Part shown: positions 1 to 64,000 of the stretch, one piece after another | Layout: every line of letters starts with the position of its first letter | Position numbering within the stretch: the stretch's first letter is position 1 | IMG/VR virus record: IMGVR_UViG_3300005527_000046 | Location: 1-64,000 of that record | Reading direction: 5' to 3' (one strand) | Length of the DNA: 64,000 nt | From: a virus | Lineage: Duplodnaviria; Heunggongvirae; Uroviricota; Caudoviricetes | Program-made: the position numbers and the translations under genes | The notes under the pieces: generated by a model | Told to the model about the DNA's origin: nothing | Databases searched by the model: none | Seen by the model: only the letters and a program-made list of their open reading frames with translations

Positions 1-90
1 TTCCTAATATTTATATAGATAGTCCTCAAGCTAACTGTATTTCTATAAAAGCGTTTAAAGATCATATTGAATTAAAGTTTTTTAAGTCAG

Positions 91-855
91 TTGCAACTTC
101 TAATTATATATATATACAATGTAAGATTTTATAAAGGTGGTTATTTCATTAATAACAACAAACATAAAGCATCTTATAAAGATTTACTAAAGTTTATTGA
201 TTCCTTTTACAACATTAAACAAAGATCTTTGGCTTATAGTTTAGACACATTATGTCCAGGCTTATACATTTGGTTTTTTAATACATATATTATACTTGGC
301 GGTGACATATGCCCTGCTAACTATAACTATGTTATACCTACTAAATTAGGCTTTGGATTTGTATTTCCTAGTCTTGATCATTGGCACACACCATTTAAAC
401 AATTTAAAAAAAATATGACGTTAGAAGAGTTACTTAAATATAATAATCCTTTAGATGGTTTAGAAGCTATTTATAAAGAATATAATTTATTAGGTGTAGA
501 AGAAGAGAATGATCCTAATGCACCTAATATAAGTCAAGAAGAAAAAGAGCTTAGACAACAAAATCTAATTATGAAAAAGAAATATGGATGGGCTTTCTCT
601 GATCTTTGGAACTTAGATGACGTTATATTTAAGTTTATTCTTCCCAGATTATATGTGTTTTATAAAGAAGATGTTGAAGGTAGACAGGATGTTTATCTTG
701 ATGAAGGAAGTTGGGCAGACATTGTTAAAGATATCTTAAGAATGATTCTACTTAATCTAGAACATGATGGTAGTGGCTTTACTCCTAAAGAAAGTATGAT
801 TCATATTAATGGTATGACTTTATTAGCAAGGTATATTAGAAGACTATGGATTTAA
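91..855 (+). CDS. hypothetical protein, first member of a tandem paralog pair; carries the YGW...(E)LWNLDD...RLYVFYK...EGSW(A/G)DI...RRLW motif
   Basis: ORF track; strong similarity of its C-terminal half to the downstream ORF 846..1253; 10-nt overlap with that ORF. Confidence 0.5.
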   Translation: MQLLIIYIYNVRFYKGGYFINNNKHKASYKDLLKFIDSFYNIKQRSLAYSLDTLCPGLYIWFFNTYIILGGDICPANYNYVIPTKLGFGFVFPSLDHWHTPFKQFKKNMTLEELLKYNNPLDGLEAIYKEYNLLGVEEENDPNAPNISQEEKELRQQNLIMKKKYGWAFSDLWNLDDVIFKFILPRLYVFYKEDVEGRQDVYLDEGSWADIVKDILRMILLNLEHDGSGFTPKESMIHINGMTLLARYIRRLWI

Positions 856-1253
856 CAACTTTATTAGCCTTTGAGGATTATAAAGAAGGATTAAAAGCCC
901 TCTATGAAAGATATGATTTAACATTAGGATATAAGGATTATGATGCCTCTGAAGAAGAAACTATACAATATCTAAATAGTAATTATGGTTGGAATACAAC
1001 TGAACTGTGGAATTTGGATGATACAATAACTAGATTTCTTGTTTCTAGATTATATGTATTTTATAAGTTAGATGACAGTACTTCTCAAGAGTTTGAAGAA
1101 GGTAGTTGGGGTGATATTTTAAAAAGTATATTAGAAGGATTATTAATGATGTTGTATACCAAAGAAGGGTTTGAACAACCTAATAGAGATGAAAAGATTA
1201 TTAATGATGCAACTATGCTATTAGGTAAATATTTTAGAAGATTATGGAATTAA
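846..1253 (+). CDS. hypothetical protein, paralog of 91..855
   Basis: Shared motifs with upstream ORF (YGWxxxELWNLDDxIxRF, RLYVFYK, EGSWxDIxKxIL, YxRRLW). Confidence 0.55.
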   Translation: MDLTTLLAFEDYKEGLKALYERYDLTLGYKDYDASEEETIQYLNSNYGWNTTELWNLDDTITRFLVSRLYVFYKLDDSTSQEFEEGSWGDILKSILEGLLMMLYTKEGFEQPNRDEKIINDATMLLGKYFRRLWN

Positions 1254-1256
1254 ATA

Positions 1257-2030
1257 ATGAGATTTCAACCTCTTAGTGATATTCATTTAGAGTTTTATAA
1301 AGATAGTAGTACTGTAAAAATAAAAGATACTGATAGTGACTGTATTATTTTAGCTGGTGATATACATACTAAAACAAGAGCTATTAAATGGTTGTTAGAT
1401 CAAAAGATTAATAAGCCAATATTTTATATATGTGGTAATCATGAGTTTTATGGAACTAACTGGCCTAGAAATATAGATAAGTTAAAAGAAGCTGCCAAAG
1501 ACACAAATATACATGTATTAGAAAATGATTATTATATTTTTAAAGATTGGATAATCTTAGGCTGTACTTTGTGGACAGATTATAAATTATTAGAACCTAT
1601 TGTTCCTCAACAATTAGCAATGTCTGCTTGTTTTAAAGGAATGAATGATTTTTATAAAATTAGAAATAGTAATTTTGGCTATAAAAAGATTATACCCTCT
1701 GATTTATTACATGCTCATTATGAATCTGTTGATTTTTTAAAGACATACTTAGAAGTATTTAATGGATGTAATATAGCTGTATTAACACATCATACTCCTT
1801 CTATAAAATGTATTGATCCTACATATCATAAAGATATTTTAAGTGCCGCTTATGCTTCTAACTTAGATGAGTTTGTTGCTTATAGTGGGGCTAAGATTTG
1901 GTTTACAGGTCATACTCATTATAAGTATAAAAAGTTTATGCTTGGAGACACATTATTGGTATCTAATCCAATGGGTTATTTAAATTATATTAATGAAGAT
2001 TTTGATCCTAAACAAGTAGAAGAAGTGTAA
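1257..2030 (+). CDS. calcineurin-like metallophosphoesterase
   Basis: Motifs LAGDIH, GNHEFYG, GHTH in the order typical of binuclear metallophosphoesterases. Confidence 0.6.
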   Translation: MRFQPLSDIHLEFYKDSSTVKIKDTDSDCIILAGDIHTKTRAIKWLLDQKINKPIFYICGNHEFYGTNWPRNIDKLKEAAKDTNIHVLENDYYIFKDWIILGCTLWTDYKLLEPIVPQQLAMSACFKGMNDFYKIRNSNFGYKKIIPSDLLHAHYESVDFLKTYLEVFNGCNIAVLTHHTPSIKCIDPTYHKDILSAAYASNLDEFVAYSGAKIWFTGHTHYKYKKFMLGDTLLVSNPMGYLNYINEDFDPKQVEEV

Positions 2031-2377
2031 TGAGTAATCATTTAGAAGAAGAAACAAAAGATAATATTATAAGACATTTAATAATAAAGATTGATGTTTT
2101 AAAAGAAGATAAAAGAGCACTCTATAAAGTAATTGAAGATGCACAACAAAAGATTTATAAATTAAAACATATTATTAATGATTTTACAAATCTTACTGTT
2201 AAGCCTAAATTTGAAATTGGAGATAAAGTAAATATATTTCTTGATAGTGATACTACTTATGTAATTCAAGACTATATGTATGAACAGTCTTACCCAGTCT
2301 ATAATATAATTCCTCTTGGTAGCACAAGTGAAGATGATATTGAAACAGTCTCAGAAATGGACTTAATAAAAATATAA
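2030..2377 (+). CDS. hypothetical protein
   Basis: ORF track; start overlaps stop of the upstream gene (ATGA). Confidence 0.45.
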   Translation: MSNHLEEETKDNIIRHLIIKIDVLKEDKRALYKVIEDAQQKIYKLKHIINDFTNLTVKPKFEIGDKVNIFLDSDTTYVIQDYMYEQSYPVYNIIPLGSTSEDDIETVSEMDLIKI

Positions 2378-2570
2378 ATACAATAGAAAGTCATTAATAT
2401 ATGAATAAAAAAGATGTTTTTATGATAAGTATAAATAAAGAAGATGTAAGACAAATTGTAAATGAGCAGATTGAATTACATGAAAGCAAAGGAAGAAAGT
2501 ATGGATATCTAGGCTTATGTATATTTCTTTCTACATATATGTTTCTTTTATATCTAATTGTGGCTAAACA

Positions 2571-3224
2571 ATGAAGGATCTTATAATTAATGCATATCCT
2601 TGTAAATATCTAATTGCAGTTCAAGATAGTTCTGAGAACTATGTAATTGAGTCTAAAAGTATATTTAATTGGGTAATTACTAAGAAGGATGATACTAATA
2701 ATGTATTAGAAAAGGATCTTTCTTGGGTCAACTATTTATCAGCAAAGGACAAAAATAATTACTTATTTAACACTTTTGAAGATGCTTTTGCCTTTCTTAA
2801 GTTATATATACATCATCAAGAAATAATAAATCATCAATTAGAGATGCATAAAAAAGAACTACACTTACTAAAACAAGAGTTTGATGTAGATCCTATTTAT
2901 GCTGTTGGTGATCTTTATTTAGATCTTGATGTTTGTATATCTCCAACAGATATTGAAGATATATTAAAAAGATATTCAGTCTTTATTAGTGGCATTGTAA
3001 ATAAAAGTGGTAATCCTTTTGGTGGTGTGCAAATTACAATTAGATCCCTCTCTGAGTTGTTATTTATTGAAGATACTTTAAAAAAGATTCAAAAAGATAA
3101 CAACTATGAGATTGTAAATTACTTTAATTTTAGTCAACCCTCAATATCAAAGACAGCCCCTTTATGTTATTATTGGCAGGTTTGTGACACTTATACTAGA
3201 CATTTTACTTTTATTAAAAAGTAA
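2571..3224 (+). CDS. hypothetical protein
   Basis: ORF track; a small upstream membrane-peptide ORF (about 2401..2573) ends in an ATGA overlap with it. Confidence 0.5.
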   Translation: MKDLIINAYPCKYLIAVQDSSENYVIESKSIFNWVITKKDDTNNVLEKDLSWVNYLSAKDKNNYLFNTFEDAFAFLKLYIHHQEIINHQLEMHKKELHLLKQEFDVDPIYAVGDLYLDLDVCISPTDIEDILKRYSVFISGIVNKSGNPFGGVQITIRSLSELLFIEDTLKKIQKDNNYEIVNYFNFSQPSISKTAPLCYYWQVCDTYTRHFTFIKK

Positions 3225-3276
3225 AAAAATTAAGTTTGATTTTAATATAAATAAATAATTTACTTAATAAAAAATC

Positions 3277-3705
3277 ATGTCTAGAAAAATAACTGTTACT
3301 CAAGATCAAATCAATAACATTTTAGATACTGCTGAAACACAAGAAACTATTTTTTGGAATAAAGAACTATTAATAAGTTATAGAATTTATAATGGCTTTA
3401 CTATTACAGGAAGGGGAGCTTGTGTTGATCCTAATTACTTTGATATACAATTAGGTAGAAAGTATGCTAGAGAAGATGCTGCTAATCAACTATGGCAGTT
3501 AGAAGGTTATTTATTACAGAATAAAATGCATAATGAAAAAGCATCTAACTGTAATAATGAGTGTAAGTGTTCTTCTAAAAAAGAACCTAGAACAAGAGAA
3601 GAATGGACTGCTCTATTTAGTTCTTATGACTTTGTAGATGAGCAAGGACATTCTTTAACTATGTGTACAGACTTTATTGATCTTGTTGAATTAGCTGTTA
3701 GATAA
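3277..3705 (+). CDS. hypothetical protein (Cys-rich segment CNNECKCSS)
   Basis: ORF track. Confidence 0.45.
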   Translation: MSRKITVTQDQINNILDTAETQETIFWNKELLISYRIYNGFTITGRGACVDPNYFDIQLGRKYAREDAANQLWQLEGYLLQNKMHNEKASNCNNECKCSSKKEPRTREEWTALFSSYDFVDEQGHSLTMCTDFIDLVELAVR

Positions 3706-3716
3706 AAAGTTATTAT

Positions 3717-4037
3717 ATGAAAGATGTAAGCCTTCAAAGAGAGATGTTGACTCTTTTAAATAATAAAATAGAAGATTTAAAAGAGCAAATTAGATTAAAA
3801 GATGTAATAAATAAAGAATTAACAAAGATAATAGAACAACAAGAGACTATAATAAAGTCTCTTGTTTTAACAATAAAAACTCCTAAATATAAAAGAAAGG
3901 ATATTGTTTCTATTGTAGGAGAAGGTGATGAAAGATATACTGTTGAAGGTTGTTCTTCTTATTTTCCTGTTTATACTTTAACTAGTATTATAGATAATTC
4001 TGTAAGAGAATCTATATTAGAATGTGAAATAGTTTGA
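3717..4037 (+). CDS. hypothetical coiled-coil protein
   Basis: ORF track. Confidence 0.4.
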   Translation: MKDVSLQREMLTLLNNKIEDLKEQIRLKDVINKELTKIIEQQETIIKSLVLTIKTPKYKRKDIVSIVGEGDERYTVEGCSSYFPVYTLTSIIDNSVRESILECEIV

Positions 4038-4175
4038 CATGTTAATGTAAATGTGTTATAAGTATATTAATACTATATTAGTAAAGTAGAAGCTAATTAA
4101 GTTTAGTGCCAGAAGTTAATATCTGGTACAAGTAAAAATCTTGTTGCTTGCGATGATATATAGTATTAATAATAA

Positions 4176-4249
4176 GTGGGTATAGCTCAGAAGAAAAGAG
4201 TGCTGGCTTTGGGAGCCAGAGGCCGCAGGTTTAAGCCCTGCTACCCGCA
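4176..4249 (+). tRNA. tRNA-Pro (anticodon UGG)
   Basis: Hand-folded cloverleaf: acceptor GTGGGTA/TACCCGC, D-stem GCTC/GAGT, anticodon stem CTGGC/GCCAG with loop TTTGGGA, T-arm GCAGG-TTTAAGC-CCTGC, discriminator A, no encoded CCA. Confidence 0.7.
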
Positions 4250-4254
4250 TTTAT

Positions 4255-4297
4255 TAAAAAAAAGAGAGTTGTTAAACACTAACTCTCTTTTTTTTTG
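4255..4297. terminator. bidirectional rho-independent terminator (A-run, hairpin AGAGAGTT/AACTCTCT, T-run)
   Basis: Perfect 8-bp stem flanked by A9 upstream and T9 downstream, between tRNA-Pro (+) and the minus-strand HNH gene. Confidence 0.55.
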
Positions 4298-4300
4298 TAT

Positions 4301-5032
4301 TTACTTTTTCTTTTTATAATCAACTTCTAATTTAATACATCTTTTTTTTACAGCATTATCACTTACATCAAATATCTTTCCTATATAAACCATAGGATAT
4401 TTATCTACTAATTCTTGTAGTTCTTCTTTTGTAACTTCAAATTTTAAAGGACGTGAAAAGTTTACTTTATTATTTATCTTAGAGCATTTACCACATCTTG
4501 TAGATTTTATATGTATATTACAGTTACAATCTACACATTTGTTTTGAATGATCTCTTTTCTTCTTCCTCTACCAGCATAAGTTTCTGTTTGAGTGTGACA
4601 GTTAGGACATAAGAATCTAAGATTTTCTAATCTATTATCACTATTAATTCCATTAATATGATCTAATTGAAGAACTAATTCTTGATTATTCCAATGTCCA
4701 GGGTTATTACAAATAGAACATTTATATTTTAATAGATTTTCTTTTACTAATCTTCTTTTTAGATCTTGTCTGCTATATGTGGAATTTTCTACTAATATTT
4801 TATCTAAATCAAGAGCATTAATCCCTCCAAAAGATTTTGCTTTTCTATTTTTATTTAACTTGTCTAAAGATAAACTATCTTCTTTTATTCTATTGTTTAA
4901 TTCTTTGTAATTATTTCCATGAAGAGACATATCAATTTTTAAAAGAACTTCAGCTAAAGTATTACAGCTATTTAATATATCTTGTAATTTATCTTTATCT
5001 AATTTCCAAATTGTATTATGCATACTTTTCAT
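4301..5032 (-). CDS. HNH homing endonuclease with extra Cys-rich zinc-binding region
   Basis: HNH motif LDHINGINSDNRLENLRFLCPNCH; additional CxxC pairs; opposite strand to neighbours, adjacent to tRNA island. Confidence 0.7.
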   Translation of the reverse strand: MKSMHNTIWKLDKDKLQDILNSCNTLAEVLLKIDMSLHGNNYKELNNRIKEDSLSLDKLNKNRKAKSFGGINALDLDKILVENSTYSRQDLKRRLVKENLLKYKCSICNNPGHWNNQELVLQLDHINGINSDNRLENLRFLCPNCHTQTETYAGRGRRKEIIQNKCVDCNCNIHIKSTRCGKCSKINNKVNFSRPLKFEVTKEELQELVDKYPMVYIGKIFDVSDNAVKKRCIKLEVDYKKKK

Positions 5033-5062
5033 AATAATTGAATCTTGTAGTAATTAACAGCA

Positions 5063-5092
5063 ATTATACTACAAGGTTTAATAACTTGTCAA
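5063..5092 (-). promoter_or_regulatory. sigma70-like promoter for the minus-strand HNH gene (TTGACA-18-TATAAT on the minus strand)
   Basis: Reverse complement of 5063..5092 reads TTGACAAGTTATTAAACCTTGTAGTATAAT; located about 30 nt upstream of ATG at 5032. Confidence 0.45.
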
Positions 5093-5103
5093 ATAATATT
5101 AAC

Positions 5104-5132
5104 TTGACAAACATATTACTTTAATGTATTAT
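5104..5132 (+). promoter_or_regulatory. sigma70-like promoter (TTGACA-17-TATTAT) upstream of tRNA-like element
   Basis: TTGACA 5104-5109, 17-nt spacer, TATTAT 5127-5132; the -35 box is the palindromic partner of the minus-strand -35 (ACTTGTCAA...ACTTGACAA). Confidence 0.45.
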
Positions 5133-5142
5133 ATTAAAATAT

Positions 5143-5217
5143 GGCGGGGTGTGGTAGTAGTAACCAATCACTCTCATAAGGTGAAATCAAGGCAGTGTGC
5201 AAATCCTGCCCCCGCAA
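5143..5217 (+). tRNA. initiator-tRNA-Met-like element (anticodon loop CTCATAA, CAU) with degenerate T-arm
   Basis: Acceptor GGCGGGG...CCCCGCA-A with a 1:72 mismatch as in bacterial tRNA-fMet; D-arm TGGT/ACCA; anticodon stem TCACT/GGTGA; T-stem does not pair canonically. Confidence 0.35.
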
Positions 5218-5253
5218 TTTAACTATATTACTAATATTAATTTAGTTATTCTT

Positions 5254-5347
5254 AGTAAGATGTGGTAGTAGAATATGTAGTAATACATTAACCAGTCTCC
5301 GCTTATATTGGAGAGATCAAGGCATGGTGCAAATCCTGTTCTTACAA
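5254..5347 (+). tRNA. paralogous tRNA-like element (shares TGGTAGTAG and ATCAAGGCA..GTGCAAATCCTG with 5143..5217); possible UAU anticodon loop CTTATAT; enlarged D-loop
   Basis: Acceptor AGTAAGA/TCTTACA with 1:72 mismatch; hairpin CTCCG-CTTATAT-TGGAG. Confidence 0.25.
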
Positions 5348-5559
5348 TTAACTATAGTAAAATATAGTTAAACTTATACTTAATAAATTATGGCTAAATG
5401 AGATTTATACTGCTATTAGAAATAATAATGAGGCCAAATCTCTTTTTTATTAGGTATATTTAATATTATTACTGAACCTATAATTTATAGATACTTGGGA
5501 GAAGAACCCATGTAGGAAACATTAGTTGTCTATAATGTGTAATAATATAAAACATATAA

Positions 5560-5665
5560 ATAAAGTTGACTGAGTTTGGTTGAAAGTTGATACTAACTAG
5601 ATTGCTTAAGTGAGGTTAGATACTCTATACTTAAGCAACCAAGGGTTCAAATCCCTTACTTTATT
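5560..5665 (+). tRNA. long tRNA-like gene (perfect 7-bp acceptor ATAAAGT/ACTTTAT, canonical T-arm AAGGG-TTCAAAT-CCCTT) with extra 10-bp hairpin in the anticodon/variable region
   Basis: Canonical T-arm and acceptor pairing; about 106 nt so it contains an insertion or long arm; anticodon not assignable by hand. Confidence 0.35.
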
Positions 5666-6195
5666 TATATAAAAATATCTTTATCAGATCCAACGCTAGT
5701 GCAAGACTAGGGGTTTAGTAAAGTGGATGGTTTACTTGTAATTTGTCAGCCATAAAGTCCGGCCCTATTGGTATAAAGATATATGAAGTACAGCAAAGGT
5801 TTAGGGTTTTAACAAAGTATATTTGTGGCCTGTTAATGTGATGGCTGGAACTTCTAAAACTAGAACCTATAAAGAATAGGAACAGCTATTAGATGGTGAA
5901 CTTGGCAAGCCTTTTGTATTTAAACAGAATAAAACTGTTTGTAATGCAGAAGAAAGATTTACATCTGTTTGGAATTATTAATATATGGACCCAATCTCTA
6001 TAGGAGTTGCTATGTTTATTGGTTGTTTGTTTTTTAAAACACAGCAAGATATGTTTATTGAGGAACAAAAGAAGTCTGCTTCTAAACCACAACAACAGAC
6101 TTCTTCTCAACAACAAAGAAAACCACCACAAACAAATAAGACTATTACTAAATGTCCTCATTGTGGTGGTAGTTTAGATAATGAAAAAGATTAAT

Positions 6196-6738
6196 TTAAG
6201 GGCTTAGTTTTTTAAGATATTTGGCTACTGTTTTATCTGAAACACCTAAATATTCTGCAACTGCTAATTTAGTTTTTAATTTAGAATATAAATCTAATAA
6301 ATCAATAGATTCCCAATCTAATTTCTTTTTACTTTGTTGAGAACATTTTGTAGAACAATATTTATGAGATTTTAATTTTGTATTATTACATAAAGGACAT
6401 TTATCATAATATTGCTTAAACTTATAATCCGCAAATTCTTCATTGAATGAAGTAAATATATTAGGTAAAATAGCTTTATCATTATGTATTTCTCTATGAC
6501 AATTAGAACAAAGCAATATGCATTTTCTAAGTTCTTTTATAACTGTTTCCCAGGAACCACAGTTTGCTCTAAGTTTACTTAAACTATGTTCTTTTTCATT
6601 TGGATCTATATGATGTAATTCTAAAGCCTCATGACATTTATTGTAACTACATATTTGACAACAGCCTCCCATAGATTCTACAATTCTAGATTTAGAATTC
6701 TTTCTCCAGTTTTTTACTTGTTCAGATTTTATAGTCAT
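6196..6738 (-). CDS. HNH homing endonuclease with C-terminal HTH
   Basis: Motifs GGCCQIC...HHID...N...LLCSNCHREIH; C-terminal LAVAEYLGVSDKTVAKYLKKL helix-turn-helix; opposite strand to neighbours, inside the tRNA island. Confidence 0.65.
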   Translation of the reverse strand: MTIKSEQVKNWRKNSKSRIVESMGGCCQICSYNKCHEALELHHIDPNEKEHSLSKLRANCGSWETVIKELRKCILLCSNCHREIHNDKAILPNIFTSFNEEFADYKFKQYYDKCPLCNNTKLKSHKYCSTKCSQQSKKKLDWESIDLLDLYSKLKTKLAVAEYLGVSDKTVAKYLKKLSP

Positions 6739-6815
6739 ATATTTATCTGTACTTGTATTAATACAATAACAAATAATGTTATTAAAATGTATTCAGATTC
6801 ATATAATACAAATCT

Positions 6816-6844
6816 TTGACAAGTGTTTATTATTAATATATAAT
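6816..6844 (+). promoter_or_regulatory. sigma70-like promoter TTGACA-17-TATAAT upstream of the tRNA at 6862
   Basis: TTGACA 6816-6821, 17-nt spacer, TATAAT 6839-6844. Confidence 0.5.
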
Positions 6845-6861
6845 AAACACTATAAATATAA

Positions 6862-6998
6862 TGTTTAGTAGCTCAGTTGGTAGAGCGTCTGACTGTGGCT
6901 TTTTAGTTTAATGTAAAACTATAGTTAACTATATTATAGGTTCAATTCCTATAAAGGTCTTAATCAGAATGTCCCTGGTTCGATTCCAGGCTAGACAG
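6862..6998 (+). tRNA. tRNA gene interrupted by a roughly 64-nt insertion in the anticodon loop (possible anticodon GUG or CUU depending on insertion point)
   Basis: Perfect cloverleaf apart from the loop: acceptor TGTTTAG/CTAGACA, D-arm GCTC-AGTTGGTA-GAGC, anticodon stem TCTGA (6888-6892) / TCAGA (6964-6968) separated by 71 nt, variable ATGTC, T-arm CCTGG-TTCGATT-CCAGG, discriminator G. Confidence 0.5.
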
Positions 6999-7450
6999 TT
7001 GCTATTAAAACAATAGCAAACAAACAACTAACTATAAAGGAGGTAACTGTGTTACTAGATATTATAATTGGTTAAAACAAATAGTAGTGGTGGAAAGATA
7101 TACACTCATATCATGCGTTAGGTTGTGGTCCTAAAGAAGCAGTAAAATGAAAGATGATTGACAAGTGTACATAGTTAATTAGATCGCATGTGGTATGGAT
7201 TGGGCACAAGTATAGGGTTAAATTCCCTACCTACTATTTCTCTTAAACATGTAGTAATAGATATACAAATATATATATATATGATTTTATAGAAGCTTCT
7301 ATGAGTATGGCTGACTATAACATTGAGTATTATACTATTAACTCTCATAGAGTATAATGCAGATTCAATAAGAAAGTGTTAACTATACCATATTTAGTCC
7401 TCTTTCTTATATATCCCTTTGTATATTACTACATGTTTATTTTTCTACAA

Positions 7451-7523
7451 TCTGGAAACGTCTAACGGTCTGACAGCACACTTTGACTGTGTACAATTGG
7501 AGGTTCAAATCCTTCTTCCAGAG
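7451..7523 (+). tRNA. tRNA-Gln (anticodon UUG)
   Basis: Acceptor TCTGGAA/TTCCAGA, D-stem GTC/GAC, anticodon stem GCACA/TGTGT with loop CTTTGAC, T-arm GGAGG-TTCAAAT-CCTTC, discriminator G. Confidence 0.7.
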
Positions 7524-7581
7524 TAGTTATTTATATATAACAAGGAGGTTATTATGTCAGATATGGAATATTAATAAAACT

Positions 7582-7815
7582 ATGATAAAAGTAGATCTTA
7601 AATTTAATAAAGAGAGTGACGGTCAACATAGTTATATACTATCTTTTACTTCTGATAAGAATAAAGATAAATATGCTGACATTGAGTTTGTTAATGATGG
7701 TGAAATATTAACAGGTAAAACAGATAGGATTAATCCTTCTGAAATTAAAACTATTACAACAGAATCTTTGTTTGATGTATTAGAAGATTTAATTAAATTT
7801 ATGAATAAAGATTAA
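7582..7815 (+). CDS. hypothetical protein (ORF-track start 7483 trimmed to the first ATG downstream of tRNA-Gln)
   Basis: ORF track 7483..7815 overlaps tRNA-Gln; AAGGAGG at 7543-7549 upstream; ATG at 7582. Confidence 0.45.
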   Translation: MIKVDLKFNKESDGQHSYILSFTSDKNKDKYADIEFVNDGEILTGKTDRINPSEIKTITTESLFDVLEDLIKFMNKD

Positions 7816-8060
7816 TGAAATTAAAGTATTTTTTTATTCTCTTTATCCGACTCTTTATAGTAGTCGGATTTTTAATGACTATTATTTATTTGTTAGCCCT
7901 TGCAACTAAATTGATAATAGGTAGTAATTTAATGATTATTGCTGGCATATGTTTATATGTTGTATGTGTAGGGTTGATAGTTATCTTTTTAGAGGTAGCT
8001 AAAGACTTTTGGGTATTCTTGTGTAAATTTATTAGGCGGATGTTTAACTTGTATGATTAA
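7815..8060 (+). CDS. small integral membrane protein (two predicted TM helices)
   Basis: Hydrophobic composition; ATGA overlap with upstream gene. Confidence 0.5.
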   Translation: MKLKYFFILFIRLFIVVGFLMTIIYLLALATKLIIGSNLMIIAGICLYVVCVGLIVIFLEVAKDFWVFLCKFIRRMFNLYD

Positions 8061-8916
8061 TAAAAAAGTAGTTATTCCTTTTTTTGCTGGTCTTGTTGGA
8101 GTTGTTAGTGTTGCTTGTGGTTCAGTTCCTGAACCTGGAGAAACAGTATTAAAAGTATATAAAGCTGGTGATAATGCTGGGTTTGAAAAAGCAGAAATTG
8201 TTACTGGAAACTATGGAAATGACTTGAATGTAGTATATTACAAAATTAATAATAAGATTGTTAATTATGTTTATACTAATAGTATGACAGAAGGTAGAGC
8301 AGCAGATGAATCTATTAAATTTAGAACATCTGATGGTTTTGTAATGAGTTCTAATATAGGCATCTCTTATATTATTGTAGATCCTAAAAAGTTTCTATCT
8401 GTGCAGAAGATGGAAGATGAAAGCTTAACATTAGGGCCTCTATATATCCTACTTAGAGATAAAGTAAATAGTATTGGTAATACTTATTCCTTGAATGATC
8501 TAATTGCTATTCCTGGTCAAACTAATAAGCTTAATAACACTTCAAAAACTCTTGCTGATTTCCAAGCAAATGTTCTAAAACAATTGAATGAAGAAACAGC
8601 TAAATATGGTGTTAAGGTACTTAGTGTTACTTTTGTAAATGGTTTTACTCCTCCTAAAGAAATTGCTGAGCAGGTTCTAAATAGTCAAATGCAGCTTATT
8701 GAGACTCAAAAACAGACTAGCCTTTCTCAAACTAAAGCAACTCAGTATGAAAGTGAATTGAGGGCTGCTAATGCTAAACTTCAACTAGCAAAGATTGAGG
8801 CGGAAACAAGAAAGCTTGATTCAGTTGGTGTAACTAATGAATATGTAACTCTGCAAGTCATTGCTCTTCTTAAAGAGAAGTGGAATGGCAGCTTTGTTAT
8901 TATTGATGGTAAGTAA
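8053..8916 (+). CDS. SPFH/band-7-like lipoprotein
   Basis: Lipoprotein-type signal FAGLVGVVSVAC; segment IKFRTSDGFVMSSNIGISYIIVDPKKFL resembles the SPFH core; C-terminal coiled coil. Confidence 0.45.
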   Translation: MINKKVVIPFFAGLVGVVSVACGSVPEPGETVLKVYKAGDNAGFEKAEIVTGNYGNDLNVVYYKINNKIVNYVYTNSMTEGRAADESIKFRTSDGFVMSSNIGISYIIVDPKKFLSVQKMEDESLTLGPLYILLRDKVNSIGNTYSLNDLIAIPGQTNKLNNTSKTLADFQANVLKQLNEETAKYGVKVLSVTFVNGFTPPKEIAEQVLNSQMQLIETQKQTSLSQTKATQYESELRAANAKLQLAKIEAETRKLDSVGVTNEYVTLQVIALLKEKWNGSFVIIDGK

Positions 8917-8972
8917 TTAGTTTAATATTAACTCTGTTAGTATATAATTAACAGAGTTAATATTATAATAAT

Positions 8973-9182
8973 ATGATTGATACTATTGCTTCAAGTGAAG
9001 AATATGGATACATATATAAAAGAATTAGAATTACAAATATAAGCTCTTTACCTCTTACTATATCTTTTAAATATAATATAGAAGTTGAAAAGAAAAAGGT
9101 TAAAAACTTATTAGCCAATAGACATGAATACAAAGCAAGTAGGACTGATTTAGATATATATGGAAACCAAATATTTCATTGA
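8973..9182 (+). CDS. hypothetical protein
   Basis: ORF track. Confidence 0.35.
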   Translation: MIDTIASSEEYGYIYKRIRITNISSLPLTISFKYNIEVEKKKVKNLLANRHEYKASRTDLDIYGNQIFH

Positions 9183-17910: not shown

Positions 17911-18129
17911 ATGAAACAAAAACAAATTTATACTCCAAAGTATTGGATGTTTCATAGTTTATTATCAGATGATGTTTATATTGAAACTGCTTCTAAGAGT
18001 TTAGAAGAGTCTAAGATTAAAGCATCTATTTTATATAAGGAAGAGTATGATCATTATGAAAATCATAATCATACTTGTTTTGAATTTTGTCTGTTTGAAA
18101 TAAAAAATATCGTTGTAAATAAAACCTAA
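17911..18129 (+). CDS. hypothetical small protein
   Basis: ORF track. Confidence 0.35.
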   Translation: MKQKQIYTPKYWMFHSLLSDDVYIETASKSLEESKIKASILYKEEYDHYENHNHTCFEFCLFEIKNIVVNKT

Positions 18130-19346
18130 TGAAAAACAAAAGCAAGGTAACTATTGTTATTGTTAATAATGCTCTAAGACTTCTTGATAACCCTTTGCTA
18201 GAAGACTTAGATGGACAAGTAATATTTGTTTTTGCTCTTACTCCTTATTATTTTAGTGTGGCTCATTATACTAAAATTCCTAGTGTAGGTGAGAATAGAT
18301 TTAAGTATTTATTTGCTTGTTTGGCAAAGTTTAAACAACTTCTTAAGGAGAAATTTAATGCTGATCTATTAGTATTAGAAGGTAGTTATAAGCAAGTTGT
18401 TGATGAGATTGTAAAGACTGCAGGGCATTTTAATCAAATAGAAGTAAGGGTGTTACATCAGCCTTATCAATATGAGATTATGTATGAACAAGAGTTACTA
18501 GATGATCCTTATTACAACTTATTAGCTAATAGAGTTGACATTATTAATGAAGGTATGACTTTAGTTCCTTTTAATATTTTATGTAACTTATATCCACAAT
18601 ATAAAGGAAGATCTTTTAAAGATTTTCACTTTGCTTGTTTGAGAGAACAACATCATATTAAATTTGTTGATATTAGTAACATTAATGTTATTCCTGTCAG
18701 TGTTGATATAAAGTCAATAGAAGGAGATGCAGATTGTAATAACTTCTATTATGATATGAAAGGTATAGAGAACTACAAAGACAATAAGTCAGCCATCACA
18801 GGTGCAAGCACTACAAAGATAGAAGCTGCTCTTTCTCTAGGTACTATGTCTAAAAAAATAGCTTATGGTCTTGCTTTAAACTATAAAACTAGTGATAGTG
18901 ATAAAGGTGAATTTATTAGATCCCTTTTATGGGGCGACTATTGTTACATTATTGCTGAGTTTGAAGGTAATAAAATATTCTACAAAGACGGCCTAAGTAA
19001 GAATATAAATAAAACTAAAATTGAACCACTACCAGACTTTATTAAAGGCACTGGAACTGAAGTTAAGTTCTATAATAAAGCAATGGGTAAGCTTAGATCT
19101 GAAGGTTATTTACCTAATAGAGTAAGAATTATTCTTGGTTATTATGTTATTAAAGTTTTAAAATATTCTCCTTTAGCTTTGGCTGAATACTTTGAGCATT
19201 ACTTAATTGGTTTTAATAATGCAAATAACTGGATTGGCGCTCACTCTTGTAATGGCACAGGAGTAGATACCATTCCTGGAGGTAGACCTTTTAATATTAA
19301 AAGACAATTAGATGATTGGGATTTAAATAAGGAGTACCTTAGATGA
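18129..19346 (+). CDS. DNA photolyase / cryptochrome family protein (short form)
   Basis: N-terminal IVIVNNALRLLDNPLL resembles the photolyase WFRRDLRLxDNPAL motif; C-terminal LIGFNNANNWIGAHSCNGTGVDTIPGGRPFNIKRQLDDWD resembles the FAD-binding domain signature (D-x-D-x-A-x-N-x-G-x-WQW...FR.FNP). Confidence 0.5.
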   Translation: MKNKSKVTIVIVNNALRLLDNPLLEDLDGQVIFVFALTPYYFSVAHYTKIPSVGENRFKYLFACLAKFKQLLKEKFNADLLVLEGSYKQVVDEIVKTAGHFNQIEVRVLHQPYQYEIMYEQELLDDPYYNLLANRVDIINEGMTLVPFNILCNLYPQYKGRSFKDFHFACLREQHHIKFVDISNINVIPVSVDIKSIEGDADCNNFYYDMKGIENYKDNKSAITGASTTKIEAALSLGTMSKKIAYGLALNYKTSDSDKGEFIRSLLWGDYCYIIAEFEGNKIFYKDGLSKNINKTKIEPLPDFIKGTGTEVKFYNKAMGKLRSEGYLPNRVRIILGYYVIKVLKYSPLALAEYFEHYLIGFNNANNWIGAHSCNGTGVDTIPGGRPFNIKRQLDDWDLNKEYLR

Positions 19347-19650
19347 TTATTGATTGGTTTATTGGAATTAGTTTTGTTTTAATTTTAGGTTATATTTTAC
19401 TTAAGATATTTGAATAATGAGTAATGAAGCAAAACAATTTCTTTTATATGTAGCGGGTTATTTATATAACCTTACAGATAATCATGAAGGCATGGGTAGA
19501 GAATGGCATATATAACAGAACATGATGGTGATTGTACTCAAAAGCCTTGGTCTTGTTGGCGCTGTTTTTGTTTTATAGAAAGTTACTTAGAAAAGCTTCA
19601 AATATTATTAAAAGGCGAGCTTTAGAAGATCACTTAAAAGGGTTAGAAGA

Positions 19651-20193
19651 ATGACAAACATTAGTCAATATGATATAGAATTAACAGCTAATACATGTGG
19701 TGTTTGTGCTTCTAAGAGAGCATTTAATATAGCTAGCTTATATTATCCTAAATCAGTATTAGAGTTATGTGTTGGTCCTTCTTTACCTGTATTAGCACAT
19801 CATTATAGAGATTATAATATTCTTACTACTGGTAATGATATTGATAAAAAGTATTTAAAACAATCTCCAAATAATATGTTAATTGGAGATTGCTTTTCTA
19901 TTAATTATAATCCCTATGATGTTGTTGTATTTGCTCCACCTTTATCTAAAGGTTGTAGTGGTAAAAGAGAAGACAGTTTAAGTATTAATCAAGTCACTCC
20001 TAGTTATTATGACTTTATAAAGCTAAGAAAAGAGAAGGCAGTATTAGTATTGCCTGGGAGATCTAAGGCTACAAAACAAGACAGAGAGCAATATTATACA
20101 TTAATTACACAATTGTATTATCACAATATTAATTTTATAGTGGTGCCTCTAATAAACAAAGTTGTTAAGTATTATGATGTGTATTTAATTTGA
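19651..20193 (+). CDS. hypothetical protein (weak methyltransferase-like motifs LELCVGPS and VFAPPLS)
   Basis: ORF track; motif resemblance only. Confidence 0.35.
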   Translation: MTNISQYDIELTANTCGVCASKRAFNIASLYYPKSVLELCVGPSLPVLAHHYRDYNILTTGNDIDKKYLKQSPNNMLIGDCFSINYNPYDVVVFAPPLSKGCSGKREDSLSINQVTPSYYDFIKLRKEKAVLVLPGRSKATKQDREQYYTLITQLYYHNINFIVVPLINKVVKYYDVYLI

Positions 20194-20205
20194 AGGATAT
20201 TAGTA

Positions 20206-20847
20206 ATGTATAAATCAAAAAGATATAGACAAAGACATAGAGTTGCTAAACTTTATACTTGTAAGAAGCATTGGCAATTAGATAAGTTATTAGATAGTTT
20301 TAGTAACATTGAAGATTTAGTGTTGGATGATTCTAGAGAGAATAGTTATGACATCTATCTTAACAATGCTATAGCTAAACTTAAACCTTTTCTACCCTTT
20401 ATGATTAGATATTATGAGCTTAGATTATTACCTAAAGAAAGAGACTATAGAAGTGGCTTTGAAACCTATGATTATGTTAGTAACTATTCTATTCTGTCTA
20501 ACCTAGAATATATAAGTGATAGATGGTGTGCTGCATTTAGACTTAGATGGTTGATTAATCTAATTGATAAAGACTATACATATAAAGGTAAAGAACTAAT
20601 CTATGAGTATGATAAAGTTATATCAGATAATAAGTATGGTTGTTGGAAAAGTGACATTACAAAAGCACCTATTGGTAAGTTTGTAATTGTAAGTTTAACT
20701 GATAGAGTTGGTTTCTATGTTGCTAAGAAAAGAAAAGATGGCACTTTTATAACTAAGGATGTAAATACAAAATGTAAAGTTGTATTATCAAATGTTAAAG
20801 AGTGGCTGTTTCCAAGATATAAAATCAATAGTTATTATGATAGATAA
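20206..20847 (+). CDS. hypothetical protein
   Basis: ORF track. Confidence 0.5.
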   Translation: MYKSKRYRQRHRVAKLYTCKKHWQLDKLLDSFSNIEDLVLDDSRENSYDIYLNNAIAKLKPFLPFMIRYYELRLLPKERDYRSGFETYDYVSNYSILSNLEYISDRWCAAFRLRWLINLIDKDYTYKGKELIYEYDKVISDNKYGCWKSDITKAPIGKFVIVSLTDRVGFYVAKKRKDGTFITKDVNTKCKVVLSNVKEWLFPRYKINSYYDR

Positions 20848-21196
20848 AGACATATTAGAACATTTACTGCAAGTTAATACTCCTATAATTATGTGCACAT
20901 TGCAGGAGTTTAGACAACAGGTTGTACAATATAACTGGCTCTTTGATAGAGAGCTTAATAAAGTGTTTATAGACCTACCAATTGGCTCACATGAATGTAC
21001 TTTAGCTCTATTACAAATAGGTTATACTAAGCCTAAAGATATACATTGGATTGACTGGATTGATTTATTTGATCTTAACTTTGGGCCTCTTGCTGAGAAG
21101 TGGTTAAAACAAAATAGAGGAGCTTATATGACTTCTGTTAATGGTGATGTTGTTGGTAAATTAAGTGCTATAGAGAGAAGAATATTATGCTGTTAA
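20780..21196 (+). CDS. hypothetical protein
   Basis: ORF track. Confidence 0.45.
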   Translation: MYYQMLKSGCFQDIKSIVIMIDKDILEHLLQVNTPIIMCTLQEFRQQVVQYNWLFDRELNKVFIDLPIGSHECTLALLQIGYTKPKDIHWIDWIDLFDLNFGPLAEKWLKQNRGAYMTSVNGDVVGKLSAIERRILCC

Positions 21197-21513
21197 ATGT
21201 AAATAAACAGTTTGTAAAAGAATTAGAAGAGGCTTTAGAGTTAACTCTTTCAGGCCATCTTAAAGGTTATTATATTTTTGAAGATCTTAACAAAGTATTA
21301 TTAGAAAGGATTTATTACGATAATAATGTTATGCATAGAACCATTGCTGTAGTAGAAAAAAGAGCTACTGAATATTTACCTCCATTTAAAGTAATTTTTA
21401 ATAATACTTTTTTATCTAATCCTGTTTGTAGTTGGATTGAATCATTATCAATCAAAGAACATATAGAGTTAATTCAATATGTATTAAGTAAAATTGGTAC
21501 GAAGTATTATTAA
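21187..21513 (+). CDS. hypothetical protein
   Basis: ORF track. Confidence 0.45.
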   Translation: MLLNVNKQFVKELEEALELTLSGHLKGYYIFEDLNKVLLERIYYDNNVMHRTIAVVEKRATEYLPPFKVIFNNTFLSNPVCSWIESLSIKEHIELIQYVLSKIGTKYY

Positions 21514-21838
21514 TATGACAACAGTTGAATTTAATGAGAAGTATGCAGCCTATTTACCTGAAGGTTGGTATGGTTTAGACATTAATGATGAAGAGGTTAT
21601 TGCATGGCTTGATAATTTATTTGAACATTATTTAACTAAAATTGAAGGCTTTGAATATCATCAAATTAAAACTAAATTTGGCATTAATGATATTAGATTT
21701 TATAGTAATTTAGATCATAGTAGTGTTATACAAAAGGCTTTAATATCAGCAATTGAAGCTAATATTAGTTCTATATTAAAACTAAAGCGTTCACAGATTA
21801 CAACAGATAAAATTATTAAAGAATTATTAAAGAGTTAA
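21494..21838 (+). CDS. hypothetical protein
   Basis: ORF track. Confidence 0.45.
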   Translation: MVRSIINMTTVEFNEKYAAYLPEGWYGLDINDEEVIAWLDNLFEHYLTKIEGFEYHQIKTKFGINDIRFYSNLDHSSVIQKALISAIEANISSILKLKRSQITTDKIIKELLKS

Positions 21839-22050
21839 AAGTTAATTGTATAAATTAGGTCAGCTTTTAGGAAGAATATTAACTGCAAGTGTATTAACTT
21901 ATTGTATCTTATGGATTGCTAGTAATATATTTAATCTAGTATTTCCATTTTGGTCCTTCTTCTATGTTTGTTTTATCATTGCATTTATACTTTGGTATTA
22001 AGTGCAATCACAAGTTAAGTATATAAATAAGAATAAATAAATAAATTAAT

Positions 22051-24261
22051 ATGTCTAAAAAATTATCATTTGAATCATTTGCATCATTGATTAGAGAACA
22101 GTTTGCTCTAATGTGTAAGACTGGTAAATTGTTTGTATCATCTGTTAGTGGTGATGCTTTATGGAATTTATACTTAAAGTCATTTGCACCAGAAGATGAT
22201 CCAGTATTTAGAGATCCAAATAGTTCTAGTAACAATTGCAATAGAGATCATCATTTTATTAAAACTTATGGCAATATTGTTGCCATAGATGATAACAATG
22301 AAATAGTTACAATGTTTGACATTGATGTTGAAGATAGTAGTTATCACAATTCTGTCTTTAAAGTTAGAAATGCTTTAAAAGGTGCATCTATTAGTAGCGT
22401 ATTTGCTATTCACTACGATGATCTTGTAAAGCAGCCTTATGAAAAGATTAAGAAGAATGCTGATACATTTCAACTTGGTTATAAGCTATCTACTAAACAG
22501 TACACACCAGAAGAAGTAGCTAAGTATGGTGTTGTTGTAGAGAATAAAGTATATACATTTTATCACTTTTATACTAACTTGCCTAAGCAGTATGTACTTA
22601 CTGGTAATGAGTCTATTGGTACTTATCTAAGTAAGAGGAACAGCACTCATCAAGTGTTTGTTAAGGGTTTATCTATTCCACTTGAAACGCTGCAAGTTGT
22701 ATCAGAACTAATGGCACAAGGCTCCCTATTAAGGGCTGATTTGTATAAGTACAAAGTAGATGAGTTTATTAATATTAAACAAGAGTATGACAGCTTAGAA
22801 GGTTCTACTTTAAATAAGGATAACTGGACTTGGAAGAGGTTTAGTGATATTCCTTTTGCTGGCTTTGCTAATGAGTTAGTTGGTACAACTTGTCTTGATC
22901 TTGCAGAGGGTAAAGACATTAATGTTGTGCAGAAGGAGTTTAACTTTAGAGTTGATCCTGCTAATCATATGAAAGCAAAGGTTGCTGTAACTGAAAGACA
23001 GAAGCAAGATGCTGCTAATAAGATTGTTGAGTTGGGTTATGAAGATTCATTTAAGAGGCGCTTTGCTACATTAGAAGATGCTCTTAATGGTAGTATCAAT
23101 GAAGTAAGTCATATTAATATTAGTAAGAAGAAGGCTCCAGCTTCTAACTTATTTGCTAATGTTAAAACTGTTAATAGTGGCACCTTATCTAGACACAAGA
23201 AGGCTGAATTTGATGCTATAGAGACTGTTGACATTCAAACATTCATTGATAGTATATTACCTAATAGTAAGTCTATTGCAATCTTCTTAGAAAATGGCTT
23301 TGGCAATAATCTAGTAACACTAACAACTGCAATTGATCCTACTTGTAAGAATCCTTTTAAATGGAAGGATAATATGTTCAGTTGGACTTATAATGGTAAC
23401 TTAGCTGGTAGAAGTAACTTAACTCAAGCAGTTATTAGTAAAGGTGGTAGAGTTGATGGTGTTTTTAGGTTTACTCATAGTTGGAATGAACTAGAACCTA
23501 ATGATAGTCTTATGGATTTGCATGTATTTATGCCTGGTAATAGGGGCCCTTCTGCTAAAGTCTGTGATAACTATGGGGATTCTACTAATAGAGTTGGTTG
23601 GAATAGAAGAAATGATCCTACAAGTGGTGGTGTGCAAGATGTAGACTATACTTCTGCTGCTCCTGCTGGCTATATCCCTGTTGAGAATATTACATTTCCT
23701 TCTATGGATAAACTAAAAGATGGAAAGTATAAATGTAAGATTCATAACTGGAGTAAGAGAAGAAGCTATGGTAGAGGTAAAGCTGAGATTGCATTTAATG
23801 ATAAGTTGTATGAATACATTTATCCTGCTACTGGTCATAAAGAATGGGTTGATGTTGCTACTGTTACTCTAAGTAATAGTCAATGGTCAATTGAGCATCA
23901 CTTAGAACCAGTTGCATCTAGCTCTAAAACTATGTGGGGTCTTGATTCTAATCAATTCCACAAAGTAAATCTAATCTCACTATCACCTAACTATTGGGGT
24001 GAAAATAGGGTAGGTATTAAGCATTACTTCTTCTTTTTAGATGGGTGTCATTCAGATAGTCCAATGAGATCCTTTCATATTGAAAACTTGAATGGTGAGC
24101 TTCTAGCACATAGAAAAGTGTTAGAGATTTATGGTATGACTGATAAGTTGGAGCCAACTACTAAACAGTTAGCAGGATTAGGCTTTACTGATGATAGTAA
24201 AGAAACTCTTATTGTTAAAGTTGAAGGCAGCTTTAAAAGGACTGTAAGAGTTAAGTTTTAA
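22051..24261 (+). CDS. large hypothetical protein (736 aa)
   Basis: ORF track; no recognisable catalytic motif found by eye. Confidence 0.55.
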   Translation: MSKKLSFESFASLIREQFALMCKTGKLFVSSVSGDALWNLYLKSFAPEDDPVFRDPNSSSNNCNRDHHFIKTYGNIVAIDDNNEIVTMFDIDVEDSSYHNSVFKVRNALKGASISSVFAIHYDDLVKQPYEKIKKNADTFQLGYKLSTKQYTPEEVAKYGVVVENKVYTFYHFYTNLPKQYVLTGNESIGTYLSKRNSTHQVFVKGLSIPLETLQVVSELMAQGSLLRADLYKYKVDEFINIKQEYDSLEGSTLNKDNWTWKRFSDIPFAGFANELVGTTCLDLAEGKDINVVQKEFNFRVDPANHMKAKVAVTERQKQDAANKIVELGYEDSFKRRFATLEDALNGSINEVSHINISKKKAPASNLFANVKTVNSGTLSRHKKAEFDAIETVDIQTFIDSILPNSKSIAIFLENGFGNNLVTLTTAIDPTCKNPFKWKDNMFSWTYNGNLAGRSNLTQAVISKGGRVDGVFRFTHSWNELEPNDSLMDLHVFMPGNRGPSAKVCDNYGDSTNRVGWNRRNDPTSGGVQDVDYTSAAPAGYIPVENITFPSMDKLKDGKYKCKIHNWSKRRSYGRGKAEIAFNDKLYEYIYPATGHKEWVDVATVTLSNSQWSIEHHLEPVASSSKTMWGLDSNQFHKVNLISLSPNYWGENRVGIKHYFFFLDGCHSDSPMRSFHIENLNGELLAHRKVLEIYGMTDKLEPTTKQLAGLGFTDDSKETLIVKVEGSFKRTVRVKF

Positions 24262-24375
24262 GTTATAATGTATGTGGTTGTAATCTGTTTTACAACTACT
24301 ACATTTAAGTTTGAAAGCTTAATAGATAAACACAAACAAAACAATAATTAAACAAAAAGGAACAATAATAATAAT

Positions 24376-24804
24376 ATGTCTGATTTATTTGTACAAGGTA
24401 TTAGAAGTAAGGTAAGATTTCAACTTCCTCAAGGTGAGCTTACAATGGAACAACTGTTTGATCTTAAGCCTATTAAGAGTAGAACAGAGAAGAATGAAGA
24501 TGGCACTCCTAAAGTAATTGATGTTCTTGCTGATTATGAAGCTGAACTACAAAATGAAGTAGAATCTTTTGCTAAGATTACTAGAAGAGGTTCTAGTACT
24601 AGAAGTGCTGCCCAAAATGCAACTCAATTGAAGCTATCAATTGTCACTGCTATTCTTGATATTAGAGACAGTGAAGCAGAAGAAGCTGCTACTAAAGCTG
24701 CTGTTAGAGCACATAATGCAGAGATTGATGAACAACTTGCTGAGCTTGATAGAAAAGACAGAGCTAATCTTACCAGAGAACAATTGCTTGCCATGAGAAA
24801 GTAA
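24376..24804 (+). CDS. hypothetical protein
   Basis: ORF track; followed by a terminator hairpin. Confidence 0.5.
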   Translation: MSDLFVQGIRSKVRFQLPQGELTMEQLFDLKPIKSRTEKNEDGTPKVIDVLADYEAELQNEVESFAKITRRGSSTRSAAQNATQLKLSIVTAILDIRDSEAEEAATKAAVRAHNAEIDEQLAELDRKDRANLTREQLLAMRK

Positions 24805-24831
24805 TAGTACTTTCTAATCTATATAAACAAT

Positions 24832-24870
24832 AAGGACTAAACTGTAATATACTTAGTCCTTTTGTTTATT
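24832..24870 (+). terminator. rho-independent terminator (stem AAGGACTAA/TTAGTCCTT, 12-nt loop, T-rich tail)
   Basis: 9-bp perfect stem followed by TTGTTTATT. Confidence 0.5.
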
Positions 24871-24903
24871 ATTTAATAATGTTGTTATAAGAAGAGTTTT
24901 AAT

Positions 24904-24975
24904 ATGACCAAGCCATTTAGTATTGTATGTGAAGATTATACTGTTTATATGATGGTGGGACCATCAAATTGTGGT
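24904..24975 (+). CDS. pnkp: Pnkp exon 1: N-terminal 24 codons ending in the first half of the kinase P-loop (MTKPFSIVCEDYTVYMMVGPSNCG)
   Basis: Short ORF ending in G-P-S-N-C-G; joining to 26289 recreates GPSNCGKS (Walker A GxxxxGK[ST]); exon ends in T as required for group I 5' splice sites. Confidence 0.5.
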
Positions 24976-26288
24976 AGTACAAATTTTGCCTAGTTTTATA
25001 TGTTAATTTTAGAGTAAACTACTTTTATAAATTATTATAAAAGTAGTTATGACATACTCTCAAGAATTAAGAAATATAGCTTTAGAAATGTATCAATCCG
25101 GAATTAGTTCAAGCAATATAGCTAATGAATTAAATATAAATCCTAGAACCGTTTTAAACTGGATACCTAAAGAACTTATAAGATCTATAATACCTCCTTA
25201 TTCTAAAGAAGTAATAGATAAAGTTTTAGATATGTATAATTCAGGCTTAAGTGCTAATAATATAGCAATTAAATTAGGATTAAATAAAAAAACCGTTCTA
25301 AGATGGATTCCTAAAAACCTTAAAAGATCTGTAAAGGATTATGATTTAGGTTATGAAAGAAACCATAACTTTTTTAGAGATATTAAATCTGAACAACAAG
25401 CTTATTTTTTAGGCTTAATAACCGCAGATGGAAGTATATCTAAAACAGGAACATTAGGCTTAGAATTAAAGCATTCTGATGGTTATTTAATAGAAAAATT
25501 TAGAGATCTTTTATCTCCTAATGCTAAAATAAGTTTTTCATCTAGAACTAAAGTATATAAAGGAAATTCTATAATAAGTGAAACTAGCTATCTTAAAATC
25601 ACTTCTAGACATTATTTAGAAGATTTAGCAAGATATGATATTGTTCCTAATAAAACTTATCTAGATATAAGATTACCTATTTTTGATTCAAATTTAATGA
25701 ATCATTATATAAGAGGTTTATTTGATGGAGATGGAAGTGTTTATACTCGTAGTAAATATAAATCTTTATTAACTGTTACTTTTGTTGGTGGAGAGCTTTT
25801 ATTAAATCAAGTAAAAGACTATTTAAAATTAAATTTAGATCTAAAAGGAAATCTTAATATAAGAGCAAGACAAACTAATTGTTTTGATTTTTCTTTAACT
25901 ACTCAAGAAGATATACATAAGTTTAAAGAATACATCTATAAAGATGCAACTATATTTCTTAAAAGAAAACATGCAAAATTTTATAATGAAATTATTGCCA
26001 CATAAGTCTGTGAATTGCTGGGATAACTTGAAGGTTAATTAACTACAACATAATTAGTAATAATAAGTGTGAATGTTTAAAAATAATTAATTATAAGTCA
26101 ATCAGCAGCCAAGTGTCCTAGTAATAGGATAAAGGTTCAACGCATAGTACATGGAGTCCTATTTATATAGGATAGTAAAGTACCAAGAGTGCAGACTACT
26201 AGTTAAACTTAACTGGTAAAGATATATGCTGGACTACTAAGTGATTAGTAGAACTAAGGGATAAAAAGCCTTTAGGTTAACAAAATTG
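24976..26288 (+). mobile_element. candidate group I intron carrying a LAGLIDADG homing-endonuclease ORF, inserted in the Pnkp P-loop codons
   Basis: Last exon base U, last intron base G (26288); GC-rich structured 3' part (26006-26288) with GACUA-type and AAGAUAUA-type core-like elements; internal ORF 25049..26005. Confidence 0.5.
25049..26005 (+). CDS. LAGLIDADG homing endonuclease with two N-terminal HTH repeats
   Basis: Two LAGLIDADG motifs (YFLGLITADGSI and IRGLFDGDGSVY); duplicated N-terminal module (SxISSSNIANELNINPRTVLNWIPK / LSANNIAIKLGLNKKTVLRWIPK). Confidence 0.75.
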   Translation: MTYSQELRNIALEMYQSGISSSNIANELNINPRTVLNWIPKELIRSIIPPYSKEVIDKVLDMYNSGLSANNIAIKLGLNKKTVLRWIPKNLKRSVKDYDLGYERNHNFFRDIKSEQQAYFLGLITADGSISKTGTLGLELKHSDGYLIEKFRDLLSPNAKISFSSRTKVYKGNSIISETSYLKITSRHYLEDLARYDIVPNKTYLDIRLPIFDSNLMNHYIRGLFDGDGSVYTRSKYKSLLTVTFVGGELLLNQVKDYLKLNLDLKGNLNIRARQTNCFDFSLTTQEDIHKFKEYIYKDATIFLKRKHAKFYNEIIAT

Positions 26289-28628
26289 AAGAGTTTCATT
26301 TCAAAAGAATTAGAGTTACAACTAAAAGCTAATAATACTGATGTTACTATTCTTTCATCTGATGATATTAGAAGAGAATTATTAGATGATTATAGTATTA
26401 ATAAATATGATCCAAGAATGCTTGAAGTGTCTTCTCAAGCTTTTAATTTGTTATATGCTAAGCTTAGAAATTACATCAGTTATCCAGTAAATAAGAAGTT
26501 TGTAATCATTGATAATACTGGTTTGAACCAACAATTTAGAACTGACATTCTTAACATCTGTAGAGATAATAATTATAAGGTTGTCTGTATCTTGTTTGAT
26601 TATAAGAACGGAGAAGACTGGTTTGTTAATGATGGTGGTGATAAGTTTGTTATTCAAAAGCATTTAGACAGATTGCAGAAACATGTGTTTAAAGAACTGA
26701 AAGCTAAAGACTATCACAAAGTTATAAGAGTCACAGATAGGATTGAAAGTGTTAATGTTACTTATATACAAGATAAGAATAACTTACTTGTAGATGGTAA
26801 TAACTACACTGTCATTGGTGATGTTCATGGTTGTGTTGATGAGTTAAAACAGCTTATTAGTAACATTAAAGATGAACATAATGTGCCAATCTTGATGGGT
26901 GATTGGATTGATAGTAAACTTGGCAGCGTAAGTTGTAATGCAGCTATTATTGATTACTTATTAGATAATCCTCAAATACTACTTGTTAAAGGTAATCATG
27001 AAGAGAACTTATATAAGAATTTAAATGACTTAACACGGGAGAAATTAGATAATAAATTCTTTAATAGTAGACAATTAATCTATGACTTTCCAGAGTATAA
27101 GACTAAGTTTATAGAACTTTATAATAGAAGTTATACTAGTATTAGAGGTCAAGGCTTTATTGTTACTCATGCTCCTTGTAAGAGTAAGTACTTGTTAACA
27201 AGTCTTAATAAGATGACTAACTTATATTATACGACTGAAGAGAAGTGTGATCTTATTAATGAGATATATACTGACAAGTATTATAATAGCTGCTGGCCTC
27301 TTCACTTATATGGTCATCTAACATTTGATAGACCTGTTAAGACTAGATTTAGTATTGGTCTTGACACTGGTGTTGGTTATGGTGGTGTGTTAACTGGTTA
27401 TAATGTTGCTACTAGAAAGTTTATTATTGTTCAATCTACCTTAGATAATAGTCTTAAACAACTTGATAATCTTACTAAGTTTAAGTATCCTGTACAAGAC
27501 TTAGAAGTTAAGTTAGATGATGATGATACTAGAAAGTTAAGTAGTTTTATCAGAAACAAGGTGCCTTATATCAGTGGAACTATGTGTCCTGCTGATAAGA
27601 CTGAAACAACCTTAGAAGATATTAAAACTGTGTTAGCCTACTATGCTTCTACTGGACAAACACAAGTGTTAATACAACCTAAATACATGGGTAGTAGAGC
27701 ACAAGTATTATTAACTAGAAATAGTTATGAGGTGTTTACTAGAAGTGGCTTTAAGTTAAAACATACACCTGAATTAGACACTGCTATACAAGCACTAGAA
27801 GATAATGTATCCAATGAGTTAATGACTTGGCTTAATAGTTTAGGGCCTTATACTTCAACATTATTAGATTGTGAGTTGATGCCTTGGTCTTATCTTGGTA
27901 AAGGTTTAATTGAGGATACATTTGAATCTTATTATTATAGTCATAAGTTACACATTGAAGCTATGATTAAACATGGTTTTTATACTGATTTAGAATCTTA
28001 TAAGATTAGTGATGATTATGTTAATAAGGTGCCATCAGCAAACAAACAAGTTGGTAATCTTAATCAATGGAGAAACACTAGTAATCTAGATAATCTAAAT
28101 ATCTTTGGCACTGAACTAGATAAGTATGCCTCAACTGAAGCACCTTACTTTGTTCCTTTTAATATTCTTAAAGTTGAGTCTGAAGATAAAATTCTTTATA
28201 GTAATAGTGAGTTTAATAGATTTAATAACTTTGAGTTGTTAAGCTTATTACAAACACCATTACATGTGGTTGATGTTAATGATTTAACAGAAGGGATAAA
28301 AGTACAAAACTTATATAGTCACCTCGAAGGTATTGTTGTTAAACCTTACTACAATATTGAAGGCCAAGCACCATATATTAAAGTTAGAAACATAGATTAT
28401 TTAAGATTAGTTTATGGTCATGACTATACTTCTAAGTTGGATAAGTTCATTGATAAGAAAAACATTAAAGGTAAACTTAGGGTGTCTATTAATGAATGGC
28501 AACTTGGTAATGCTTTATTAGATATGCATTCCTCTGAGTTTGTTGAATCTAATAAAGAGTATGTTAATACTTTAATTAGACTAATGTTTGAGTTGAAAAA
28601 AGAACAAGGACTAGATCCAAAATTATAA
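26289..28628 (+). CDS. pnkp: Pnkp exon 2: polynucleotide kinase - metallophosphoesterase phosphatase - ligase-like RNA repair enzyme (ORF track 26286..28628 with apparent TTG start)
   Basis: N-terminus aligns with T4 Pnk after the P-loop (KSFISKEL...SSDDIRREL); central GDVHGC / GDWIDS / GNHE metallophosphatase motifs; C-terminal KYMGSRA nucleotidyltransferase-like motif; no ATG start and no P-loop in this ORF. Confidence 0.65.
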   Translation, partial: KSFISKELELQLKANNTDVTILSSDDIRRELLDDYSINKYDPRMLEVSSQAFNLLYAKLRNYISYPVNKKFVIIDNTGLNQQFRTDILNICRDNNYKVVCILFDYKNGEDWFVNDGGDKFVIQKHLDRLQKHVFKELKAKDYHKVIRVTDRIESVNVTYIQDKNNLLVDGNNYTVIGDVHGCVDELKQLISNIKDEHNVPILMGDWIDSKLGSVSCNAAIIDYLLDNPQILLVKGNHEENLYKNLNDLTREKLDNKFFNSRQLIYDFPEYKTKFIELYNRSYTSIRGQGFIVTHAPCKSKYLLTSLNKMTNLYYTTEEKCDLINEIYTDKYYNSCWPLHLYGHLTFDRPVKTRFSIGLDTGVGYGGVLTGYNVATRKFIIVQSTLDNSLKQLDNLTKFKYPVQDLEVKLDDDDTRKLSSFIRNKVPYISGTMCPADKTETTLEDIKTVLAYYASTGQTQVLIQPKYMGSRAQVLLTRNSYEVFTRSGFKLKHTPELDTAIQALEDNVSNELMTWLNSLGPYTSTLLDCELMPWSYLGKGLIEDTFESYYYSHKLHIEAMIKHGFYTDLESYKISDDYVNKVPSANKQVGNLNQWRNTSNLDNLNIFGTELDKYASTEAPYFVPFNILKVESEDKILYSNSEFNRFNNFELLSLLQTPLHVVDVNDLTEGIKVQNLYSHLEGIVVKPYYNIEGQAPYIKVRNIDYLRLVYGHDYTSKLDKFIDKKNIKGKLRVSINEWQLGNALLDMHSSEFVESNKEYVNTLIRLMFELKKEQGLDPKL

Positions 28629-28662
28629 ATAATAATAATAATAATAAAGGAGAAATAACAAT

Positions 28663-28878
28663 ATGCCTTTCTGGAAAGCAAGAGTACTTGATCATGATGA
28701 TTAAGGTAGAGAGTCTGAATCTGTATACTATGTATCAGAACCAGATGAATTAGAAGCTTTACTTACTACATATGATGTTCATAGTATGAGTGATGATTTG
28801 CATGAAGGGACAGATGATGTTCCTAATGTTGATTTAAAAGAGATTAATGATGATACTGCTAGTAAATCAGGCGGCTAG
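28663..28878 (+). CDS. small acidic protein whose frame from an RBS-preceded ATG contains an in-frame TAA at 28702-28704 (MPFWKARVLDHDD*GRESE...SGG)
   Basis: AAAGGAG at 28646-28652; 13 codons, TAA, then 58 open in-frame codons to TAG with no early alternative start. Confidence 0.35.
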
Positions 28879-29199
28879 ATTAGTAACTTCTTTGGTAGGC
28901 AATAAATAAACTATTACAAGTTAGTTGTAGCAATATAATTAACTTGTAATAGCTATAATAAGGTATTAATTAATATGTATTTAATTGTGGCTGGTTTAAG
29001 TGATTTAGATGATATTGATACTGCTAAGTATGCAGATATAAACACCAATAAAAAAGGCTTCTGTTGCTATTAGGTATGCTCAAATAATGACAAGTAGAAC
29101 TGATGAAGGTACTTATGATAATGCTTTTGTTTATGAGTTAAAGAGTAATAGTATTAAATTGTTATCAGCAAGTTATAGACGTAAAGAGAATGGTTTAAT

Positions 29200-30408
29200 A
29201 TGATAATTGACGTTAATTCTAGCAACTTTAACATGTCTTACATTCTTAATAAGAATCCTAGTAGTGGCTTGCTTATTAGAGATTGTAGAAAGGGTTTTGT
29301 AGTGGGTAAGTATGTTAATCCTTTAACATATATGGCTGTCTTTGAAGAAGGTACTGGACAGGATTCCTTTGAGAAAGAAGGTAATTATTTAGTTTATAGA
29401 GGTTATTGTTCTGCTGAAGCTGCTCTTACAGTAATAACAGCATTGTTTGATTGTATTAAAAAAGATAGTAATAATAAGTATGAGGAAGGACCTTCTTTAA
29501 ATACTATTACTATTAAATGTTTAGATATTGATGTTAAACATTTATCTATATTTAACACTGAAAGCTTTAACATTACAGAGTATACAATAGCTGATAATTG
29601 TAATTTAGTACAATTAAATGTTACTAATAATAGTAGTTTAATTGATGTTTTAAGGTATACAGCTTTAATTCTATTCATGCAACTTGTTAAGGATAATGTG
29701 AGTTATCTAACACTTGATCAAGTTAATGTTTATGCTAACATCATCAAAAAAAATGACAACATTCCTTTTATTGTTAGACATAGATTTAGAGGCATTCTTG
29801 AAGATAATATGTCTAAAAAAGTAGTACCTTTATTAAATAATGATTCAATTAAACTATCTAATATTGGCAGAAATGAACAACAAAGATTTGCATTTGTAAG
29901 TCAACACATTTTATTTAAAAATAGTGTTTTAGATATTGGTTGTGGTCCTGGAAAATATATTAAAGTGTCTAAAGCTGCAAAATATGTTGGTGTAGATATA
30001 GATGAAAAGTGTATTGAAAAAGCTAAAACTAAGGCTAGCCATTTGAATGTAGATGCTTCCTTTTATACTGATTGGGCATTTGCTTTAGAACAATTAACAG
30101 AGCCTACAACAGTCCTTTTAATAGAGTTTATTGAACATATTGAAAAGGATGTAGCAATGCTTATATTAGAAAAACTTTGTTTATGTGAACAGGTTAAGCA
30201 AATACTTATTAGTACTCCTAATAAAGATTTTAATAAGCACTTTAATATTGCAGATGATGGTCTTAGGTTTGAAGACCATATCTATGAAATGACAGAAGAG
30301 GAGTTTAAAAGACTTCCTGGAAAAGATATAACTTGGGGAGATTCAGTTGATGGATGTCCTATGACTTTGTATAAAGATTTAAGATTAGAGGTAAGTATTC
30401 TTGACTAG
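29200..30408 (+). CDS. hen1: Hen1-like RNA 3'-terminal 2'-O-methyltransferase (MTase domain in C-terminal half)
   Basis: SAM motif I VLDIGCGPGKY; Hen1-specific metal-binding motifs LLIEFIEHIEKD (E-x-x-E-H) and RFEDHIYEMTEEEF (H-x-F-E-x-T-x-x-E-F); located immediately downstream of Pnkp as in bacterial Pnkp-Hen1 operons. Confidence 0.7.
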   Translation: MIIDVNSSNFNMSYILNKNPSSGLLIRDCRKGFVVGKYVNPLTYMAVFEEGTGQDSFEKEGNYLVYRGYCSAEAALTVITALFDCIKKDSNNKYEEGPSLNTITIKCLDIDVKHLSIFNTESFNITEYTIADNCNLVQLNVTNNSSLIDVLRYTALILFMQLVKDNVSYLTLDQVNVYANIIKKNDNIPFIVRHRFRGILEDNMSKKVVPLLNNDSIKLSNIGRNEQQRFAFVSQHILFKNSVLDIGCGPGKYIKVSKAAKYVGVDIDEKCIEKAKTKASHLNVDASFYTDWAFALEQLTEPTTVLLIEFIEHIEKDVAMLILEKLCLCEQVKQILISTPNKDFNKHFNIADDGLRFEDHIYEMTEEEFKRLPGKDITWGDSVDGCPMTLYKDLRLEVSILD

Positions 30409-31573
30409 TTTATTAGCATATCAACAACCAGATGGCAGTATTGATTTTAGAAGTAATGCTGCTACTTGTCCTAAGGTAAAAGCCGGCGTTTATAGAGCTT
30501 TAAATTCTATGGACAGAGGAATTTATTTAAGTCCTACAACTGAATTTAAATATCTAGATGAATACTTTCTATTAGATGAATTTGAAGAGTTAGTCTTAGA
30601 AAGTTTTAAACAGTCTAATAAGAGTTTAGCTGTTATATATCTTGGTCTTAAGGGTAGTGGAAAAACTAAAAGGGCGCATAAACTGGCCCTAGACTCAGGA
30701 ATGCCAGTGCTAATTATTGATAACTTAGATATTATTAATAGTCAACGTTGGAATGATATTGTTGGCAGTGATACATTAAATAACTGGATCATCTTTGTGG
30801 ATGAGTATGAAAAGAAGTTAGACAATGATAATTCAGTTGCCTTCTTAAATTGGCTAGACGGGTCAGTTAGTACTAAGCAATTGTTTATATTGATTGGCAA
30901 TGAACAAGCTAAGACTAAGTATAGTGATCCTCTTTTAGATAGACTCTCAAGGGTCTTATGGAAGAAAGAATTTGGCTCATTAACCAATGAGCATGTTGAA
31001 ACATTAGTAAATAAACTCTCCAAGAGAGAAGAAAAGTCTGAGTTATTAGATCTGCTTAATAATATTCCTGTGTTGTCTATGGATAATACGATGCAGATTA
31101 TTAGAATAACTAATATGTTTCCAGATAGGTCTATTGAGTCTTTACTTACTAAACTAAATATTAGCTTTAATAGTGTTGAAGAGTTTACATTTGTAGATGA
31201 GTTTTATAAACCTTTAACATATGGTGAAGATCATATTGGACTAACTATTACTAGAAGTGGTCCTATACTTAATGTTGCAAGAATTATTAGATTCTATATA
31301 GAATCTGATGATATTATAGAAAGGTTTAACCCTGAAGATAGTGATAAAAAGATCTATAGAATAAAGGTTGAAGCTCCTGCAAAGACTATTAAACTTACTA
31401 AAGTTAGTAGATTTATATATAAATTTGAAGCTCCTTATAGTGTTTGTTATAATTATACAGAGTGGGATGAAGATGCGTGGCAGCCTTCTGACAAAACTAT
31501 GACTGTATTCTTATATAAAACAATGGCCTGGAATTTATTAGCTAATCCTAATAGTAATACTTACTATATGTAG
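30401..31573 (+). CDS. P-loop NTPase (Walker A GLKGSGKTK, Walker B IIFVDEYE), translationally coupled to hen1
   Basis: Walker motifs; 8-nt overlap with upstream gene. Confidence 0.5.
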   Translation: MTSLLAYQQPDGSIDFRSNAATCPKVKAGVYRALNSMDRGIYLSPTTEFKYLDEYFLLDEFEELVLESFKQSNKSLAVIYLGLKGSGKTKRAHKLALDSGMPVLIIDNLDIINSQRWNDIVGSDTLNNWIIFVDEYEKKLDNDNSVAFLNWLDGSVSTKQLFILIGNEQAKTKYSDPLLDRLSRVLWKKEFGSLTNEHVETLVNKLSKREEKSELLDLLNNIPVLSMDNTMQIIRITNMFPDRSIESLLTKLNISFNSVEEFTFVDEFYKPLTYGEDHIGLTITRSGPILNVARIIRFYIESDDIIERFNPEDSDKKIYRIKVEAPAKTIKLTKVSRFIYKFEAPYSVCYNYTEWDEDAWQPSDKTMTVFLYKTMAWNLLANPNSNTYYM

Positions 31574-31578
31574 TAAAT

Positions 31579-31827
31579 ATGATTCAAAGACTTCCTAAGA
31601 TTGGTGAGGTTATAAAGATATATTGGTCTTCTCCTGAAGGAGAACAAAGAGCTAGAGTAATTAGTATTGTTCCTTATACAGGAAGATATTCTAATCACTT
31701 TACTCATATTATTAGACTAACTTCTAATACTAATAGAGGTTGGACTGAAATTGCTTGGAACAAAGATAAGCCTATTTGTGAGTGGTTTATACATAAAAAA
31801 ATGTATAAGCATGTTATGTGTTTCTAG
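31579..31827 (+). CDS. hypothetical protein
   Basis: ORF track. Confidence 0.4.
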   Translation: MIQRLPKIGEVIKIYWSSPEGEQRARVISIVPYTGRYSNHFTHIIRLTSNTNRGWTEIAWNKDKPICEWFIHKKMYKHVMCF

Positions 31828-32014
31828 CTTTTATTATGATCAAGCTTATTGGGTGTATAAATATTTAAATAATAGAAATATACCTTATAAGCTTGATTGT
31901 AATATTCATCTTGATGATGGCTTTCAATTGTTTGTACCAGAAGAATTTTTGTACAAGATTAGAAATGATTTGTGGTATATTGAAAGGCGGTTAGTGGAGT
32001 TAAATGATGGTTAA
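31751..32014 (+). CDS. hypothetical protein
   Basis: ORF track. Confidence 0.35.
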   Translation: MLGTKISLFVSGLYIKKCISMLCVSSFYYDQAYWVYKYLNNRNIPYKLDCNIHLDDGFQLFVPEEFLYKIRNDLWYIERRLVELNDG

Positions 32015-32540
32015 GATATATGTAATTAGTGACACTCACTTTGGTCATGAGAACAGTCTTAAGTGGCTTGATAGTGAGGGTAATAAGCTAAGACCTTTTG
32101 ATACAGTTGAAGAGCTAAACAACACTATGATTACTAATTGGAATAATACTGTTAAGCCAGAAGATCATGTGTATCATTTAGGAGATGTTGTTATTAAAAA
32201 GGAGTACTTAGAGTTAGTAAAACAACTTAATGGTCATAAGCGTCTGGTCAAAGGTAATCATGACCAACAGACCCTTAAAGAGTATATAGCTGTAGGTTTT
32301 CAAGAGATCTATGGAGTAAGAGTATTCCCTGGTTTAAAGTGTATTTTAAGTCATATACCAATACATCCAGAATGTCTAAAAGAAGACTGGATAAATGTAT
32401 CGGGCCACCTTCATTCCAACAACCTTTCTGACAGAAGATATATTAATGTTAGTGTTGAGCAGATAAATTATACTCCTGTTTTGCTAGAAGATATATTAAA
32501 ACAAAGAAGAAATGAAAATATCAATTCAAGAAGAAGTTGA
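32004..32540 (+). CDS. metallophosphoesterase (calcineurin-like)
   Basis: N-terminal IYVISDTHFGHEN and later GNHD / GHLH motifs. Confidence 0.55.
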   Translation: MMVKIYVISDTHFGHENSLKWLDSEGNKLRPFDTVEELNNTMITNWNNTVKPEDHVYHLGDVVIKKEYLELVKQLNGHKRLVKGNHDQQTLKEYIAVGFQEIYGVRVFPGLKCILSHIPIHPECLKEDWINVSGHLHSNNLSDRRYINVSVEQINYTPVLLEDILKQRRNENINSRRS

Positions 32541-32618
32541 TTTTATTTTTAGACATAGAAACAAAGCTAATTCAAAATACATTACTGTACTTTCAGAAGA
32601 TACTCAATTACACTATAA

Positions 32619-32930
32619 ATGACAAGTAATATTTATTATCATGGCAGTCCTATACTTGATCTAACATATTTAGCTGCTAATAGTTACATTACTTCTTATT
32701 TATATTTAGTTATAGTCTTTGGTAGATATCATATAAGTACAGGTAAAACATGGTGTGATAAAGATTTAATTAAGCCTTTTGATTTTATAAATAGCCCTTA
32801 TTTTAGAGAGAATTGTATATCAATGGGAATTCCAACTGTATACATGATTAAACCTAATGAAAAAGATATTGATTTTTTATCTAATCCATTTGAACATATA
32901 ATAACTGTAGACATTAAAGTAGAAAAGTAG
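32619..32930 (+). CDS. hypothetical protein
   Basis: ORF track. Confidence 0.4.
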   Translation: MTSNIYYHGSPILDLTYLAANSYITSYLYLVIVFGRYHISTGKTWCDKDLIKPFDFINSPYFRENCISMGIPTVYMIKPNEKDIDFLSNPFEHIITVDIKVEK

Positions 32931-32952
32931 AATTTTTAAATAAACCTGTTCT

Positions 32953-33714
32953 ATGCAACCTTTAAAATCATTAACATTTGTGAGAATTGGATCTGCTAAT
33001 TCTCACAAATACACTGTTAATAAGAAACAACTAAGAGCTTTTAGAACTGTTTGTAATAAGATTAATACTAGTTGGAAAGAGTTTGGCATTGAGTATGATG
33101 TTATCTCTTGGAATGATGATGTATATGATGAACATTGGTCTTATGCAGAGGGCGTTCAATATTATAAAGATAACATTGCACCACAACATCTAGTACAATA
33201 CAAAGACAAACAAGAAACTCTCATTGATGATTGGAAAGAAGCTAATAAAGACTTATATGATACTTTTTATAAAGCTAAAACGTATATTGGTTTTAGTAAA
33301 GATAGTTATCACAGTCCACCTCAAACTAGAGGTTTGTATGCTTTTCCACAATATAGATTAGAGACTTTTTTAACTCATTGGGATAGTAATAAAGTTACTA
33401 TAAAGCATTGTAATGTTGGCAAAGAAAATGAGTCTTATAGAACGAGGGTTAAAAAATATGTAACTATTAAGTATAATAAACCTACTCTTTGGTGTCATCT
33501 TATAGATGAAGCTAAGGAGTTAAAAGTGGATATTAAAGTTAATAAATATTGGGTTTTAATTAATAGTTGTGACTATTTAAAAGTGCTAGCTTTGTGGGAA
33601 AGAAGAAGGGTGAAACAACATAGAAATGAGATTAGTAATAAGTTTGGATTTATAAAACATTGCTATCAATATGGTAGTAAAGATGACCTAGAAGTATTTT
33701 TAGTAGGAGTTTAA
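32953..33714 (+). CDS. hypothetical protein
   Basis: ORF track. Confidence 0.5.
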   Translation: MQPLKSLTFVRIGSANSHKYTVNKKQLRAFRTVCNKINTSWKEFGIEYDVISWNDDVYDEHWSYAEGVQYYKDNIAPQHLVQYKDKQETLIDDWKEANKDLYDTFYKAKTYIGFSKDSYHSPPQTRGLYAFPQYRLETFLTHWDSNKVTIKHCNVGKENESYRTRVKKYVTIKYNKPTLWCHLIDEAKELKVDIKVNKYWVLINSCDYLKVLALWERRRVKQHRNEISNKFGFIKHCYQYGSKDDLEVFLVGV

Positions 33715-33716
33715 TA

Positions 33717-33983
33717 ATGTCTAAAGAGATTGATAAATATTGGCAAGAACAAATAACACATGTATTAAACAACTTGTTATTCTCTAGTATTAAGGCGGAA
33801 GATGCACCTTGTTCTAGCACTCAACATCTTGCAACTGCTATGCAGTTATTACATAGATTAGTTCCTGATTACACTATTGATGATAAAGAATGCCAAGAGG
33901 AATTAGAATGGTTATTAGAGCTTAATGATATAAAAAAGGTGATAGATAATTTAGAAACATATAATGCTAGTAAAAAGATTTAA
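33717..33983 (+). CDS. hypothetical protein
   Basis: ORF track. Confidence 0.4.
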   Translation: MSKEIDKYWQEQITHVLNNLLFSSIKAEDAPCSSTQHLATAMQLLHRLVPDYTIDDKECQEELEWLLELNDIKKVIDNLETYNASKKI

Positions 33984-34090
33984 TACATGCAACAAATACT
34001 TAATAAGTTTATAGAAAGATGGCATTTTTGTTTAGAGTATAAACAATGGTACTTAGAATATACTAGAGATAAAGGTATTAGAAGAAGACT

Positions 34091-34534
34091 ATGAACCCTA
34101 ATATATTTAAATCTAAGTTATACAGGAAGAACAACAATACCTGTCATGGTGCTCAATTAGGATGGGATTATACACCCTTATTTAAATATTTATTAAGTAA
34201 AGTGGGTCAGCCTTGGAACGATGTTTATAAGGATGTTAAGGCTAGATTAAATAGTATTATACCTATTTACTGGATGGTTAATAGATATAAAAATGTTGAT
34301 AATTTACTAGGATATATAAGGGTTGGTGAAAGCACTTATTATAGTTCTTTGTATGTTGATGAGAAGGGCTTATTACAATATGTAGATAAGAATATTAATC
34401 ACACCACCTTAGAACCTACTTGTAAGTGCTGTACTCACACTTTTAATGGTAAAAGATTTACAAAGAAGTACAAAGAAAAGAATATTTTAGATAGAGAATT
34501 TGTTGGTAATTTAGGATCTAGTATAGATATATAA
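34091..34534 (+). CDS. hypothetical protein
   Basis: ORF track. Confidence 0.45.
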   Translation: MNPNIFKSKLYRKNNNTCHGAQLGWDYTPLFKYLLSKVGQPWNDVYKDVKARLNSIIPIYWMVNRYKNVDNLLGYIRVGESTYYSSLYVDEKGLLQYVDKNINHTTLEPTCKCCTHTFNGKRFTKKYKEKNILDREFVGNLGSSIDI

Positions 34535-34537
34535 AAA

Positions 34538-34894
34538 ATGAATAATAATATAAAAGATTTACAAACGCTACAAGATAATAATGTTGATGTTAATAGCATC
34601 AAATTTTTATATAAAAGAACTAGTACTGGGGCTATTCAAATATGGGGCCAAGAGTTGCTACAAAATAAATATAGAAGTGTTATTGGTCAATTAGAAGGTA
34701 AGTTACAGGTTAGTGATTGGACCACTGCTAAGCCTAAGAACATTGGTAAAAAGAATGAAAGATTGGGGCCAGAACAAGCTAAATCTGAAGTAGATAATAA
34801 CTATACTAAGAAGTTAAAAGAAGGTTACTTTGAGTTAACAGAAGATGGTGCTCCTAGATTTGGCAAGGTTAAAGAGTTAGATAGGAAGTGTTAA
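34538..34894 (+). CDS. hypothetical protein
   Basis: ORF track. Confidence 0.45.
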   Translation: MNNNIKDLQTLQDNNVDVNSIKFLYKRTSTGAIQIWGQELLQNKYRSVIGQLEGKLQVSDWTTAKPKNIGKKNERLGPEQAKSEVDNNYTKKLKEGYFELTEDGAPRFGKVKELDRKC

Positions 34895-35065
34895 TATTAT
34901 GCCTTTATCTAGAAAACCTAATAGTCATAAAGCTAGTAGAAAATGGAAAAGATGTGGCAAGGTTATAAAGCATATATTACTGAGTGAAGGTGGGTCTAAT
35001 AAACGACCCACAAGAAAGTTAAAAGAATATATTGAAGAATTATTAGAAGAAGAAGAAGAGGAAGA

Positions 35066-35257
35066 ATGATTAAAACATTAAGACAATACATTGAAGAACT
35101 AGAAAGACTGGCAGATAAACATGGAGATGATTTGCCTGTTGTTGTTAGAGTATATGATAGGTTTAATAATTATAGAAAATACACTTATGAAGATGTGTAT
35201 AAATCAAAAGTTGTTTGTCCTAAAACTGATCCTAAAGTATTAGTAAATCCTATTTAG
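35066..35257 (+). CDS. small protein, member of a 3-copy family (LRxYIExLExxAxxxGDDLPV)
   Basis: Paralogy with 35563..35751 and 36862..37062. Confidence 0.45.
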   Translation: MIKTLRQYIEELERLADKHGDDLPVVVRVYDRFNNYRKYTYEDVYKSKVVCPKTDPKVLVNPI

Positions 35258-35260
35258 TAA

Positions 35261-35566
35261 ATGGATAATAATCTTAAAACAATAGTAGATGAATACTTTA
35301 ATAGTGTTTCTCCTCAAGAGGTGGTTAATAAATTAGAACTATTAAGAGGTCCTTGTGATGATTATTGTCCTTATATAACAGCAACTTGCTGTGGTCTACC
35401 AGAAGCTTTTGATCTATTACAAGCAGCTAAAAAAGGATTGTTTTGGGCTTGCCATAGTAATAATAAAGTGCCTTGTGTAGCAACTAATCATGATAAGTTT
35501 CCAGATAATGTTTTAATTATTACTAATGCTGAAGAATTTATTGAACTAAAGAACTATTTAAAATGA
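35261..35566 (+). CDS. hypothetical Cys-rich protein
   Basis: ORF track. Confidence 0.4.
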   Translation: MDNNLKTIVDEYFNSVSPQEVVNKLELLRGPCDDYCPYITATCCGLPEAFDLLQAAKKGLFWACHSNNKVPCVATNHDKFPDNVLIITNAEEFIELKNYLK

Positions 35567-35751
35567 CTATAACTCTTAGAAAGTATATTGAAGATTTAGA
35601 GAAGATTGCAGGAGAATTTGGAGATGATTTACCTGTATTACTTAAATTCACTCCATCTTATATACCTTATTGTCCTATTTATACAGATATTAAAGTAAGA
35701 GTTGAAAAGCCTAAAACCAACCCTACAGTAATTGTGTCAATTAAGAAATAA
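35563..35751 (+). CDS. small protein, second member of the 3-copy family
   Basis: MTITLRKYIEDLEKIAGEFGDDLPVLL vs MIKTLRQYIEELERLADKHGDDLPVVV. Confidence 0.45.
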   Translation: MTITLRKYIEDLEKIAGEFGDDLPVLLKFTPSYIPYCPIYTDIKVRVEKPKTNPTVIVSIKK

Positions 35752-36250
35752 TCTTATTCTTATTAAGTGCAATCATTAAAGGCAGTCCTACAAGTATATT
35801 GTAAAAGAAGTGTAGTTCTATTCTTGGAAACCACAGTTGACCTATGCTAATTGCTATTGTTTTATCAAAGAAGTAAACATGACTTATTGATTGTATGAGT
35901 AATAATAAATGTTCAAAGTGATGATAGAAAGCTAATAGTAATGTTAGATTCATCCACCACAAAGAATGTTTGTTATACATATACTTAGTTAAATAGTATA
36001 TACCAACTAACATAAATAAAGCATGTCCATAATGTAAGTATTCTGAGTGAATTAGTTGTGGCCATATTAAGCCTAATAAGCCTAATGATTGTGGTCTTGT
36101 CCAGCCTAATACATATAGCTGGAACATTTGAGCTATATGTTCAAATAGGTGTGAGTATACAACTATTAAAAAGTAATTTAAATAGTTTCTAATTTGTTTA
36201 TAAGATGTTGATGACATAAGTTTAGGAGGTAAGTTTGATAAGTATTTCAA
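35741..36250 (-). CDS. polytopic membrane protein with two FEH motifs (HLFEHIAQ, HHFEHLLL)
   Basis: ORF track; strongly hydrophobic, W/H/Y-rich; no competing plus-strand ORF over 35752-36234. Confidence 0.45.
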   Translation of the reverse strand: MKYLSNLPPKLMSSTSYKQIRNYLNYFLIVVYSHLFEHIAQMFQLYVLGWTRPQSLGLLGLIWPQLIHSEYLHYGHALFMLVGIYYLTKYMYNKHSLWWMNLTLLLAFYHHFEHLLLLIQSISHVYFFDKTIAISIGQLWFPRIELHFFYNILVGLPLMIALNKNKIIS

Positions 36251-36789
36251 GTAATAAAGAAAATGGATTTAAGCCAGATCATGAAGCAAATATTAACGTT
36301 ATAGGTAATGATATTTGGTTTACTGGTGATATAAGTTTAGTAGCAATGAGTGATTTAATTAAAGAGATTCAAGTGCGTCTTAATAATAAAGATGTTAATC
36401 TTAAAGTCAATTTATTTATAGCTAGTAGTGGCGGCTGTAGTACATCTGCTATGTTATTATATAACTATTTAAATTTAAATTATAAAGATGTAACAGTAGT
36501 AGGTACTAGCAAGTTATGTAGTAGTGCTACTTATTTCTTATTTACTAAGTGTGATACATTTGTATATCCAAATATGTATGCCTTGTTTCATCCAATGAAC
36601 TTTGAGTTTAATGATAATCAACAAGCTGTAAGTAAAAGAAATGGTTTTTATAAAAGGCTTATTAGAATGGTTAATGATATATACAAGTCAAAGAATTTTA
36701 GATGTAATTGGAATACAACAGATACATATTTATATGCTAATGATTTGATTAAAAAAGGTATTATTGAAGGAATTTGGAGAACTATTTAA
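36235..36789 (+). CDS. ClpP-family serine protease-like protein
   Basis: IASSGGCSTSAMLLYNYL resembles ClpP INSPGGSVTAGLAIYD; GTSKLCSSATYFL (active-site Ser region) and ALFHPM (His region). Confidence 0.5.
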   Translation: MISISSNKENGFKPDHEANINVIGNDIWFTGDISLVAMSDLIKEIQVRLNNKDVNLKVNLFIASSGGCSTSAMLLYNYLNLNYKDVTVVGTSKLCSSATYFLFTKCDTFVYPNMYALFHPMNFEFNDNQQAVSKRNGFYKRLIRMVNDIYKSKNFRCNWNTTDTYLYANDLIKKGIIEGIWRTI

Positions 36790-36861
36790 TATGAGTGCTG
36801 TTCAATTTAAAGTTGTTGATTTTGTGGATAATAATTAATTTTTATATTATAAGGATTTAAA

Positions 36862-37062
36862 ATGATACTTAATGAAGTAATTTCTCAGTTACAAGTACTA
36901 GCGTCTCAAGGACATGGTGAATTAGATGTTGTGGTTTATGAAGATGAGAATGCAGACTACAACGTTGATAATGTGAAGCCTCAATTAATAGTGGGTCTTA
37001 GAAAGAAAAAGAATGGAATTACTATTAATGGTAATGCTAAGTTTATATGTCTTAATATCTAA
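36862..37062 (+). CDS. small protein, third (divergent) member of the 3-copy family
   Basis: MILNEVISQLQVLASQGHGELDVVVY. Confidence 0.35.
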   Translation: MILNEVISQLQVLASQGHGELDVVVYEDENADYNVDNVKPQLIVGLRKKKNGITINGNAKFICLNI

Positions 37063-37400
37063 AGTCTTTTATTAGTGTTTAGCTTAGTGCAAATATACTT
37101 CTCACTAGCTTCATTGTAAAACTCTTGTTGTTTATACCAGACTTTCCAGTAATTTGTTCCTTTGCTGGTGTTACATGTTTGACATGCACCTACTAGATTA
37201 CTTTGGAGAGAGCTACCACCTCCGCATTTAGGTATTATATGATCTAATGTTGTAGCTAACTTAGAACAGTAAATACATCTATAATGTGTCTCTTGTAGTA
37301 TCTTACTTTTAAATAATAACTTATATAGCTTTGTATAAAAGTTCTTAGATTCAGGATTGTTATTAGTAACAAACTGTTCTATTTGATTTGTTATAAACAT
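37059..37400 (-). CDS. HNH endonuclease (small)
   Basis: Motif YRCIYCSKLATTLDHIIPKCGGGSSLQSNLVGACQTCNTSKG; opposite strand to neighbours. Confidence 0.6.
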   Translation of the reverse strand: MFITNQIEQFVTNNNPESKNFYTKLYKLLFKSKILQETHYRCIYCSKLATTLDHIIPKCGGGSSLQSNLVGACQTCNTSKGTNYWKVWYKQQEFYNEASEKYICTKLNTNKRL

Positions 37401-37462
37401 GCAGTTTTATAAGTGACAACTGATAGTATAAACATATAAACAATTATATAAATAGGAGACTT

Positions 37463-37933
37463 ATGTTTGATATATATGTGCACTCAAGAATGTCTATTGA
37501 ACAAGTTCAAACTGATAAACAATTTAGTTTAATTAGTATTATTGAGCCTGTTGATAAAAGAGTGCCAACTAATGATTGGCAAACCAGTCATATGAGTTTT
37601 CCTAGTATGGCAGCAAATAAACCTAATTGTGTTAGTAGTCTATACTTAAGATTCTATGATACAGATAAACATATAGAATGTGATAATGGATTAGTTATTA
37701 GTCCAATTAATGAATTTCAAAGTAATCTTATAGCTTTATTTGCCATTAATTGTTTTCAACAAAACATAGAACATTTGTATGTTAACTGTGCTGCCGGCAT
37801 TAGTAGAAGTGCTGGTGTGGCGGCTGCTATTAGTAAGTTTTATACTGGGGATGATGAGAGATTTTATAAGGAATACATACCTAATAGATATGTATATATG
37901 AAAGTGTTAGAGGCATTACATGAGCTTACATAA
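37463..37933 (+). CDS. dual-specificity / tyrosine protein phosphatase
   Basis: CX5R active-site signature VNCAAGISRSAG. Confidence 0.65.
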   Translation: MFDIYVHSRMSIEQVQTDKQFSLISIIEPVDKRVPTNDWQTSHMSFPSMAANKPNCVSSLYLRFYDTDKHIECDNGLVISPINEFQSNLIALFAINCFQQNIEHLYVNCAAGISRSAGVAAAISKFYTGDDERFYKEYIPNRYVYMKVLEALHELT

Positions 37934-38168
37934 GGTTTATTGTAATGTTTGTAATGTTTGTAATGATATAGTTACAGTTGGATTAGCTGGCAAGCCTCAT
38001 GATTTTATGAGTTGGTTTATAGAATGTCCTTGTGAGAAAAAAGAAGAAGTTGTTATTAAACAAGTATTAAATGGTTATGGCTTATTTAATATATGTAATT
38101 TAGAAGTGCCTAATAATATACAACAAAATATACTTGAATATTGTAGAAGCACTGGTAATTACTTTTAA
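37920..38168 (+). CDS. hypothetical Cys-rich protein (CNVCNVCN from a tandem 9-mer)
   Basis: ORF track. Confidence 0.35.
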   Translation: MSLHKVYCNVCNVCNDIVTVGLAGKPHDFMSWFIECPCEKKEEVVIKQVLNGYGLFNICNLEVPNNIQQNILEYCRSTGNYF

Positions 38169-38398
38169 ATTTTATGAAAAGATCTAAGATATTAAAACCA
38201 GAACATTGTAAAAGAGTTAGATTAAAAGATACTAATAAGTATGGCTCTCTTGTTGAATTTATTTGTTATAAGTCCTTAGTTAAGTGGGATGGAACAGATA
38301 GAGTTATAAAGGTATTAAATAATAAGTTAGATTTTATATCTTAAGTTGTATTTATTAAGTTTGTTTATTTAAGTAATTAATTATTTAAAATAAATACA

Positions 38399-38977
38399 AT
38401 GCAGAGACAAGATATTACTTATAGAATCGTTGTTAAAGATCCAGAACTTAAACAGGCTTATATTGATAGTTATAATACTAACTACAAGTTCGGTGATAGA
38501 GGATTTGATCTAATTGTGCCAAAGGATTACAAGATCAATGTGTTTAGTGGTAGTAATAAGATTGATCATGAGATTCAAGTTGCTGGTTATTATGTATATG
38601 AAAGGGGTGAAATATTTACAGAAGAAGCAACATTAACTACTGTTTCTATTGAACATGAAGTAGGTTATGACTTGAGAGTTAGATCTGGAACAGGTGCTAA
38701 TACTAGATTAAGACTTGCTAATGCAACAGGTACTATTGATTTATATAGAGGTAATATCATTGCTTTGATAGATCATATTCCTTTTACTAATGATTATGTT
38801 AAAGAAGATAAAAGACTTGATCTAGCTACCGGTAAGGAGTATATTTTCATACCTAAAGGCACTAGATTAGTACAACTTGTTAACCCTAATGGTTATGGTG
38901 TTTTAGTAGAGTTTGTAGATGAGTTACCTCCAACTGAAAGGGGTGATAGAGGCTTTGCTAGTAGTGGTGGTTTGTAA
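38399..38977 (+). CDS. dut: dUTPase
   Basis: Motifs RSGTGA (motif III) and GTIDLYRGNIIALI (G-x-ID-x-x-YRG, motif IV). Confidence 0.6.
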   Translation: MQRQDITYRIVVKDPELKQAYIDSYNTNYKFGDRGFDLIVPKDYKINVFSGSNKIDHEIQVAGYYVYERGEIFTEEATLTTVSIEHEVGYDLRVRSGTGANTRLRLANATGTIDLYRGNIIALIDHIPFTNDYVKEDKRLDLATGKEYIFIPKGTRLVQLVNPNGYGVLVEFVDELPPTERGDRGFASSGGL

Positions 38978-39392
38978 TTTATATGGCAATTCAGTGAGTA
39001 CAGATTTAAAAATAAAAGGCACTAGATTAATTACTATAAATAAAACTGGGAATGTAGAAACCCAGTTTTATAGTTTATATCCAACTGAATTTACAGCAGA
39101 AATTAATAAGTTAATCGTTAATAGTAATGAGCCATTTGATGAATGGTGTAAGTATATTAGAAGAGACTATAATATAAATGATATTGTTTATATTTGGGAC
39201 TTAGAAGATAACTATAATGTGCCTGAAATAGTAGAAAGAGAAAGGGCTTTTTATGAGGAACTTAATGAAATAGCTAGTCCAGAAGATATAGTTAGATATG
39301 AAATTAGATCTGAATATATTATTAATGAAATAACTCAAGATATACAAGAGCTTATAGATAGAAGTTGGGATTTTGAATGGGTATTAGAATAA
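38919..39392 (+). CDS. hypothetical protein
   Basis: ORF track. Confidence 0.45.
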   Translation: MSYLQLKGVIEALLVVVVCNLYGNSVSTDLKIKGTRLITINKTGNVETQFYSLYPTEFTAEINKLIVNSNEPFDEWCKYIRRDYNINDIVYIWDLEDNYNVPEIVERERAFYEELNEIASPEDIVRYEIRSEYIINEITQDIQELIDRSWDFEWVLE

Positions 39393-39393
39393 T

Positions 39394-39936
39394 ATGGGTT
39401 GTTGGACTGAGACTTGTGTTTTATCTGATAGACCTTTAGGCTACAAACATACAGAAGAAAGTAAAAAGATTATGTCTGAAAAGAAAAAAGGTATTAAACA
39501 AACTTCTGAAAATATAGCAAAAAGGATAGAGGGTATGAAAGGTCGTAAACATTCAGAACAGACTAAAGAAAAAATGCGTCAGAGTAAATTAGGAGAAAAG
39601 AATCCTATGTTTGGTGTAAAATATTCTGAAGAAAAAAGAAATGAAAAAGTAGCAAATATGCTATCAGTTACTAGATGGAATAAAGGTAAAACAAAAGAAA
39701 CTGATCCTTTAATGGCTAAACTTTCAGAGAAATTAAAAGGTCGTTCTGTCTACAACAGTTTAAAATGCAGATTAATTAATTTAGAATCTCTTGAAGAGTG
39801 GATTGCTGATTCTATAATAAAACTATCAGAAGGATGTCCATTAAGTTTAGCTTCTTTAAATAGATTAAAATCAAATAAAAACTGTCAAACAAAATTACTC
39901 AAGCAATATAAATTGGAAATTATTAATGAAAGTTGA
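39394..39936 (+). CDS. NUMOD3-repeat DNA-binding protein (probable homing-endonuclease remnant lacking a nuclease domain)
   Basis: Repeats KHTEESKKIMSEKKKG, KHSEQTKEKMRQSKLGEKNPMFG, KYSEEKRNEKVANM resemble NUMOD3 modules of GIY-YIG/HNH homing endonucleases; no GIY-YIG or HNH motif present. Confidence 0.4.
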   Translation: MGCWTETCVLSDRPLGYKHTEESKKIMSEKKKGIKQTSENIAKRIEGMKGRKHSEQTKEKMRQSKLGEKNPMFGVKYSEEKRNEKVANMLSVTRWNKGKTKETDPLMAKLSEKLKGRSVYNSLKCRLINLESLEEWIADSIIKLSEGCPLSLASLNRLKSNKNCQTKLLKQYKLEIINES

Positions 39937-40567
39937 ATTGTTATCATATTTTGGTTCTGATACAATGGTAGCAAATGTAGCCCGTGTCAGTTATCAAAAA
40001 GAAGCTTCTAATTACACTGAACAACAAAATGCTAAGCTTATAAATTATTTATATAGTCATAAACATACTAGTTGTTTTAGACATCCACAACTACAGTTTA
40101 GAGTTAGATGTAGTTTATATGTTGAGCGTCAATTATTTAAGCATCAAGTTGGGATTTCAGTTAACTCAATTAGTGGAAGATATGTTGATTTTAGTGATAG
40201 TTATTACTATATAGATGAGTGGAGAAAACAATCTAAGTCATCTAAACAAGGTAGTGAAGGGTTAATTGAAAATCAGGAAAGAGCTAATCAAATACAAGAT
40301 GAAGTAATTGAGTTTTGTAAAGCTAAATATAAAGAGTTATTAGAATTAGAAGTTGCTAAAGAACAAGCTAGATCAGCACTTCCTTTATCATTAGAAACAG
40401 AGTTTATATGGACTGGTAGCTTTTTAGCTTTTATGCATTTATGCAATCTTAGAATCAAAGATGATGTGCAAAAAGAAACTAGAGATGTAGCAGAGCAAAT
40501 GCTTGAATTAGTTAAAAATATAGAAAGTAATCCCTTTGAATATACTATTAAAGCTTGGGGTTATTAA
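39926..40567 (+). CDS. thyX: flavin-dependent thymidylate synthase ThyX-like protein with variant RHR motif (KHQ)
   Basis: FRVRCSLYVERQLFKHQVGISVNSISGRYV matches the ThyX signature ...CSRAVARQLVRHR-x7-S-x-RY except RHR replaced by KHQ. Confidence 0.55.
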   Translation: MKVELLSYFGSDTMVANVARVSYQKEASNYTEQQNAKLINYLYSHKHTSCFRHPQLQFRVRCSLYVERQLFKHQVGISVNSISGRYVDFSDSYYYIDEWRKQSKSSKQGSEGLIENQERANQIQDEVIEFCKAKYKELLELEVAKEQARSALPLSLETEFIWTGSFLAFMHLCNLRIKDDVQKETRDVAEQMLELVKNIESNPFEYTIKAWGY

Positions 40568-40965
40568 TGAGTAATGATCTACACTTACAAGCTACCAGAG
40601 ACATAGTTGTTAAAGGTAAAAATATAGAAGAACAACAGTCTTATTATATTGGTTTAATACAGATAAAAGAGTCTCAAGGTGCTATTGAAATAGCTAATAG
40701 TAAATATCCTTTTAAAGCTTATTGTGAATATCTTAGAAAGGTTGAAAAGGAGTATGAGTGGGAAGAAGAGCCAATATATTTATGGGATGTTGATAAGTCT
40801 AAAGAAGCTTATAAAATATTAATAAGTTGTGCTTGTGATTTTGAAGAACTTGATAAGCATATTATAGGTTATAAAAAAACTTCTGTTAGATTAATTAAAT
40901 CACTAGAAGAAGAAATAAAAGAAGCATTGATTAATGGATATAAATTAAATTGGGAAGTTTGGTAA
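40555..40965 (+). CDS. hypothetical protein
   Basis: ORF track. Confidence 0.45.
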   Translation: MGLLMSNDLHLQATRDIVVKGKNIEEQQSYYIGLIQIKESQGAIEIANSKYPFKAYCEYLRKVEKEYEWEEEPIYLWDVDKSKEAYKILISCACDFEELDKHIIGYKKTSVRLIKSLEEEIKEALINGYKLNWEVW

Positions 40966-40979
40966 TAGGTTGTTTATAA

Positions 40980-42164
40980 ATGACAGATTATAGATACTGT
41001 AAACTTATTATGATTACAGATGATAATCATAATAAGTATTATGAAATGCAGGAAACTAGTGAAAACATACAAATTAAATATGGGCGAGTTGATAGCTCTT
41101 GTATTACTATTACTAAGCCTATAAGTCAGTGGAATTCTTTAATTAAAAGTAAGTTAAAGAAAGGATATAAAGATGTTACTGATTTAGTTGCTATTGTTAA
41201 GGATGACAGTAAACCTAGAACTTTATTGTATAGCCAAGAATTATATGATATTTTTCTTAAAAAGATGATGGATTATAGAGATGGTCTTGTATCTTCTACT
41301 TACAGTGTTAAGGCTAATCAAGTTACTAGAAAGCAACTAGAACAGGCTCAGTTGTACATTAATGAATTAGCAAAAATAAAGACTGATTATGAATTAACAG
41401 AAGAAGATATAAAGAGTATTAATAACTTATTAATACAGTTATATACAGTCATTCCTAGGTATATGAATAAGGTTCAAAACTATTTAATACCTAATATTAG
41501 TCTTAATAACTTAGTACAAAAAGAACAAGATAATCTAGATGCTATTTCTTCTCAAGTTATAGAAGAGATACAGGAAAATACAGATGAGAAAACTACATAT
41601 TCTCCAGCAGAGCAGTTAGGTATAAAGATATCTAAAGTTGATAGTTCACCCACTGAAATTGAATATATCACTAAGCAAATATCCAAAAAGATAAAAGGTT
41701 TGTTTGAAGTAGAAATACCAAAACATAAAAATAAATACAGATCTTATTTAGAGTCTAATGCACAAAAACAACAAGATAACTCTAAATACTTAATACACGG
41801 TACTAGATGTAGTTCTGTTATTCCTATTATTGAGCAAGGCTTAAAGATTAGGCCTAGCGGCAATTATCATTATTCTGGAAAGGTATATGGAGATGGTAAT
41901 TACTTCTCAGAAGTAGTTAATAAATCCTTAGGATATACAGGCAATGATAATGATAAGATATTATTAATATATCAAGTATATATTGGTACTCCTTTTATTT
42001 ATAAAGGATGGTTTAGAGGTAATTCATTTGAACTAAGCTATGATGAATTAAAGAGTAGAGGTTATGATAGTACCTTTGTAAAGGCTGGCAACGGTCTTTT
42101 AAATAGTGAGATTATTGTTTATAAAGAAGAACAAGCTCACCTTAGATATATAATTTGGCTCTAA
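40980..42164 (+). CDS. PARP-like ADP-ribosyltransferase (C-terminal catalytic domain)
   Basis: H-Y-E triad context: LIHGTRCSSVIPIIEQGLKIRP (His), GKVYGDGNYFSEV (Tyr), LLNSEIIVYKEEQAHLRYIIWL (Glu), collinear with PARP catalytic-domain blocks. Confidence 0.55.
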   Translation: MTDYRYCKLIMITDDNHNKYYEMQETSENIQIKYGRVDSSCITITKPISQWNSLIKSKLKKGYKDVTDLVAIVKDDSKPRTLLYSQELYDIFLKKMMDYRDGLVSSTYSVKANQVTRKQLEQAQLYINELAKIKTDYELTEEDIKSINNLLIQLYTVIPRYMNKVQNYLIPNISLNNLVQKEQDNLDAISSQVIEEIQENTDEKTTYSPAEQLGIKISKVDSSPTEIEYITKQISKKIKGLFEVEIPKHKNKYRSYLESNAQKQQDNSKYLIHGTRCSSVIPIIEQGLKIRPSGNYHYSGKVYGDGNYFSEVVNKSLGYTGNDNDKILLIYQVYIGTPFIYKGWFRGNSFELSYDELKSRGYDSTFVKAGNGLLNSEIIVYKEEQAHLRYIIWL

Positions 42165-42185
42165 TAAATAACACAGAATAAAACA

Positions 42186-42725
42186 ATGACAGATATTACA
42201 GACCTTGCAAGTGACTTAGTACTATCAACAGCACATAGATTAATATATTTTAATCGTCAAACAACTACTAAAGAAATAAAAGAAGAAATTAGAATTAGAC
42301 ATCCTCAAGTTTGGATAACACAAAATATAGTCTCTGATTTAATGTTGATATTTGAAGGTATGAATATGTTTACCTTTACTGATAATGGAACATATAGAAC
42401 TTACTATTTAAATATTGAATATTATCTTGAGCAGATACAAAATGAAGAGCATAATACTCATGAAGAAATATCTGTGTCTAAGAAGGAAGCTTTAGATATT
42501 ATTAATACGCTGCAAGCTGGTGACTTTATCAAAGCAACCTTTACAAAGAAGGATAAGAATAAGAGAGTCTTAAATGGGCAGGTTCATACACCTAATAAAG
42601 GTGATGGCTTTTTATTAGTATATGACCAAGATCTAGCTGAGGATAATATTAGAAACATAGATCTAAGAAGACTTATTAGCTTTAACATTGGTCAAACTGA
42701 TTATATTATAACTAAAGCTAAATAA
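42186..42725 (+). CDS. hypothetical protein
   Basis: ORF track. Confidence 0.45.
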   Translation: MTDITDLASDLVLSTAHRLIYFNRQTTTKEIKEEIRIRHPQVWITQNIVSDLMLIFEGMNMFTFTDNGTYRTYYLNIEYYLEQIQNEEHNTHEEISVSKKEALDIINTLQAGDFIKATFTKKDKNKRVLNGQVHTPNKGDGFLLVYDQDLAEDNIRNIDLRRLISFNIGQTDYIITKAK

Positions 42726-42789
42726 ACTCTCATTTATATGAATATTCTTGTGTTATATTTTTTATATAAATTGACACAAGAATATAAAA

Positions 42790-43617
42790 ATGAAGTTAGA
42801 AGTATTTGAAAGAAATTTACATGCTAATGCTTCTATAAAAGTAATAGAAGCGCCAAAGAGTGTAGAAACTATAAAAATAATAAGTAAGCAAGAACCTTCT
42901 TTATTCTTTGAACTAAAGAAACTTATAGGAGTTGAAGCTTACTCTGATACTAGTTTTTTACTATATGTATTAATATCCTTATATGGGTTTCAAAAGATTA
43001 CAGAGCTTTATAAGTTTATAGTTAATCTAATAGCTTTGCCTAAACAAGTGTCAGAGGTTTACAACTTTATAACAAAAGAAGACATTATCCTATTAGATAA
43101 AATTGATGATTTAATGCATCAACTAATGGGTGTTACTGGAGCAGATAGAATAGCTATAGCTAAGATTCATAATGGTACATATGATGTCACTGGAAGTCAT
43201 CAAATGAAGTTTAGTATCATATATGAAATAACTAATAGACTCTCTCCTATTAGACATAACACTCAGAACATTCCTCTTGATTATATAAAAGAAGAAATTG
43301 TTTTAGGCTCTTGGTTAACCTTTGAAAGATATGAAAGAAGCTCTTTAGACTCTTTATGTGATCTTTACTTAGATAAGATTGGCATTAAGGCTAAAGATTA
43401 TAAACTATTAGCTATTAATAAAGTTATATATGGAATATTAGATATTCATTATATTGAGCTACCTGATGTGGACTTTACTCAGAATAAACAACTAGAAAGA
43501 AGAGTCGTTAAAATTACAAAAGAGATTGAAGAGTGTTTAGAAAGTATATTACTAAAAAGAAATTGGGCACAAAAACTATTTAGTAAGACTTTTAAAATAA
43601 ATCCTTTATTTAGATAA
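42790..43617 (+). CDS. hypothetical protein (last gene of the plus-strand block)
   Basis: ORF track; TTGACA-like/TATA-rich promoter-like sequence upstream (42736-42790). Confidence 0.5.
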   Translation: MKLEVFERNLHANASIKVIEAPKSVETIKIISKQEPSLFFELKKLIGVEAYSDTSFLLYVLISLYGFQKITELYKFIVNLIALPKQVSEVYNFITKEDIILLDKIDDLMHQLMGVTGADRIAIAKIHNGTYDVTGSHQMKFSIIYEITNRLSPIRHNTQNIPLDYIKEEIVLGSWLTFERYERSSLDSLCDLYLDKIGIKAKDYKLLAINKVIYGILDIHYIELPDVDFTQNKQLERRVVKITKEIEECLESILLKRNWAQKLFSKTFKINPLFR

Positions 43618-43620
43618 ATT

Positions 43621-43658
43621 AAAAGAAGCTGTTGGTTTAATCATCAACAGCTTCTTTT
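43621..43658. terminator. bidirectional rho-independent terminator between convergent gene blocks
   Basis: A4-AGAAGCTGTTG-loop(10)-CAACAGCTTCT-T4; the 3' strand also encodes the last codons of the minus-strand gene 43637..44416. Confidence 0.6.
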
Positions 43659-44416
43659 AATTCTTCTCTATGTGTTTTTATTGTTTGTTTGTCTACTTGA
43701 TGTAGGACTGGTTGAGATATTCCTCCTAATAATAAAGCATCCCATAAAGAACTCTTCATCTTTATTATTGTTATTAAATCTCTAGCTACTATTGGATTAT
43801 AAGCTCCAATAGTATTAACTATATCAGCTATAAGTGTTCTCATAGACTGCGCTCTTATTTGTGTTGAAACAAACTTATCTGCTGTTTCAGTTAACTGTCT
43901 CATCTCTTTGAAGAGTTCAATTAATACTTGTTCTTTTGTAGTAGATTTATTTTTAAAAGCTTTATTACCAACTAAGGAAATATCATCTAATAAAGTAGAT
44001 AACTTTTCATATAAGTCTTGATATCTGGAACTTGCATCAAAGATTGATCCAATTTTATTCTCATTTGGTTTTACATATAAACTGTTAGTTTCTTTATATG
44101 TAGTCAACCACTTATCTATATCTTCTGGTGTTATTGTCATTCCAGCTAATGTAGATAAAGAATTAGCCATACTTGCTACTGTCTGTCCTGCTTGATAAAA
44201 CTGAATTAAATAACTGGCCAAACCAGCTTGATCAATTACATTAGTAGGAATAATATTAGGCATGTCTAATTTATTTGATTCTTTTAAATTATCTTCTAAA
44301 TAATCTATGTCTGCTAATATTAGTTGATAAGCTTCTTCTCCAATTCTCTCATCAATAGTTAGTTGATCTCTTAAATCTTGCTTAATCTTTTTAACAAATA
44401 AATGAGCATCAATCAT
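43637..44416 (-). CDS. hypothetical protein
   Basis: ORF track; start overlaps stop of the gene at 44416..44814. Confidence 0.5.
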   Translation of the reverse strand: MIDAHLFVKKIKQDLRDQLTIDERIGEEAYQLILADIDYLEDNLKESNKLDMPNIIPTNVIDQAGLASYLIQFYQAGQTVASMANSLSTLAGMTITPEDIDKWLTTYKETNSLYVKPNENKIGSIFDASSRYQDLYEKLSTLLDDISLVGNKAFKNKSTTKEQVLIELFKEMRQLTETADKFVSTQIRAQSMRTLIADIVNTIGAYNPIVARDLITIIKMKSSLWDALLLGGISQPVLHQVDKQTIKTHREELKEAVDD

Positions 44417-44814
44417 TATTCAAGACCTTTTTCCATTCTAATTCTTATGTCTATTGGTTCTAAAATAGTGTCAAAGTCTTCTAGATTTACATACCTTGCA
44501 ATTAGATATTGCATTATTTGATCTACTGCTTTGTCTGCTCTTCTTTTAACAGTAGAACTGTTTAAGAATTGAGAGTCTGCTATTGCTTGTCTACTTCTAT
44601 CGCTAGTTGTTAGATACATTAGAATTTTATAATTCTCTGGATTTATACTTGCCATCCATTTTTTAGCGGAGTTTACCTGATTCCAACTAAATTCATGTAT
44701 TAAAATTCTTCCTTCTTCTTCAAACTTATATAAAAAAGGCATCTTCCACGGATACTCCTTTTTTAAATAATTAAAAAGCTTGATTCTTCCTGAGTGCGGC
44801 TGAGCCATTTTCAT
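44416..44814 (-). CDS. sigma-70 region-4-like HTH protein (candidate late transcription factor)
   Basis: Segment RSRQAIADSQFLNSSTVKRRADKAVDQI resembles sigma region 4.2. Confidence 0.35.
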   Translation of the reverse strand: MKMAQPHSGRIKLFNYLKKEYPWKMPFLYKFEEEGRILIHEFSWNQVNSAKKWMASINPENYKILMYLTTSDRSRQAIADSQFLNSSTVKRRADKAVDQIMQYLIARYVNLEDFDTILEPIDIRIRMEKGLE

Positions 44815-44934
44815 GTTTCCTTTATGTTTATGTTTTAAAATCTTTGACTTATTTATATATAAATAATATAAATGCCTATATAGTAAATGATTATACTATA
44901 TAGGCATTTATATTGCAACTAATTATGTGTTAGA

Positions 44935-45993
44935 TTAAATTAACTTAGCTGCTATTTCAGGATGACATAAAGCTAAAAAAGCACAAGGCCTATGAAACTG
45001 ATCTAAGCATGGAGAAGAGTTAGTCATTTGTTTATTTGGAATTTTCTTCTCATACTTTTCTGCAATTATATCTTTATGCACAGAGGTTAGTTGAGATATT
45101 GCTTGCTCTCTAAATGTAGGAACCATCTCAGATAAGATTAGTTTATTACTTCTAAGATTATAAACTCCAATATACTTTGGCTGTTCTCCTGTTAATTCTT
45201 CATATGCGTGACTATACATTAATAGTTGATCATTGTAAGCTATATCAACTTCTTGATAGTCTTGTGCGCCACTCTTATAATCTATAATAGCAATTTGTCC
45301 ATCTTGCAACTCTGCTACCAAGTCTATATAAGCTTCTAGTATTGGCCCATCTTTTCCAGTATTAGGAGTAATAATTACATTTGTTTCTGGTGAAAATGCT
45401 AACTCAACTCCTAGTATTTTCTTAATTCTAGGATCTAGATTAAACTTATTAGCAACCTTTATTACTGTGAGAACTAAGTCAAAAAAGTCTATGTTTTCCC
45501 ATCTACCATCAACTGATCTAATATATCTATTTATATTATCTTGTAAATCTGATAGTTTTAATTTGGCTATTTCTTTTTTCCAAGCGGCTGTCATTTCAGG
45601 TGCTTGTGCTACTGTTCCATCACCCTTTCTAATTGGGAAATTACCTGTATAGCCTTCTGAAGCTCTTTCATATAATTCTTTTATTATGTTGTAATAAGCT
45701 TCTACTTGTTTAATTTGTTCTGTTAAATCATGTACAAATACTTTACTTAATACTTCATTGGTTGAAGAAAGTATAGTTGAATCAGATAGGGTGCAAGGAG
45801 GATTATCTATGCCAATAAAAGGAGAATAGTTATCTTCTAATATCTGGTGTAATGAACTGCCAATTAGTGTGGCTTTAGATAAACTATTATCTCTTAGTTT
45901 ATCTACATATTTATATTTAAATAAGGTAGAACATACATGATATGTTCTAAGGCGGCTTACTGAATAAGTGGCAGATCTTGTAGTGTCAGACAT
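44935..45993 (-). CDS. Cas4/RecB-family PD-(D/E)XK nuclease with putative Fe-S cluster
   Basis: IAIIDYKSG (D-x-K) motif; one N-terminal Cys (YHVCST) plus three C-terminal Cys (SSPCLDQFHRPCAFLALCHPE). Confidence 0.5.
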   Translation of the reverse strand: MSDTTRSATYSVSRLRTYHVCSTLFKYKYVDKLRDNSLSKATLIGSSLHQILEDNYSPFIGIDNPPCTLSDSTILSSTNEVLSKVFVHDLTEQIKQVEAYYNIIKELYERASEGYTGNFPIRKGDGTVAQAPEMTAAWKKEIAKLKLSDLQDNINRYIRSVDGRWENIDFFDLVLTVIKVANKFNLDPRIKKILGVELAFSPETNVIITPNTGKDGPILEAYIDLVAELQDGQIAIIDYKSGAQDYQEVDIAYNDQLLMYSHAYEELTGEQPKYIGVYNLRSNKLILSEMVPTFREQAISQLTSVHKDIIAEKYEKKIPNKQMTNSSPCLDQFHRPCAFLALCHPEIAAKLI

Positions 45994-46036
45994 TATTTGT
46001 GTTGTTTGGTTTATTTGAATATATTATAACATATAT

Positions 46037-49000
46037 TTAGGTATTAATAATTCCATCAATAACTTTAGTTCCTCTCTTTATATTGAACTGTTGTAATGCA
46101 ATTTGTTCACTATCTCTAGAACTTGTTTGTGTAAATTCTAAGGTTGTTTGACCTTTATCTGTTTTTCCTTTAGTAACCTTTGTTGCTGCTTGAATGTTTG
46201 GTGTTCCATCATTTATAAGTTGAATGTGTGGATTAGGTACTATATGACTTCCAACTACATTTAATGCTAAGTTTTTCTTAGTATTAATCTCATTAACATC
46301 ATTAGCCATTTGACCCATCTTAGTACTAACCTCTCCTAACTTAACAATTGCTTCTCTTGTTATAGCGTTTATCTCTGTTGATCCTATAATAGGAGCAGAG
46401 GTTATCTTTCTATTTTCAAGTTCTACAACTCTATTGATCTGACCTTCCCATGCTTGTATTTGTAATCTTTCTGTAACAGACATATATTTAGATACTAATG
46501 CATGATTTAACTTGTCATCCATTCTTGTGTTCCAAAATTGTTTACCTGTTACTAGTTGATTATAAGCTTTACCTCTAATAGCAAATGCAAAGTCCTGAGA
46601 TGGATCAACAGATCCTGGTCCATATCCTTCAGCAGTAGCAGCATATCCAGTCATAGGAGCATCAAAAGATGTAACAAATCTACCAGCAGTCTTTCTGCCA
46701 GTTGGATCATCTAAGGTGTCTATTTGTGCCATCCATTCTTGTTTCATTGCATCATTTACTGTGCCTTGAAATAGAGGATTTCTATAGTCTTTATCCCTAT
46801 ACTTTGTATCATTATATATTTGATTGGCAGGTTTAAATAGATAAGATCCTGGCGCTCCAAACATCTGTGTTGGTAAGTTACTAAGATTAGATGCAAAGTC
46901 ATCTGCTGTCTCAGGACTGTTAAGTATCCAAACAATTTGTACTGCAGTTAATACTAAAGAAGCAACTAAACCCCAAGGTCCTGCTGCTACTCCAGAAATA
47001 GCTTTTAATCCAGCTCCTGCAAATTTTGCACCAGTTACTAATCCTTTAATTGCCATTCCTTGTGCTGTCTTTTGTATTGCAGCGTTTCTTATTGCTGTAC
47101 TAGCACTCTGTATAAGACCTACCTTAGCAACTTGTTCTGTTATCTTAGAAGTGATAGTCTTTGCAACTATAGTTTGTCCAATCTTATTGGCTATAAATGG
47201 AGTTACTAATGTACTACTTAAAGAATCTAATGCCTGTAAACTAGCACCTTCTAATCTGTTATTCTTAGAGTCTAATGAGTGTCCTAAACCAACTCCAAAT
47301 ATTAAAGCACCAATAGCTGCAACTCCCGCATTAATTAGATTGCCTGTCTTTAAGTAGTTAAGAGTTCCTCCAATACCTAAAGCTAAACCTCCAACAATGT
47401 TTATAACTCCACTTTGGTTTTGAATATTTCTTATTACTTGTCTTCCTCCTTGATAAAAGTCATCCATCTTAGAAGTAATATATCCACCCAACTCAGGACT
47501 TAAAGAAGATAGGGATGATCCAGCTAAGTCAAATACACTTCTACCAGCTAAGGTTAAACCAGCTAATCCTATAGAAACTCCCCAAGTTTTACTTGCTTTG
47601 AATAATGCTATAGATGATGCAGCTAAAGTAATACCTACAGCACCAGCAGTAATTCTTCCTCCAGTTCCATTATTCTTAAATAGTAAATCATAGCCAAAGA
47701 AACCAGCAGCTAGTCCTCCTATTCCAGGAATAATACTCTTCTGAATTGACTGATTCATTAATAATGTACCAAAGAATAAAGCCCCCCATATATTGTCAAA
47801 GCTTTCTTTGGCCATTTCTTCTCTGGCCATTTCTTTTTCTCTTTCTCCTGTTTTACTAGAAGCTACACTAGCTGCAGCTCTAAATGTTAATAAGTTAGTA
47901 CTAACAAACATAGCCATTTGATAGCCATTCATTAGTACTGTTCCCATTCTAGATAAACCCTCTAGAAATGTTAAACCTGCAGTAGTCTGTAATGCTTTAG
48001 GTGGCACTCCTACTGGCATACTTCCCTGAAGTCCAGATCTAGTATTTTGTTTTATATCAAGTTCAATAGCTTTTGCAACTTCTTCTTGTAACTCTTTAGT
48101 GGGGACATTAAACATACCTCCACCATATTTTCTTACATTGTCTAATACTTCTTTAGATGCATCTGTTGCTTCTAAAGTCATTCTGGTTATTAGATCTCTG
48201 TTAGTTCCTCCACTAACTATATTTAATAATCTATCAAAGACAGCAGTTAAACCAGTTCTCTTTGTTGAAATGATTGTGGTTAATCTATCTTTAATCTGTT
48301 CTCTAAGATGTAACTTGTTATTAAATCTTTGATCTACTGATACTTTATTAACATAATCTTCATCAATTATTGCTGTGCTGTTTAACTCCCTTCTAACAGA
48401 ATTAGTATAAATATTGTCTGCATCTTGTATAAAAGCTGCTTTAATTCTTTCATCAATAACATCATAGTAACTATCAATAACAATATCAAATTTGGCAGCA
48501 TATACTTCTGTCATAAGATCAATAGAATGTCTCATATTAGGGCTTCTATCTTTGCCAAATATATTGAAACCTCCTCCAAATTTTCCTGCCGCTTTAGATA
48601 TGAATTTATCAGCTTTAGCTTCTAATAAATCATCATAAGTAAAGCCTTTATAATATTTATCTACAAAGTCTGCTTTAGCTATAGGAGTTTTAGATTCAGC
48701 ATTATAAGCATCATATTGACCCTCTAAATAAGCATCAAGAACTTGCTTATTAGTATAATCATCTAATAAGTGTTCTGTTATTTTATGTGTTGTATGATTA
48801 TAAGTTATAGTTTCATCTAGGGTTTCTGAGAACATTACAGATTTAAATTCTCTAGCATGAGTTCTAGCTATTCTGTCATCTCTAGTAGATAATCTAGTTG
48901 TTTGACTTGGTGCTGATCTAGTTTCTAACTCATCATAAAAGTCATTTAATCTTGTTATTTGTTGAGTGTGTGCTTGTCCATAGTTCTTTGAATAGTCTCT

Positions 49001-52000
49001 ATAAGCACTATCAAACTTCATAGATAAAGCTCCACTTAATTCATTGATTTGACTTGTATATTTCTTAGCTTGATGATCTGTTAAGCCTTCAGCTATTGCA
49101 AATACAACTTGTGTTCTTCTTAGTAATAAGAATTTACCTGCCGCCGCTTTTAATTCTTCTGCTTCATATAAATGTTTAGAGAACCACTTTCCTTCATCAA
49201 AGTACTTATGTTGTTGTTCCCATAATAATGTATTGTCTTTTGTTACTTGACCTTGACTGGCTTTAGTGGCAGCAACAACTGATATAGCAGCAGTAACTAA
49301 ACCAAGAGAACCTATTCCAACTGCCATTATAGGCAGCCACATAAATGGTGGAAGAGCTTGAGTTAATCCTTGCAATGAAGATGTGTCTCTAACTTTTGTT
49401 AGAAATTCTCCAGCTCTTTCAAAGAAGCTTTTATTTGAATCATATTGATTTGCTGTTGATTGAATTGCAATTCCTTGCATCTCCATAAAAGCATTTTCAT
49501 TATCACTGTCTTGTATAGACATTTTAGCTGCTATAAAAGGATTAGAGTTAGATGCTAAACCACCTATTTGTTTTACAGTTATTTCACCTCCCATAAAGAA
49601 ATTTTGATTTATCTCTCCTAATCCAGTCTGACTTCCATTGCTTGATATATCTTTTAATGCTTTATAGAACTTACCTTGCATATCTGGTGAAGCTATGTTC
49701 ATATTATTCATTAAGGTATATAAAGCTATGTTTACATTAGTACCATAAGATAATGCTTGTAGTCTCTTATATCTTTGGTTGAGAGACATTGCTAAAGCTT
49801 TATTAGTAGTCATAGCTTCTAATGTATATTTATTAGGAGATGTAAACTTAATTCTATCTTTACCTGATCTTGTTGGTTGGCTATATACAGCAGTAATAAT
49901 GTTAGAAGCAAACTGTCTTAGTTGTGCTTGATTGTGTCCAGCAGCATCATCAATTCCTCTTAAATTAGCAATAATATTCTGTGCTAAGAAACCTTTCTTA
50001 GCTAATTCTTGTAGTCCAAATACAGATGACATACTATACATTGCAGATGAGAAATCTTGTGATGCTGATTGTATTTGGAAATAGTCTCTAAGTCTTACAT
50101 CACTATCATCTGGTCTTATTGTTATACCACCAACAGCCACACCAATAAAGGTATTTGGTGAATTTACAATTATTAAATTACTCAATTGTTTTAGTGAGTT
50201 GTTTATTGCTCCTTTAGTTGTACTGTCTGGATTTATTAAGAATTCACCTTTACTATTATGTAAATTAGGTCCTACTAAACCTTTAGCAATGTCATAAGAA
50301 TGGGCTCTATCATACTTTGTTTGTAGTTTAACAAAGTCTACTACACCTTTTCTAAAGTTTGCCCAAGGTGTGTTGCTGTCTTCATCTGCTCCTATTAAAG
50401 CATCTTGAAAGTCCTTATAACCCATGCCTTGAGATGCCCAATTTAAGCCATGAAATGTTAGTCCAAGTAAGGCTGTAGTTCCGCCTAATCTAGCCCATCT
50501 TTCTATATGAACTCTATTACTAGCAGATCTATTTATACTCATTCCTTTTAACACTGCTGAGGCTGGTTGATTGTTAGCAGGATTACTAAACTTATCTAAC
50601 TCAGCTAATACTGCTGAAGCTTGGTTATTCTTTATAATTGAGTTTAAGTCTGTACCAGCACTTATATCTAAGGACTGTAAACCTTTATAGACATTATTAG
50701 ATCTATTACTTGTTATTTGTTTAATGTTTGAATATGGATCACTTACATTAAAAGCATTTTTGAATATCTTTCCTTGTGCATCTTCTACTGCTTGAATAAT
50801 AGGAGAGTTGCCCATTCCTTCTTCTATTATTATTTGTACTTCTCTTGCTTCCATGTTTAACTTATATGTTTCATACTTTAAGCTTAGAGATTGTATAAAG
50901 CCAATATTCTTCTTTCCTATTGGCACTTGTTGTAGTCTTTCTACAACAGTTAATCTATTCCTAAATCTCTCAACAATTTGTTCAGGATTAATATCTGCAA
51001 AGATTAAACTCTTAGGATTAAAGGATGTAACTCCTGCTGTTAATGCGAATAAGGTTGCACCAAAAGCAACAGTTGTCATTCTTCTTGTATTGTCATATTT
51101 ATCTTCTGTTTGTTTTGTTAAATCTCCAAATGCTATTTCTGGATTTACTTTGCCTGATGTTGGATCTGTTATAAAATGATTCCACAAAGCTCCAACAGCT
51201 AGTAAGCCTAATCCTTTTCCTACTTTATTTTCTAATGTTCCTGTTTGGAATACAGCACTTTGTTTTACAAAGCCTCCAAACTTGCCTAATGTATTTCTAT
51301 ATAAACCTTTAAGACTGTTATTAGAATACATCCAAGCAACTAAAGGATCTATCTTTGTTTTGTCAAATCTTGCACTTGTAATATTTAATTCTGACTCTAA
51401 CATTGCTAGTCTTCTAGAGGCTGCTATTGTACCTTTAGCATAACTAATACCTCCTATAAGAGCAGCTCCTGCCATAATAGAAGCACCTCTTAAAGCAAAG
51501 TTTCCATCTTTATCTTCTTTCTTATTTGTAAAAGGTTGAGATAATGTATTAATAACACTATATAAGTGATTACCAATAGCACCTCCCATAAAGGCACTAA
51601 ATACAACAGGCACAAATGATGTTGATCTTAATCTTAAGCCTGGCATCCTAAAGTCACCAGTTGTTAGATTAAGAGACTGAGCAGCTATATAGAAAGGCAA
51701 TGTAGCAATCCCTAAGAACTTATCTCTGGCAGCCCTTGTTGATTGTGTTATTAAAGATTCAGTGGCAACAACAGTTCCAGTTGATTTAAGTATTTGATGG
51801 TTTCTTCCCCATATTCTATTCCTTACTAAGGTGTTAGATACTCCTATACCAACTCCACTCCATAAGGCTACTTGGCTATAGATGTTATAATAATCTTGTA
51901 AGCTTAAGGAGTCCTTATTCCCTTCATTAAGTATTAGACCAGTTCCTAGATAACCAGTTTTAATGGTTACATTATCAGCACTCTTAGCATTCATTGCAAA

Positions 52001-55000
52001 TGCAATTGGAAAGCTTACATTAATAGGTGCTACTCCAACAGCAGGAGGTCCTTGTAAACCTAAGTTAACAGTTGTATAACTACTACCATTACTATCTACT
52101 ACCTTTTTAATTACACTGTAATATTGAAATATAGGCAGAGGAGATTGTGTAGCAGTTACATATGCAGTGCTACCTTTTTGAGATGATGTAATTGGATTAA
52201 TAATCTTACCTAAAGCTACTGCTAATAAGGCAGCATTAACTTCAAGTGGTGATATAGAATCACTAATAGAAGCTGAACCACCATCTGAGGTTCTAGCTTG
52301 ATCTATTCTTTTATTAACATGTTCTACATAACTTCCAAGTCTAGCTATAGCTGTTTGATTTGTTTCATCTAGTTTTGGCCCATTTATATCACCTTGGAAA
52401 GGGCTTAGTCTGTTCCAATAAGCTATTCCTAATCCTATAAGACTAATTGCTGTAGTTGTAATAGGATTTCTACCAAATAGGTTAGCCGCTCCTTGTAATC
52501 CTTTTAGTAATGTATTACCTAACATACTTGTAACTTTGTAGTTACTATATCCAAGTTTACTACCACTAACCATATGTAATGAGTGAGCCATATTATCTAT
52601 AGTTGTAGTAACACCAAATGCTATGGCAGGAGCAGCTAAAAATGCAGTAGATAAAACAGCAGAACCCATTAAGTTTCTTTCATTGTTAATGGTAGAACTA
52701 ATCACATATCTAGCAGTTTGCATTGCTGCTAAGGTTAAGCCTAAACTAATAGAGAAAGATGTCCAGTTCTTTGCAACTTTAGCATTAAGAGCACTTAGTC
52801 CTGTTATATTTCCATTTTCCCTTACAACATTAAAACTTAATTCTTTACCACTAATTAATTTAACTGTAACTGCATTTTTACCAGCAGACAAAGTTGTAAG
52901 TTCAGCCATAGTTGCAGACTGAACAGCTTGACCATTTACTTCTGCTATATTATCTAATAAAGCTTGTCCAGTAAACATCTTTCCATGTATTTCAGGTGTG
53001 CTAGTAGATGCATGATCATACGCCCATCTAACTATTCCAGCCATTGTAACTAAACTTTGAGTACCTAATACAAAGTTAGCAACATGATCATTAGCACCAG
53101 CCATCTTTACTAATTCAGCAGCAGAGAAGAAGTTAGTGCTTTGTAATTCAATTGATGTGTTAGTTGTTCCTCTATTTAGTTGTATTTGAGCTAAGGTAGA
53201 TGTTAGTAAGGAGGCTCCAGTTGATTGAGCAAACTCTGTTAATACTAATTGAGGTATGAATAAAGCACCAATAATCCACTTAGCAGCAGCTAATTTAGTA
53301 CTAGATATCTTCATACCTACATAACTATTTCCCTTGTCTAAATGGTTTAATAAGAAACCAACACCACCTGAGCTGTGTGTTTTATTAGCATAAGTATATA
53401 AAGCATCGTCTAAAGTTATAGTTCTAAGGCCTACTCTTTTGCTTGATAAAGCTTTCCATTTAGCCTGATATGTTGCTTCATTGTCTAATAATTCTTCCAC
53501 TGATACCGCATCTAATGCATTAGTATTAAACACATCAAAACCTCTAGCAGATCTATTCTTTGCAGAATCTATAGAGTTATTTGTTCTTACTTTTACATTA
53601 TCTTCTAAGTTTATTTCTGCTTGTGAGTATGTTTTACTAATCTTACTAATGTCTTCTAAGTCTCTTTTAGATTGGCCACCTCTAGTATTAAAAGATAATA
53701 TAGATCTGGTCATTGTTGCTATATGATTCATTATTCTGAAGGCAGGATAGGAGGCTTTAGTACCATTCTCACTGAACAACATAAACTCATTAGCTGCGCC
53801 CCAAAAACCTTGATTGTTTAATGATGCATTAACATATCTGGCAAAACCTTCAATGTCTAATAAGTTACCAATCATAGGAGCTGTTACATTGTCTTTTCTG
53901 CCAGCAAATATTCCCCATGCCCAAGGCATAGGGACTAAGTTGATTACTCCTTGTATCTTCTTAGCAAGCATCATGTTTCTTTCTATAGAAACATTGGTTA
54001 TCTTTAATTCATATTGTTTGTTAACTGCATCATTAATCTCCTTAACAACATCAGATGTTGGTTTGATAGTTGCATCATTACCTCTAAGAATATCTATGGC
54101 TCTGGGTATATTAAAAGTTTTACCAGAAGCTGTTGTTATGTTTACTGTGTTCCAATCAATTGATTTGGCTCCACTAGTTATAACTTCTCCAGCTCTATCA
54201 ATAATCTTTATGTCAGCAGGTGATTGTAATACTTCTAGGTAATCATTAGTAGCAGAAATTAAGGCTTTAGATTTATTAGAGCCTAATGTATATGGATTAA
54301 TCTTACTTATTAAGAATTCTCTTGCAGTTGCTGAGAAGAAGAAACCACCTCTTTGTCTTTGATAGTTATCTAAATAATAAAGAGAGAATGTAGGATTATC
54401 TAATGAATAGTAAGCAGTTGTTGCACCCTTAACTTGTCTTTCAATGACAGACATTTTAAAGCCAATATTATCATTGTCTGTTCCTCCTAATGCCCACTTA
54501 GCAGCTTTATTTGTATCAGCAGCTTTAATAAGAGCCTCTTGACTATTAAGTAAAGCTCTAGAAGCCATTGCTTTAAGTGGCTCTCCAACTGCTAGATAAA
54601 CTCCAATAGAGGAGGCGGTAGCCAATACAGTAGCAGCACTATTTGCAAGTAAATCTTGAAAGAAACTTGTCTTAGTTGTAAAGTAATTTTCTCCATCATC
54701 TTTGTAGCTTCTTAGTACTGGATTATTAGTTAAATATGATTGATCAATGAGCGCACCAACTGCACTAAATAGAGAAGGAATTGGTCCTCTTTCTTCTTGT
54801 AATACTCTACCCATACCATTAGGTATAAAGAAGAATTCATTTATTCTACTCATTAATGATGGTGAATTGACAGCAAAATCAAATGCTTTAGCTACTGCTA
54901 CTTCATCTCTTGATAAGTTATTATTAGTCTTACTAGCTCTAAGTATGCCTTCATATGTTCCCATATCTTCAGCATCAACAACAGATGTAAACCTACCTGA

Positions 55001-56323
55001 TGCTCTCATAGAAGCATTATATCTAGCTAATTCAAATTGTTGTGAATGAGTTTTCTTATTACTAATAACTAAACCTCTATATTCCTTATCAGTGTCATAT
55101 AAAGGAGCTAATAAAGGATTGTGTATACCCTTAGCTCTAGCATTAATAACAGCCTTACTCTCAAAACTACTGTTTATATCATCTAAGTTTACATGTAATA
55201 ATCCTTTACCATCTTTAGGCGCATCATATACATTTTGTAATATTTGTTCTTCTACTTCTGGATCTAGATGAGGAAATAACCTTTTCATTCCTGTTAGTTC
55301 TCTAATCTGTCTACCATCTGCAAGTTTATAATCCTTCCAATTATCTTTTACATTTTGACTGTTAGGCATTATAACAGCAATAGTTTTTGTGTCTTTTGTT
55401 ATTGTTGTTTGTCCTGGCTCTAATACAACGGCTACCTTCCATAAAACTTTAGGTACTTCTACTCCATTAATACTCTCAACATAACCATTCTTACCAATAC
55501 CTCCTTTACCAGCACCACCTGTTATAATTTGAATCTCTCTTTCGGTATAACCAAATAAAGGAATGCCAAAAGGTCCTTTACCTTCATGTACTTTATTGTT
55601 TAAATAGTGTTCTAAATCTGCCCAAGGACCTGCATTAACTTCATGTGCTTGTGCTAACATGTTAGTCATTACATATGTAGAAGAGTTAATTCCTACAGTA
55701 CTTGTAAATGCAGCAGAGTTAGCCAAGTGACCTCTATCAAATCCTTTAAATCCTGTAAAGTCAACCTTCTTAAAGTTAGACGGTAGATTTGTATCATTTC
55801 TAAAATCATTCTGTCTACTAACATTACCTAAGTTATTTTTTGTCAGTTTAAAAGCAACCCAATTAGGCCTGCCTTTTTCATTGTTGTAACTAGTAACAAA
55901 TTGAGATCTGCCTTCTACTTTATTTTCTAATATGTAGTTATTACTGTCAGATGTATTAGCTCCCGTTGGATTGCCAATAAGTGATAGATTAGAATTGTTT
56001 TTATAGTTATAGCTGTCATTGCCAATATAACTTTGTTCTACTATTCTTTTATTTGTCTCTACATGTACATCTAAACCAGTTAGATCAAAAGAATAACCAA
56101 CCTTAGGAGCATTTCCATAGCCTCTTAGATAATCATTGTATCTACTTTTATTATCACTAAATGCAGAGAAGTTTCCTACTCTATCCTCAAATAACTTTCC
56201 TTTATATTGCCAATCCCAATTACCTTTGTTATAAGATGATGTTGCATCCTTAATAGCAAATGAGCCATAACCTAAAGTTGTGGCTCCTATTCCAGTGGCA
56301 ATTGCAATATTAAGTAAACTCAT
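46037..56323 (-). CDS. giant virion-associated protein (3428 aa): N-terminal signal peptide + DNA/RNA non-specific endonuclease (His-Me finger, DRGH) domain, long Gly/Ala/Ser/Thr-rich multi-TM tape-measure-like core
   Basis: Uninterrupted 10.3-kb ORF; N-terminus MSLLNIAIATGIGATTLGYGSFA; FKGFDRGHLANSAAF...N...GPWADLE matches the Serratia-nuclease (Endonuclease_NS) active-site region; many hydrophobic G/A-rich segments; sits next to terL. Confidence 0.7.
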   Translation of the reverse strand: MSLLNIAIATGIGATTLGYGSFAIKDATSSYNKGNWDWQYKGKLFEDRVGNFSAFSDNKSRYNDYLRGYGNAPKVGYSFDLTGLDVHVETNKRIVEQSYIGNDSYNYKNNSNLSLIGNPTGANTSDSNNYILENKVEGRSQFVTSYNNEKGRPNWVAFKLTKNNLGNVSRQNDFRNDTNLPSNFKKVDFTGFKGFDRGHLANSAAFTSTVGINSSTYVMTNMLAQAHEVNAGPWADLEHYLNNKVHEGKGPFGIPLFGYTEREIQIITGGAGKGGIGKNGYVESINGVEVPKVLWKVAVVLEPGQTTITKDTKTIAVIMPNSQNVKDNWKDYKLADGRQIRELTGMKRLFPHLDPEVEEQILQNVYDAPKDGKGLLHVNLDDINSSFESKAVINARAKGIHNPLLAPLYDTDKEYRGLVISNKKTHSQQFELARYNASMRASGRFTSVVDAEDMGTYEGILRASKTNNNLSRDEVAVAKAFDFAVNSPSLMSRINEFFFIPNGMGRVLQEERGPIPSLFSAVGALIDQSYLTNNPVLRSYKDDGENYFTTKTSFFQDLLANSAATVLATASSIGVYLAVGEPLKAMASRALLNSQEALIKAADTNKAAKWALGGTDNDNIGFKMSVIERQVKGATTAYYSLDNPTFSLYYLDNYQRQRGGFFFSATAREFLISKINPYTLGSNKSKALISATNDYLEVLQSPADIKIIDRAGEVITSGAKSIDWNTVNITTASGKTFNIPRAIDILRGNDATIKPTSDVVKEINDAVNKQYELKITNVSIERNMMLAKKIQGVINLVPMPWAWGIFAGRKDNVTAPMIGNLLDIEGFARYVNASLNNQGFWGAANEFMLFSENGTKASYPAFRIMNHIATMTRSILSFNTRGGQSKRDLEDISKISKTYSQAEINLEDNVKVRTNNSIDSAKNRSARGFDVFNTNALDAVSVEELLDNEATYQAKWKALSSKRVGLRTITLDDALYTYANKTHSSGGVGFLLNHLDKGNSYVGMKISSTKLAAAKWIIGALFIPQLVLTEFAQSTGASLLTSTLAQIQLNRGTTNTSIELQSTNFFSAAELVKMAGANDHVANFVLGTQSLVTMAGIVRWAYDHASTSTPEIHGKMFTGQALLDNIAEVNGQAVQSATMAELTTLSAGKNAVTVKLISGKELSFNVVRENGNITGLSALNAKVAKNWTSFSISLGLTLAAMQTARYVISSTINNERNLMGSAVLSTAFLAAPAIAFGVTTTIDNMAHSLHMVSGSKLGYSNYKVTSMLGNTLLKGLQGAANLFGRNPITTTAISLIGLGIAYWNRLSPFQGDINGPKLDETNQTAIARLGSYVEHVNKRIDQARTSDGGSASISDSISPLEVNAALLAVALGKIINPITSSQKGSTAYVTATQSPLPIFQYYSVIKKVVDSNGSSYTTVNLGLQGPPAVGVAPINVSFPIAFAMNAKSADNVTIKTGYLGTGLILNEGNKDSLSLQDYYNIYSQVALWSGVGIGVSNTLVRNRIWGRNHQILKSTGTVVATESLITQSTRAARDKFLGIATLPFYIAAQSLNLTTGDFRMPGLRLRSTSFVPVVFSAFMGGAIGNHLYSVINTLSQPFTNKKEDKDGNFALRGASIMAGAALIGGISYAKGTIAASRRLAMLESELNITSARFDKTKIDPLVAWMYSNNSLKGLYRNTLGKFGGFVKQSAVFQTGTLENKVGKGLGLLAVGALWNHFITDPTSGKVNPEIAFGDLTKQTEDKYDNTRRMTTVAFGATLFALTAGVTSFNPKSLIFADINPEQIVERFRNRLTVVERLQQVPIGKKNIGFIQSLSLKYETYKLNMEAREVQIIIEEGMGNSPIIQAVEDAQGKIFKNAFNVSDPYSNIKQITSNRSNNVYKGLQSLDISAGTDLNSIIKNNQASAVLAELDKFSNPANNQPASAVLKGMSINRSASNRVHIERWARLGGTTALLGLTFHGLNWASQGMGYKDFQDALIGADEDSNTPWANFRKGVVDFVKLQTKYDRAHSYDIAKGLVGPNLHNSKGEFLINPDSTTKGAINNSLKQLSNLIIVNSPNTFIGVAVGGITIRPDDSDVRLRDYFQIQSASQDFSSAMYSMSSVFGLQELAKKGFLAQNIIANLRGIDDAAGHNQAQLRQFASNIITAVYSQPTRSGKDRIKFTSPNKYTLEAMTTNKALAMSLNQRYKRLQALSYGTNVNIALYTLMNNMNIASPDMQGKFYKALKDISSNGSQTGLGEINQNFFMGGEITVKQIGGLASNSNPFIAAKMSIQDSDNENAFMEMQGIAIQSTANQYDSNKSFFERAGEFLTKVRDTSSLQGLTQALPPFMWLPIMAVGIGSLGLVTAAISVVAATKASQGQVTKDNTLLWEQQHKYFDEGKWFSKHLYEAEELKAAAGKFLLLRRTQVVFAIAEGLTDHQAKKYTSQINELSGALSMKFDSAYRDYSKNYGQAHTQQITRLNDFYDELETRSAPSQTTRLSTRDDRIARTHAREFKSVMFSETLDETITYNHTTHKITEHLLDDYTNKQVLDAYLEGQYDAYNAESKTPIAKADFVDKYYKGFTYDDLLEAKADKFISKAAGKFGGGFNIFGKDRSPNMRHSIDLMTEVYAAKFDIVIDSYYDVIDERIKAAFIQDADNIYTNSVRRELNSTAIIDEDYVNKVSVDQRFNNKLHLREQIKDRLTTIISTKRTGLTAVFDRLLNIVSGGTNRDLITRMTLEATDASKEVLDNVRKYGGGMFNVPTKELQEEVAKAIELDIKQNTRSGLQGSMPVGVPPKALQTTAGLTFLEGLSRMGTVLMNGYQMAMFVSTNLLTFRAAASVASSKTGEREKEMAREEMAKESFDNIWGALFFGTLLMNQSIQKSIIPGIGGLAAGFFGYDLLFKNNGTGGRITAGAVGITLAASSIALFKASKTWGVSIGLAGLTLAGRSVFDLAGSSLSSLSPELGGYITSKMDDFYQGGRQVIRNIQNQSGVINIVGGLALGIGGTLNYLKTGNLINAGVAAIGALIFGVGLGHSLDSKNNRLEGASLQALDSLSSTLVTPFIANKIGQTIVAKTITSKITEQVAKVGLIQSASTAIRNAAIQKTAQGMAIKGLVTGAKFAGAGLKAISGVAAGPWGLVASLVLTAVQIVWILNSPETADDFASNLSNLPTQMFGAPGSYLFKPANQIYNDTKYRDKDYRNPLFQGTVNDAMKQEWMAQIDTLDDPTGRKTAGRFVTSFDAPMTGYAATAEGYGPGSVDPSQDFAFAIRGKAYNQLVTGKQFWNTRMDDKLNHALVSKYMSVTERLQIQAWEGQINRVVELENRKITSAPIIGSTEINAITREAIVKLGEVSTKMGQMANDVNEINTKKNLALNVVGSHIVPNPHIQLINDGTPNIQAATKVTKGKTDKGQTTLEFTQTSSRDSEQIALQQFNIKRGTKVIDGIINT

Positions 56324-56334
56324 TTTTTTATTAG

Positions 56335-57162
56335 TTAGAAAGAAGAAACAGTATTTTGTAAGAATGAACTATTATTAATATAAATGTTCTGAGGAAATAA
56401 ACTATTCTTAAATAGTATTTGTTTAATATCAACTGGCTTTACATAGTTAATTGTAAACACTTGGCCCAGAGGAACATTAGTTGTTAGAAGAGTATCAGTT
56501 GTATTTTTATAGTTTATTGCTGCTTGTATAAGTGCATGTTCTGTTAGAGTTGTATCTACTGTAATAGTGTTACTAATTGAATATGTAACTGGATTTACAG
56601 TTGGAGATGTAACAGTATATAGTACATGTATATCAGGATGATCTAATAAGGATATGGGCGCTCCAGTAGATGTTAGAGATAAGCTTAAAGACTTGAAAGA
56701 TCTTGATAAATTTAAGTATTGATAATTTACTAAATATCTATTAGATGGATGTGGTATTAACCAATACTCAGTCTTTAATAGTCTATGTCTTAGTGGTGGT
56801 CTTTTATATGATTTAGGAAATATCATAGGCTGCCATTCCCAGTATTCAACAATATAACAAGAGCCTTCTCCCCATCCAACTGTAGGTTGTAACCCTACTC
56901 TTATTTGATTTTTATATATGCCTTCCCAAGGAATATTATAAACAAAGGTTCTAGGAATATACTCAGTATCATTTCTAATAGATGTTGGTGGTTTTATTTT
57001 TAAGTAATATCTAGGGGCTAATTTTATTGGTTTAGTTACTAGATTTAATATGTTATCAGTTGTTAATGGTGTTTGTAGTGTGCCTACTGGAATAGGAATG
57101 ATAGGGTCTACTGATTCTTCTATAAATTCCTCTACTGTAAATATAACTGGTGTCTTAATCAT
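56335..57162 (-). CDS. hypothetical virion protein
   Basis: ORF track; abuts terL. Confidence 0.5.
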   Translation of the reverse strand: MIKTPVIFTVEEFIEESVDPIIPIPVGTLQTPLTTDNILNLVTKPIKLAPRYYLKIKPPTSIRNDTEYIPRTFVYNIPWEGIYKNQIRVGLQPTVGWGEGSCYIVEYWEWQPMIFPKSYKRPPLRHRLLKTEYWLIPHPSNRYLVNYQYLNLSRSFKSLSLSLTSTGAPISLLDHPDIHVLYTVTSPTVNPVTYSISNTITVDTTLTEHALIQAAINYKNTTDTLLTTNVPLGQVFTINYVKPVDIKQILFKNSLFPQNIYINNSSFLQNTVSSF

Positions 57163-59349
57163 TTAATAGCCTCTATATGTATTTCTTTCTTTATGTTGCT
57201 GTAATCTATTTATAGAGCTTCCTACAGTTATTTTTCTAGGAGTATTAATATTAATAAGTTTAGGAGCTTTTAGTTCAATCTTATTAATTAGATTACAATT
57301 AGAACCATATGTATAAGCTTCAAATACTGATACTGCTAATGCATCTGGTAAGTCCTTTGTACCATATGGGTGAACTATTTGACCATTATCTTTAATAACT
57401 AAAGAAGGTAAATCTGTTTTTATAAGAGCTGTCCAAGGACTATCAATAGGAAATAATACATCTCCTCTTTGTATTAATTGTCTTAATAAGTTGTAGTAAG
57501 CTAATTGTTTTTCTCTAGAGAATGAAACAATTTTAGTATTAAGTCCTCTACTATATAAGTTTTGATTGAGAGAAGAAGAGTTAAAACCATCAAATGATAT
57601 AGACATGATGTTCATATATTGGCTTATATATATTAGTATTTCTTCTATATTTATATAAGATACTTCTCTAAATTTACCCTTCTCATCAATGCCTGGTGTC
57701 CAACATGCAATGCCAATAACTTCTATTTGTCCTCTATTATTAATAGTAGCTATAGACATAGCAGTAGCATCTTTCTTTAAACTTGTATCTACATGTATAA
57801 AACAAGCTGTATTTACATTAGATATTCTATTGATTTTAATGCCTCTATAATGTCTATCTTCTATGTCTAAGTTATATTCCATTACATCTATTGAAGACTG
57901 TAAAGAACATAATTTATCTAATAAATCAGCTTCTAGAAAGGAATTATCATTACTGCTTCTTATATTTTCATATTCTAATCTTGCTCTTTTAGGTTCTGAA
58001 GAATAATCAGATATAATGTCTGGATTACTTCTAGTTATAGTAGGATTAACATCAAAACAAGTTAGTTCTAATATAAGCGAGTAAGGGTCACCAGCAGCTT
58101 GATGTTTTAATGTTACCATTGGATCTGTAAAAGACCATGCAGAAGATACTACTATTTTTTTACCTTCTCCTTTGAATCTGTTGAGTGCGCGGCCCACATT
58201 TTGATAAATGTTAAGTCCTGTGTTTAAACCATCACCAGTAGTTTCAAAACGAGCCATTTCATCTATAAATAATAACTTTAAGTTATATCCTACAAGTGCT
58301 TTTGAATTTGTATGCTTAGCATAAAGAGATATAAATTTATCAGGACATCTAATCTCATCACTAAGTACTACTATTTTCTTCTTTTTAATCAGGGATTTAA
58401 AAAAGTTAGAACTATCAAGAAATGATTTAATAGCTTTGAAACTAGTTTCTAATACTTGTGCTTCTGTTTGTGCTATAGCAAAAAGGGCAATTGGAGAGAA
58501 TGACATTAGACCATAATGTAAACCTGGATCAGGCAATGAAATTAATTTGTAAAATTCATATAGACAAATAATAGAACTCATTGATGATTTACTGCTGTTA
58601 TGACTAACAATAGAATTGCCTATTATATGAGTGTCTTCTACTTCAAATCCAATAATGTTTTTATATCCAATAGCTTTAACTTTAACTACTTCTTCCCATT
58701 CAATAACATACTCTGTGTTGGAAGAGGCAAATGTTAAATTGTTTAATACAGCTACTTTATCTTTCTTATTTAAGTCTTTTATTTGTATCCAACAAGGGCC
58801 AAATGCAGTTTTTACTAAGTAAGGATGATCACTTGTTACTTCCTCTGTTTTACCTGATTTAAGTGTAATACTATAAGCTTTTTGTAAGCCCTGATCCCAT
58901 GTTCTAAATTTGTTAGTTGTAAATACTTTATAAGTTATTGAATCAACTGTATAAATGTATATATCTTCATCTTTTCTCTCATGCAATTCTTTATATGTAA
59001 TAGTGCCAACAGAGGTAATTATGTTAGAAGTTTCTACTGGGCAGCCACGTCCTGCTTCTAGTATTAAGTTTGTATACTTTCTTCCATTGATCCAATTAGT
59101 CTTTCCTTGTTCTCTCCATCTGTCTAATATATCTATATGTACTTGATCTAGTGGCTCATTATAGATGGCTTTTAATATTGCCTCTTGTGTGGGCCATAGC
59201 TTCGTTGTAGAGTCATTAAATAGTATTGAATTAGCAAAGGTAACAATGTCTATATTGCTACCTTGTGGAGTGTTTATTGAGGCTTCTGTGAGATCTGTTA
59301 ATAGATCATTTAAGAAGTCTTTAGTTGTATAATCTGCTTGTGGTCGCAT
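57163..59349 (-). CDS. terL: terminase large subunit, interrupted by a mini-intein in the ATPase P-loop region
   Basis: Walker B KLLFIDEMARF; C-terminal RNaseH-like nuclease region IHVDTSLKKDATAMSIATINNRGQIEVIGIACW; extein junction LILEAGRG / SSKSS forms the P-loop. Confidence 0.75.
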   Translation of the reverse strand: MRPQADYTTKDFLNDLLTDLTEASINTPQGSNIDIVTFANSILFNDSTTKLWPTQEAILKAIYNEPLDQVHIDILDRWREQGKTNWINGRKYTNLILEAGRGCPVETSNIITSVGTITYKELHERKDEDIYIYTVDSITYKVFTTNKFRTWDQGLQKAYSITLKSGKTEEVTSDHPYLVKTAFGPCWIQIKDLNKKDKVAVLNNLTFASSNTEYVIEWEEVVKVKAIGYKNIIGFEVEDTHIIGNSIVSHNSSKSSMSSIICLYEFYKLISLPDPGLHYGLMSFSPIALFAIAQTEAQVLETSFKAIKSFLDSSNFFKSLIKKKKIVVLSDEIRCPDKFISLYAKHTNSKALVGYNLKLLFIDEMARFETTGDGLNTGLNIYQNVGRALNRFKGEGKKIVVSSAWSFTDPMVTLKHQAAGDPYSLILELTCFDVNPTITRSNPDIISDYSSEPKRARLEYENIRSSNDNSFLEADLLDKLCSLQSSIDVMEYNLDIEDRHYRGIKINRISNVNTACFIHVDTSLKKDATAMSIATINNRGQIEVIGIACWTPGIDEKGKFREVSYINIEEILIYISQYMNIMSISFDGFNSSSLNQNLYSRGLNTKIVSFSREKQLAYYNLLRQLIQRGDVLFPIDSPWTALIKTDLPSLVIKDNGQIVHPYGTKDLPDALAVSVFEAYTYGSNCNLINKIELKAPKLININTPRKITVGSSINRLQQHKERNTYRGY
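58597..59043 (-). other. mini-intein (149 aa, Hint domain only) within terL
   Basis: Begins with Cys (CPVETSNIIT, block A), TxxH block B (VTSDHPY), ends NIIGFEVEDTHIIGNSIVSHN followed by +1 Ser. Confidence 0.6.
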
Positions 59350-59357
59350 GTTGTTTT

Positions 59358-60062
59358 TTATATTGTAATAAATAAATCTAATTCATTTTTTATAGTAGAT
59401 ATAGAATTCCCTGTTAGTTTTGCTGCTTGTGCTTTTGTATAATTAGTAGGACAAACTAATAAGAAGTAATCATTTACAACTTTAGTTCTAGTGTTACTTG
59501 TATTAAATTGTACGGGTCCTAATGCTGTTCTTATAAATAGGTAAAATGCAAAAGTAGGCTGTATTACTTCAATTACTCCAGCTTCAATTTCAATCAATGA
59601 AGATGGCTCAACAGGTTCAGATGTATAACTATAGTAAATTGATTGTTGCGTTGTATTGTTTATATTTATAGTACTTTTTTGAGGAGTATTTATAAATATC
59701 TGTTCCTCTATAAAAGGAGTTGTTACAGCATTCTTAGACACAAACAACATATAAGTAGATACTTCATTCTTCAAATATGCTATAAATGTTCCATATTTAA
59801 AAAGGGATTCAGTAGCAGTAAATATATCTGGAGTATTATTAGTTGCTAATACATTGCCGCATAAATCAAACACTTTGTAAGGCCCGTAGAACCCTTCAAT
59901 TGAAGGTGAAAGAGGATTAACATAGTATGTTTTATTGGGGTATGTACAGAAGGTAAATCTATCTTGCTCAGATAATACTGTCCAATTAAAATCTATATCT
60001 TGTATTACCTCAGATACTTCTGTATATGTATTAAATGATTGCTTAACTATTTCTCTAGCCAT
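59358..60062 (-). CDS. hypothetical structural-module protein
   Basis: ORF track. Confidence 0.5.
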   Translation of the reverse strand: MAREIVKQSFNTYTEVSEVIQDIDFNWTVLSEQDRFTFCTYPNKTYYVNPLSPSIEGFYGPYKVFDLCGNVLATNNTPDIFTATESLFKYGTFIAYLKNEVSTYMLFVSKNAVTTPFIEEQIFINTPQKSTININNTTQQSIYYSYTSEPVEPSSLIEIEAGVIEVIQPTFAFYLFIRTALGPVQFNTSNTRTKVVNDYFLLVCPTNYTKAQAAKLTGNSISTIKNELDLFITI

Positions 60063-60526
60063 TAGCCACTTCCAAGTTTTATATTAAATGTATAATCTAA
60101 TGTTGCTGGTGGATTTAGTGTAATTGGTGTATTAGAAATTGGCTTTACAAGTAATGGTATGCCTTGTACATTTCCTCTGTTGTTAAAGTTTATTTCTGTT
60201 GCTCCTGTTACTAAAGCTTTATATACATAACATATATGTGTTGCATTAACTATTGCTGTTGTGAATGATACTGGTGCTTCTATTGTTGCAAATATTTGAT
60301 CTCCAATTGTTTCTTCTACTAATAAAAGGGGTGGGAATATAAATCTTTTATATGTTCCTGTTAGTTCATACTTGACTATATCTTCCATTTTTATTGCATC
60401 TAATGCTTGAAGCTGAGATAGGTTTGGTGTGGTTCCTCCATATATAGGTGCATTAATAAGTATAGCAACTGCATCAGTTGTTACTTGAGTTATAATGTCT
60501 TTTCTTGATTCTAATGTATATCTCAT
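60062..60526 (-). CDS. hypothetical structural-module protein
   Basis: ORF track. Confidence 0.5.
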   Translation of the reverse strand: MRYTLESRKDIITQVTTDAVAILINAPIYGGTTPNLSQLQALDAIKMEDIVKYELTGTYKRFIFPPLLLVEETIGDQIFATIEAPVSFTTAIVNATHICYVYKALVTGATEINFNNRGNVQGIPLLVKPISNTPITLNPPATLDYTFNIKLGSG

Positions 60527-60527
60527 G

Positions 60528-60953
60528 TTAGTCCGTTGTTAATAATAAGTTTGCATCATCTAAATTAGTTAGTTTTATACCTATATATTGATTAGTTAAA
60601 TCTGTTTCTAATATTAAATTAGAGGACTTAGTTGGTGTTTTAAATGTAGGTGTTGGAGGATATATTGATTGAAATAATATATCTGTATTAAATTGTTTAT
60701 ATATAAATAGTATAGTATTGGTTGGAGTATAACTAACTCCATAATATCTCCCTTCATAGTTTGGATCTTCATATGTATATCCTGAATAACAAGGATCTTG
60801 TACTACTGGTAATGTAATTGGATACAAGTTATATAAAGTTGGCGGGCGGTAAGAAAGCCAACTAGTATTAAAATAATAGAACTGTTTAAAGTCCTCAGAA
60901 ATAAATCCAGAATATTCAACATCATTATCTATTTGATTATTATAAAAATTCAT
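60528..60953 (-). CDS. hypothetical structural-module protein (Y/T/P-rich)
   Basis: ORF track. Confidence 0.45.
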   Translation of the reverse strand: MNFYNNQIDNDVEYSGFISEDFKQFYYFNTSWLSYRPPTLYNLYPITLPVVQDPCYSGYTYEDPNYEGRYYGVSYTPTNTILFIYKQFNTDILFQSIYPPTPTFKTPTKSSNLILETDLTNQYIGIKLTNLDDANLLLTTD

Positions 60954-62298
60954 TGTTGACTCTTCTTTTTAATGTAAAACTTGAGTTAGTTGTGTCGTTT
61001 GGCACTAGATATACAAGACTTCCAGTCTTTGTTGTAAAAGCTAAGTAAGCTTTTGTTGGAGGATAACTTCCTGTTGGTTGAGGAATGTCTACTTTATTAT
61101 CAAATTTATATTCACTACTAATAGAAGAGTTAGTAACATAAGGTGCTAAATCACTTGATTTTATAACTCCTTCATTCTTAGTTAATATTTTTGTTATATT
61201 TAATCCTGCAGGACTATTACCTAAATTATCATTAACTATTTCATAATTTCTTGATATAGAAGTTGGAGTAACTGGAACAGGAGTAGAATTTAATATATTG
61301 TTAACTGAATTAGAAAAGTTAGTGCTTGGTGTAAAAGAAGGACTAGATTTAAAATCAGTTTTATCTGCTTTTAGTCTATCAAGGAGATTTGATAGACCTG
61401 TTGGTTGATAATAACTATTTGCTCTAACTATAGCCTCTCCTACTTGAGCTTCTGTTGGATTAGAGTTGCTAGGTAAGAATCCTTTTTCTTTAAGTAAGTC
61501 TTTATATATATTTTTATTTGCTGTAGATAATTTATTATATTCTAAAACTAATGCATCTCCTTTACAGGGATTTGTACTAGGTGTTGTTGTAGTTGGTGTG
61601 GCTGGTTTAGCACTCTTACATTGATTAGTTCCAAGATCTATAATCTCAAATTTAATCATGTAATAGTTTCTATCTTGTCTTACATATACAAGTTCAAATT
61701 CTTTAACATAGCCTTTAAACTTAATGTTAGAACTACTATCTCTAAAGGTTGTGGACTCACTTTTCTTAGGTATAAAAGAACCATCAGATGTGGCTATGTT
61801 AACTTCTATAAGAGCTTTATTTTTAACTGCAAAGTCATAAAACTCACAGGCAGGTGTATAACTATCTTGCCCTTCTTTTACAGTTAAATCCTGCCATCCT
61901 TCCCATTTAGCTGCATCAGATAAGTTTGATATACCATCATATCCAGTAAACATTCCAGATAAGGATACTGTTAATGATTCAACTCCTAAATGTTGATAGA
62001 TAGGAAAAAAGCCAGGAATCTTTAATTTAGATATGGCAATTCCTGCTTTTATTAGTAAGCCGGGCAATTGTATTGGATTACTTCTACCAGGATGTTTAGA
62101 CTCAATAGATGGCGGTAATAACATATTAAATGTTTTACCATTGGCTATCATCTTTACTTTATATACAGATGTTTGTGCGCCAGCAGCAGCATTAACTATA
62201 TTAGATTGTGCTACTTTAGCTGGCATAAATAAAGGACTATTAACAGTTCCAGTCTGAGGTAATGCTCTACCAGCAACAAGTATAGGACTATCTGACAT
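60940..62298 (-). CDS. hypothetical virion protein with Pro/Thr linker (PATPTTTTPSTNP)
   Basis: ORF track. Confidence 0.5.
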   Translation of the reverse strand: MSDSPILVAGRALPQTGTVNSPLFMPAKVAQSNIVNAAAGAQTSVYKVKMIANGKTFNMLLPPSIESKHPGRSNPIQLPGLLIKAGIAISKLKIPGFFPIYQHLGVESLTVSLSGMFTGYDGISNLSDAAKWEGWQDLTVKEGQDSYTPACEFYDFAVKNKALIEVNIATSDGSFIPKKSESTTFRDSSSNIKFKGYVKEFELVYVRQDRNYYMIKFEIIDLGTNQCKSAKPATPTTTTPSTNPCKGDALVLEYNKLSTANKNIYKDLLKEKGFLPSNSNPTEAQVGEAIVRANSYYQPTGLSNLLDRLKADKTDFKSSPSFTPSTNFSNSVNNILNSTPVPVTPTSISRNYEIVNDNLGNSPAGLNITKILTKNEGVIKSSDLAPYVTNSSISSEYKFDNKVDIPQPTGSYPPTKAYLAFTTKTGSLVYLVPNDTTNSSFTLKRRVNNEFL

Positions 62299-63568
62299 AT
62301 GATTTATATCCTTTTACTATAGGTTTGTTATTAGATTCTGTACTTAAATCAATTCTAATTGTGAGATAGTTTCTTGTTGCATCAGTTATTTTTCCTTCTC
62401 TATTTATAATAGATACAATTTCAGTTAAATTTTTATCATATAAATATCTATAGGTTTGATCATTGCCATCTACTAAATATCTAGAGGGATTTGTTAGTTC
62501 TTCCCATGTATATCCTTCATTAGATGATAGATAAACACTAACTGCCGTTGAATCTAATATAATTGCATCTAGTTCTAAATATATATTAGAGTACTTAAAG
62601 TTTGTTCTTATTGTCTTAGATATATAAGTAGATAGTGTTTTATTACTGCTAATAAGAACTGGATATACATAAGCATATTTGTTGATATTAAATATCAAGT
62701 CTACTGAATCTGTTTTGTTTATCTCAGCTTCATTGGTATATTCAATGTTGTTTATATTGAATTTGCCAGGATAATAAATGTGCTCAAATCTGTCAATATT
62801 ATCATTAACTGTAATTGTATTTGTAACACTAGCTGTGGCATAGATTGCAGTATTTAGTTTAAACTTTAAATCTTTATTTAGTTGAGTTGTTATGTTAGTT
62901 TGATTTGCATCTAAGGAGAATAAATAAGAATTGGCTAAAGTAGATGTAGTAGATATAAATATATCTGTTGGAGAATTTATAGAAGAAATAAGGAGGCTGT
63001 ATCTTCCTTTTGACAAAGTTATTGGAACATCCCATGTGAAATCTGTAGATGTTTTACCATCTACACTTGTAGTGATTTGATTGTTGTTAACTACTGCCTG
63101 TGCAACGACTTCTTGAGGCTTATCATTAAACTTAGTTAACAATATCTTAATAAGAGGAGTAGCAGAGTTTACTTTTCTAATGTAAATACTACCTCCAACT
63201 AAAGTTGTATTGTCTTCTTCTATGTTAATGGTTTGTCCTACATAACTAGTATCTATAGGATAATTAGAATTATATAAGGATGATGTTGCTGAGGAGCTAT
63301 TATTCTGAACTGTTATAACATCATTTAAAGATGAATTAGAAGGAAGTGTAAATGAAAAAGAAGCCTCTCCTTTAGCATTAGTTGTTATAATAGTTGAAAT
63401 TAATTTATCTCCTATTGTTAGTCTAAAGTCAGAAGAATTTGGAGTTAAGCCGTATGCTTGAGCATTTACAATAGTTTGAGTTAATATTATTTCTCTATCA
63501 CTAAGTCTTTGATATATACTAGTGTCTAATCTAGTTGGTCCAACTATTAACACACCTTTTTTAGTCAA
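62288..63568 (-). CDS. hypothetical virion protein (S/T/N-rich, beta-rich), TTG start
   Basis: ORF track; start codon TTG at 63566-63568. Confidence 0.5.
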   Translation of the reverse strand: MTKKGVLIVGPTRLDTSIYQRLSDREIILTQTIVNAQAYGLTPNSSDFRLTIGDKLISTIITTNAKGEASFSFTLPSNSSLNDVITVQNNSSSATSSLYNSNYPIDTSYVGQTINIEEDNTTLVGGSIYIRKVNSATPLIKILLTKFNDKPQEVVAQAVVNNNQITTSVDGKTSTDFTWDVPITLSKGRYSLLISSINSPTDIFISTTSTLANSYLFSLDANQTNITTQLNKDLKFKLNTAIYATASVTNTITVNDNIDRFEHIYYPGKFNINNIEYTNEAEINKTDSVDLIFNINKYAYVYPVLISSNKTLSTYISKTIRTNFKYSNIYLELDAIILDSTAVSVYLSSNEGYTWEELTNPSRYLVDGNDQTYRYLYDKNLTEIVSIINREGKITDATRNYLTIRIDLSTESNNKPIVKGYKSYVR

Positions 63569-63569
63569 G

Positions 63570-64000
63570 CCAATTGTTACAAAGGAGTCTGAAACTTGCT
63601 GAGATATATACTCTTTAGAAGTATATTCCTGTATTATTACATTTGGAGCGCCGTTTATTATTTTTGTATTTGTATCTACATTATTAATAAAAACATCTTT
63701 AGTTATTCTACTAAACTTGTTTAATATTAGATTTCCTTGTTCTATATCACAGTCAAATAATGGATGGTTTATATCAGCATTATCTGTGTTATTAAAAGTA
63801 TCTGTTATTAAGTTGGAAGTTGTATCAATAGGTTTTAGTAAAGTTGTTTCTAATAAGTAATCTCTAAGCTTATTTAAATTGCCCTCCAGTAGTAAAATAT
63901 CTTTGTTTTTTATCTGTTTATTTTGTAATGCTGGAATCCAAGTACTTTGTTTGTATGTACCAATTTCTAAGTCATTTATTGGATCTAATTTAGTTTTTGG
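63570..64000 (-). CDS. possible 3' part of a further minus-strand structural gene running off the window end
   Basis: Gene-dense minus-strand block continues to the window edge; not verified codon by codon. Confidence 0.25.

What the first reader, a model, noticed from the sequence alone, without database searches (positions are those of the whole stretch)
6862..6998. tRNA gene with a 64-nt insertion in the anticodon loop
All tRNA elements are canonical and contiguous: acceptor, D-arm TAGCTCAGTTGGTAGAGC, a perfect 5-bp anticodon stem TCTGA/TCAGA, variable loop, T-arm CCTGG-TTCGATT-CCAGG. The one exception is that the two anticodon-stem strands are 71 nt apart. The insert contains a T-arm-like hairpin, TAGG-TTCAATT-CCTA. 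That is too short for a classical group I intron. It may be a small self-splicing or enzymatically removed intron, a permuted or split tRNA arrangement, or an inactivated gene.
Basis: seen in the sequence. Interest (0 to 1): 0.65.

Follow-up and report, generated by a model that had tools for sequence, protein, structure and literature searches.

The report
tRNA-shaped intron inside phage tRNA-Asn
A phage tRNA-Asn gene is split in the middle of its anticodon by a 64-base insert that folds like a small tRNA, which suggests a so far undescribed kind of intron cut out by the cell's ordinary tRNA-trimming enzymes and resealed by a phage RNA ligase.

Summary
Window 6862-6998 is a tRNA-Asn(GUU) gene of a roughly 216-kb uncultured phage. 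A 64-nt insert (6897-6960) interrupts it between anticodon nucleotides 35 and 36.

The insert is a complete tRNA-like cloverleaf, not just a T-arm-like hairpin. Rfam's tRNA model scores it 43 bits. Its anticodon arm is a closed hairpin with no anticodon.

Removing exactly the Rfam-defined element restores a canonical loop, CUGUUAA. It also restores 51 nt identical to intact phage tRNA-Asn genes.

Homologous tRNA-shaped inserts occupy the same site in at least four other phage lineages: three in tRNA-Asn and one in tRNA-Lys(UUU). Both the outer and the inner stems show strong compensatory covariation. The insert ends in CCA only in genomes whose tRNA genes encode CCA.

Related HNH homing endonucleases flank intact tRNA-Asn genes in relatives, so the insert is gained or lost between lineages.

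Best explanation, inferred and not shown:
- RNase P cuts at the insert's 5' end.
- RNase Z cuts after its discriminator base.
- The 3'-OH and 5'-P exon ends are joined by a phage ATP-dependent RNA ligase. The genome encodes Pnkp-Hen1 and an Rnl2-family ligase.

I found no description of such introns in the searchable literature. No RNA data were available, so splicing itself is untested.

The parts
6816..6844 (+). Sigma-70-type promoter TTGACA-17 nt-TATAAT, about 18 nt upstream of the tRNA
   Evidence: 12 of 12 consensus matches in the promoter scan. Its function is inferred.
6862..6896 (+). 5' exon of tRNA-Asn(GUU): acceptor 5' strand, D arm, anticodon-stem 5' strand and loop nucleotides C32 U33 G34 U35
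   Evidence: Sequence. ARAGORN with introns allowed. ARAGORN calls tRNA-Asn after in-silico splicing. Identity to intact tRNA-Asn genes.
6897..6960 (+). 64-nt tRNA-shaped intron. Acceptor GGCTTTT/AAAGGTC, D arm GTTT-AATGTA-AAAC, closed hairpin ATAGT-TA-ACTAT in place of an anticodon arm, T arm ATAGG-TTCAATT-CCTAT, discriminator T6960, no CCA.
   Evidence: Rfam tRNA model, 43.1 bits, model positions 1-71. Covariation across 8 homologues.
6961..6998 (+). 3' exon of tRNA-Asn: U36 A37 A38, anticodon-stem 3' strand, variable loop, T arm, acceptor 3' strand, discriminator G73. No CCA is encoded.
6999..7019 (+). 8-bp hairpin TTGCTATT-AAAAC-AATAGCAA directly after the tRNA, with no T run
   Evidence: Read from the sequence. 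Its role (3' processing or termination) is unknown.
6196..6738 (-). Free-standing HNH homing endonuclease, divergently oriented, with its start 124 nt from the tRNA. This family is repeatedly linked to tRNA-Asn genes.
   Evidence: PHROG HNH families. Homologues lie next to intact tRNA-Asn in L357, L361-L363 and L359/L360, and next to split tRNA-Asn in L158 and L156.
26286..28628 (+). Pnkp: polynucleotide kinase, 2',3'-phosphatase and ATP-dependent RNA ligase domains. Candidate exon-joining enzyme.
   Evidence: Pfam PNKP_ligase 2.6e-25, Metallophos, AAA_33. The C-terminal domain matches Rnl of the Pnkp1-Rnl-Hen1 complex, 4xru_B, E 4.6e-44.
29200..30408 (+). Hen1 RNA 3'-terminal 2'-O-methyltransferase, the partner of Pnkp
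   Evidence: Pfam Hen1_N 1.9e-27 plus methyltransferase domains. Matches 4xrp_C Hen1, E 6e-21.

Best explanation
Window 6862-6998 is a functional phage tRNA-Asn(GUU) gene. A 64-nt intron that is itself shaped like a tRNA (acceptor, D and T arms, but a closed hairpin where the anticodon arm would be) interrupts it between anticodon nucleotides U35 and U36.

**Proposed pathway.**
1. The precursor folds as one cloverleaf nested in the anticodon loop of another.
2. Host RNase P cuts 5' of G6897, the +1 nucleotide of the inner acceptor stem. This leaves a 3'-OH on exon 1.
3. Host RNase Z cuts after the inner discriminator T6960. This leaves a 5'-phosphate on exon 2.
4. The two exons stay together through the outer acceptor and anticodon stems.
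5. A phage-encoded ATP-dependent RNA ligase seals the nick. The candidates are the Pnkp ligase domain working with Hen1, or the Rnl2-family ligase encoded 11 kb upstream. With Pnkp-Hen1, U35 might be 2'-O-methylated at the junction.

**Shown.**
- The anatomy and the exon borders.
- The tRNA-like fold of the intron and its covariation.
- Recurrence at the same site in other phages.
- The presence of ligase genes.

**Inferred.**
- That the RNA is spliced at all.
- Which nucleases cut.
- Which ligase joins.
- The idea that the insert protects the gene from the neighbouring tRNA-Asn-linked HNH endonuclease.
For: 1. **The predicted cuts restore the loop exactly.** The Rfam-defined inner element runs from its first base to its discriminator (6897-6960). 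RNase P and RNase Z are known to cut a tRNA at exactly these two ends. Removing this stretch yields the 7-nt loop CUGUUAA and 51 nt identical to intact tRNA-Asn genes.
2. **Asn identity.**
   - U1-A72 and G73, and blastn matches to annotated phage tRNA-Asn genes.
   - HNH homologues lie beside intact tRNA-Asn(GTT) genes that also have U1-A72 and G73.
3. **Homologous inserts at the same site in other lineages**.
   - L134 has two tandem split tRNA-Asn genes.
   - Group A (L122/L159, L125/L170, L166/L169, L178) are tRNA-Asn.
   - L266 is tRNA-Lys(UUU).
   - Every insert follows U35 and starts with G. U(-1)/G(+1) is the preferred RNase P context (from my own knowledge).
4. **Covariation.**
   - RNAalifold recovers the outer stems and the inner D, hairpin and T stems. 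23 of 34 pairs show double changes.
   - The inner acceptor, D and T stems are 94% paired, against 67.5% in shuffles (0 of 500 reach it) and at most 59% when partners are slid. 10 of 15 pairs have compensatory changes (manual parse).
5. **What is conserved is what RNase P and Z recognise.** The acceptor and T-arm stack and the T loop are kept. The inner 'anticodon arm' is only a 3-6 bp hairpin with a 2-5 nt loop.
6. **The insert's 3' end mirrors local tRNA genes.** It ends in discriminator plus CCA only where the outer tRNA gene encodes CCA (group A, L266). It ends in the discriminator alone where no tRNA gene encodes CCA (window, L134).
7. **The split gene appears to be the only tRNA-Asn.** None other is found in the window, in the 8.7 kb upstream, or in the held parts of the group A arrays, which hold up to 19-20 other tRNAs including tRNA-His.
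8. **Ligases that seal 3'-OH/5'-P ends are encoded.** Pnkp and Hen1, and a PF09414 RNA ligase with motif KFDG in the same genome (L481 3716-4381).
9. **Expression signals and fold.** A 12/12 promoter lies directly upstream. The minimum-free-energy fold of the 137-nt precursor is the nested structure.
Against: - No RNA-level data exist. Splicing, the cut sites and the ligation are all untested.
- The fold-energy z-scores are modest: -2.2 for the precursor and -1.6 for the insert alone.
- In group A the 3' cut must fall after an encoded CCA. Many RNase Z enzymes treat CCA as an anti-determinant, so another nuclease or an atypical RNase Z would be needed there.
- A second family of inserts at the same site (group B: L120, L127, L133, L156, L158, L195, L198) has a conserved 5' hairpin before its acceptor/T-arm minihelix. 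The RNase P site there would lie inside the intron, which leaves the 5' splice site unexplained.
- Group B loci also carry an intact tRNA-Asn next door.
- I could not test whether ligase genes co-occur with such introns in other phages. None was found in the 1-15 kb held around them.
- Pnkp-Hen1 also occurs in phages that are not known to have split tRNAs.
- About 140 kb of this phage genome was not inspected for a second tRNA-Asn.
Confidence: 0.5

Rival explanations
1. A real intron, removed by a different route. [quoted passage not shown] Healing and sealing by Pnkp-Hen1 or host RtcB would follow.
For: - Pnkp carries kinase and phosphatase healing modules. These are needed only for cyclic-phosphate/5'-OH ends.
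- Group B introns at the same site cannot have their 5' splice site defined by RNase P.
- A PD-(D/E)XK endonuclease gene abuts the split tRNA in L195.
- In group A the cut must come after CCA.
Against: - No bulge-helix-bulge motif can be drawn at the junctions. The outer anticodon stem and the inner acceptor stem are separated by 4 nt on one strand and 1+3 nt on the other (sequence).
- Apart from tRNA, no ribozyme or intron family of Rfam matches even at E up to 10.
- No splicing-endonuclease gene was seen among the window ORFs scanned.
- This route does not explain why the intron ends coincide exactly with the RNase P and RNase Z sites of a tRNA-like fold, nor the CCA correlation.
Confidence: 0.17
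2. A tRNA-Asn gene inactivated by a selfish or accidental insertion of a degenerate tRNA copy. Nothing is spliced and the locus is a pseudogene, or is tolerated junk.
For: - ARAGORN's default mode does not call it.
- The same cluster holds two other aberrant tRNA-like genes at 9855-9938 and 9969-10031, so decayed tRNA genes may exist here.
- The region is rich in homing endonucleases.
- Group B loci keep an intact tRNA-Asn beside the split one.
Against: - Both exons are flawless, with every stem pair intact.
- A consensus promoter is kept.
- Across the tRNA-Asn lineages with the homologous insert, the outer tRNA keeps U1-A72 and G73 while its stems change by compensatory substitutions. The inner stems covary too.
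- The insert always restores an exact 7-nt loop when removed.
- In the held part of each group A array it is the only tRNA-Asn.
Confidence: 0.15
3. The precursor is processed but not religated. RNase P and RNase Z release the 64-nt tRNA-like RNA and two tRNA-Asn halves, and one of these is the functional product. It might act as a decoy or inhibitor of a host anticodon nuclease or of a tRNA-binding defence protein.
For: - The inner element is conserved as a tRNA-shaped RNA without an anticodon. This resembles tRNA-like RNAs released by RNase P and Z, such as mascRNA (from my own knowledge).
- The host tRNAs are Asn and Lys. From my own knowledge, both are known anticodon-nuclease targets.
Against: - It does not explain why the outer exons keep every feature of an aminoacylatable tRNA-Asn, nor why excision restores an exact 7-nt loop.
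- A free-standing tRNA-like gene would serve the same purpose more simply.
- The genome encodes two RNA ligases.
Confidence: 0.1

Closest known systems
tRNA-like processing elements released by RNase P and RNase Z (mascRNA from MALAT1, MEN-beta tRNA-like, plant mitochondrial t-elements, MHV68 tRNA-miRNA units, synthetic tRNA-gRNA arrays)
   Same: A cloverleaf with an intact acceptor/T-arm stack but no usable anticodon loop, embedded in a longer transcript. Its two ends would be defined by the tRNA end-processing enzymes.
   Different: Those elements punctuate or terminate transcripts, and the flanks are never rejoined. Here the element sits inside another tRNA's anticodon, and the flanks must be religated to make a functional molecule. 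The setting is a bacteriophage.
Bacterial and phage group I introns in tRNA anticodon loops (tRNA-Leu, tRNA-fMet, tRNA-Arg, tRNA-Ile and others)
   Same: An intervening sequence in the anticodon loop of a bacterial-type tRNA gene. It is often associated with homing endonucleases and has a patchy distribution.
   Different: Group I introns are at least about 200 nt with a catalytic core. This insert is 64 nt, has no match to the Rfam intron models, and folds as a tRNA.
Archaeal and eukaryotic tRNA introns (bulge-helix-bulge, splicing endonuclease plus RtcB or Trl1)
   Same: A short, protein-spliced intron in or near the anticodon loop. The exons are held together by the mature tRNA domain and rejoined by an RNA ligase.
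   Different: - No BHB motif.
- Position 35/36 rather than 37/38.
- A bacterial-type setting with a sigma-70 promoter.
- The predicted ends are 3'-OH/5'-P rather than 2',3'-cyclic phosphate/5'-OH.
Phage and bacterial tRNA repair (T4 Pnkp plus Rnl1 against PrrC; bacterial Pnkp-Hen1 and Pnkp1-Rnl-Hen1)
   Same: A break in the anticodon loop of a tRNA is sealed by an ATP-dependent ligase. The window's Pnkp and Hen1 are clear homologues of the Pnkp1-Rnl-Hen1 complex. From my own knowledge, the 4xru/4xrp structures are from Capnocytophaga.
   Different: Repair responds to damage by ribotoxins. Here the break would be programmed by the gene's own structure. Use of these enzymes for splicing is an inference.
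Collaborative homing of a free-standing homing endonuclease with a nearby intron (T-even phages; Bonocora and Shub, from my own knowledge)
   Same: A free-standing HNH gene lies beside a conserved gene that carries a small intervening sequence. That sequence could disrupt the enzyme's target site.
   Different: The target of this HNH family is unknown. Most of its homologues sit next to uninterrupted tRNA-Asn genes.

Membership tests
tRNA (RF00005), outer gene, tRNA-Asn(GUU) | Cloverleaf with a 7-bp acceptor, D, anticodon and T arms, and a 7-nt anticodon loop | tested here: met
   Met only after removing 6897-6960. ARAGORN then calls tRNA-Asn(gtt). ARAGORN with introns allowed spans 6862-6998. 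All stem pairs are standard.
tRNA (RF00005), outer gene, tRNA-Asn(GUU) | Asn identity: anticodon GUU and discriminator G73 (E. coli-type U1-A72) | tested here: met
   - The loop is CUGU|UAA, with G6998 and T6862-A6997.
- 51 nt are identical to intact tRNA-Asn genes.
- It is syntenic with intact tRNA-Asn beside HNH homologues.
- That these are the AsnRS identity elements comes from my own knowledge.
tRNA (RF00005), inner element | Full cloverleaf including a 7-nt anticodon loop | tested here: not met
   Acceptor, D and T arms match the model (43.1 bits). The anticodon loop is replaced by a 2-nt turn, ATAGT-TA-ACTAT. It is tRNA-like, not a decoding tRNA.
Group I intron | Catalytic core P3-P9, roughly 200 nt or more | tested here: not met
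   The insert is 64 nt. No Intron_gpI match at gathering score or at E up to 10.
Archaeal/eukaryotic BHB tRNA intron | Two 3-nt bulges separated by a 4-bp helix at the splice sites; canonical position 37/38 | tested here: not met
   By inspection, the junction is helix, then a 4 nt / 1+3 nt internal loop, then helix. The insert lies at 35/36 (unambiguous in group A and L266).
Permuted or split (trans-spliced) tRNA gene | The 3' half is encoded upstream of the 5' half, or the halves lie in separate transcription units | tested here: not met
   The halves are collinear and 64 nt apart. The one strong (12/12) promoter lies upstream of both.
RNase P / RNase Z substrate (tRNA-like processing element) | A 12-bp acceptor plus T-arm coaxial stack with a T loop, and a single-stranded discriminator | tested here: met
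   A 7-bp acceptor (two of the pairs G-U), a 5-bp T stem, T loop TTCAATT and discriminator T6960. The stems covary across 8 homologues.
RNase P / RNase Z substrate (tRNA-like processing element) | Actual cleavage by RNase P at +1 and by RNase Z after the discriminator | not testable with these tools
   Needs in vitro cleavage or RNA end mapping.
Pnkp-Hen1 RNA repair system | Pnkp with kinase, phosphatase and ligase modules, plus Hen1 with an N-terminal ligase-activating domain and a C-terminal methyltransferase | tested here: met
   Pfam domains. Homology to 4xru_B (Rnl) and 4xrp_C (Hen1). Activity was not tested.

The most novel reading that the evidence does not exclude
tRNA-shaped introns are a new class of intervening sequence in bacteriophage tRNA genes. 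They lie at anticodon position 35/36 of tRNA-Asn and tRNA-Lys.
- They carry no catalytic or BHB signal. They mimic a tRNA, so the universal end-processing enzymes RNase P and RNase Z excise them.
- They depend on a phage ATP-dependent RNA ligase to rejoin the exons. With Pnkp-Hen1, the junction could be 2'-O-methylated inside the anticodon, which would make the phage tRNA immune to anticodon nucleases.
- They spread or persist together with tRNA-Asn-linked HNH homing endonucleases.
Probability: 0.4. Interest if true: 0.9.

Novelty: categorically new. Interest (0 to 1): 0.8.

Why it matters
- **A further way to remove an intron.** If confirmed, it would add hydrolytic excision by RNase P and RNase Z plus ligase sealing of 3'-OH/5'-P ends. 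It would stand beside group I and II self-splicing, spliceosomal splicing, and BHB endonuclease splicing. It would be a natural counterpart of the engineered tRNA-gRNA processing arrays.
- **A housekeeping role for phage RNA ligases.** Phage-encoded ligases and Pnkp-Hen1 systems have biological roles that are still largely conjectural. This would give them a concrete task and make the question testable.
- **A link to anticodon-nuclease defence.** The interrupted tRNAs are Asn and Lys. From my own knowledge, both are classic anticodon-nuclease targets.
- **An annotation gap.** Such genes are missed or mis-assigned by standard tRNA finders. ARAGORN's default mode misses this one. With introns allowed it calls Lys here, and His or Ser for relatives. 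Phage tRNA repertoires are therefore under-counted.

Tried and rejected
- **Exact and degenerate DNA patterns of the window's intron junctions in IMG/VR:** no hit. This phage is not in that collection.
- **First broad pattern:** returned only tRNA-Tyr/tRNA-Asn tandems and giant-virus tRNA-Tyr introns.
- **Pattern for tRNA-Lys hosts:** chance matches only. The one tRNA-Lys case (L266) came from a D-arm pattern.
- **GTDB genome scan:** only archaeal tRNA introns and two chance bacterial matches. No prophage copies were found with this pattern.
- **INPHARED complete phages:**
  - No near match to window 6000-12000.
  - Matches only to intact tRNA-Asn genes for the window and group A queries.
  - No match at all for the group B query.
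  - Ligase co-occurrence therefore could not be tested in complete annotated genomes.
- **tblastn of the window's Pnkp and Hen1 and of the L481 ligase against all held loci:** no hits near other split tRNAs. Pfam on their larger neighbours found SPFH, AAA, dUTPase and HNH, but no ligase.
- **Group I intron, ribozyme and BHB readings:** rejected (and inspection).
- **His or Lys identity, as suggested by ARAGORN's intron placement:**
  - The discriminator is G73 and there is no G-1.
  - The joined exons are identical to intact tRNA-Asn genes.
  - A separate tRNA-His is present in the same arrays.
- **Six literature searches plus two papers read:** no description of tRNA-like introns in phage tRNA genes.

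Full report
**Observation.**
- It has a 7-bp acceptor (TGTTTAG/CTAGACA), a D arm, a 5-bp anticodon stem whose strands TCTGA (6888-6892) and TCAGA (6964-6968) lie 71 nt apart, a 5-nt variable loop, a canonical T arm and discriminator G6998.
- ARAGORN in default mode reports only four tRNAs in the window and misses this one. With introns allowed it reports a tRNA at exactly 6862-6998 with a 64-nt intron.
Rfam's tRNA covariance model matches the insert itself, 6897-6960, over model positions 1-71 at 43.1 bits (gathering score 29; E 8e-6 for the whole window, 7e-8 for the local search).
- The insert has its own acceptor stem (GGCTTTT/AAAGGTC), D arm, T arm (ATAGG-TTCAATT-CCTAT) and discriminator T6960. 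Where the anticodon loop should be there is a closed hairpin, ATAGT-TA-ACTAT. It is tRNA-shaped but cannot decode.

**Which tRNA, and where exactly is the insert?**
- Deleting exactly the Rfam-defined element joins CTGT to TAA. This gives the loop CUGUUAA with anticodon GUU, and ARAGORN then calls tRNA-Asn.
- U1-A72 and G73 fit Asn, not His or Lys. The identity rules are from my own knowledge.
- blastn joins both halves onto contiguous, annotated tRNA-Asn genes of cultured phages.
- A scan for the spliced junction sequence found at least 120 viral contigs with intact tRNA-Asn genes carrying it. The joined exons share 51 consecutive identical bases (tRNA nucleotides 8-58) with, for example, the gene in L365.
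- In the window the border could be shifted by one T. In homologous inserts that end in CCA there is no such ambiguity, so the site is between nucleotides 35 and 36, inside the anticodon.
- ARAGORN's own intron placements (Lys here; His or Ser for relatives) are artefacts of this unusual position.

**Relatives.** The same phage, with an identical locus, occurs in many metagenomes. Degenerate pattern scans of IMG/VR and of metagenome contigs, filtered by in-silico splicing, found further split genes with an insert at the same place.
- *Full tRNA-like inserts homologous to the window's.*
  - Two tandem tRNA-Asn genes in L134.
  - 'Group A' tRNA-Asn genes in L122/L159, L125/L170, L166/L169 (a human gut metagenome) and L178.
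  - One tRNA-Lys(UUU) gene in L266 (CTTT|intron|TAA).
  - All begin with G directly after U35.
- *'Group B' inserts.*
  - They occur in tRNA-Asn of L120, L127, L133, L156, L158, L195 and L198.
  - Similar inserts occur in a tRNA-Ala and in a probable tRNA-Thr (read by eye; ARAGORN calls it Gly) of L120.
  - They consist of a conserved 5' hairpin (ATA-stem-AGTAAA-stem-AAATC), then an acceptor/T-arm minihelix, then one C.
- *Other hits.* Most other hits of the scans were ordinary eukaryotic, giant-virus or archaeal tRNA introns and are irrelevant. No copy was found in GTDB genomes or in complete cultured phages.

**Is the structure under selection?**
- RNAalifold on eight full precursors recovers the outer acceptor, D, anticodon and T stems, the anticodon stem spanning the insert. 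It also recovers the inner D, hairpin and T stems. 23 of 34 pairs show compensatory double changes.
- For the inner acceptor, D and T stems on a clean alignment, 94.2% of cells pair, against 67.5% in shuffles (0 of 500 reach it) and at most 59% when partners are slid. 10 of 15 pairs have changes on both sides, and acceptor positions 2-7 each show 3-5 pair types.
- The T loop and the acceptor/T-arm stack are kept. The inner 'anticodon arm' is a variable 3-6 bp hairpin.
- The insert ends in discriminator plus CCA exactly where the surrounding tRNA gene encodes CCA (group A, L266). It ends in the discriminator alone where tRNA genes lack CCA (window, L134).
- In the held part of each group A array the split gene is the only tRNA-Asn among up to 19-20 tRNAs. 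Where the held part is large enough, a separate tRNA-His is present (L122, L159).

**Genomic context.**
- The window is AT-rich (about 28% GC), densely packed phage DNA. Its closest cultured relatives by one conserved protein are Cellulophaga phages at 37-46% amino-acid identity.
- The full genome is about 216 kb.
- None of the window's tRNA genes encodes CCA.
- A perfect TTGACA-17-TATAAT promoter lies at 6816-6844.
- A free-standing HNH endonuclease (6196-6738, minus strand) starts 124 nt from the tRNA.
  - Its homologues (61-67% identical for L361-L363 and L357) lie in the same divergent arrangement next to intact tRNA-Asn(GTT) genes in L357, L361/L362 and L363.
  - In L359/L360 the tRNA-Asn abuts the other end of the gene.
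  - Homologues also lie next to group B split tRNA-Asn genes in L158 and L156.
  - So the endonuclease family is tRNA-Asn-linked, and the insert is present in some lineages and absent in others.
- The window encodes a complete Pnkp (kinase, phosphatase and ligase; 26286-28628) and Hen1 (29200-30408). Both are homologous to the Pnkp1-Rnl-Hen1 repair complex.
- Eleven kilobases upstream of the tRNA, outside the window, the same genome encodes a 221-aa PF09414 RNA ligase with motif KFDG.

**Mechanism (inference).**
- The intron ends coincide, to the nucleotide, with the two positions at which any tRNA is cut by RNase P (5' of +1, here U(-1)/G(+1)) and by RNase Z (3' of the discriminator, here followed by U).
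- The features under selection are the ones those enzymes read.
- Both enzymes hydrolyse to 3'-OH and 5'-phosphate. Those are the ends that ATP-dependent RNA ligases of the Rnl2 and Pnkp families seal, and the phage has two such ligases.
- I therefore propose a sequence of events. A nested cloverleaf precursor forms (also the minimum-free-energy fold). RNase P and RNase Z excise the inner element. The exon halves are held together by the outer acceptor and anticodon stems. A phage ligase seals the nick between U35 and U36.
- If Pnkp-Hen1 does the joining, U35 could become 2'-O-methylated. This is a speculative route to a nuclease-resistant anticodon.
- The insert may also protect the gene from the adjacent HNH endonuclease (collaborative homing). 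This is untested.

**Weak points.**
- There are no RNA data.
- Group A requires a cut after CCA. From my own knowledge, some RNase Z enzymes do this (Thermotoga, E. coli RNase BN) and many do not.
- In group B, RNase P would cut inside the intron, so its 5' splice site needs another explanation. The motif GU|AUA resembles an RNase E site, but I do not rely on that.
- Ligase co-occurrence in other intron-bearing phages could not be examined. Only 1-15 kb around each locus is available, and no ligase was seen there.

**Rivals.**
- A different excision enzyme followed by Pnkp healing and sealing.
- A pseudogene.
- A processed but unligated product.
- Each is listed with its evidence under the rival explanations. 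The pseudogene reading is the least compatible with the covariation and with the exact restoration of the loop in independent lineages.

**Comparison with known systems.**
- It works most like the tRNA-like processing elements released by RNase P and Z (mascRNA, t-elements), combined with phage tRNA repair (T4 Pnkp/Rnl1; Pnkp-Hen1).
- It fails the defining tests for group I introns (size, core), for BHB introns (motif, position) and for permuted or split tRNA genes.
- Searches of the held literature found no report of tRNA-shaped introns. The library is incomplete, so prior description elsewhere cannot be excluded.

**Verdict.**
- The feature is real, recurrent and under structural selection.
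- Its anatomy fits no known intron class.
- The proposed RNase P/RNase Z/ligase pathway is well motivated but unproven (confidence about 0.5).
- Interest is 0.8.

Noticed in passing
window 26286-31573: A Pnkp (kinase-phosphatase-ligase, 780 aa), Hen1 (402 aa) and an overlapping AAA ATPase (30401-31573) look like an operon. This is a phage-borne RNA repair system homologous to the Pnkp1-Rnl-Hen1 complex. The 570-nt gap between Pnkp and Hen1 (28629-29199) has stops in all frames tried and holds only short ORFs.
   Followed up: partly
window 9969-10031: A tRNA-Thr(UGU)-like gene (Rfam 46.3 bits). Its T arm is reduced to a 3-bp stem with a 1-nt turn (AGATATCTGATC). It has its own TATAAT just upstream and a T run downstream. 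It is either a T-arm-less tRNA or a deletion pseudogene.
   Followed up: partly
window 9855-9938: A type-II tRNA-Tyr(GUA)-like gene at the Rfam threshold (29.9 bits). It has an 8-nt anticodon loop (CUGUAAAA) and a mismatch in the anticodon stem. ARAGORN does not call it.
   Followed up: partly
L120 (minus strand 1453-1613, 3925-4065, 5772-5936); also L127, L133, L156, L158, L188, L195, L198: A second family of 58-92-nt inserts ('group B') occurs in the anticodon loops of tRNA-Asn, a tRNA-Ala and a probable tRNA-Thr (read by eye; ARAGORN calls it Gly) of rumen and gut phage contigs. Each has a conserved 5' hairpin (ATA-stem-AGTAAA-stem-AAATC), then an acceptor/T-arm minihelix, then one C. How the 5' splice site is defined is unexplained. 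An intact tRNA-Asn usually sits next door.
   Followed up: partly
L266 minus strand 1798-1941 (IMGVR_UViG_3300001598_000062): A tRNA-Lys(UUU) gene with a homologous tRNA-shaped, CCA-ending insert at the same 35/36 position. The shared target looks like U35|U36-A-A.
   Followed up: partly
L481 3716-4381 (ENA ERZ27247957 k141_467024; about 5 kb upstream of window position 1): A 221-aa PF09414 RNA ligase (Rnl2 family, motif KFDG) in the same phage genome, outside the window. The same stretch has a ribonucleotide reductase with an intein and LAGLIDADG domain, and a tRNA-Trp.
   Followed up: partly
window 4301-5032(-), 6196-6738(-), 16153-16764(+), 25049-26005(+), 39394-39936(+), 57163-59349(-): An unusual density of homing-endonuclease-type genes.
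- Three HNH genes: 4301-5032(-), 6196-6738(-) and 16153-16764(+).
- One LAGLIDADG with HTH domains: 25049-26005(+).
- One NUMOD3 protein, 39394-39936(+), lying between dUTPase-like fragments and ThyX.
- A weak intein signal in the terminase-like ORF, 57163-59349(-).
   Followed up: no
window 46037-56323 (-): A 3428-aa ORF carrying an Endonuclease_NS domain (precomputed Pfam hit), lying between an exonuclease gene and a 275-aa ORF that precedes the terminase-like ORF.
   Followed up: no
window 40980-42164 (+): A protein with a PARP catalytic domain (2e-17) and a weak WGR domain, encoded by a phage.
   Followed up: no
window 7158-7240: A second copy of TTGACAAGTGT (7158), identical to the -35 region of the tRNA-Asn promoter. 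It is followed by a T-arm-like hairpin TAGGG-TTAAATT-CCCTA (7213-7229). No tRNA or Rfam family is called there.
   Followed up: partly
L134 5761-6377 (-); L158, L159, L169, L178: A ROOL RNA (335 bits) lies about 3.6 kb from the two tandem split tRNA-Asn genes of L134. tmRNA genes are embedded in the phage tRNA arrays that carry split tRNA-Asn genes (group A in L159, L169 and L178; group B in L158).
   Followed up: no
L358 1850-2575 (-): A Thg1-family (tRNA-His guanylyltransferase) gene in a phage contig related through the HNH endonuclease. It lies about 1 kb from a tRNA-Lys gene.
   Followed up: no

Follow-up and report, generated by a model that had tools for sequence, protein, structure and literature searches.

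A predicted phage Pnkp-Hen1 RNA repair cassette with a group I intron in the kinase P-loop

Gene content of the locus

The window (the whole stretch of DNA analysed, 64,000 nucleotides) belongs to a large, low-GC phage whose related contigs reach 228-257 kb. It contains a terminase-like gene, homing endonucleases, and genes from polymerase and exonuclease families of phages, in agreement with the phage setting given in an initial annotation of this DNA. That annotation also placed the cassette next to a large tRNA repertoire. tRNA genes are indeed present, but there are seven of them, at 4176..11396, and they lie 13-20 kb upstream of the cassette. A decayed DNA ligase gene is found near the cassette. 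The predicted features of the locus are as follows.

24904..24975, plus strand: Pnkp exon 1; 24 codons, MTKPFSIVCEDYTVYMMVGPSNCG; terminates in the first half of Walker A
24976..26288, plus strand: putative group I intron; 1,313 nt, subgroup IA-like with P7.1/P7.2; interrupts the Pnkp P-loop
25049..26005, plus strand: LAGLIDADG homing endonuclease encoded within the intron; 318 aa, with two helix-turn-helix domains at the N-terminus and a pair of LAGLIDADG motifs
26005..26288, plus strand: ribozyme core, 3' of the endonuclease ORF; P3, P4, P5, P6/P6a, P7, P7.1, P7.2, P8, P9, and P9.1
26289..28628, plus strand: Pnkp exon 2; remaining kinase, calcineurin-type 2',3'-phosphatase, and ligase/adenylyltransferase
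about 26808..27323, plus strand: phosphatase Pfam match within Pnkp exon 2
about 27558..28529, plus strand: ligase/adenylyltransferase domain within Pnkp exon 2
28663..28905, plus strand: decayed 80-aa conserved gene; two nonsense mutations, CAA>TAA at 28702 and TGG>TAG at 28877
28975..29203, plus strand: decayed 75-aa conserved gene; +1 frameshift in an A-run at about 29050
29200..30408, plus strand: Hen1; 402 aa, N-terminal ligase-activating domain and C-terminal Mn-dependent RNA 3'-terminal 2'-O-methyltransferase
30401..31573, plus strand: classical AAA+ ATPase; 390 aa, TTG start overlapping the Hen1 stop by 8 nt

Judged from sequence, 24904..28628 and 29200..30408 encode a bacterial-type three-domain Pnkp plus Hen1. 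Joining of 24904..24975 to 26289..28628 gives an in-frame Pnkp of 803 residues. Its kinase (AAA_33, residues 14-128, 6e-10), binuclear metallophosphatase (Metallophos, residues 198-369, 2.7e-11), and ligase (PNKP_ligase PF16542, residues 448-771, 2.8e-25) all match Pfam above gathering scores, and the motifs GDVHGC, GDWIDS, GNHE, and KYMGSRA are present, as the initial annotation had it. The gene had been equated with 26289..28628. This part does hold the domains, but not a complete kinase N-terminus, as the first half of the P-loop lies in exon 1. Across 36 homologues, each catalytic residue of Pnkp is invariant, namely G24, K25, S48, D49, R52, D202, H204, D229, N260, H261, H318, H367, K489, E553, K709, K722, and R724. 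Searched against the PDB, the Pnkp family profile matches the CthPnk kinase (3e-12), the phosphatase (3e-24) and ligase (6e-42) of CthPnkp, and Capnocytophaga gingivalis Rnl (6e-104). The kinase had earlier been compared with T4 Pnk, which is not among the 60 matches listed; the closest solved kinase among them is that of Clostridium thermocellum. By sequence reading, the lid arginines of CthPnk are missing from the lid of the phage kinase.

The Hen1 assignment was likewise confirmed. The protein matches Hen1_N (PF22032, 1.9e-27) and the SAM families Methyltransf_23/25, and has the motifs VLDIGCGPG, IEFIEH, and RFEDHIYEMTEEEF. The SAM site of the methyltransferase is intact and its E-E-H-H metal site is kept; D245, G247, D266, E309, E312, H313, and H360 are invariant across 18 Hen1 homologues sharing 24-93% identity. 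Among solved structures, the nearest is that of C. gingivalis Hen1 (4xrp_C, 6e-21, full length), followed by the C. thermocellum Hen1 methyltransferase (3jwg, 5e-11). Both proteins score far under the NCBIfam equivalog cut-offs (bacter_Pnkp, 156 versus 750; bacter_Hen1, 54 versus 340), and thus represent a divergent subfamily. The nearest cellular relatives of Pnkp are 'metallophosphoesterase' proteins of Paenibacillus and Enterococcus, which are 30-34% identical and encoded in the order Hen1-Pnkp(-RlaP). A Pnkp homologue adjoins Hen1 in Enterococcus gilvus, in 27 of 30 IMG/VR loci, and in all nine clade relatives examined (L005-L008, L023, and L025-L028); the contig of a tenth, L024, stops short of the expected Hen1 position.

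Hen1 had been taken for the gene next to Pnkp. The two are separated by 571 nt, occupied by the two decayed small genes. The first is 97.5% identical to an intact 80-aa ORF of L005 and 53% identical to that of L007, and its lesions recur in L009-L011 from three other samples. The tblastn match of the second is divided between frames 1 and 2 by a single-base insertion; in L005, the intact 75-aa gene overlaps the Hen1 start.

The intron in the kinase P-loop

The Walker A motif of Pnkp, GPSNCG|KS, is complete only after excision of the 1,313-nt insert, which joins GGU to AAG. The resulting junction is colinear with that of the intron-less homologues P0006, P0007, P0024, and others, about ten of which (60-86% identity) match it exactly. 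Without splicing, the exon 1 frame runs into a TAG stop at 24991. The insert, on which the initial annotation was silent, has the features of a group I intron carrying a LAGLIDADG homing endonuclease. The base before the 5' splice site is U (24975) and the final intron base is G (26288), so that its ends obey the U(-1)/terminal-G rule and yield an in-frame exon junction. Rfam RF00028 matches 25995..26300 with 31.4 bits (E=1.8e-6), under the gathering score of 50, and this match surfaced only when the search was confined to about 300 nt. The structure from P3 to P9.1, including the P7 pseudoknot, was drawn manually. All 224 of its 224 cells pair, against 25-45% in slid controls, and eight pairs in the core show compensatory changes, with P7, P7.1, P8, P9, and P9.1 among the helices concerned. 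Specifically, P7 is GCAUA/UAUGC in the window intron; its counterparts are GCCUA/UAGGC in L007 and, in a related intron found in L016, GACUA/UAGUC. For the helix at the 5' splice site, P1, only a short pairing of 3-5 bp (GGU with GCC, GUC, or GCU) can be drawn, and RNAalifold favours a hairpin competing with it. The endonuclease, whose reading frame is unlike that of either exon, matches LAGLIDADG_3 (1.4e-14, in two stretches), HTH_7 (1.6e-8), and the endonuclease family phrog_4645 (1.1e-45).

The same intron occupies the identical insertion site in L007, L023, and L024. Intron-bearing alleles with this Pnkp site fall into four lineages (P0001, P0020, P0025, and P0026), and exon 1 with its start codon is intact in all four. 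The intron is patchy among close relatives, and its RNA is 93% identical between phages whose Pnkp proteins are only 59% identical. It would be a selfish passenger homing into the conserved P-loop codons. It resembles the introns of T4 td, nrdB, nrdD/sunY, and their relatives, which have a subgroup IA-like core with P7.1/P7.2, a peripheral endonuclease ORF, a highly conserved catalytic-site codon as the insertion point, and a patchy distribution among close relatives. Unlike those introns, it resides in a gene for an RNA repair enzyme, at the boundary between the Walker A G and K codons. A limited check of literature titles and abstracts found no description of a phage polynucleotide kinase with a group I intron and homing endonuclease.

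The ATPase downstream of Hen1

The initial annotation had also pointed to a Walker A/B ATPase coupled to Hen1 as a possible new component. The 8-nt overlap, Walker A (GLKGSGKT), Walker B (IIFVDEYE), and a match to PF00004 (29.6 bits versus a cut-off of 21.2; 1.1e-6) were all found. The protein belongs to phrog_2376 (4.5e-30), and its start region is conserved. The ATPase gene lies 3' of Hen1 in L005, L007, L023, L026, L027, and L028. It is not found within 6-8 kb of Pnkp/Hen1 in five phage loci (L001-L004 and L025), in any of the 30 IMG/VR Pnkp-Hen1 loci, or in the Enterococcus Pnkp-Hen1 operon, which makes about 36 loci examined without it. The phrog_2376 family has 128 phage records, and the three records examined place it in unrelated gene contexts, such as a crAss-like replication and recombination module. 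The claim of a new component was thus not upheld, as the ATPase is tied to Hen1 only in one syntenic phage clade. It is probably a clade-specific neighbour and not a component of the repair system, and most likely an unrelated phage gene, syntenic by chance in this clade.

Known repair systems and the proposed role

The cassette shares with Pnkp-Hen1 of Clostridium thermocellum and Anabaena variabilis the order of kinase, calcineurin-type phosphatase, and ligase in one polypeptide, a Hen1 that combines a ligase-activating N-domain with a metal-dependent 2'-O-methyltransferase, and all catalytic motifs. In characterised systems, the Hen1 N-domain binds and activates the ligase. Different from the bacterial systems, the window cassette is phage-encoded and intron-split, with two small decayed genes between Pnkp and Hen1. 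Its ligase domain is matched better by C. gingivalis Rnl (about 154 bits) than by CthPnkp (about 54 bits). The C. gingivalis Pnkp1-Rnl-Hen1 heterohexamer (PDB 4XRP/4XRU; PMC4411300) provides the closest solved structures, matched over the full length, for the ligase domain (5e-44) and Hen1. There, the Rnl ligase is a protein of its own and a T4-like Pnkp1 with a HAD phosphatase carries out the healing, whereas in the window Pnkp the ligase, the kinase, and the calcineurin-type phosphatase form one protein.

Pnkp/Hen1 homologues of Xanthomonas phage XacN1 (ORF197-199) were reported in 2018 and read as tRNA repair (PMC5852040), and Hen1 with a Pnkp-type ligase is found in five GenBank phages, namely XacN1, Vibrio RYC and sm033, and Stenotrophomonas CM1 and RAS14. 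The novelty given to the cassette at first was therefore overstated; it adds a well-preserved member to a known kind of system. In all five phages Hen1 adjoins the Pnkp-type ligase, and XacN1 has many tRNA genes as well, but the arrangement is split, with a stand-alone ligase. The kinase is a separate protein in XacN1, while RYC has Hen1 fused to kinase and HAD phosphatase. Among 50,697 GenBank phage records, no match to the window Pnkp extends beyond its ligase half, and both intron and ATPase are absent from the five cultured-phage loci.

Our preferred reading, with a probability of roughly 0.8, is that the phage carries a Pnkp-Hen1 module for RNA repair and that a mobile group I intron splits its Pnkp gene. 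The intron would be excised from the primary transcript 24904..28628 after U 24975 and G 26288, restoring Walker A. By comparison with the C. thermocellum/Anabaena and C. gingivalis systems, Pnkp and Hen1 would form a complex. The substrate would be RNA, in most cases tRNA, with the 2',3'-cyclic phosphate and 5'-OH ends that a transesterifying ribonuclease leaves on cleavage. The complex would strip the cyclic phosphate, phosphorylate the 5' end, and methylate the 2'-OH of the 3'-terminal nucleotide before the break is sealed, and the methylated junction would be immune to a second cleavage.

Two other readings of the locus have to be weighed. The homing-endonuclease element might have broken the P-loop for good, leaving a dead Pnkp gene that makes a kinase-less fragment or nothing. 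Gene callers annotate just a 780-aa exon 2 product without a complete P-loop, the Rfam score of the intron is sub-threshold, and three further genes nearby are decayed, i.e. the two small ORFs and the DNA ligase. However, the intact exon 1 in every intron-bearing lineage, the rule-obeying boundaries with their in-frame junction, the full pairing and compensatory changes of the ribozyme core, and the retention of all catalytic residues in exon 2 make this reading very improbable. Less remote, but still unlikely, is that the AAA+ ATPase, perhaps with the small intergenic ORFs, is a clade-specific third repair subunit, which could be a remodeller freeing cleaved tRNA from nuclease or ribosome and feeding it to Pnkp-Hen1. 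The ATPase remains directly or nearly 3' of Hen1 in every clade member examined, even at about 45% ATPase identity, the 8-nt overlap recurs in three lineages, other neighbour genes vary in presence, and Walker A, Walker B, the Asn of sensor-1, and one Arg are all invariant. Yet the whole region of about 15 kb is syntenic in the clade, and the adjacency is therefore little informative. The loci lacking the ATPase, the unrelated contexts of its relatives, a 55-aa ORF between Hen1 and ATPase in L007, and the decay of both small ORFs in the window phage also speak against a third subunit.

For the repair module itself, a role outside counter-defence is a minority reading, though the most credible of the alternatives. 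The module might mend damage by nucleases of the phage itself or of rival phages, mature or stabilise phage tRNAs, or 2'-O-methylate RNA 3' ends against exonucleases. Enzymology deduced from domains is silent on the source of damage, and the phage genome includes tRNA genes as well as several nuclease genes. Bacterial Pnkp-Hen1, moreover, is thought to guard against exogenous ribotoxins and not to attack defence systems (PMC4411300). Against this stands T4, the best-studied phage precedent and the model for the proposed role, in which phage-encoded Pnkp and Rnl1 heal and seal cleaved tRNA, reversing the damage by the anticodon nuclease PrrC as a counter-defence. The T4 system has a HAD phosphatase, an Rnl1-type ligase, and no methyltransferase, so a repaired tRNA can be re-cut. 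A review of jumbo phages also speaks against it, as it regards tRNAs and genes for RNA repair as a means of countering attacks by the host on translation (PMC7824862). Counter-defence against host anticodon nucleases is a reasonable inference from the T4 precedent. By this analogy, the Pnkp-Hen1 cassette and the phage tRNA genes would together sustain translation while the host fires its anticodon nucleases.

A Pnkp gene interrupted in its P-loop codons

The mechanical ORF list of the region holds the following entries:

24904..24993, plus strand, 29-codon ORF reading MTKPFSIVCEDYTVYMMVGPSNCG-STNFA*
25049..26005, plus strand, 318-aa ORF
26286..28628, plus strand, 780-aa ORF starting (L)KSFISKELE
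29200..30408, plus strand, 402-aa ORF (Hen1)
30401..31573, plus strand, 390-aa ORF (AAA+ ATPase)

Joining 24904..24975 (exon 1) with 26289..28628 (exon 2) gives an in-frame protein of 803 aa with a full Walker A motif, GPSNCGKS, and this P-loop is present only once the intervening 1,313 nt are taken out. Relatives of Pnkp were sought among 5.8 billion proteins. P0006, P0007, P0008, P0012, P0014, and P0021-P0024 are full-length, have 60-86% identity, and align without a gap across the junction (e.g. MTKPFNIVCEDYTVYITIGCSNSGKSYIAKELELQLKANNTDVTILSSDDIRREL). Spliced Pnkp is thereby colinear with intron-less homologues over the exon junction. The insertion site of L005, an intron-less relative in the phage clade, reads ...CAGTCTGGCAAAAGCTGG..., and P0024 is an intron-less NCG-KS allele at this site.

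Intron-bearing alleles are found in several lineages. P0001-P0005, identical gene copies on contigs of up to 228 kb, are annotated as 780-aa exon-2 products. Three further lineages, P0020, P0025, and P0026 (79%, 59%, and 60% identity to the window's Pnkp, respectively), are cut off at exactly the same residue as P0001. Their contigs (L024, L007, and L023, respectively) have the same insert at the same site with a LAGLIDADG ORF, and in all three exon 1 ends in ...TGTGGT and the insert in ...TTG. The intron position accounts for the automated annotation truncating the Pnkp gene and missing its kinase. The junction sequence is ...TGTGGT/AGTAC...AAATTG/AAGAGT, with U directly before the 5' splice site and G at the end of the intron, and ligation of the exons restores the reading frame. 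The protein sequence by itself would also allow a junction one base further left; we placed it at 24975/24976 and 26288/26289 because the U/G rule of group I introns favours this position.

The group I intron and its endonuclease

Group I introns self-splice with a guanosine cofactor. The Rfam model Intron_gpI (RF00028) aligns P3-P9 on 25995..26300 (306 nt) with 31.4 bits (E=1.8e-6), which is below its gathering score of 50 bits. Neither the whole window, searched with Rfam at the gathering threshold, nor 24850..26400 (1.5 kb), searched at E up to 10, yielded a group I match. We drew P3, P4, P5, P6, P6a, P7 (pseudoknot), P7.1, P7.2, P8, P9, and P9.1 by hand and counted pairs on four intron copies. 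The core has 56 pairs, and all 224 of 224 cells are standard pairs; eight pairs, within P7, P7.1, P8, P9, and P9.1, are changed on both sides. None of 500 shuffles reaches the observed value, and slid controls pair at 25-45%. The four sequences are fairly close to each other and the statistics are modest. The more distant intron of the viral contig L016 was tried as a fifth sequence and misaligned by MAFFT, hence the count is limited to four. Covariation among these four copies supports a conserved group I core including the P7 pseudoknot and P9. P7 is formed by GCAUA/UAUGC in the window, GCCUA/UAGGC in L007, and GACUA/UAGUC in the L016 intron.

The 5' part of the intron is less clear-cut. For P1, the only pairing that can be drawn is a short one, of GGU with GCC, GUC, or GCU, which we infer to be the P1 helix. 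For the P1/P2 region, RNAalifold favours a hairpin burying the presumed guide sequence. An alternative P1 with the splice site in its loop was dropped, as it is unconserved in L023.

Between the window and L007, identity is 93% for the intron RNA although it is 59% for the Pnkp proteins, a pattern that marks a mobile element. The intron ORF encodes an endonuclease with two LAGLIDADG motifs in one chain, LGLITADGS and IRGLFDGDGS (PF14528, 1.4e-14, two stretches), besides which there are two helix-turn-helix domains. The L023 intron endonuclease is shorter (272 aa) and has no listed matches to helix-turn-helix families. A related, ORF-less group I intron is located in L016 (2864..3109; IMGVR_UViG_3300021121_000001). 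It shares the P4/P6 core, P7.1, P9.1, and the 3' end with the Pnkp intron and resides in a different gene, which encodes a P-loop ATPase (...GEAGLGKTSVVKQV...EIGD/LVGFPN...). The core word GTCAATCAGCAGCCAAGT is common to the further viral contigs L012, L015, L018, and L020-L022. A limited literature check at title and abstract level found no description of a homing group I intron in Pnkp P-loop codons. The Pnkp intron adds the P-loop of RNA repair kinases to the targets of homing elements.

Catalytic residues and relatives of Pnkp and Hen1

The initial annotation had assigned a bacterial-type three-domain order to Pnkp and a Hen1 identity to the next gene, and had named HMM searches as a check; both assignments are confirmed by these searches. 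Spliced Pnkp matches AAA_33 (14-128), Metallophos (198-369), and PNKP_ligase (448-771) above the Pfam cut-offs within one polypeptide. A family profile of 36 homologues was compared with solved structures. Its matches include all three domains of Clostridium thermocellum Pnkp, each crystallised separately: kinase (4gp6, 3e-12), phosphatase (4j6o, 3e-24), and ligase (3ty8, 6e-42). Its ligase part also matches Capnocytophaga gingivalis Rnl (6e-104). The invariant columns of the 36 sequences coincide exactly with catalytic residues. Specifically, these are G24, K25, S48, D49, and R52 of the kinase, D202, H204, D229, N260, H261, H318, and H367 of the phosphatase, and K489, E553, E704, K709, K722, and R724 of the ligase. 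The motif set is thus complete, comprising the P-loop GK(S/T) and the kinase Asp/Arg, the metal ligands DxH, GDxxD, GNH(D/E), H, and GH, and the Lys of KxxG with motifs III, IV, and V. In L023 (P0026), ligase motif III reads DCKLMPW, not DCELMPW; this ligase may be inactive because the otherwise invariant E553 is replaced.

The window's Pnkp scores 155.9 bits with the NCBIfam model TIGR04075 (bacter_Pnkp), below its equivalog cut-off of 750. Its nearest cellular relatives, Paenibacillus and Enterococcus proteins named 'metallophosphoesterase', are likewise below the cut-off (185-193 bits), which puts the entire subfamily beyond the equivalog model; this is also why the Enterococcus proteins merely bear that NCBI name. 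By sequence, the window's Pnkp is a member of a divergent subfamily. We considered whether the protein is a mosaic that combines the healing half of a Pnkp with a ligase of Rnl type. The ligase domain is close to Rnl (about 150 bits); the ligase domains of full-length Firmicutes Pnkp score the same, about 150 bits, and for this reason the mosaic was dropped.

The Hen1 ORF matches Hen1_N (PF22032, 1.9e-27) and SAM methyltransferase models in Pfam. The protein gives a full-length alignment with C. gingivalis Hen1 (4xrp_C), and it also aligns to the methyltransferase domain of C. thermocellum Hen1 (3jwg). The SAM-site residues D245, G247, and D266 and the metal-site residues E309, E312, H313, and H360 are invariant in 18 homologues of 24-93% identity. 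Hen1 therefore has the features of its class, namely Hen1_N, a C-terminal SAM methyltransferase, motif I, and E-x-x-E-H ... H. With NCBIfam TIGR04074, it scores 53.9 bits over the methyltransferase domain only, below the cut-off of 340.

Full-length three-domain relatives of Pnkp occur in 30 IMG/VR contigs (26-32% identity), and Hen1 adjoins Pnkp in 27 of these 30 loci. Among 50,697 GenBank phage records, none matches beyond the ligase half of the window's Pnkp and none has the fused three-domain form; megablast of 24376..31900 against the same records gave no match. Pnkp/Hen1 homologues in phage XacN1 were reported in 2018 (PMC5852040). Five GenBank phages have Hen1 and a Pnkp-type ligase, and both of those whose proteins were scanned have a split arrangement. 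Vibrio phage RYC has Hen1 joined to a kinase and a HAD phosphatase in one protein, while in XacN1 the kinase is a separate protein; in the window, by contrast, the kinase is fused in Pnkp. The RYC fusion (L001 6137..8290, annotated 'polynucleotide kinase') is a 717-aa protein of full Hen1, with both N-domain and methyltransferase, T4-type kinase, and HAD phosphatase. It is preceded by a standalone Pnkp-type ligase, with the same layout in Vibrio phage sm033. This layout amounts to the three-protein Pnkp1-Rnl-Hen1 system in two proteins. That system has a standalone Rnl and a T4-like Pnkp1 with a HAD phosphatase, whereas the window's protein has a fused ligase and a calcineurin-type phosphatase; only the sequence affinity of ligase and Hen1 is shared with C. 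gingivalis Pnkp1-Rnl-Hen1. The closest cellular subfamily is represented by Enterococcus gilvus (L029, GCA_019731195.1), which has an operon of Hen1, Pnkp, and RlaP (PF10127 nucleotidyltransferase). In L025 (1000..6571), a 49%-identical relative, an additional Rnl2-like RNA ligase (PF09414) lies just upstream of Pnkp, an unrelated 235-aa gene separates Pnkp and Hen1, and the sequence 2-4 kb downstream carries a resolvase and a TnpB-type gene.

Neighbouring genes and the predicted role of the cassette

The product of the ORF at 30401..31573 is a genuine member of the classical AAA proteins, with a PF00004 score of 29.6 bits (cut-off 21.2). G85, K88, and T89 (Walker A), D134 and E135 (Walker B), N167 (sensor 1), and R181/R184 (Arg finger) are invariant, and the N-terminus is conserved from a TTG that overlaps the Hen1 stop. 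The AlphaFold model is poor (pLDDT 63.7); with it, Foldseek returned only generic classical AAA proteins (Bcs1, spastin, FtsH; TM about 0.25), and a profile search of PDB sequences gave no match. The initial annotation had regarded this ATPase as a possible new component of the repair system. The ATPase is indeed 3' of Hen1 in every clade contig examined, and all 28 of 28 close homologues belong to the phage clade. This adjacency says little because the whole region is syntenic in the clade. The ATPase was not found near Pnkp/Hen1 in L025 or four GenBank phages, in the 30 IMG/VR Pnkp loci (27 with Hen1 beside Pnkp), or in the Enterococcus Pnkp-Hen1 operon. Its more distant relatives form phrog_2376 (128 phage records), and the three members examined are all among unrelated genes, e.g. 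primase, resolvase, and Mre11 in a crAss-like phage. The link to Hen1 vanishes outside the clade, and the proposal of a new component is not supported. It is hence improbable that the ATPase, whose gene is translationally coupled to that of Hen1, serves the Pnkp-Hen1 complex of this clade as a dedicated accessory motor. Such a motor might pull the halves of a cut tRNA out of the anticodon nuclease or off stalled ribosomes and pass them on to the repair enzyme; if true, this would be a three-component phage RNA repair machine without a bacterial counterpart.

The 571-nt gap between Pnkp and Hen1 is 97.6% identical to a stretch of L005 with two small genes (80 and 75 aa), the second of which overlaps the Hen1 start in L005. 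Both are conserved in L007 too. In the window, both are decayed:

28663..28905, plus strand, decayed 80-aa gene (CAA>TAA at 28702, TGG>TAG at 28877)
28975..29203, plus strand, decayed 75-aa gene (frameshift by an extra A at about 29050)

With only six differences from L005 in 571 nt, of which three destroy the small genes, disruptions are strikingly enriched. The same lesions recur in three other samples (L009-L011), and hence they are real and the small genes dispensable. Recoding of the in-frame TAA and TAG was rejected, as the stops replace different residues (Q and W) and are accompanied by the frameshift.

The window has 27-35% G+C, with genes on the plus strand up to about 43 kb, and a promoter scan found sites no more numerous than in shuffled sequence. 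The tRNA cluster at 4176..11396 has four genes by ARAGORN and seven by Rfam; the extra Rfam tRNAs (6897..6960, 9855..9938, and 9969..10031) are either short or score poorly. Within this cluster, the minus strand carries an HNH endonuclease gene (4301..5032). Upstream of the cassette, 22051..24261 encodes a 736-aa DUF8224/phrog_1735 protein (489 phage records). Its best isolate matches are Cellulophaga phages (46% identity), which hints weakly at a host within Bacteroidota. Downstream, 34538..34894 is a remnant of an ATP-dependent DNA ligase, which joins residues 1-103 directly to residues 402-422 of the 423-aa ligase that is intact in L005; accordingly, the catalytic core was deleted between two YFE(S/L) repeats. 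At this position, L026 has a TnpB/IS605-type gene followed by only a 69-aa ORF, which matches a DNA-ligase OB domain weakly. A single 3,428-aa ORF (46037..56323, minus strand) lies beside a terminase-like gene (57163..59349).

Pnkp-Hen1 repairs cut RNA and methylates the joint, at which no second cut can then be made. The ligase activity of bacterial Pnkp needs a complex with the N-terminal domain of Hen1, and the complex is a heterotetramer. In the window, sequence analysis yields an intact, intron-interrupted Pnkp, an intact Hen1, and a conserved pairing of both genes. As in characterised systems (PMC4411300, PMC3675462), spliced Pnkp and Hen1 would form a complex, which would remove the 2',3'-cyclic phosphate, phosphorylate the 5'-OH, and methylate the terminal 2'-OH, whereupon the ends would be ligated. 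The resulting junction would resist re-cutting by transesterifying nucleases (PMC4411300, PMC3675462). Phage tRNAs and repair genes have been viewed as counter-measures (PMC7824862), and on this basis and by analogy with T4 Pnkp/Rnl1 against PrrC, the cassette would protect translation from host anticodon nucleases.

The gain is incremental, since the system is well characterised and phage homologues were noted before; what stands out is that a phage has the fused bacterial architecture and that a homing group I intron lies in the P-loop codons. The clade offers natural intron-plus and intron-minus Pnkp alleles, and a clean, intact, full-length phage version of Pnkp-Hen1 for testing. If the phage uses Pnkp-Hen1, host anticodon nucleases could be permanently disarmed, whereas T4 merely keeps pace with them.

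Follow-up and report, generated by a model that had tools for sequence, protein, structure and literature searches.

Pnkp gene interrupted within its Walker A codons

In a 64,000-nucleotide stretch of viral DNA (IMGVR_UViG_3300005527_000046, hereafter the window; all features described below lie on its + strand), a large ORF for the RNA-repair protein Pnkp lacks a P-loop, and a short ORF upstream of it ends within such a motif. This raises the question whether the two ORFs are parts of one gene, and what the sequence between them is. We put at about 90% the probability that this phage pnkp is interrupted between the Gly and Lys codons of Walker A by a mobile, self-splicing group IA intron carrying a LAGLIDADG endonuclease, a reading which draws on sequence comparison and predicted RNA structure.

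The upstream ORF starts with ATG at 24904 and encodes MTKPFSIVCEDYTVYMMVGPSNCG, the last exon codon, GGT, ending at 24975. Direct reading of the sequence showed that the frame continues past 24975 for five extra codons (STNFA) before it meets TAG (24991-24993), so that the ORF physically comprises 29 codons, 24 of which form exon 1 (24904..24975). The preliminary description, which reported 24 codons ending in VGPSNCG and followed by stop codons, was right as to the exon part. The final six residues of exon 1 are those that open the Walker A loop. Intron-less homologs (P0006-P0017, for example MTKPFNIVCEDYTVYLFVGPSQSGKSW in P0006) have N-termini that match the 24 residues of exon 1, which is therefore not a chance ORF. 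The downstream ORF is open only from 26265, after TAA at 26262-64, and possesses no in-frame ATG near its start, so that gene callers choose TTG at 26286. Read from 26289, it begins KSFISKE and lacks a P-loop, as had been claimed. This exon 2 (26289..28628) encodes the remainder of the kinase together with metallophosphoesterase and PNKP ligase domains (Pfam Metallophos, E 2.7e-11; PNKP_ligase, E 2.8e-25).

Joining 24975 to 26289, as proposed in the preliminary description, restores GPSNCGKS, with T (U) as the last exon base and G26288 as the last intron base; the predicted ligated sequence reads ...AAUUGUGGU/AAGAGUUUC... (here and below, a slash between sequences marks a splice junction). The spliced product would be an 803-aa Pnkp of the bacterial type, with a P-loop 5' kinase, a metallophosphoesterase and a C-terminal ligase in one polypeptide (Pfam AAA_33 at residues 14-128, E 6e-10; Metallophos at 198-369; PNKP_ligase at 448-771). 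The AAA_33 kinase match was absent from the precomputed Pfam results for the 780-aa ORF alone and appeared only in the spliced protein. The join is supported by intron-less homologs, 77-86% identical, because they are contiguous at the same site, where they read V(G/A)PSxxGKS and, in the case of P0024, exactly GPSNCGKS. An alternative in-frame 3' splice site at G26276 was rejected, as it would put LTKL into the P-loop. A scan of viral contigs for a DNA string resembling the spliced junction returned one unrelated P-loop gene and nothing else. The RNA-repair partner of pnkp, hen1 (29200..30408; Pfam Hen1_N, E 1.9e-27, plus methyltransferase domains), lies beside pnkp, as in Pnkp-Hen1 systems, and is syntenic in the related lineages L003, L005, L006 and L140.

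Identification of the insert as a group I intron

The insert (24976..26288, 1313 nt) does not keep the reading frame and contains many stop codons, so that an intein was rejected, and the group II intron models RF00029 and RF02004 found no match in the window. Its limits rest on the alignment of homologous proteins, on identical junctions in L003, L005 and a further lineage, L143, and on the family 3' tail GAUAACAAnnnG, which directly precedes the 3' splice site. The terminal omega-G, G26288, is followed by AAG AGT, and its placement relative to P9.1 and the tail is kept in relatives.

In blastn searches, positions 25980-26284 matched introns of Staphylococcus phages (Twort nrdE, DW2 and K-like) and a megaphage nrd intron. 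On the Rfam model RF00028, the DW2 homolog scored 80.1 bits and 14 of 20 further relatives scored 69.7-109.9 bits. The window's own core gave 30.9 bits (E 2.6e-6), below the gathering score of 50 bits, as a 5'-truncated match to model positions 41-253 and only when the scan was confined to the 3'-terminal 311 nt. Rfam group I scans of the whole insert, of a 1.8-kb stretch and of the whole window yielded no match. The whole-insert scan came out empty because the ORF keeps P1 and the core apart; this separation, together with large P5 and P7.1/7.2 insertions, also explains the shortfall of the score. A profile built from 53 non-pnkp relatives gave a single nhmmer match in the 64 kb (25996-26250, E 3.2e-26). 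The phage intron family to which the core belongs is very widespread, and many of its members pass the RF00028 threshold. Taken together, homology to Rfam-validated introns, covariation (see below) and the sub-threshold RF00028 match support the assignment of the insert to group I, in line with the preliminary description. The GC-rich 3' region mentioned there was not borne out, G+C content being 31% in this region, 29.5% in the window and 25% in the ORF.

Structure of the ribozyme core

The predicted ribozyme core (26005..26251) is delimited by the RF00028 and nhmmer matches, covariation and P7 complementarity. It consists of P3 (26005-12/26190-97), P4 (26016-21/26102-07), P5 (26026-30/26094-98), P5a-c (26033-26092), P6/P6a (26108-26136), the pseudoknot P7 (26140, 26142-46/26225-30), P7.1 (26147-50/26180-83), P7.2 (26157-62/26167-72), P8 (26199-205/26210-16) and P9 (26234-40/26245-51). 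The hairpin P9.1 (26254-60/26269-75) and the 3' tail GUUAACAAAAUUG, which ends in the omega-G, occupy 26254..26288; the tail is kept in L003, L005, L008, L029 and L051. Covariation was evaluated on six related sequences, the structure itself being derived from the window sequence. Across these relatives, 93.8% of cells in P3-P9.1, including the P7 pseudoknot, were paired, as opposed to 33-43% when the partners were slid. Compensatory changes on both sides were found in 39 of 85 pairs, a number reached by none of 500 shuffles; they affected all four pairs of P7.1 and six of the seven pairs of P9.1, and P7.2 was also supported by covariation. P7 was fully complementary in 96 of 101 relatives and occurred in five sequence versions, the window's GCAUA/UAUGC being rare within the family. 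P10 comprises at most 2 bp.

The core-like motifs noticed by eye in the preliminary description fared differently: AAGAUAUAUG does correspond to the S element (J8/7 and the P7 3' strand), whereas CAGACUACUAG represents the P3 3' strand and P8 5' strand and not the R element, the real P7 5' strand being A-(C)-GCAUA at 26140-26146. The model thus contains the conserved P3-P8 core of group I introns, with the P3/P7 pseudoknot and R and S elements. P7.1 and P7.2, which lie after the 5' strand of P7 and before the 3' strand of P3, mark the intron, on this predicted structure, as a member of subgroup IA; P2 is absent.

The covarying structure also bears on another explanation, namely that a free-standing homing-endonuclease gene divided pnkp into two parts whose polypeptides are translated separately and reassemble, as happens in some split phage genes. 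Two ORFs of the same orientation do flank a mobile endonuclease gene. However, such a split would give an N-terminal piece of 29 aa that stops within the P-loop, and the piece downstream has neither ATG nor a recognisable start context; moreover, 283 nt of conserved, covarying ribozyme separate the endonuclease gene from exon 2. We regard such a split gene as barely conceivable, and the two ORFs are treated below as exons flanking an intron.

P1 and the internal guide sequence

The 5' strand of the predicted P1 (24970..24979) consists of exon UGUGGU and intron AGUA, with the 5' splice site after U24975, while its 3' strand (25993..26002) contains the internal guide sequence GCCACA (25997-26002). 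The duplex comprises 10 bp (-12.9 kcal/mol) and includes a U24975-G25997 wobble, as at 5' splice sites of group I introns; equivalent pairing was found in L003 and L005. The location of the guide had not been given in the preliminary description. Lying about 1 kb 3' of the 5' splice site, the guide coincides with the final sense codons (GCC ACA) of the LAGLIDADG ORF, which places the ORF in the P1 loop and makes its stop codon UAA (26003-26005) double as J1/3. P1 and P3 are thereby joined by UAA only, compared with 7-9 nt in ORF-less relatives. The guide resembles the ..CCAC(A/G)UAA of the DW2 intron and of L008, the ribonucleotide reductase intron of megaphage LR756504.1, the motif having been matched by inspection in an alignment with a register offset. 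Splice sites of these two introns were fixed by Rfam alignment and restoration of the RNR motif (the L008 join being GGG/KRKGSFAVYLEPWH).

As for other pairings, a local hairpin GGU/AG...UUGCC (24973-24990) was rejected as P1, its energy being -4.9 kcal/mol versus -12.9 kcal/mol for the distal pairing, which corresponds to P1 of DW2 and L008. The local hairpin is a weak conserved feature. Another hairpin, at 25016-25048, was rejected as P2, given that relatives are without P2 and that the ORF comes after the hairpin. When searched by eye, no P2 pairing between 24991-25015 and the 3' end of the ORF was consistent across L003 and L005.

The LAGLIDADG endonuclease

The ORF in the P1 loop (25049..26005) is free-standing and encodes a putative homing endonuclease of 318 aa, in which two HTH domains at the N-terminus precede a monomeric double LAGLIDADG part. 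Pfam detected LAGLIDADG_3 in two stretches (E 1.4e-14; score 54.5 bits, cutoff 22.5) and HTH_7 (E 1.6e-8). Both LAGLIDADG motifs reported earlier were recovered, FLGLITADG (D127) and IRGLFDGDG (D228), and D127/G128 and D228/G229 were invariant in 57 homologs. A PDB sequence search gave marginal matches only, and a fold search was therefore used. The AF2 model (pLDDT 91.5) displayed the pseudo-dimeric alpha-beta-beta-alpha-beta-beta-alpha fold, and the Foldseek PDB matches listed were all LAGLIDADG proteins (E down to 1.9e-9), comprising bI3 maturase, I-AniI and I-Tsp061I at the top and the I-OnuI family. The ORF showed dN/dS of 0.35-0.49.

These matches might indicate that splicing needs protein help, from the LAGLIDADG protein as maturase or from a host chaperone, P1 having to form across a 1-kb loop. 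The best structural matches, bI3 maturase and the bifunctional I-AniI, would fit with such a role, as would the distance of about 1 kb between the guide and the 5' splice site, and maturase-like activity of a LAGLIDADG intron protein has been documented in Thermotoga (PMC3984707). On the other hand, Foldseek ranks among LAGLIDADG proteins were close (E 1e-9 to 1e-6) and are little informative on RNA binding, no RNA-binding feature was identified in the ORF protein, and ORF-less relatives of the core are ordinary self-splicing-type introns. We therefore consider a need for protein help quite unlikely and prefer self-splicing.

A strong hairpin (25016..25060) lies 5' of the ORF and encloses its AUG (25049). 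In MFE folds of the 5' 100 nt, the AUG was sequestered in the window, L003 and L005, each time by different sequences, and from these modelled folds the hairpin probably serves in translational control of the endonuclease. A promoter scan of 24300-26400 yielded 9 sites, 12.4 being expected.

Distribution and spread of the intron

The intron was found at an identical site in four diverged phage lineages (the window, L143, L003 and L005), whose Pnkp proteins are about 57-79% identical. Between carriers, DNA identity amounted to 89-91% in the intron core, 79-84% in the ORF, 66-68% in exon 2 and 55-57% in the upstream gene, and dS was 0.28-0.50 in the ORF versus 0.69-1.36 in the exon. Because intron DNA is far more alike between lineages than the host gene, the comparison indicates that the intron has spread horizontally among phage lineages. 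Its distribution is patchy, and the divergence values show it, on sequence grounds, to be younger than its host genes. Position -1 was occupied by T in all four intron-bearing alleles and by C or G in all four intron-less ones.

The same comparison can be set against the possibility that the insert is a decayed relic that does not splice, leaving either a pnkp pseudogene or a P-loop-less phosphatase-ligase translated from an internal start, e.g. TTG 26286. The sub-threshold Rfam score of the window, the weak P10, the short J1/3 and the atypical P7 could be read in this way, as could the 780-aa product annotated by gene callers from TTG 26286. However, none of the core helices is broken, and where lineages differ in them the substitutions compensate one another; four lineages have kept the exon-1 codons and start intact, always with U at -1; dN/dS of 0.19-0.36 shows purifying selection on exon 2; and the ORF is intact, including its catalytic Asp residues. 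A relic thus appears very improbable, and an intron still capable of splicing remains the preferred reading.

Proposed splicing and mobility

Splicing would follow established group I chemistry. In pre-mRNA, exon UGUGGU (24970-24975) would pair with the guide GCCACA (25997-26002) to form P1, with the wobble at the splice site. The P3-P9.1 core would take up free guanosine in the binding site formed by the P7 pseudoknot, and the guanosine would attack after U24975. The released exon 3'-OH would then attack after omega-G26288, ligating GGU to AAG and restoring GPSNCGKS and the 803-aa Pnkp. As for mobility, the LAGLIDADG enzyme with its two extra HTH domains most likely cuts intron-less pnkp across the sequence GG(C/G)-AAR (intron site at the hyphen) during co-infection, and repair of the cut allele by recombination would copy the intron in (homing). 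Cleavage of this kind is supported indirectly by the patchy occurrence of the intron and by its being younger than its host genes.

A ribosome finishing the endonuclease ORF would be expected to unfold P1, because the last codons of the ORF are the guide and its stop codon is J1/3. The hairpin burying the AUG probably holds translation of the ORF low, so that splicing can go ahead. On account of the same overlap, one might speculate that endonuclease translation and pnkp splicing are mutually exclusive on each transcript and that the intron acts as a switch trading output of the RNA-repair enzyme Pnkp against that of the endonuclease, with the LAGLIDADG protein perhaps also acting as maturase by closing the 1-kb P1 loop; we consider this extension of the model rather unlikely.

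Relation to known introns

That a phage genome may harbour many group I introns is well established (PMC12880540). The present element is an ordinary kind of phage intron at a previously undescribed site and leaves current views unchanged; with pnkp and its Walker A codons, a new host gene and site join the conserved catalytic motifs that such introns hit in phages. Gene callers give a 780-aa 'kinase-less' Pnkp and a stray 29-codon ORF for every carrier, and standard Rfam scans overlook the intron in pnkp. As long as the exons are left apart, the function of the RNA-repair cassette is therefore mispredicted.

Outside pnkp, the nearest core over its full length is that of the megaphage intron L008 (70% identity over 275 nt), which shares P9.1, the 3' tail and P1 geometry with the window. 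It differs in having no ORF, an 11-nt P1 loop, a canonical P7 (GACUA/UAGUC), a 9-nt A-rich J1/3 and another host gene. Staphylococcus phage introns (Twort nrdE/orf142, the DW2 tail gene and K-like) have a P3-P7 core alignable with that of the window at 70-76% identity, the same IA architecture with P7.1/P7.2 and, likewise, protein-coding phage hosts, although host genes and insertion sites are different. The Twort introns self-splice. The HNH enzyme of the Twort nrdE intron, I-TwoI, has its coding sequence behind the 5' core segment that was matched, whereas in the window the LAGLIDADG ORF occupies the P1 loop and overlaps the guide. The DW2 intron joins P1 to P3 without P2, as in the window, but contains no ORF.

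The T4 td intron with I-TevI is similarly a phage group IA intron with a homing endonuclease in a conserved enzyme gene. Unlike the window intron, it possesses P2, and I-TevI, whose ORF lies in the P6 region, is a GIY-YIG enzyme with no sequence relationship to the window's ORF. Expression of I-TevI is held down by RNA structure around its start. Such restraint of endonuclease expression by RNA structure is a general principle (PMC3984707). The same 2014 review does not list LAGLIDADG among the enzyme families commonest in phage introns, and a LAGLIDADG-type enzyme is thus added to phage-intron endonucleases. HTH-LAGLIDADG relatives of the ORF were present in 134 phage records, examples being ORF036 'mobile intron protein' of Bacillus phage 0305phi8-36 and 'endonuclease' ORFs of Staphylococcus and Bacillus phages. 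These relatives have the Pfam LAGLIDADG_3 type in common with it; their sequences are distant, with 25-33% identity across 65-92% of the protein, and they reside in other host genes.

With its guide inside the coding sequence, the ORF in the P1 loop provides an example of compact ORF/ribozyme overlap. An ORF in the P1 loop and a long-distance P1 also occur in the Physarum PpLSU3 intron, which encodes I-PpoI; that intron is of a different subgroup, resides in eukaryotic nuclear rDNA and carries a His-Cys box enzyme.

The split pnkp gene

Direct reading of the window placed pnkp exon 1 at 24904-24975, with an ATG at 24904, the encoded peptide MTKPFSIVCEDYTVYMMVGPSNCG and a Gly codon (GGT) ending at 24975. 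Past this point, the exon 1 frame continues for five extra codons (STNFA) before a TAG at 24991-24993. In the long downstream ORF, whose frame does not open before 26265, no ATG lies close to the start, and translation from 26289 gives KSFISKE. When 24975 is joined to 26289, the predicted spliced junction consists of CCATCAAATTGTGGT followed by AAGAGTTTCATTTC and encodes GPSNCGKS. In agreement with the preliminary description, the 5' exon ends in T, and the insert (24976-26288, 1313 nt) ends in G26288. The spliced Pnkp of 803 aa contained all three Pfam domains (AAA_33 at residues 14-128, Metallophos at 198-369 and PNKP_ligase at 448-771), while no kinase-domain match was present in the 780-aa ORF that gene finders predict.

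Searches with the spliced protein returned two classes of relatives. The first consisted of near-identical 780-aa products starting at the same TTG. The second comprised full-length proteins (801-820 aa, 77-86% identity) that were uninterrupted across the site, with P-loops such as MTKPFNIVCEDYTVYLFVGPSQSGKSW, ...IGCSNSGKSY and ...VAPSNAGKST; one relative at 60% identity contained exactly GPSNCGKST. At the DNA level, the loci encoding these uninterrupted proteins (L006, L007 and L140-L142) were syntenic with the window and lacked the insert. The proposal that the 24975/26289 join restores a Walker A motif is thus supported by contiguous intron-less homologs. We estimate a probability of roughly 90% that the insert belongs to the group IA introns and that pnkp is restored when it is excised; the originally reported split is real and its interpretation is correct.

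A 3' site at G26276, the sole in-frame alternative, would put LTKL into the P-loop, an arrangement seen in no homolog.

Group I identity and core structure

Nucleotide matches (blastn) of the region to phage genomes were confined to 25980-26284 and corresponded to Staphylococcus phage introns (Twort nrdE, DW2 and K-like phages) and to one that interrupts the ribonucleotide reductase gene of a megaphage. The DW2 element scored 80.1 bits on the Rfam group I model RF00028, which has a gathering score of 50. As for the insert itself, the suggested check with Rfam group I models gave a mixed outcome: scans of 1.8 kb and of the whole window returned nothing for the pnkp insert, but a scan of 25990-26300 gave a 5'-truncated RF00028 match to model positions 41-253 (30.9 bits, below the gathering score; E 2.6e-6). 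A pattern scan of metagenomes for P6/R-element sequences returned at least 120 contigs, and RF00028 matches of 69.7-109.9 bits were found in 14 of the 20 related loci tested. A profile built from 53 of these relatives, with all pnkp introns and the closest relatives left out, produced a single match in the 64-kb window, at 25996-26250 (E 3.2e-26).

Helices were defined by comparative inspection together with the Rfam alignment and then placed on an alignment of the window with the same intron from two other lineages (L003 and L005), the megaphage intron (L008, LR756504.1) and two further relatives (L029 and L051). The core comprised P3, P4, P5, P5a-c, P6, P6a, the pseudoknot P7, P7.1, P7.2, P8, P9 and P9.1, and the presence of P7.1/P7.2 assigns the intron to subgroup IA. 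In this set of only six related sequences, with the structure drawn from that of the window, 93.8% of cells were paired, versus 33-43% with partners slid by 1-3 columns. Changes on both sides were observed in 39 of 85 pairs, and none of 500 shuffles attained any of these measures. Compensatory changes were richest in P7.1, P9.1, P9, P5b/c and P6a. P7 takes the form GCAUA/UAUGC in the window and GCCUA/UAGGC in L003. GACUA/UAGUC is found in 83 of 101 relatives, and this helix is fully complementary in 96 of the 101, in five versions. The 3' tail GUUAACAAAAUUG agrees with the family consensus GAUAACAAnnnG preceding the 3' splice site.

Two details of the preliminary description have to be corrected. 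With 31% G+C (vs 29.5% for the window), the 3' portion of the insert is not GC-rich, and CAGACUACUAG, taken there for the R element, corresponds to the 3' strand of P3 plus the 5' strand of P8.

P7 of the window (26140-26146/26225-26230) has a C-G instead of an A-U pair adjoining the guanosine-binding G-C.

P1 and the endonuclease ORF

In both DW2 and L008, P1 is a hairpin just upstream of P3. The predicted splice sites of L008 restore the ribonucleotide reductase motif of GGG followed by KRKGSFAVYLEPWH, and in DW2 a stop codon lies in the exon frame directly after the predicted 5' site. The 3' strands of P1 in these two introns end in CCAC(A/G)UAA. The window counterpart of this motif, GCCACAUAA at 25997-26005, is the very end of the endonuclease ORF (ATT GCC ACA TAA). 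Exon UGUGGU and intron AGUA pair with UAUUGCCACA to form a P1 of 10 bp (-12.9 kcal/mol) with a U24975-G25997 wobble, and the same pairing was found in L003 and L005. From this, it follows that the ORF lies in the P1 loop, that there is no P2, and that the stop codon forms J1/3. P10 has at most 2 bp. The location of the endonuclease ORF in L1, overlapping the guide sequence (25997-26002), is structurally notable.

The joiner between P1 and P3 (26003-26005) is UAA only in the window, compared with 7-9 A-rich nucleotides in ORF-less relatives. An alternative local hairpin at 24967-24995, in which U24975 pairs with G24988 and not with its long-range P1 partner, is weaker (-1.5 to -4.9 kcal/mol) and is kept in L003, L005 and L143, another lineage with the intron; it may represent a transient holding structure, or be meaningless.

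The ORF itself (25049-26005, 318 aa) was confirmed as a two-motif LAGLIDADG protein by LAGLIDADG_3 matches in two stretches (E 1.4e-14), accompanied by two N-terminal HTH domains (Pfam). Both motifs, including D127 and D228, were invariant in an alignment of 57 homologs. An AlphaFold model (pLDDT 91.5) resembled solved LAGLIDADG proteins, namely bI3 maturase, I-AniI, I-Tsp061I and the I-OnuI family (E 1.9e-9 to about 1e-6). Relatives with 25-33% identity were encoded in 134 phage records; one of them is the 'mobile intron protein' of Bacillus phage 0305phi8-36. Among the four pnkp-intron copies, dN/dS of the ORF was 0.35-0.49, indicative of purifying, though relaxed, selection. Minimum free energy folds sequester the start codon of the ORF (AUG 25049 in the window) in a hairpin (25016-25060) that also forms, from different sequences, in L003 and L005. 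ORFs overlapping core sequences are as a rule tightly controlled (PMC3984707), and the predicted hairpin would fit such control.

Distribution and mobility

The intron was present at the same site in four lineages (the window, L143, L003 and L005) and absent from closer relatives of the window. In DNA comparisons among the window, L003 and L005, pairwise identity was 89-91% in the ribozyme and 79-84% in the ORF; exon 2 shared 66-68% and the upstream gene 55-57%. Synonymous divergence was 0.28-0.50 in the ORF and much higher, 0.69-1.36, in exon 2. Exon position -1 was T in all intron-bearing alleles and C or G in four intron-less alleles; across the site, the intron-less L006 and L142 alleles read TCTGGC|AAAAGC and AGCGGC|AAGAGC. 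Taken together, these sequence comparisons indicate that the intron has probably spread by homing, and not by vertical descent alone.

Conserved phage genes that carry group I introns with homing endonucleases are a classic finding, and such introns are abundant in some phages (PMC12880540, PMC11878797). LAGLIDADG proteins represent a minority of phage intron endonucleases, yet they are documented (PMC3984707). A literature search of open-access texts found no description of an intron in pnkp.

Gene neighbourhood and other observations

On the 3' side, pnkp is followed by hen1 (Hen1_N plus methyltransferase, 29200-30408), an AAA ATPase gene (30401-31573) and a small metallophosphoesterase gene (32004-32540), and this block was syntenic in all relatives fetched. 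With hen1 beside it, the interrupted gene forms part of a Pnkp-Hen1 RNA-repair cassette carried by the phage. Jumbo phage XacN1 has also been reported to encode Pnkp/Hen1 (PMC5852040), and we found a ligase-domain match in it. The phage collection searched contained no close relative of the window phage.

Several related elements were observed elsewhere. In L008, the intron-hosting ribonucleotide reductase gene (568-2983) seems to be interrupted upstream as well, with an extra ORF at 1839-2762 and a Hint-like C-terminal ...VHN right before the 5' splice site of the intron. Listeria phage LPJP1 (L009) contains, between unannotated ORFs, a group-I-like core (2490-2642) and, less than 1.2 kb after it, group II intron matches at 3811-4454 (RF02004, 94 bits; RF00029, 56 bits). 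Five metagenome contigs (L026, L085, L052, L056 and L100) each carry 3-5 related group I cores within 1-3 kb of one another, which suggests genes with multiple introns.

In the window, seven plus-strand tRNA genes are found at 4176-11396, two of which (6897-6960 and 9969-10031) are just 63-64 nt long and one (9855-9938) barely over threshold. An HNH endonuclease ORF (4301-5032, minus strand, opposite to its neighbours) adjoins the tRNA at 4176-4249 and is probably a free-standing homing endonuclease. Other ORFs of the window encode a photolyase-like protein (18129-19346), a PARP catalytic domain (40980-42164, E 2e-17) and a single product of 3428 aa (46037-56323, minus strand).

Follow-up and report, generated by a model that had tools for sequence, protein, structure and literature searches.

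The window, that is, the whole 64,000-nt stretch of DNA analysed here, is phage-like, with 29.5% G+C, the standard genetic code and TAA as its predominant stop codon. To judge from contigs of 216-243 kb, the phage is a jumbo phage. Positions 28663-28905 of the window are an 80-codon gene, referred to here as gene A, a member of an unnamed small-acidic-protein family of related freshwater jumbo phages. Gene A is located between pnkp and hen1, and is followed by a second small gene, gene B. The features of the locus are as follows.

24904-24975, plus strand: pnkp exon 1, split from exon 2 by an insert at 24976-26287
26288-28628, plus strand: pnkp exon 2 (phosphatase and ligase domains), the upstream neighbour of gene A
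28646-28652, plus strand: Shine-Dalgarno sequence AAAGGAG of gene A, with ATG 28663 10 nt downstream; AGAGGAG in the intact allele of contig L017
28663-28701, plus strand: gene A codons 1-13 (MPFWKARVLDHDD), the first strand of a predicted beta-hairpin
28702-28704, plus strand: premature TAA at gene A codon 14, a derived C-to-T change, in the predicted hairpin turn
28705-28875, plus strand: gene A codons 15-71 (GRESESVYYVSEPDELEALLTTYDVHS...SKSGG), 57 sense codons containing the family core ES.Y...EP...A.LT..D.H....H
28876-28878, plus strand: second premature stop, TAG, at gene A codon 72, a derived G-to-A change
28879-28905, plus strand: gene A codons 73-80 (ISNFFGRQ) and the true stop, TAA 28903-28905; the conserved C-terminal motif W-ISN-FF-G, now cut off
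28911-28952, plus strand: perfect 19-bp hairpin with a GCAA loop, just 3' of gene A (z -3.97)
28975-29203, plus strand: gene B, 75 aa in relatives and frameshifted here
29200-30408, plus strand: hen1 (Hen1_N and methyltransferase domains), 402 aa, intact, the downstream neighbour

The original prediction described a ribosome-binding site, an ATG and 13 codons before an in-frame TAA, followed by 58 open codons that ended in TAG and had no early start codon of their own, and proposed that the TAA is read through. The layout of AAAGGAG, ATG 28663, 13 codons and TAA 28702 was borne out on the sequence, as was the lack of an early start, the first in-frame ATG, GTG or TTG downstream of TAA 28702 being ATG 28786, 27 codons in. 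The open run was found to comprise 57 codons (28705-28875) instead of 58. TAG 28876 is not the end of the gene, since it aligns with a TGG codon of the relatives and the frame runs on as ISNFFGRQ to the TAA at 28903. The last sense codon before that terminator, CAA 28900, corresponds to a stop codon (TAA) in more distant relatives and is common to the window and the intact L017 allele.

Protein family and genomic neighbourhood of gene A

When the conceptual 71-residue product was used as the query, intact 79-aa proteins were recovered with 100% coverage and 79-90% identity (E 4e-36 to 3e-31), and a profile search together with a DNA-level scan identified further, more distant members of 68-87 aa (profile E 1e-26 to 5e-4), as well as one 52-aa family variant with an internal deletion. 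Intact homologues of gene A encode acidic proteins of 77-81 aa that share the core ES.Y...EP...A.LT..D.H....H, and most members also have the C-terminal aromatic motif G-W-ISN-FF-G. The family is real and is under purifying selection outside the window lineage, with pairwise dN/dS values of 0.18-0.23 among the intact homologues. The proposal that a single gene spans TAA 28702 was upheld by this comparison: the homologues have a sense codon there (CAA, GAA or GAT), conservation extends across the position, and none of them begins at the internal ATG. Profile matches to two repetitive proteins, P0007 (3164 aa) and P0009 (480 aa), were treated as spurious.

Neither protein A nor protein B had a match above the cut-off in Pfam or PHROGs, and GenBank phages gave no match either to blastn (distant mode) with 28300-29300 or to tblastn with protein A. 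No relatives were found by IMG/VR scans with Pnkp, the DNA pattern and the family alignment, and none by a first DNA-pattern scan of the metagenome contig collection. BLASTP comparison of protein A with the 3428-aa protein of the window detected no similarity. The ORF encoding that large protein (46037-56323, minus strand) has an Endonuclease_NS (non-specific nuclease) match and is located among structural-looking genes.

AlphaFold (AF2) modeling of protein A predicted, with confidence (pLDDT 84), a small alpha/beta fold consisting of strands at residues 3-11 and 17-25 (beta-hairpin 3-25), a helix at 29-42 and a strand at 55-61. A Foldseek search of the PDB with this model returned nothing with E below 0.65. 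The top Foldseek matches, none of them significant, were chains of the phi29 p56 UDG inhibitor, which hints weakly that protein A could act as an inhibitor or mimic of the small acidic kind.

On every longer contig with a close family member (L004-L008, L013, L017, L018 and L028), gene A lies directly between pnkp and hen1, and in relatives it is often followed by a second small gene of 75-81 aa. The homologue on L009 is placed in the same way. The exception to this position is the distant member P0008, whose 2.6-kb contig contains neither pnkp nor hen1. The domain sets of the flanking proteins, Pnkp (kinase, metallophosphatase and PNKP_ligase) and Hen1 (Hen1_N and methyltransferase), are like those of the bacterial Pnkp-Hen1 and Pnkp1-Rnl-Hen1 RNA repair systems, and in the jumbo phage XacN1 PNKP and Hen1 are encoded by adjacent ORFs, 197 and 198, as described in the available text of the respective reports (PMC3675462, PMC4411300; PMC5852040). 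In the phages of this study, pnkp and hen1 are separated by a conserved gene for a small acidic protein and, in many cases, by another small gene as well; in the same available text (PMC3675462, PMC4411300 and PMC5852040), no component of this kind is described. Synteny is the basis for any link between protein A and RNA repair.

In the window, the P-loop of pnkp is split between GPSNCG and KSFISKEL by the 1312-nt insert at 24976-26287, which carries a LAGLIDADG/HTH homing-endonuclease ORF (25049-26005), while the gene is uninterrupted (809-814 aa) in L017, L016, L004 and L007. The terminal U of pnkp exon 1 and the terminal G of the insert are as in group I introns; an Rfam search of the insert gave no intron family. 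Other mobile-element-like matches included a weak Intein_splicing match in a 728-aa ORF (57163-59349, minus strand), and intein and LAGLIDADG matches in the ribonucleotide reductase just upstream of the window (L010:1-2509).

Gene B is intact in L004, L005, L017 and L018 (75 aa) and in L009 (72 aa), and is absent from L007, L008 and L013. In the window it carries an extra A in the run at 29050-29055 (A5 to A6), which leaves ORFs of 32 aa (28975-29073) and 38 aa (29087-29203), and a homopolymer indel is the simplest reading of this lesion. The NKKAS found in the relatives would be regained exactly through a +1 slip on AAA-AAA-G. Another contig, L024, changes to unrelated sequence at window position 29166, within gene B. 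In L016, a 243-kb JGI contig with a Hen1 92% identical to that of the window, both genes A and B are cleanly deleted, and 75 nt, including the conserved hairpin, lie between the pnkp stop and the hen1 start. The deletion in L016, the losses of gene B elsewhere and the gene B frameshift indicate that the two small genes are dispensable.

All relatives retain the core of the hairpin at 28911-28952 (AAGTTAGTT/AACTAACTT), even L016, from which genes A and B have been lost. No T run follows the hairpin, and TATAAT motifs occur within and after it. Within the module, the hairpin may act as a terminator, a promoter or a processing element.

Coding signal and recurrence of the stop codons

A codon-usage model trained on the long ORFs of the window preferred the gene A frame for the first 13 codons, for the 27 codons from the TAA to ATG 28786, and for the last 30 codons. 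The 57-codon segment scored at the 95th percentile of true coding segments, a score that was matched by none of the off-frame segments and by 0.13% of the antisense segments. A 57-codon open run by itself would be compatible with chance open frames in non-coding DNA, with P ~0.007 per position and about 35 such runs per shuffled strand. The composite pattern of a Shine-Dalgarno sequence with ATG, at most 25 codons, a stop and at least 57 open codons occurred 0.33 times per shuffled window. The original judgement that the open run is beyond chance was sustained by this composite count and by the codon-usage signal on both sides of the TAA.

Three independent assemblies (Logan SRR13827124, Logan SRR9659493 and JGI 3300032093) agree at every base of 28600-29210. 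Another nine contigs, drawn from nine JGI samples, contain the TAA and the TAG as well, and the A6 run of gene B is present in all seven of the contigs that reach that far. No other change in gene A was found among the 12 independent contigs. Because the stops occur in at least 12 independent metagenome contigs, sequencing or assembly error is excluded. The identical sequence in 12 contigs from differing samples and pipelines, the homologues at E 1e-31 to 1e-36 and the strong codon-usage evidence leave practically no room for an artefact, whether as such an error or as chance open frames in non-coding DNA.

Origin of the stop codons and tests of readthrough

The 90% cluster of the window Hen1 yielded a 172-kb ENA scaffold (L017) and its Logan counterpart (L018), and both contain an intact 80-codon gene A (L017:4465-4707) that differs from that of the window at only 2 of 243 nt. 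Both differences create stops, C/T at 28702 (CAA to TAA) and G/A at 28877 (TGG to TAG). Codon 14 is CAA (Gln) in L017/L018 and in L004/L005, GAA in L007/L008 and GAT in L009, and codon 72 is TGG (Trp) in all DNA-aligned relatives (L004, L005, L007, L008, L009, L017 and L018). The TAA at codon 14 and the TAG at codon 72 are confined to the window lineage, with sense codons in all other homologues found, and the sense codons of the outgroups at these two positions show that the stops are derived.

The replacements I9L, V33L and E59K and the stop-to-CAA extension are not specific to the window but are common to the intact L017 allele. The 4 N : 0 S count that had seemed to show relaxed constraint in the window lineage is therefore void, since the intact allele carries all of those replacements. 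Since the split from the L017 allele, the two nonsense changes have been the only gene A events on the window branch.

Comparison of window positions 26352-32526 with L017:2139-8337 showed a mosaic, in which blocks of ~20% divergence alternate with blocks of less than 1% per 200 bp, the 200-bp bins having either 30-47 or 0-5 differences. Genes A and B are both located in a low-divergence block, which indicates that their lesions are recent. These derived, recent and linked lesions are fixed in every contig sampled. The sharp mosaic pattern in itself indicates frequent recombination between co-circulating phages.

A functional interpretation of the stops is that UAA 28702 and UAG 28876 are read through or suppressed, so that full-length protein A is made at a low, conditional level. 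The proposed decoders are a phage or host ochre-type suppressor (anticodon UUA) or the near-cognate tRNA-Gln(UUG). A single ochre suppressor can read both UAA and UAG. This interpretation would account for an ORF that is otherwise intact, with its Shine-Dalgarno sequence preserved, a strong coding signal on both sides of TAA 28702 and a widespread allele. The phage also encodes a tRNA-Gln(UUG), a near-cognate of UAA and UAG, and trace insertion of the ancestral Gln at codon 14 is conceivable.

Programmed readthrough, as in Qbeta A1 at UGA and in MuLV gag-pol at UAG with a pseudoknot, takes place at stops that are conserved, single and usually leaky (UGA or UAG), often with a stimulatory structure after them. 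Gene A resembles such cases in that its in-frame stop is followed by a long coding-like open frame without a start of its own, but its stops are lineage-specific, there are two of them, the first is in the context UAA-G, and no structure follows the TAA, as the 105 nt after TAA 28702 folded no better than shuffled sequences (z -0.31). UAA-G is a strong terminator in bacteria. TAA is the normal stop of this phage, and its real gene ends also use TAAG (n=4) and TAGA.

Further evidence against readthrough came from the comparison with relatives. Neither stop is found in any relative, the nearest allele having CAA and TGG, and two sequential events would be needed for full-length protein A, the second derived stop lying 58 codons downstream of the first; gene B would additionally require a +1 shift. 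No other gene in the 64 kb is interrupted in this way, and gene A, together with gene B, is simply deleted in a sister lineage. The readthrough at 28702 that had originally been proposed is not supported by these findings. Entry into the downstream frame by frameshifting was also rejected, as neither of the other frames is open near the TAA and the homologues are collinear with gene A without a change of frame.

A window-wide scan of coding strands for in-frame stops flanked by coding signal returned only 28702 and 14923. A readthrough pattern shared with the region 13115-15613 had been suggested earlier; the only such stop in that region, TAA 14923, needs no readthrough and is explained by the start of a paralogue, the paralogue alignment beginning exactly at ATG 15028. 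This region consists of successive small genes, among them the paralogues 13325-13552 and 15028-15252 (42% identity), and the open codons 5' of ATG 15028 are outside the homologous region. Reading TAA as a sense codon gave no consistent set of longer genes in the window.

Lak and crAss-like phages recode TAG or TGA with suppressor tRNAs, and in stop-codon reassignment many genes are affected and the codon is no longer used as a terminator. The phage of this study is like recoded phages in being large, in having its own tRNA genes and in having an in-frame stop inside a real gene. It is unlike them in that one gene is affected, TAA is the stop of 46 of the 60 long genes, and no suppressor tRNA was found in ~84 kb. 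In the window and 10 kb on either side of it, ARAGORN and Rfam together identified eight tRNA or tRNA-like genes, including Pro(TGG), Gln(TTG), Gly(TCC) and Ser(TGA) in the window and Trp(CCA) in the 10 kb upstream; neither ARAGORN nor Rfam found a tRNA in the 10 kb downstream. No UUA or CUA anticodon was present in this ~84 kb, which is ~39% of a genome of at least 216 kb, and the limited span of the search leaves some room for a suppressor elsewhere in the genome.

The presence of several aberrant tRNA-like genes in the phage is a further point that could be taken in favour of suppression. Three such genes, at 6897-6960, 9855-9938 and 9969-10031, were scored by Rfam and missed by ARAGORN. 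The first has an anticodon arm collapsed to a palindrome (UAUAGUUAACUAUA, with a loop of roughly 4 nt), the second is class II with an anticodon loop of 6 or 8 nt (UAAAAU), and the third is similar to tRNA-Thr(UGU), with a T arm reduced to a stub. All three are identical in contig L010, and they are intriguing beside a tRNA-repair module.

Gene A lacks the testable defining features of both programmed readthrough and stop-codon reassignment, and functional readthrough or suppression of its two stops is considered improbable. If readthrough did take place, a peptide such as DHDDQGRESESVYYVSEPDELEALLTTYDVHSMSDDLHEGTDDVPNVDLK would be produced, and trypsin cleavage after Arg16 would give ESESVYYVSEPDELEALLTTYDVHSMSDDLHEGTDDVPNVDLK.

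Initiation at the internal ATG would offer another route to a product, with the 30-aa acidic peptide MSDDLHEGTDDVPNVDLKEINDDTASKSGG, translated from ATG 28786, as the functional unit. JGI pipelines call this ORF and the coding potential of the segment is high, but such a signal is accounted for by a gene that is only two mutations away from an intact one. No Shine-Dalgarno sequence precedes ATG 28786, the homologues start 41 codons upstream, and Met42 is replaced by Leu in P0002. The peptide would lack the predicted beta-hairpin and helix as well as the conserved C-terminal motif, and it is highly doubtful that it is the functional product of the locus.

Probable loss of genes A and B in the window lineage

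The most satisfactory explanation, which we regard as very probable, is that gene A is a recent and widespread loss-of-function allele and not a case of programmed readthrough. According to this model, the CAA-to-TAA change at codon 14 and the TGG-to-TAG change at codon 72 would inactivate gene A in the window lineage. Ribosomes would still load at the intact Shine-Dalgarno sequence and ATG and stop at the UAA after 13 codons, and the remaining 66 sense codons, with no start or Shine-Dalgarno sequence of their own, would be essentially untranslated. Since the predicted fold needs residues 3-61, neither the 13-mer nor the 30-aa product from ATG 28786 could replace protein A. Gene B would have been lost through the 1-nt homopolymer insertion, and the lineage would run its pnkp-hen1 module without the accessory genes A and B, like some sister lineages after deletion.

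Gene A of the window is like nonsense (ochre or amber) alleles and young phage pseudogenes in that single-base changes (CAA to TAA and TGG to TAG) interrupt an otherwise intact ORF, and also in having an intact allele in a close relative, a neighbour with a homopolymer indel, and deletions in sister lineages. Unlike typical young pseudogenes, the knocked-out allele is prevalent across many lake metagenomes. The 30-aa fragment was found on 21 contigs, versus two contigs for the intact L018-type Hen1, and identical neighbouring proteins were found in 39-49 index blocks. That the broken allele is common in public data indicates that the loss is not costly, or is at least harmless.

The pattern of substitutions also differs from that of a young pseudogene under neutral drift, as two nonsense hits without any other substitution are more than drift predicts. 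Stops are created by 35 of the 720 possible gene A substitutions and by 6 of the 86 GC-to-AT transitions, and the probability under neutral mutation that both substitutions are nonsense is 0.0006-0.005; however, the site was noticed for one stop, so this probability has to be conditioned on that stop and is then ~0.03-0.07. Because both gene A substitutions are nonsense and gene B was hit as well, the loss was perhaps selected rather than merely tolerated. The excess of disabling hits and the parallel deletions in sister lineages suggest that loss may have been favoured, a selective advantage that we infer from these patterns.

As a counterpoint, the Shine-Dalgarno sequence, the ATG and every sense codon of gene A are still perfect, with no further decay. 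The perfect remainder fits a very young pseudogene, and equally a gene that is expressed through its stops. In a more speculative scenario, the two stops and the +1 lesion of gene B would be decoded by an unseen suppressor or by tRNA-Gln(UUG), making protein A conditional on the tRNA pool of the infection; separately, a host defence may recognise protein A, in which case its loss would be positively selected. We consider this scenario very unlikely.

As a correction to the reading of this genome, the in-frame stops of the window are not to be taken as recoding or as an alternative code, and the pipeline-called ORFs of 30, 32 and 38 aa are fragments of the two broken genes A and B. The new elements of this study, of minor novelty, are an unnamed small-protein family in the phage pnkp-hen1 module and a natural pair of intact and broken alleles. 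The natural double knock-out, together with the clean deletion in a sister lineage, indicates that a successful phage lineage can do without, or may even be selected against keeping, a conserved and hitherto undescribed small acidic protein, and the matched intact (L017) and broken (window) alleles provide a resource on the role of protein A.

Follow-up and report, generated by a model that had tools for sequence, protein, structure and literature searches.

A superfamily of giant, essentially cysteine-free proteins with exchangeable nuclease-type modules, predicted in Ma-LMM01-like aquatic myoviruses

The window analysed here (the whole stretch of 64,000 nucleotides from a tailed-phage record, IMGVR_UViG_3300005527_000046) contains a single ORF of 3428 codons with an ATG start at 46037..56323 on the minus strand, as originally predicted. 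Sequence comparison places its product in a so far undescribed superfamily of giant, essentially cysteine-free proteins of Ma-LMM01-like aquatic myoviruses. The architecture is fixed: an optional N-terminal extension, one nuclease-type module, a mostly helical core of ~2500-3000 aa, a C-terminal hydrophobic cluster and a conserved C-terminal domain. Direct observation covers the ORF with its intact nuclease site, and also the family with its exchange of domains, its depletion of cysteine and its synteny. The explanation that we favour, with a probability of about 0.5, is that the virion delivers the giant protein with its exchangeable nuclease head.

An identical 3428-aa protein was found on 24 metagenomic contigs with lengths up to 228 kb; the ORF is therefore not an assembly artefact. 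Megablast of the giant gene against isolated phages gave no near relatives. The protein had been described as rich in Gly, Ala, Ser and Thr with many hydrophobic helices, which agrees with its composition: these four residues make up 27-41% of each 200-aa block, ~13 hydrophobic 19-mers are present, and AlphaFold predicted mainly helices, at low confidence.

The only domain recognisable in the window protein by Pfam was Endonuclease_NS (PF01223; envelope aa 133-345, 55289-55927, minus strand). The match spans profile positions 15-213 of 223 (E 2.1e-33) and scored 116 bits, far above the cutoff of 23. The closest solved structure is Anabaena NucA (1zm8/2o3b, E ~7e-34). Within the active-site region (aa 196-238, 55610..55738, minus strand) the DRGH motif occupies aa 196-199; H199, N221, N230 and E238 coincide with the NucA site in the alignment, and all 13 family members with Endonuclease_NS have these four residues. 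The nuclease module and the core are conserved to a similar degree (54% vs 49% identity). Judged by these alignments, the nuclease site is intact and under selection, and the proposal of a Serratia-type DNA/RNA non-specific endonuclease was confirmed at the level of both the domain and the catalytic residues. NucA and the Serratia marcescens nuclease share with aa 133-345 a full-length match, including the DRGH histidine, the metal-binding Asn and the Asn/Glu pair. However, both of these are freestanding secreted enzymes of ~250 aa, NucA with NuiA as its inhibitor, whereas the window domain heads a 3428-aa protein that lacks cysteine and a classical signal peptide, and no NuiA-like inhibitor was detected among the scanned neighbours.

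The module is preceded by a leader (aa 1-85, 56069..56323, minus strand; alignments and hydropathy), in which a weakly hydrophobic Gly/Ala/Thr-rich helix is followed by the motif WDWQYKG...SDNKSRYNDYL. The signal-peptide-like N-terminus was the weak part of the original prediction. A moderately hydrophobic stretch does exist (Kyte-Doolittle 19-mer average 1.3-1.5), but no basic residue precedes it and the alignments limit its conservation to the window protein's clade of 19 proteins. A classical Sec signal peptide was rejected, given the weak hydrophobicity and the lack of the segment in most relatives. While the window clade and several other clades have a hydrophobic helix ahead of the nuclease, most relatives have neither a signal peptide nor an N-terminal anchor, and their nuclease domain lies right at the start. 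The Endonuclease_NS, SNase and PLD families are classically extracytoplasmic enzymes. Because most members lack a signal peptide and the families are extracytoplasmic, release from the virion would explain how the nuclease reaches its site of action.

The position in front of the core is an exchangeable slot (aa 86-395, 55139..56068, minus strand). It holds Endonuclease_NS in the window protein and a divergent PLD-like module of ~370 aa in six close relatives among the 19 proteins of the window clade. Across the family, three unrelated nuclease-type folds were found directly before the core: Endonuclease_NS, SNase (4 of 4 representatives, Pfam E 1e-8 to 1e-17) and PLD-like modules. The last comprise PLDc_2 (also 4 of 4 representatives, Pfam E 1e-12 to 1e-21) and, in other members including gp120 of Microcystis phage Ma-LMM01, a divergent HxK+HxN module. 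In a PDB-sequence profile search with the whole-family alignment, nucleases were the only matches. Since three unrelated folds substitute for each other in the same slot, enzymatic activity appears to be the selected function, and the alignments argue that the conserved trait is nuclease function rather than fold. The PLD-like modules may instead act as phospholipases.

The conserved core (aa 396-3428, 46040..55138, minus strand) had no match in Pfam or the PDB. A word-indexed homolog search with a 705-aa core alignment recovered one fragment only; the family was defined by searching exhaustively with an HMM of core aa 396-1100, which yielded 51 clusters, nearly all of giant proteins. The family clusters (~50) contain proteins of 2250-5089 aa, all collinear, and several members lie on contigs of ~200 kb or more. 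Cores within the window clade are 46-70% identical. Two phage proteins, both annotated 'hypothetical protein', are collinear with the window protein at a core identity of about 22-29%: Ma-LMM01 gp120 (PHROG 29513, match E 1.5e-21) and a 4151-aa protein of Microcoleus phage My-WqHQDG, which shares at least four collinear BLASTP blocks. Like the window protein, both lack cysteine and carry a nuclease-type module immediately ahead of the core; unlike it, their module is PLD-like, with a canonical HKD motif in the Microcoleus phage and the divergent HxK+HxN in Ma-LMM01. Family members differ in length mainly through their N-terminal enzymatic extensions (200-2000 aa), and a repetitive ruler region is not the source; one long relative adds an SGNH/GDSL hydrolase and HExxH motifs.

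The superfamily alignment supports four conserved core blocks, all on the minus strand. Block 1 (aa 401-700, 54224..55123) has the pattern G..N ... G.S.F...A..N ... GLG...N ... G.GR.YK.E.G..PS..G..G..LD and matches PHROG 29513. Block 2 (aa 1351-1500, 51824..52273) reads V.A.Q...P..Q ... G.Q..P..G ... P, and block 3 (aa 2001-2200, 49724..50323), the best conserved in the superfamily, N..G.T.R..G..Y.Q.Q..D.S.A.YS. Block 4 (aa 3151-3300, 46424..46873; family alignment) is the conserved C-terminal domain. It is preceded by a cluster of Gly/Ala-rich, hydrophobic, transmembrane-like segments (aa ~2860-3135, 46919..47746, minus strand; hydropathy). Nearly all superfamily members have such a cluster at the equivalent place, 300-450 aa ahead of the C-terminus, and this conservation points to a putative engagement with a membrane. 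AlphaFold2 gave no reliable fold for core aa 396-1100 (10 sequences, mean pLDDT 45) or for aa 1995-2230 (40 diverse sequences, mean pLDDT 62, with the most conserved motif below 50). Foldseek of the core model, itself of low confidence, against viral structures returned nothing at E <0.001. The architecture had been called not commonly described, which was a fair statement: our literature search found no paper describing this giant family or nuclease-bearing giant virion proteins.

The absence of cysteine from all 3428 aa contrasts with a cysteine content of 1.16% in 34 neighbouring ORFs, at which ~40 cysteines would be expected. Every family member (~50 clusters) has 0-2 cysteines, including proteins of 5089, 4151 and 2898 aa. 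T7 gp15 and gp16 and the N4 vRNAP are delivered through the tail at infection, and none of them contains cysteine (747, 1318 and 3500 aa, respectively). The same holds for lambda gpH (853 aa) and P1 Sit (1140 aa), while the tail, portal, fibre and TerL proteins compared do contain it. Absence of cysteine is not specific: P1 DarB, an injected protein, has 9 and some ordinary proteins have none.

The giant gene had been placed next to terL, which is nearly right. The gene for the large terminase subunit (728 aa, 57163..59349, minus strand), with a mini-intein at aa 103-251 of TerL (58597-59043, minus strand), is separated from it by one ORF of 275 aa (56335..57162, minus strand; E 3e-4 to Ma-LMM01 gp119). 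Equivalents of this ORF (194-323 aa) occupy the same place in Ma-LMM01 (gp119) and on the contigs carrying P0022 and P0033. No strong promoter or terminator signal was found between terL and the giant gene. Upstream of terL lie DUF4815 and PHROG 877 proteins, which resemble tail or fibre components. Downstream of the giant gene follow a conserved neighbour, a PD-(D/E)XK exonuclease gene (44935..45993, minus strand), with which the replication and recombination module probably begins, and ORFs without Pfam match. The order of terL, an ORF of ~270 aa and the giant gene, with a nearby PD-(D/E)XK gene, is shared by the window, Ma-LMM01 and the contigs carrying P0022 and P0033, and the order of the first three held wherever context was visible. 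In the record of the Microcoleus phage the giant gene and the nearby PD-(D/E)XK gene are kept; the remaining genes carry no annotation. The 55-kb structural operon of Ma-LMM01 ends with the giant gene. The Ma-LMM01 transcriptome paper assigns the terminase to the 'middle' class, not to that of the late head and sheath genes; its main text does not include gp120.

From these observations we infer virion location, ejection, compartment and substrate as follows. The giant protein would be made late, together with the structural and packaging proteins, and built into the virion. At infection it would leave the particle through the tail channel in an unfolded or extended state. The core and the C-terminal hydrophobic cluster may then engage the cell envelope, so placing the N-terminal nuclease, a predicted Mg-dependent enzyme of the beta-beta-alpha-metal type, in a host compartment, either periplasm or cytoplasm, where it would cut host or competitor nucleic acid. 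The idea of an injected nuclease effector, part of the original prediction, thereby gains support that is indirect, from the placement at the operon end, the near-absence of cysteine in ~50 clusters and the replacement by two other nuclease-type folds. A literature search for a virion proteome of Ma-LMM01, MaMV-DC or MaMV-DH01 found none. Several points stand against delivery: the core resembles no known ejection protein in sequence or fold, lack of cysteine is not specific to ejected proteins, the phage's DNA should be at risk from a non-specific nuclease made in the cytoplasm, and the Ma-LMM01 terminase is transcribed in the 'middle' class.

That transcription class would suit the foremost competing explanation, to which we give roughly one chance in five, namely a non-virion protein made during infection and residing in the host membrane. 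Its nuclease would degrade DNA of the host or of competitor phages (superinfection exclusion), or aid lysis. The many hydrophobic segments, the helix ahead of the nuclease in the window clade and several others, and the normally extracytoplasmic nature of the nuclease families are in keeping with such a protein. However, most members begin directly with the nuclease and have no N-terminal signal or anchor, and a membrane protein has no evident need for 3000-5000 residues or for strict avoidance of cysteine. That very distant phages have the gene in the same place, where the structural and packaging operon ends, also fits a component of the particle better.

A particle component could also be a tail tape measure with an enzymatic N-terminal domain, which sets tail length and is expelled at infection. 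P1 Sit and T5 pb2 are tape measures of this kind, with wall-degrading domains. The giant protein resembles them in being long, mainly helical and cysteine-free (as is the tape measure lambda gpH), with an enzyme embedded in the chain and hydrophobic segments towards the C-terminus, and in its richness in Gly, Ala, Ser and Thr. Furthermore, PHROG and Pfam profile scans of Ma-LMM01 identified no other tape measure (singleton families or nothing decisive), and the tail module is not part of the window, so that a separate tape measure is not demonstrable in this phage. Nevertheless, we consider a tape measure improbable, and the tape-measure-like core of the original prediction was not upheld. No TMP family matched, whether in Pfam (E up to 1) or in PHROGs (E up to 0.01). 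The giant gene is the last large one following terL and ends the operon instead of lying among the tail genes. In Ma-LMM01 ~37 kb separate it from the sheath gene, and gp093 (623 aa), between a tube-like gene and a Phage_base_V spike gene, is the positional candidate. At ~1.5 A per residue, proteins of 2898-5089 aa would specify tails of 430-760 nm, vs 260 nm reported for MaMV-DH01, and the N-terminal enzymatic extensions that account for the length variation are not ruler repeats. P1 Sit and T5 pb2 differ from the window protein in gene position, size range and profile match, and in carrying a wall hydrolase instead of a nuclease.

Less probable still is a place on the outside of the virion, where the protein would form an appendage such as a long fibre or a decoration and its nuclease would remove extracellular DNA from mucilage or biofilm on the way to the cell surface: the tail- or fibre-like DUF4815 and PHROG 877 proteins upstream of terL, the SGNH/GDSL hydrolase and HExxH motifs of one long relative, and the suitability of extracellular nuclease families and lack of cysteine for an exposed protein speak for it, but the protein is predicted to be mostly helical, with transmembrane-like Gly/Ala-rich segments and without the beta-rich repeats typical of fibres, and Pfam and PHROG scans found no fibre, collagen or receptor-binding domain.

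For the preferred explanation of a virion-delivered protein, the nearest known parallels are N4 gp50 vRNAP (3500 aa) and T7 gp15/gp16, which are likewise very large, cysteine-free and encoded with structural genes. The window protein also has an enzymatic domain, as do the N4 vRNAP (RNA polymerase) and T7 gp16 (transglycosylase). Unlike the giant family, these are podovirus proteins, to which there is no sequence or fold similarity; here the genomes are of myovirus type, the cargo is a nuclease and the virion location is predicted. Polyvalent proteins and head-packaged effectors, such as P1 DarB and MuF-toxin fusions (PMC5512222), are also very large, are encoded among virion genes, consist of effector enzymes fused to a delivery or packaging part, and have effector domains that are swapped between relatives. 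In contrast to these, the window protein contains, by Pfam, no MuF, DarB-type methylase-helicase, MPTase or ParB-like DNase, its effector sits at the N-terminus, and in the family three nuclease-type folds substitute for each other. Iyer et al. 2017 (PMC5512222) do not mention SNase, phospholipase D or cyanophages. A polymorphic toxin with an immunity gene (including MuF-toxins) was rejected, as such toxins vary at the C-terminus and here the N-terminal module varies, and no cognate immunity gene was detected among the scanned neighbours.

The giant family represents 5-7% of the coding capacity of its phages and ranges from low-GC phages of freshwater-type metagenomes to cultured Microcystis phages, which are models for bloom control; a large conserved gene has thus so far been annotated as just 'hypothetical protein'. 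The replacement of folds at a fixed position is a rare evolutionary line of evidence for function, and strict avoidance of cysteine may be a simple marker in genome scans for proteins that pass the tail channel. The favoured explanation is directly testable with the Ma-LMM01 and MaMV phages, which are in culture. Known cargo injected by phages includes RNA polymerases, ADP-ribosyltransferases and anti-restriction proteins. If the giant protein is delivered by the virion, nucleases would join this list, and host or competitor nucleic acid would come under an immediate, transcription-independent attack. A more tentative proposal, to which we give somewhat less than one chance in three, is that of a new class of phage weapon, in which a carrier threaded from the virion and anchored in the envelope would present an interchangeable non-specific nuclease that destroys host or rival nucleic acid before phage gene expression. 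If this holds, it would be the first family of injected nuclease effectors in tailed phages, widespread in aquatic myoviruses including the Microcystis phages that control blooms.

Reading from an ATG start codon, the giant ORF (46037..56323, minus strand) specifies a protein of 3428 aa. This reading frame is real, because gene calls on 24 metagenomic contigs, the largest 228 kb long, gave the identical protein. A single Pfam domain was found, Endonuclease_NS (PF01223, aa 133-345, E 2.1e-33), scoring 116 bits against a Pfam cutoff of 23 bits. The nearest solved structure to this domain is that of NucA of Anabaena (1zm8/2o3b, E ~7e-34), a secreted sugar-non-specific nuclease. The original prediction of a Serratia-type active site was thereby confirmed: the protein carries a DRGH motif at aa 196-199, and the active site of NucA aligned with H199, N221, N230 and E238, which are invariant in all 13 relatives bearing Endonuclease_NS. 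Among these 13 the nuclease module is no less conserved than the rest of the protein (54% versus 49% identity), and the domain is an ordinary Endonuclease_NS member. The signal-peptide-like segment is the least well supported part of the original description: the helix at the N-terminus has only moderate hydrophobicity, is not preceded by a basic residue in the window protein and is conserved solely in the window's own clade of close relatives. The G + C content of the giant gene (46001-56000) is 32-35%, versus ~28% elsewhere in the window, which probably reflects the Gly/Ala/Ser/Thr-rich composition of the protein rather than foreign origin.

Among isolated phages, tblastn found relatives of the giant gene only in the Ma-LMM01 group of Microcystis phages and in Microcoleus phage My-WqHQDG. 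The Ma-LMM01 homologue, gp120 (2898 aa), follows terminase gp118 and the small ORF gp119 as the final gene of a ~55-kb plus-strand structural operon. The Microcoleus phage protein (4151 aa) shares at least four collinear blocks with the window protein, from aa 481 to 3388. A word-indexed search yielded 19 full-length relatives, which are 3427-3555 aa long and lie on contigs reaching 257 kb. When 1.84 billion representative proteins were searched exhaustively by HMM with aa 396-1100 of the core (aa 396-3428) as query, 51 clusters (50% identity) were recovered, almost every one of them made up of giant proteins (2250-5089 aa). In the alignment of this superfamily, conserved blocks, each with a sharp signature, lie at window protein aa 401-700, 1351-1500, 2001-2200 and 3151-3300, and in nearly all members strongly hydrophobic segments cluster 300-450 residues ahead of the C-terminus. 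As a whole, the window protein belongs to the Ma-LMM01 gp120 family (PHROG 29513), which is uncharacterised. No earlier description of this family was found in the literature, in agreement with the remark that a nuclease fused to such a giant protein is not commonly described.

The nuclease is located in an exchangeable slot. Within the window's clade, aa 1-85 are conserved, as is the entire sequence beyond aa 395. The intervening aa 86-395 take one of two unrelated forms: 13 proteins carry Endonuclease_NS and six a ~370-aa module with HxK and HxN motifs. The latter is weakly PLD-like (Pfam PLDc_2, E 0.005; hhalign to canonical modules, E 5e-4, 30% probability) and is also present in Ma-LMM01 gp120 (E 5e-46). 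Across the superfamily, Endonuclease_NS was seen in 4 of the 51 clusters, all within the window's clade. SNase (PF00565) precedes the core in ~20 clusters and was confirmed in 4/4 representatives (E 1e-8 to 1e-17). PLDc_2 of the canonical type was likewise confirmed in 4/4 representatives (E 1e-12 to 1e-21), and the Microcoleus phage protein carries such a module as well (E 1e-9). Therefore, three unrelated folds, all of them known non-specific nuclease families, interchange at one position. As the PLD superfamily takes in phospholipases too, the PLD-like modules are presumed rather than demonstrated nucleases. The module invariably lies ~70-200 aa ahead of the core, even in members with an N-terminal extension of 1000-2000 aa.

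Such extensions precede the PLD-like module in the members P0033, P0034, P0036, P0038, P0039 and P0041. In the longest members they contribute HExxH motifs and extra hydrophobic segments, and in the 5089-aa P0033 (contig L009, 10001-25270) an SGNH/GDSL hydrolase (Pfam Lipase_GDSL). The longest members are multi-enzyme versions of the same carrier.

The window (G + C ~28%) derives from a large phage. A plus-strand block (1-43.6 kb) contains nucleotide-metabolism and replication genes, including homing endonucleases; a PARP-like ORF (394 aa, 40980-42164, plus strand, precomputed Pfam PARP (ADP-ribosyltransferase) match) lies among ORFs for ThyX (39926-40567), a NUMOD3 homing-endonuclease-like protein (39394-39936), a dUTPase-like protein (38399-38977), a ClpP-like protein (36235-36789) and a minus-strand HNH protein (37059-37400), the last of which is missing from one of the compared contigs. 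Read from 64 kb towards 43.6 kb, the minus-strand block encodes, in this order, a PHROG 877-type protein (adjoined by a DUF4815 protein just past the window edge), several small ORFs, TerL (57163..59349), a 275-aa ORF (56335-57162), the giant protein, a PD-(D/E)XK exonuclease and two small ORFs. The giant gene was predicted to be next to terL, which is nearly correct, except that the 275-aa ORF lies between them. No strong promoter or terminator signal was seen between terL and the giant gene. Two hairpins look terminator-like: one with a 20-bp stem (43617-43662), exactly where the two blocks converge, and a long AT-rich one (44866-44913) directly after the PD-(D/E)XK gene. The GC skew switches sign at ~44 kb. 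In the two distant contigs inspected, one with an SNase-type member and the other with the 5089-aa member, the order of terL, a ~270-aa ORF and the giant gene, with PD-(D/E)XK nearby, is kept.

The 275-aa ORF matched no Pfam or PHROG profile but is conserved as a neighbour of the giant gene: it is weakly similar to Ma-LMM01 gp119 (E 3e-4), and the equivalent place in the distant contigs is taken by a 268-aa ORF or by ORFs of 323 and 194 aa. Its product could be a chaperone, adaptor or inhibitor for the giant protein. TerL itself contains a mini-intein of 149 aa (aa 103-251; 58597-59043, minus strand), starting with Cys103 and ending with His250-Asn251, followed by Ser252 (Pfam Intein_splicing weak, E 1.6e-6). 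As the flanks (aa 33-101 and 249-676) align contiguously to Ma-LMM01 TerL (30-97 and 96-540), the insert splits a P-loop-like motif, GRG|SSKS. The TerL beside the 5089-aa relative (1294 aa) gives an intein signal too.

The window protein contains no cysteine in 3428 residues, where ~40 would be expected since 34 other window ORFs average 1.16%. Every family member, including the 5089-, 4151- and 2898-aa proteins, has 0-2 cysteines; Ma-LMM01's other large structural proteins do contain cysteine. Among proteins of known fate, cysteine is likewise absent from the ejected internal proteins T7 gp15 (747 aa), T7 gp16 (1318 aa) and N4 vRNAP (3500 aa), from the tape measures lambda gpH (853 aa) and P1 Sit (1140 aa), and from N4 gp51; it is present in the tail, fibre, portal and TerL proteins of these phages. 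This comparison indicates that cysteine avoidance marks proteins leaving the virion via the tail channel. A total lack of cysteine might be a general sequence marker of such passage, although P1 DarB, which has 9 cysteines in 2255 aa and is injected from the head, is an exception. The marker is not universal, and tape measures cannot be told apart from other ejected proteins by it.

We give a probability of about 50% to the giant protein being a virion component, released through the tail, that delivers its N-terminal nuclease when infection starts. It would be assembled into the virion and ejected through the tail; the conserved core and the C-terminal hydrophobic cluster would engage the envelope, and the nuclease would attack nucleic acid of the host or of a competitor as soon as infection begins. 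The tail-release route fits, since most members lack a secretion signal, yet Endonuclease_NS, SNase and PLD-type nucleases normally act outside the cytoplasm. SNase requires calcium at levels absent from the cytoplasm and so would be harmless in the producing cell. The literature yielded no virion proteomics for family members (including Ma-LMM01, MaMV-DC and MaMV-DH01). AlphaFold modelled the core with low confidence (pLDDT 45 for aa 396-1100 and 62 for aa 1995-2230), and the core had no match in a fold search of viral structures or a PDB profile search.

A non-virion membrane protein, serving superinfection exclusion or host DNA breakdown, seems unlikely. The hydrophobic segments are compatible with it and the Ma-LMM01 terminase region is transcribed in the 'middle' class, but the size, the cysteine avoidance and the constant position of the gene within the structural operon would be left unexplained. 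Still less probable is a tail tape measure, the resemblance originally proposed for the core. Composition and lack of cysteine fit, but neither Pfam nor PHROG scans matched a tape-measure profile, the gene is distant from the tail module, and in Ma-LMM01 the canonical position, flanked by the tube-like gene and the Phage_base_V spike gene, is occupied by gp093. Moreover, the protein sizes imply tails of 430-760 nm, versus 260 nm reported for MaMV-DH01. An external appendage digesting extracellular DNA is very improbable given the helical, transmembrane-like character of the protein.

As a delivered protein, the window protein would by analogy act most like the ejected N4 vRNAP and T7 gp16-type proteins, and also like head-packaged effectors of the 'polyvalent' kind, for example P1 DarB, although it shares no domain with any of these. 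A published survey of polyvalent proteins (PMC5512222) contains no SNase, PLD or cyanophage proteins. The solid surprise lies in the regularities of the family: its fixed architecture, the three-fold replacement of the nuclease and the avoidance of cysteine. The proposed role is open to direct testing in cultured Microcystis phages.
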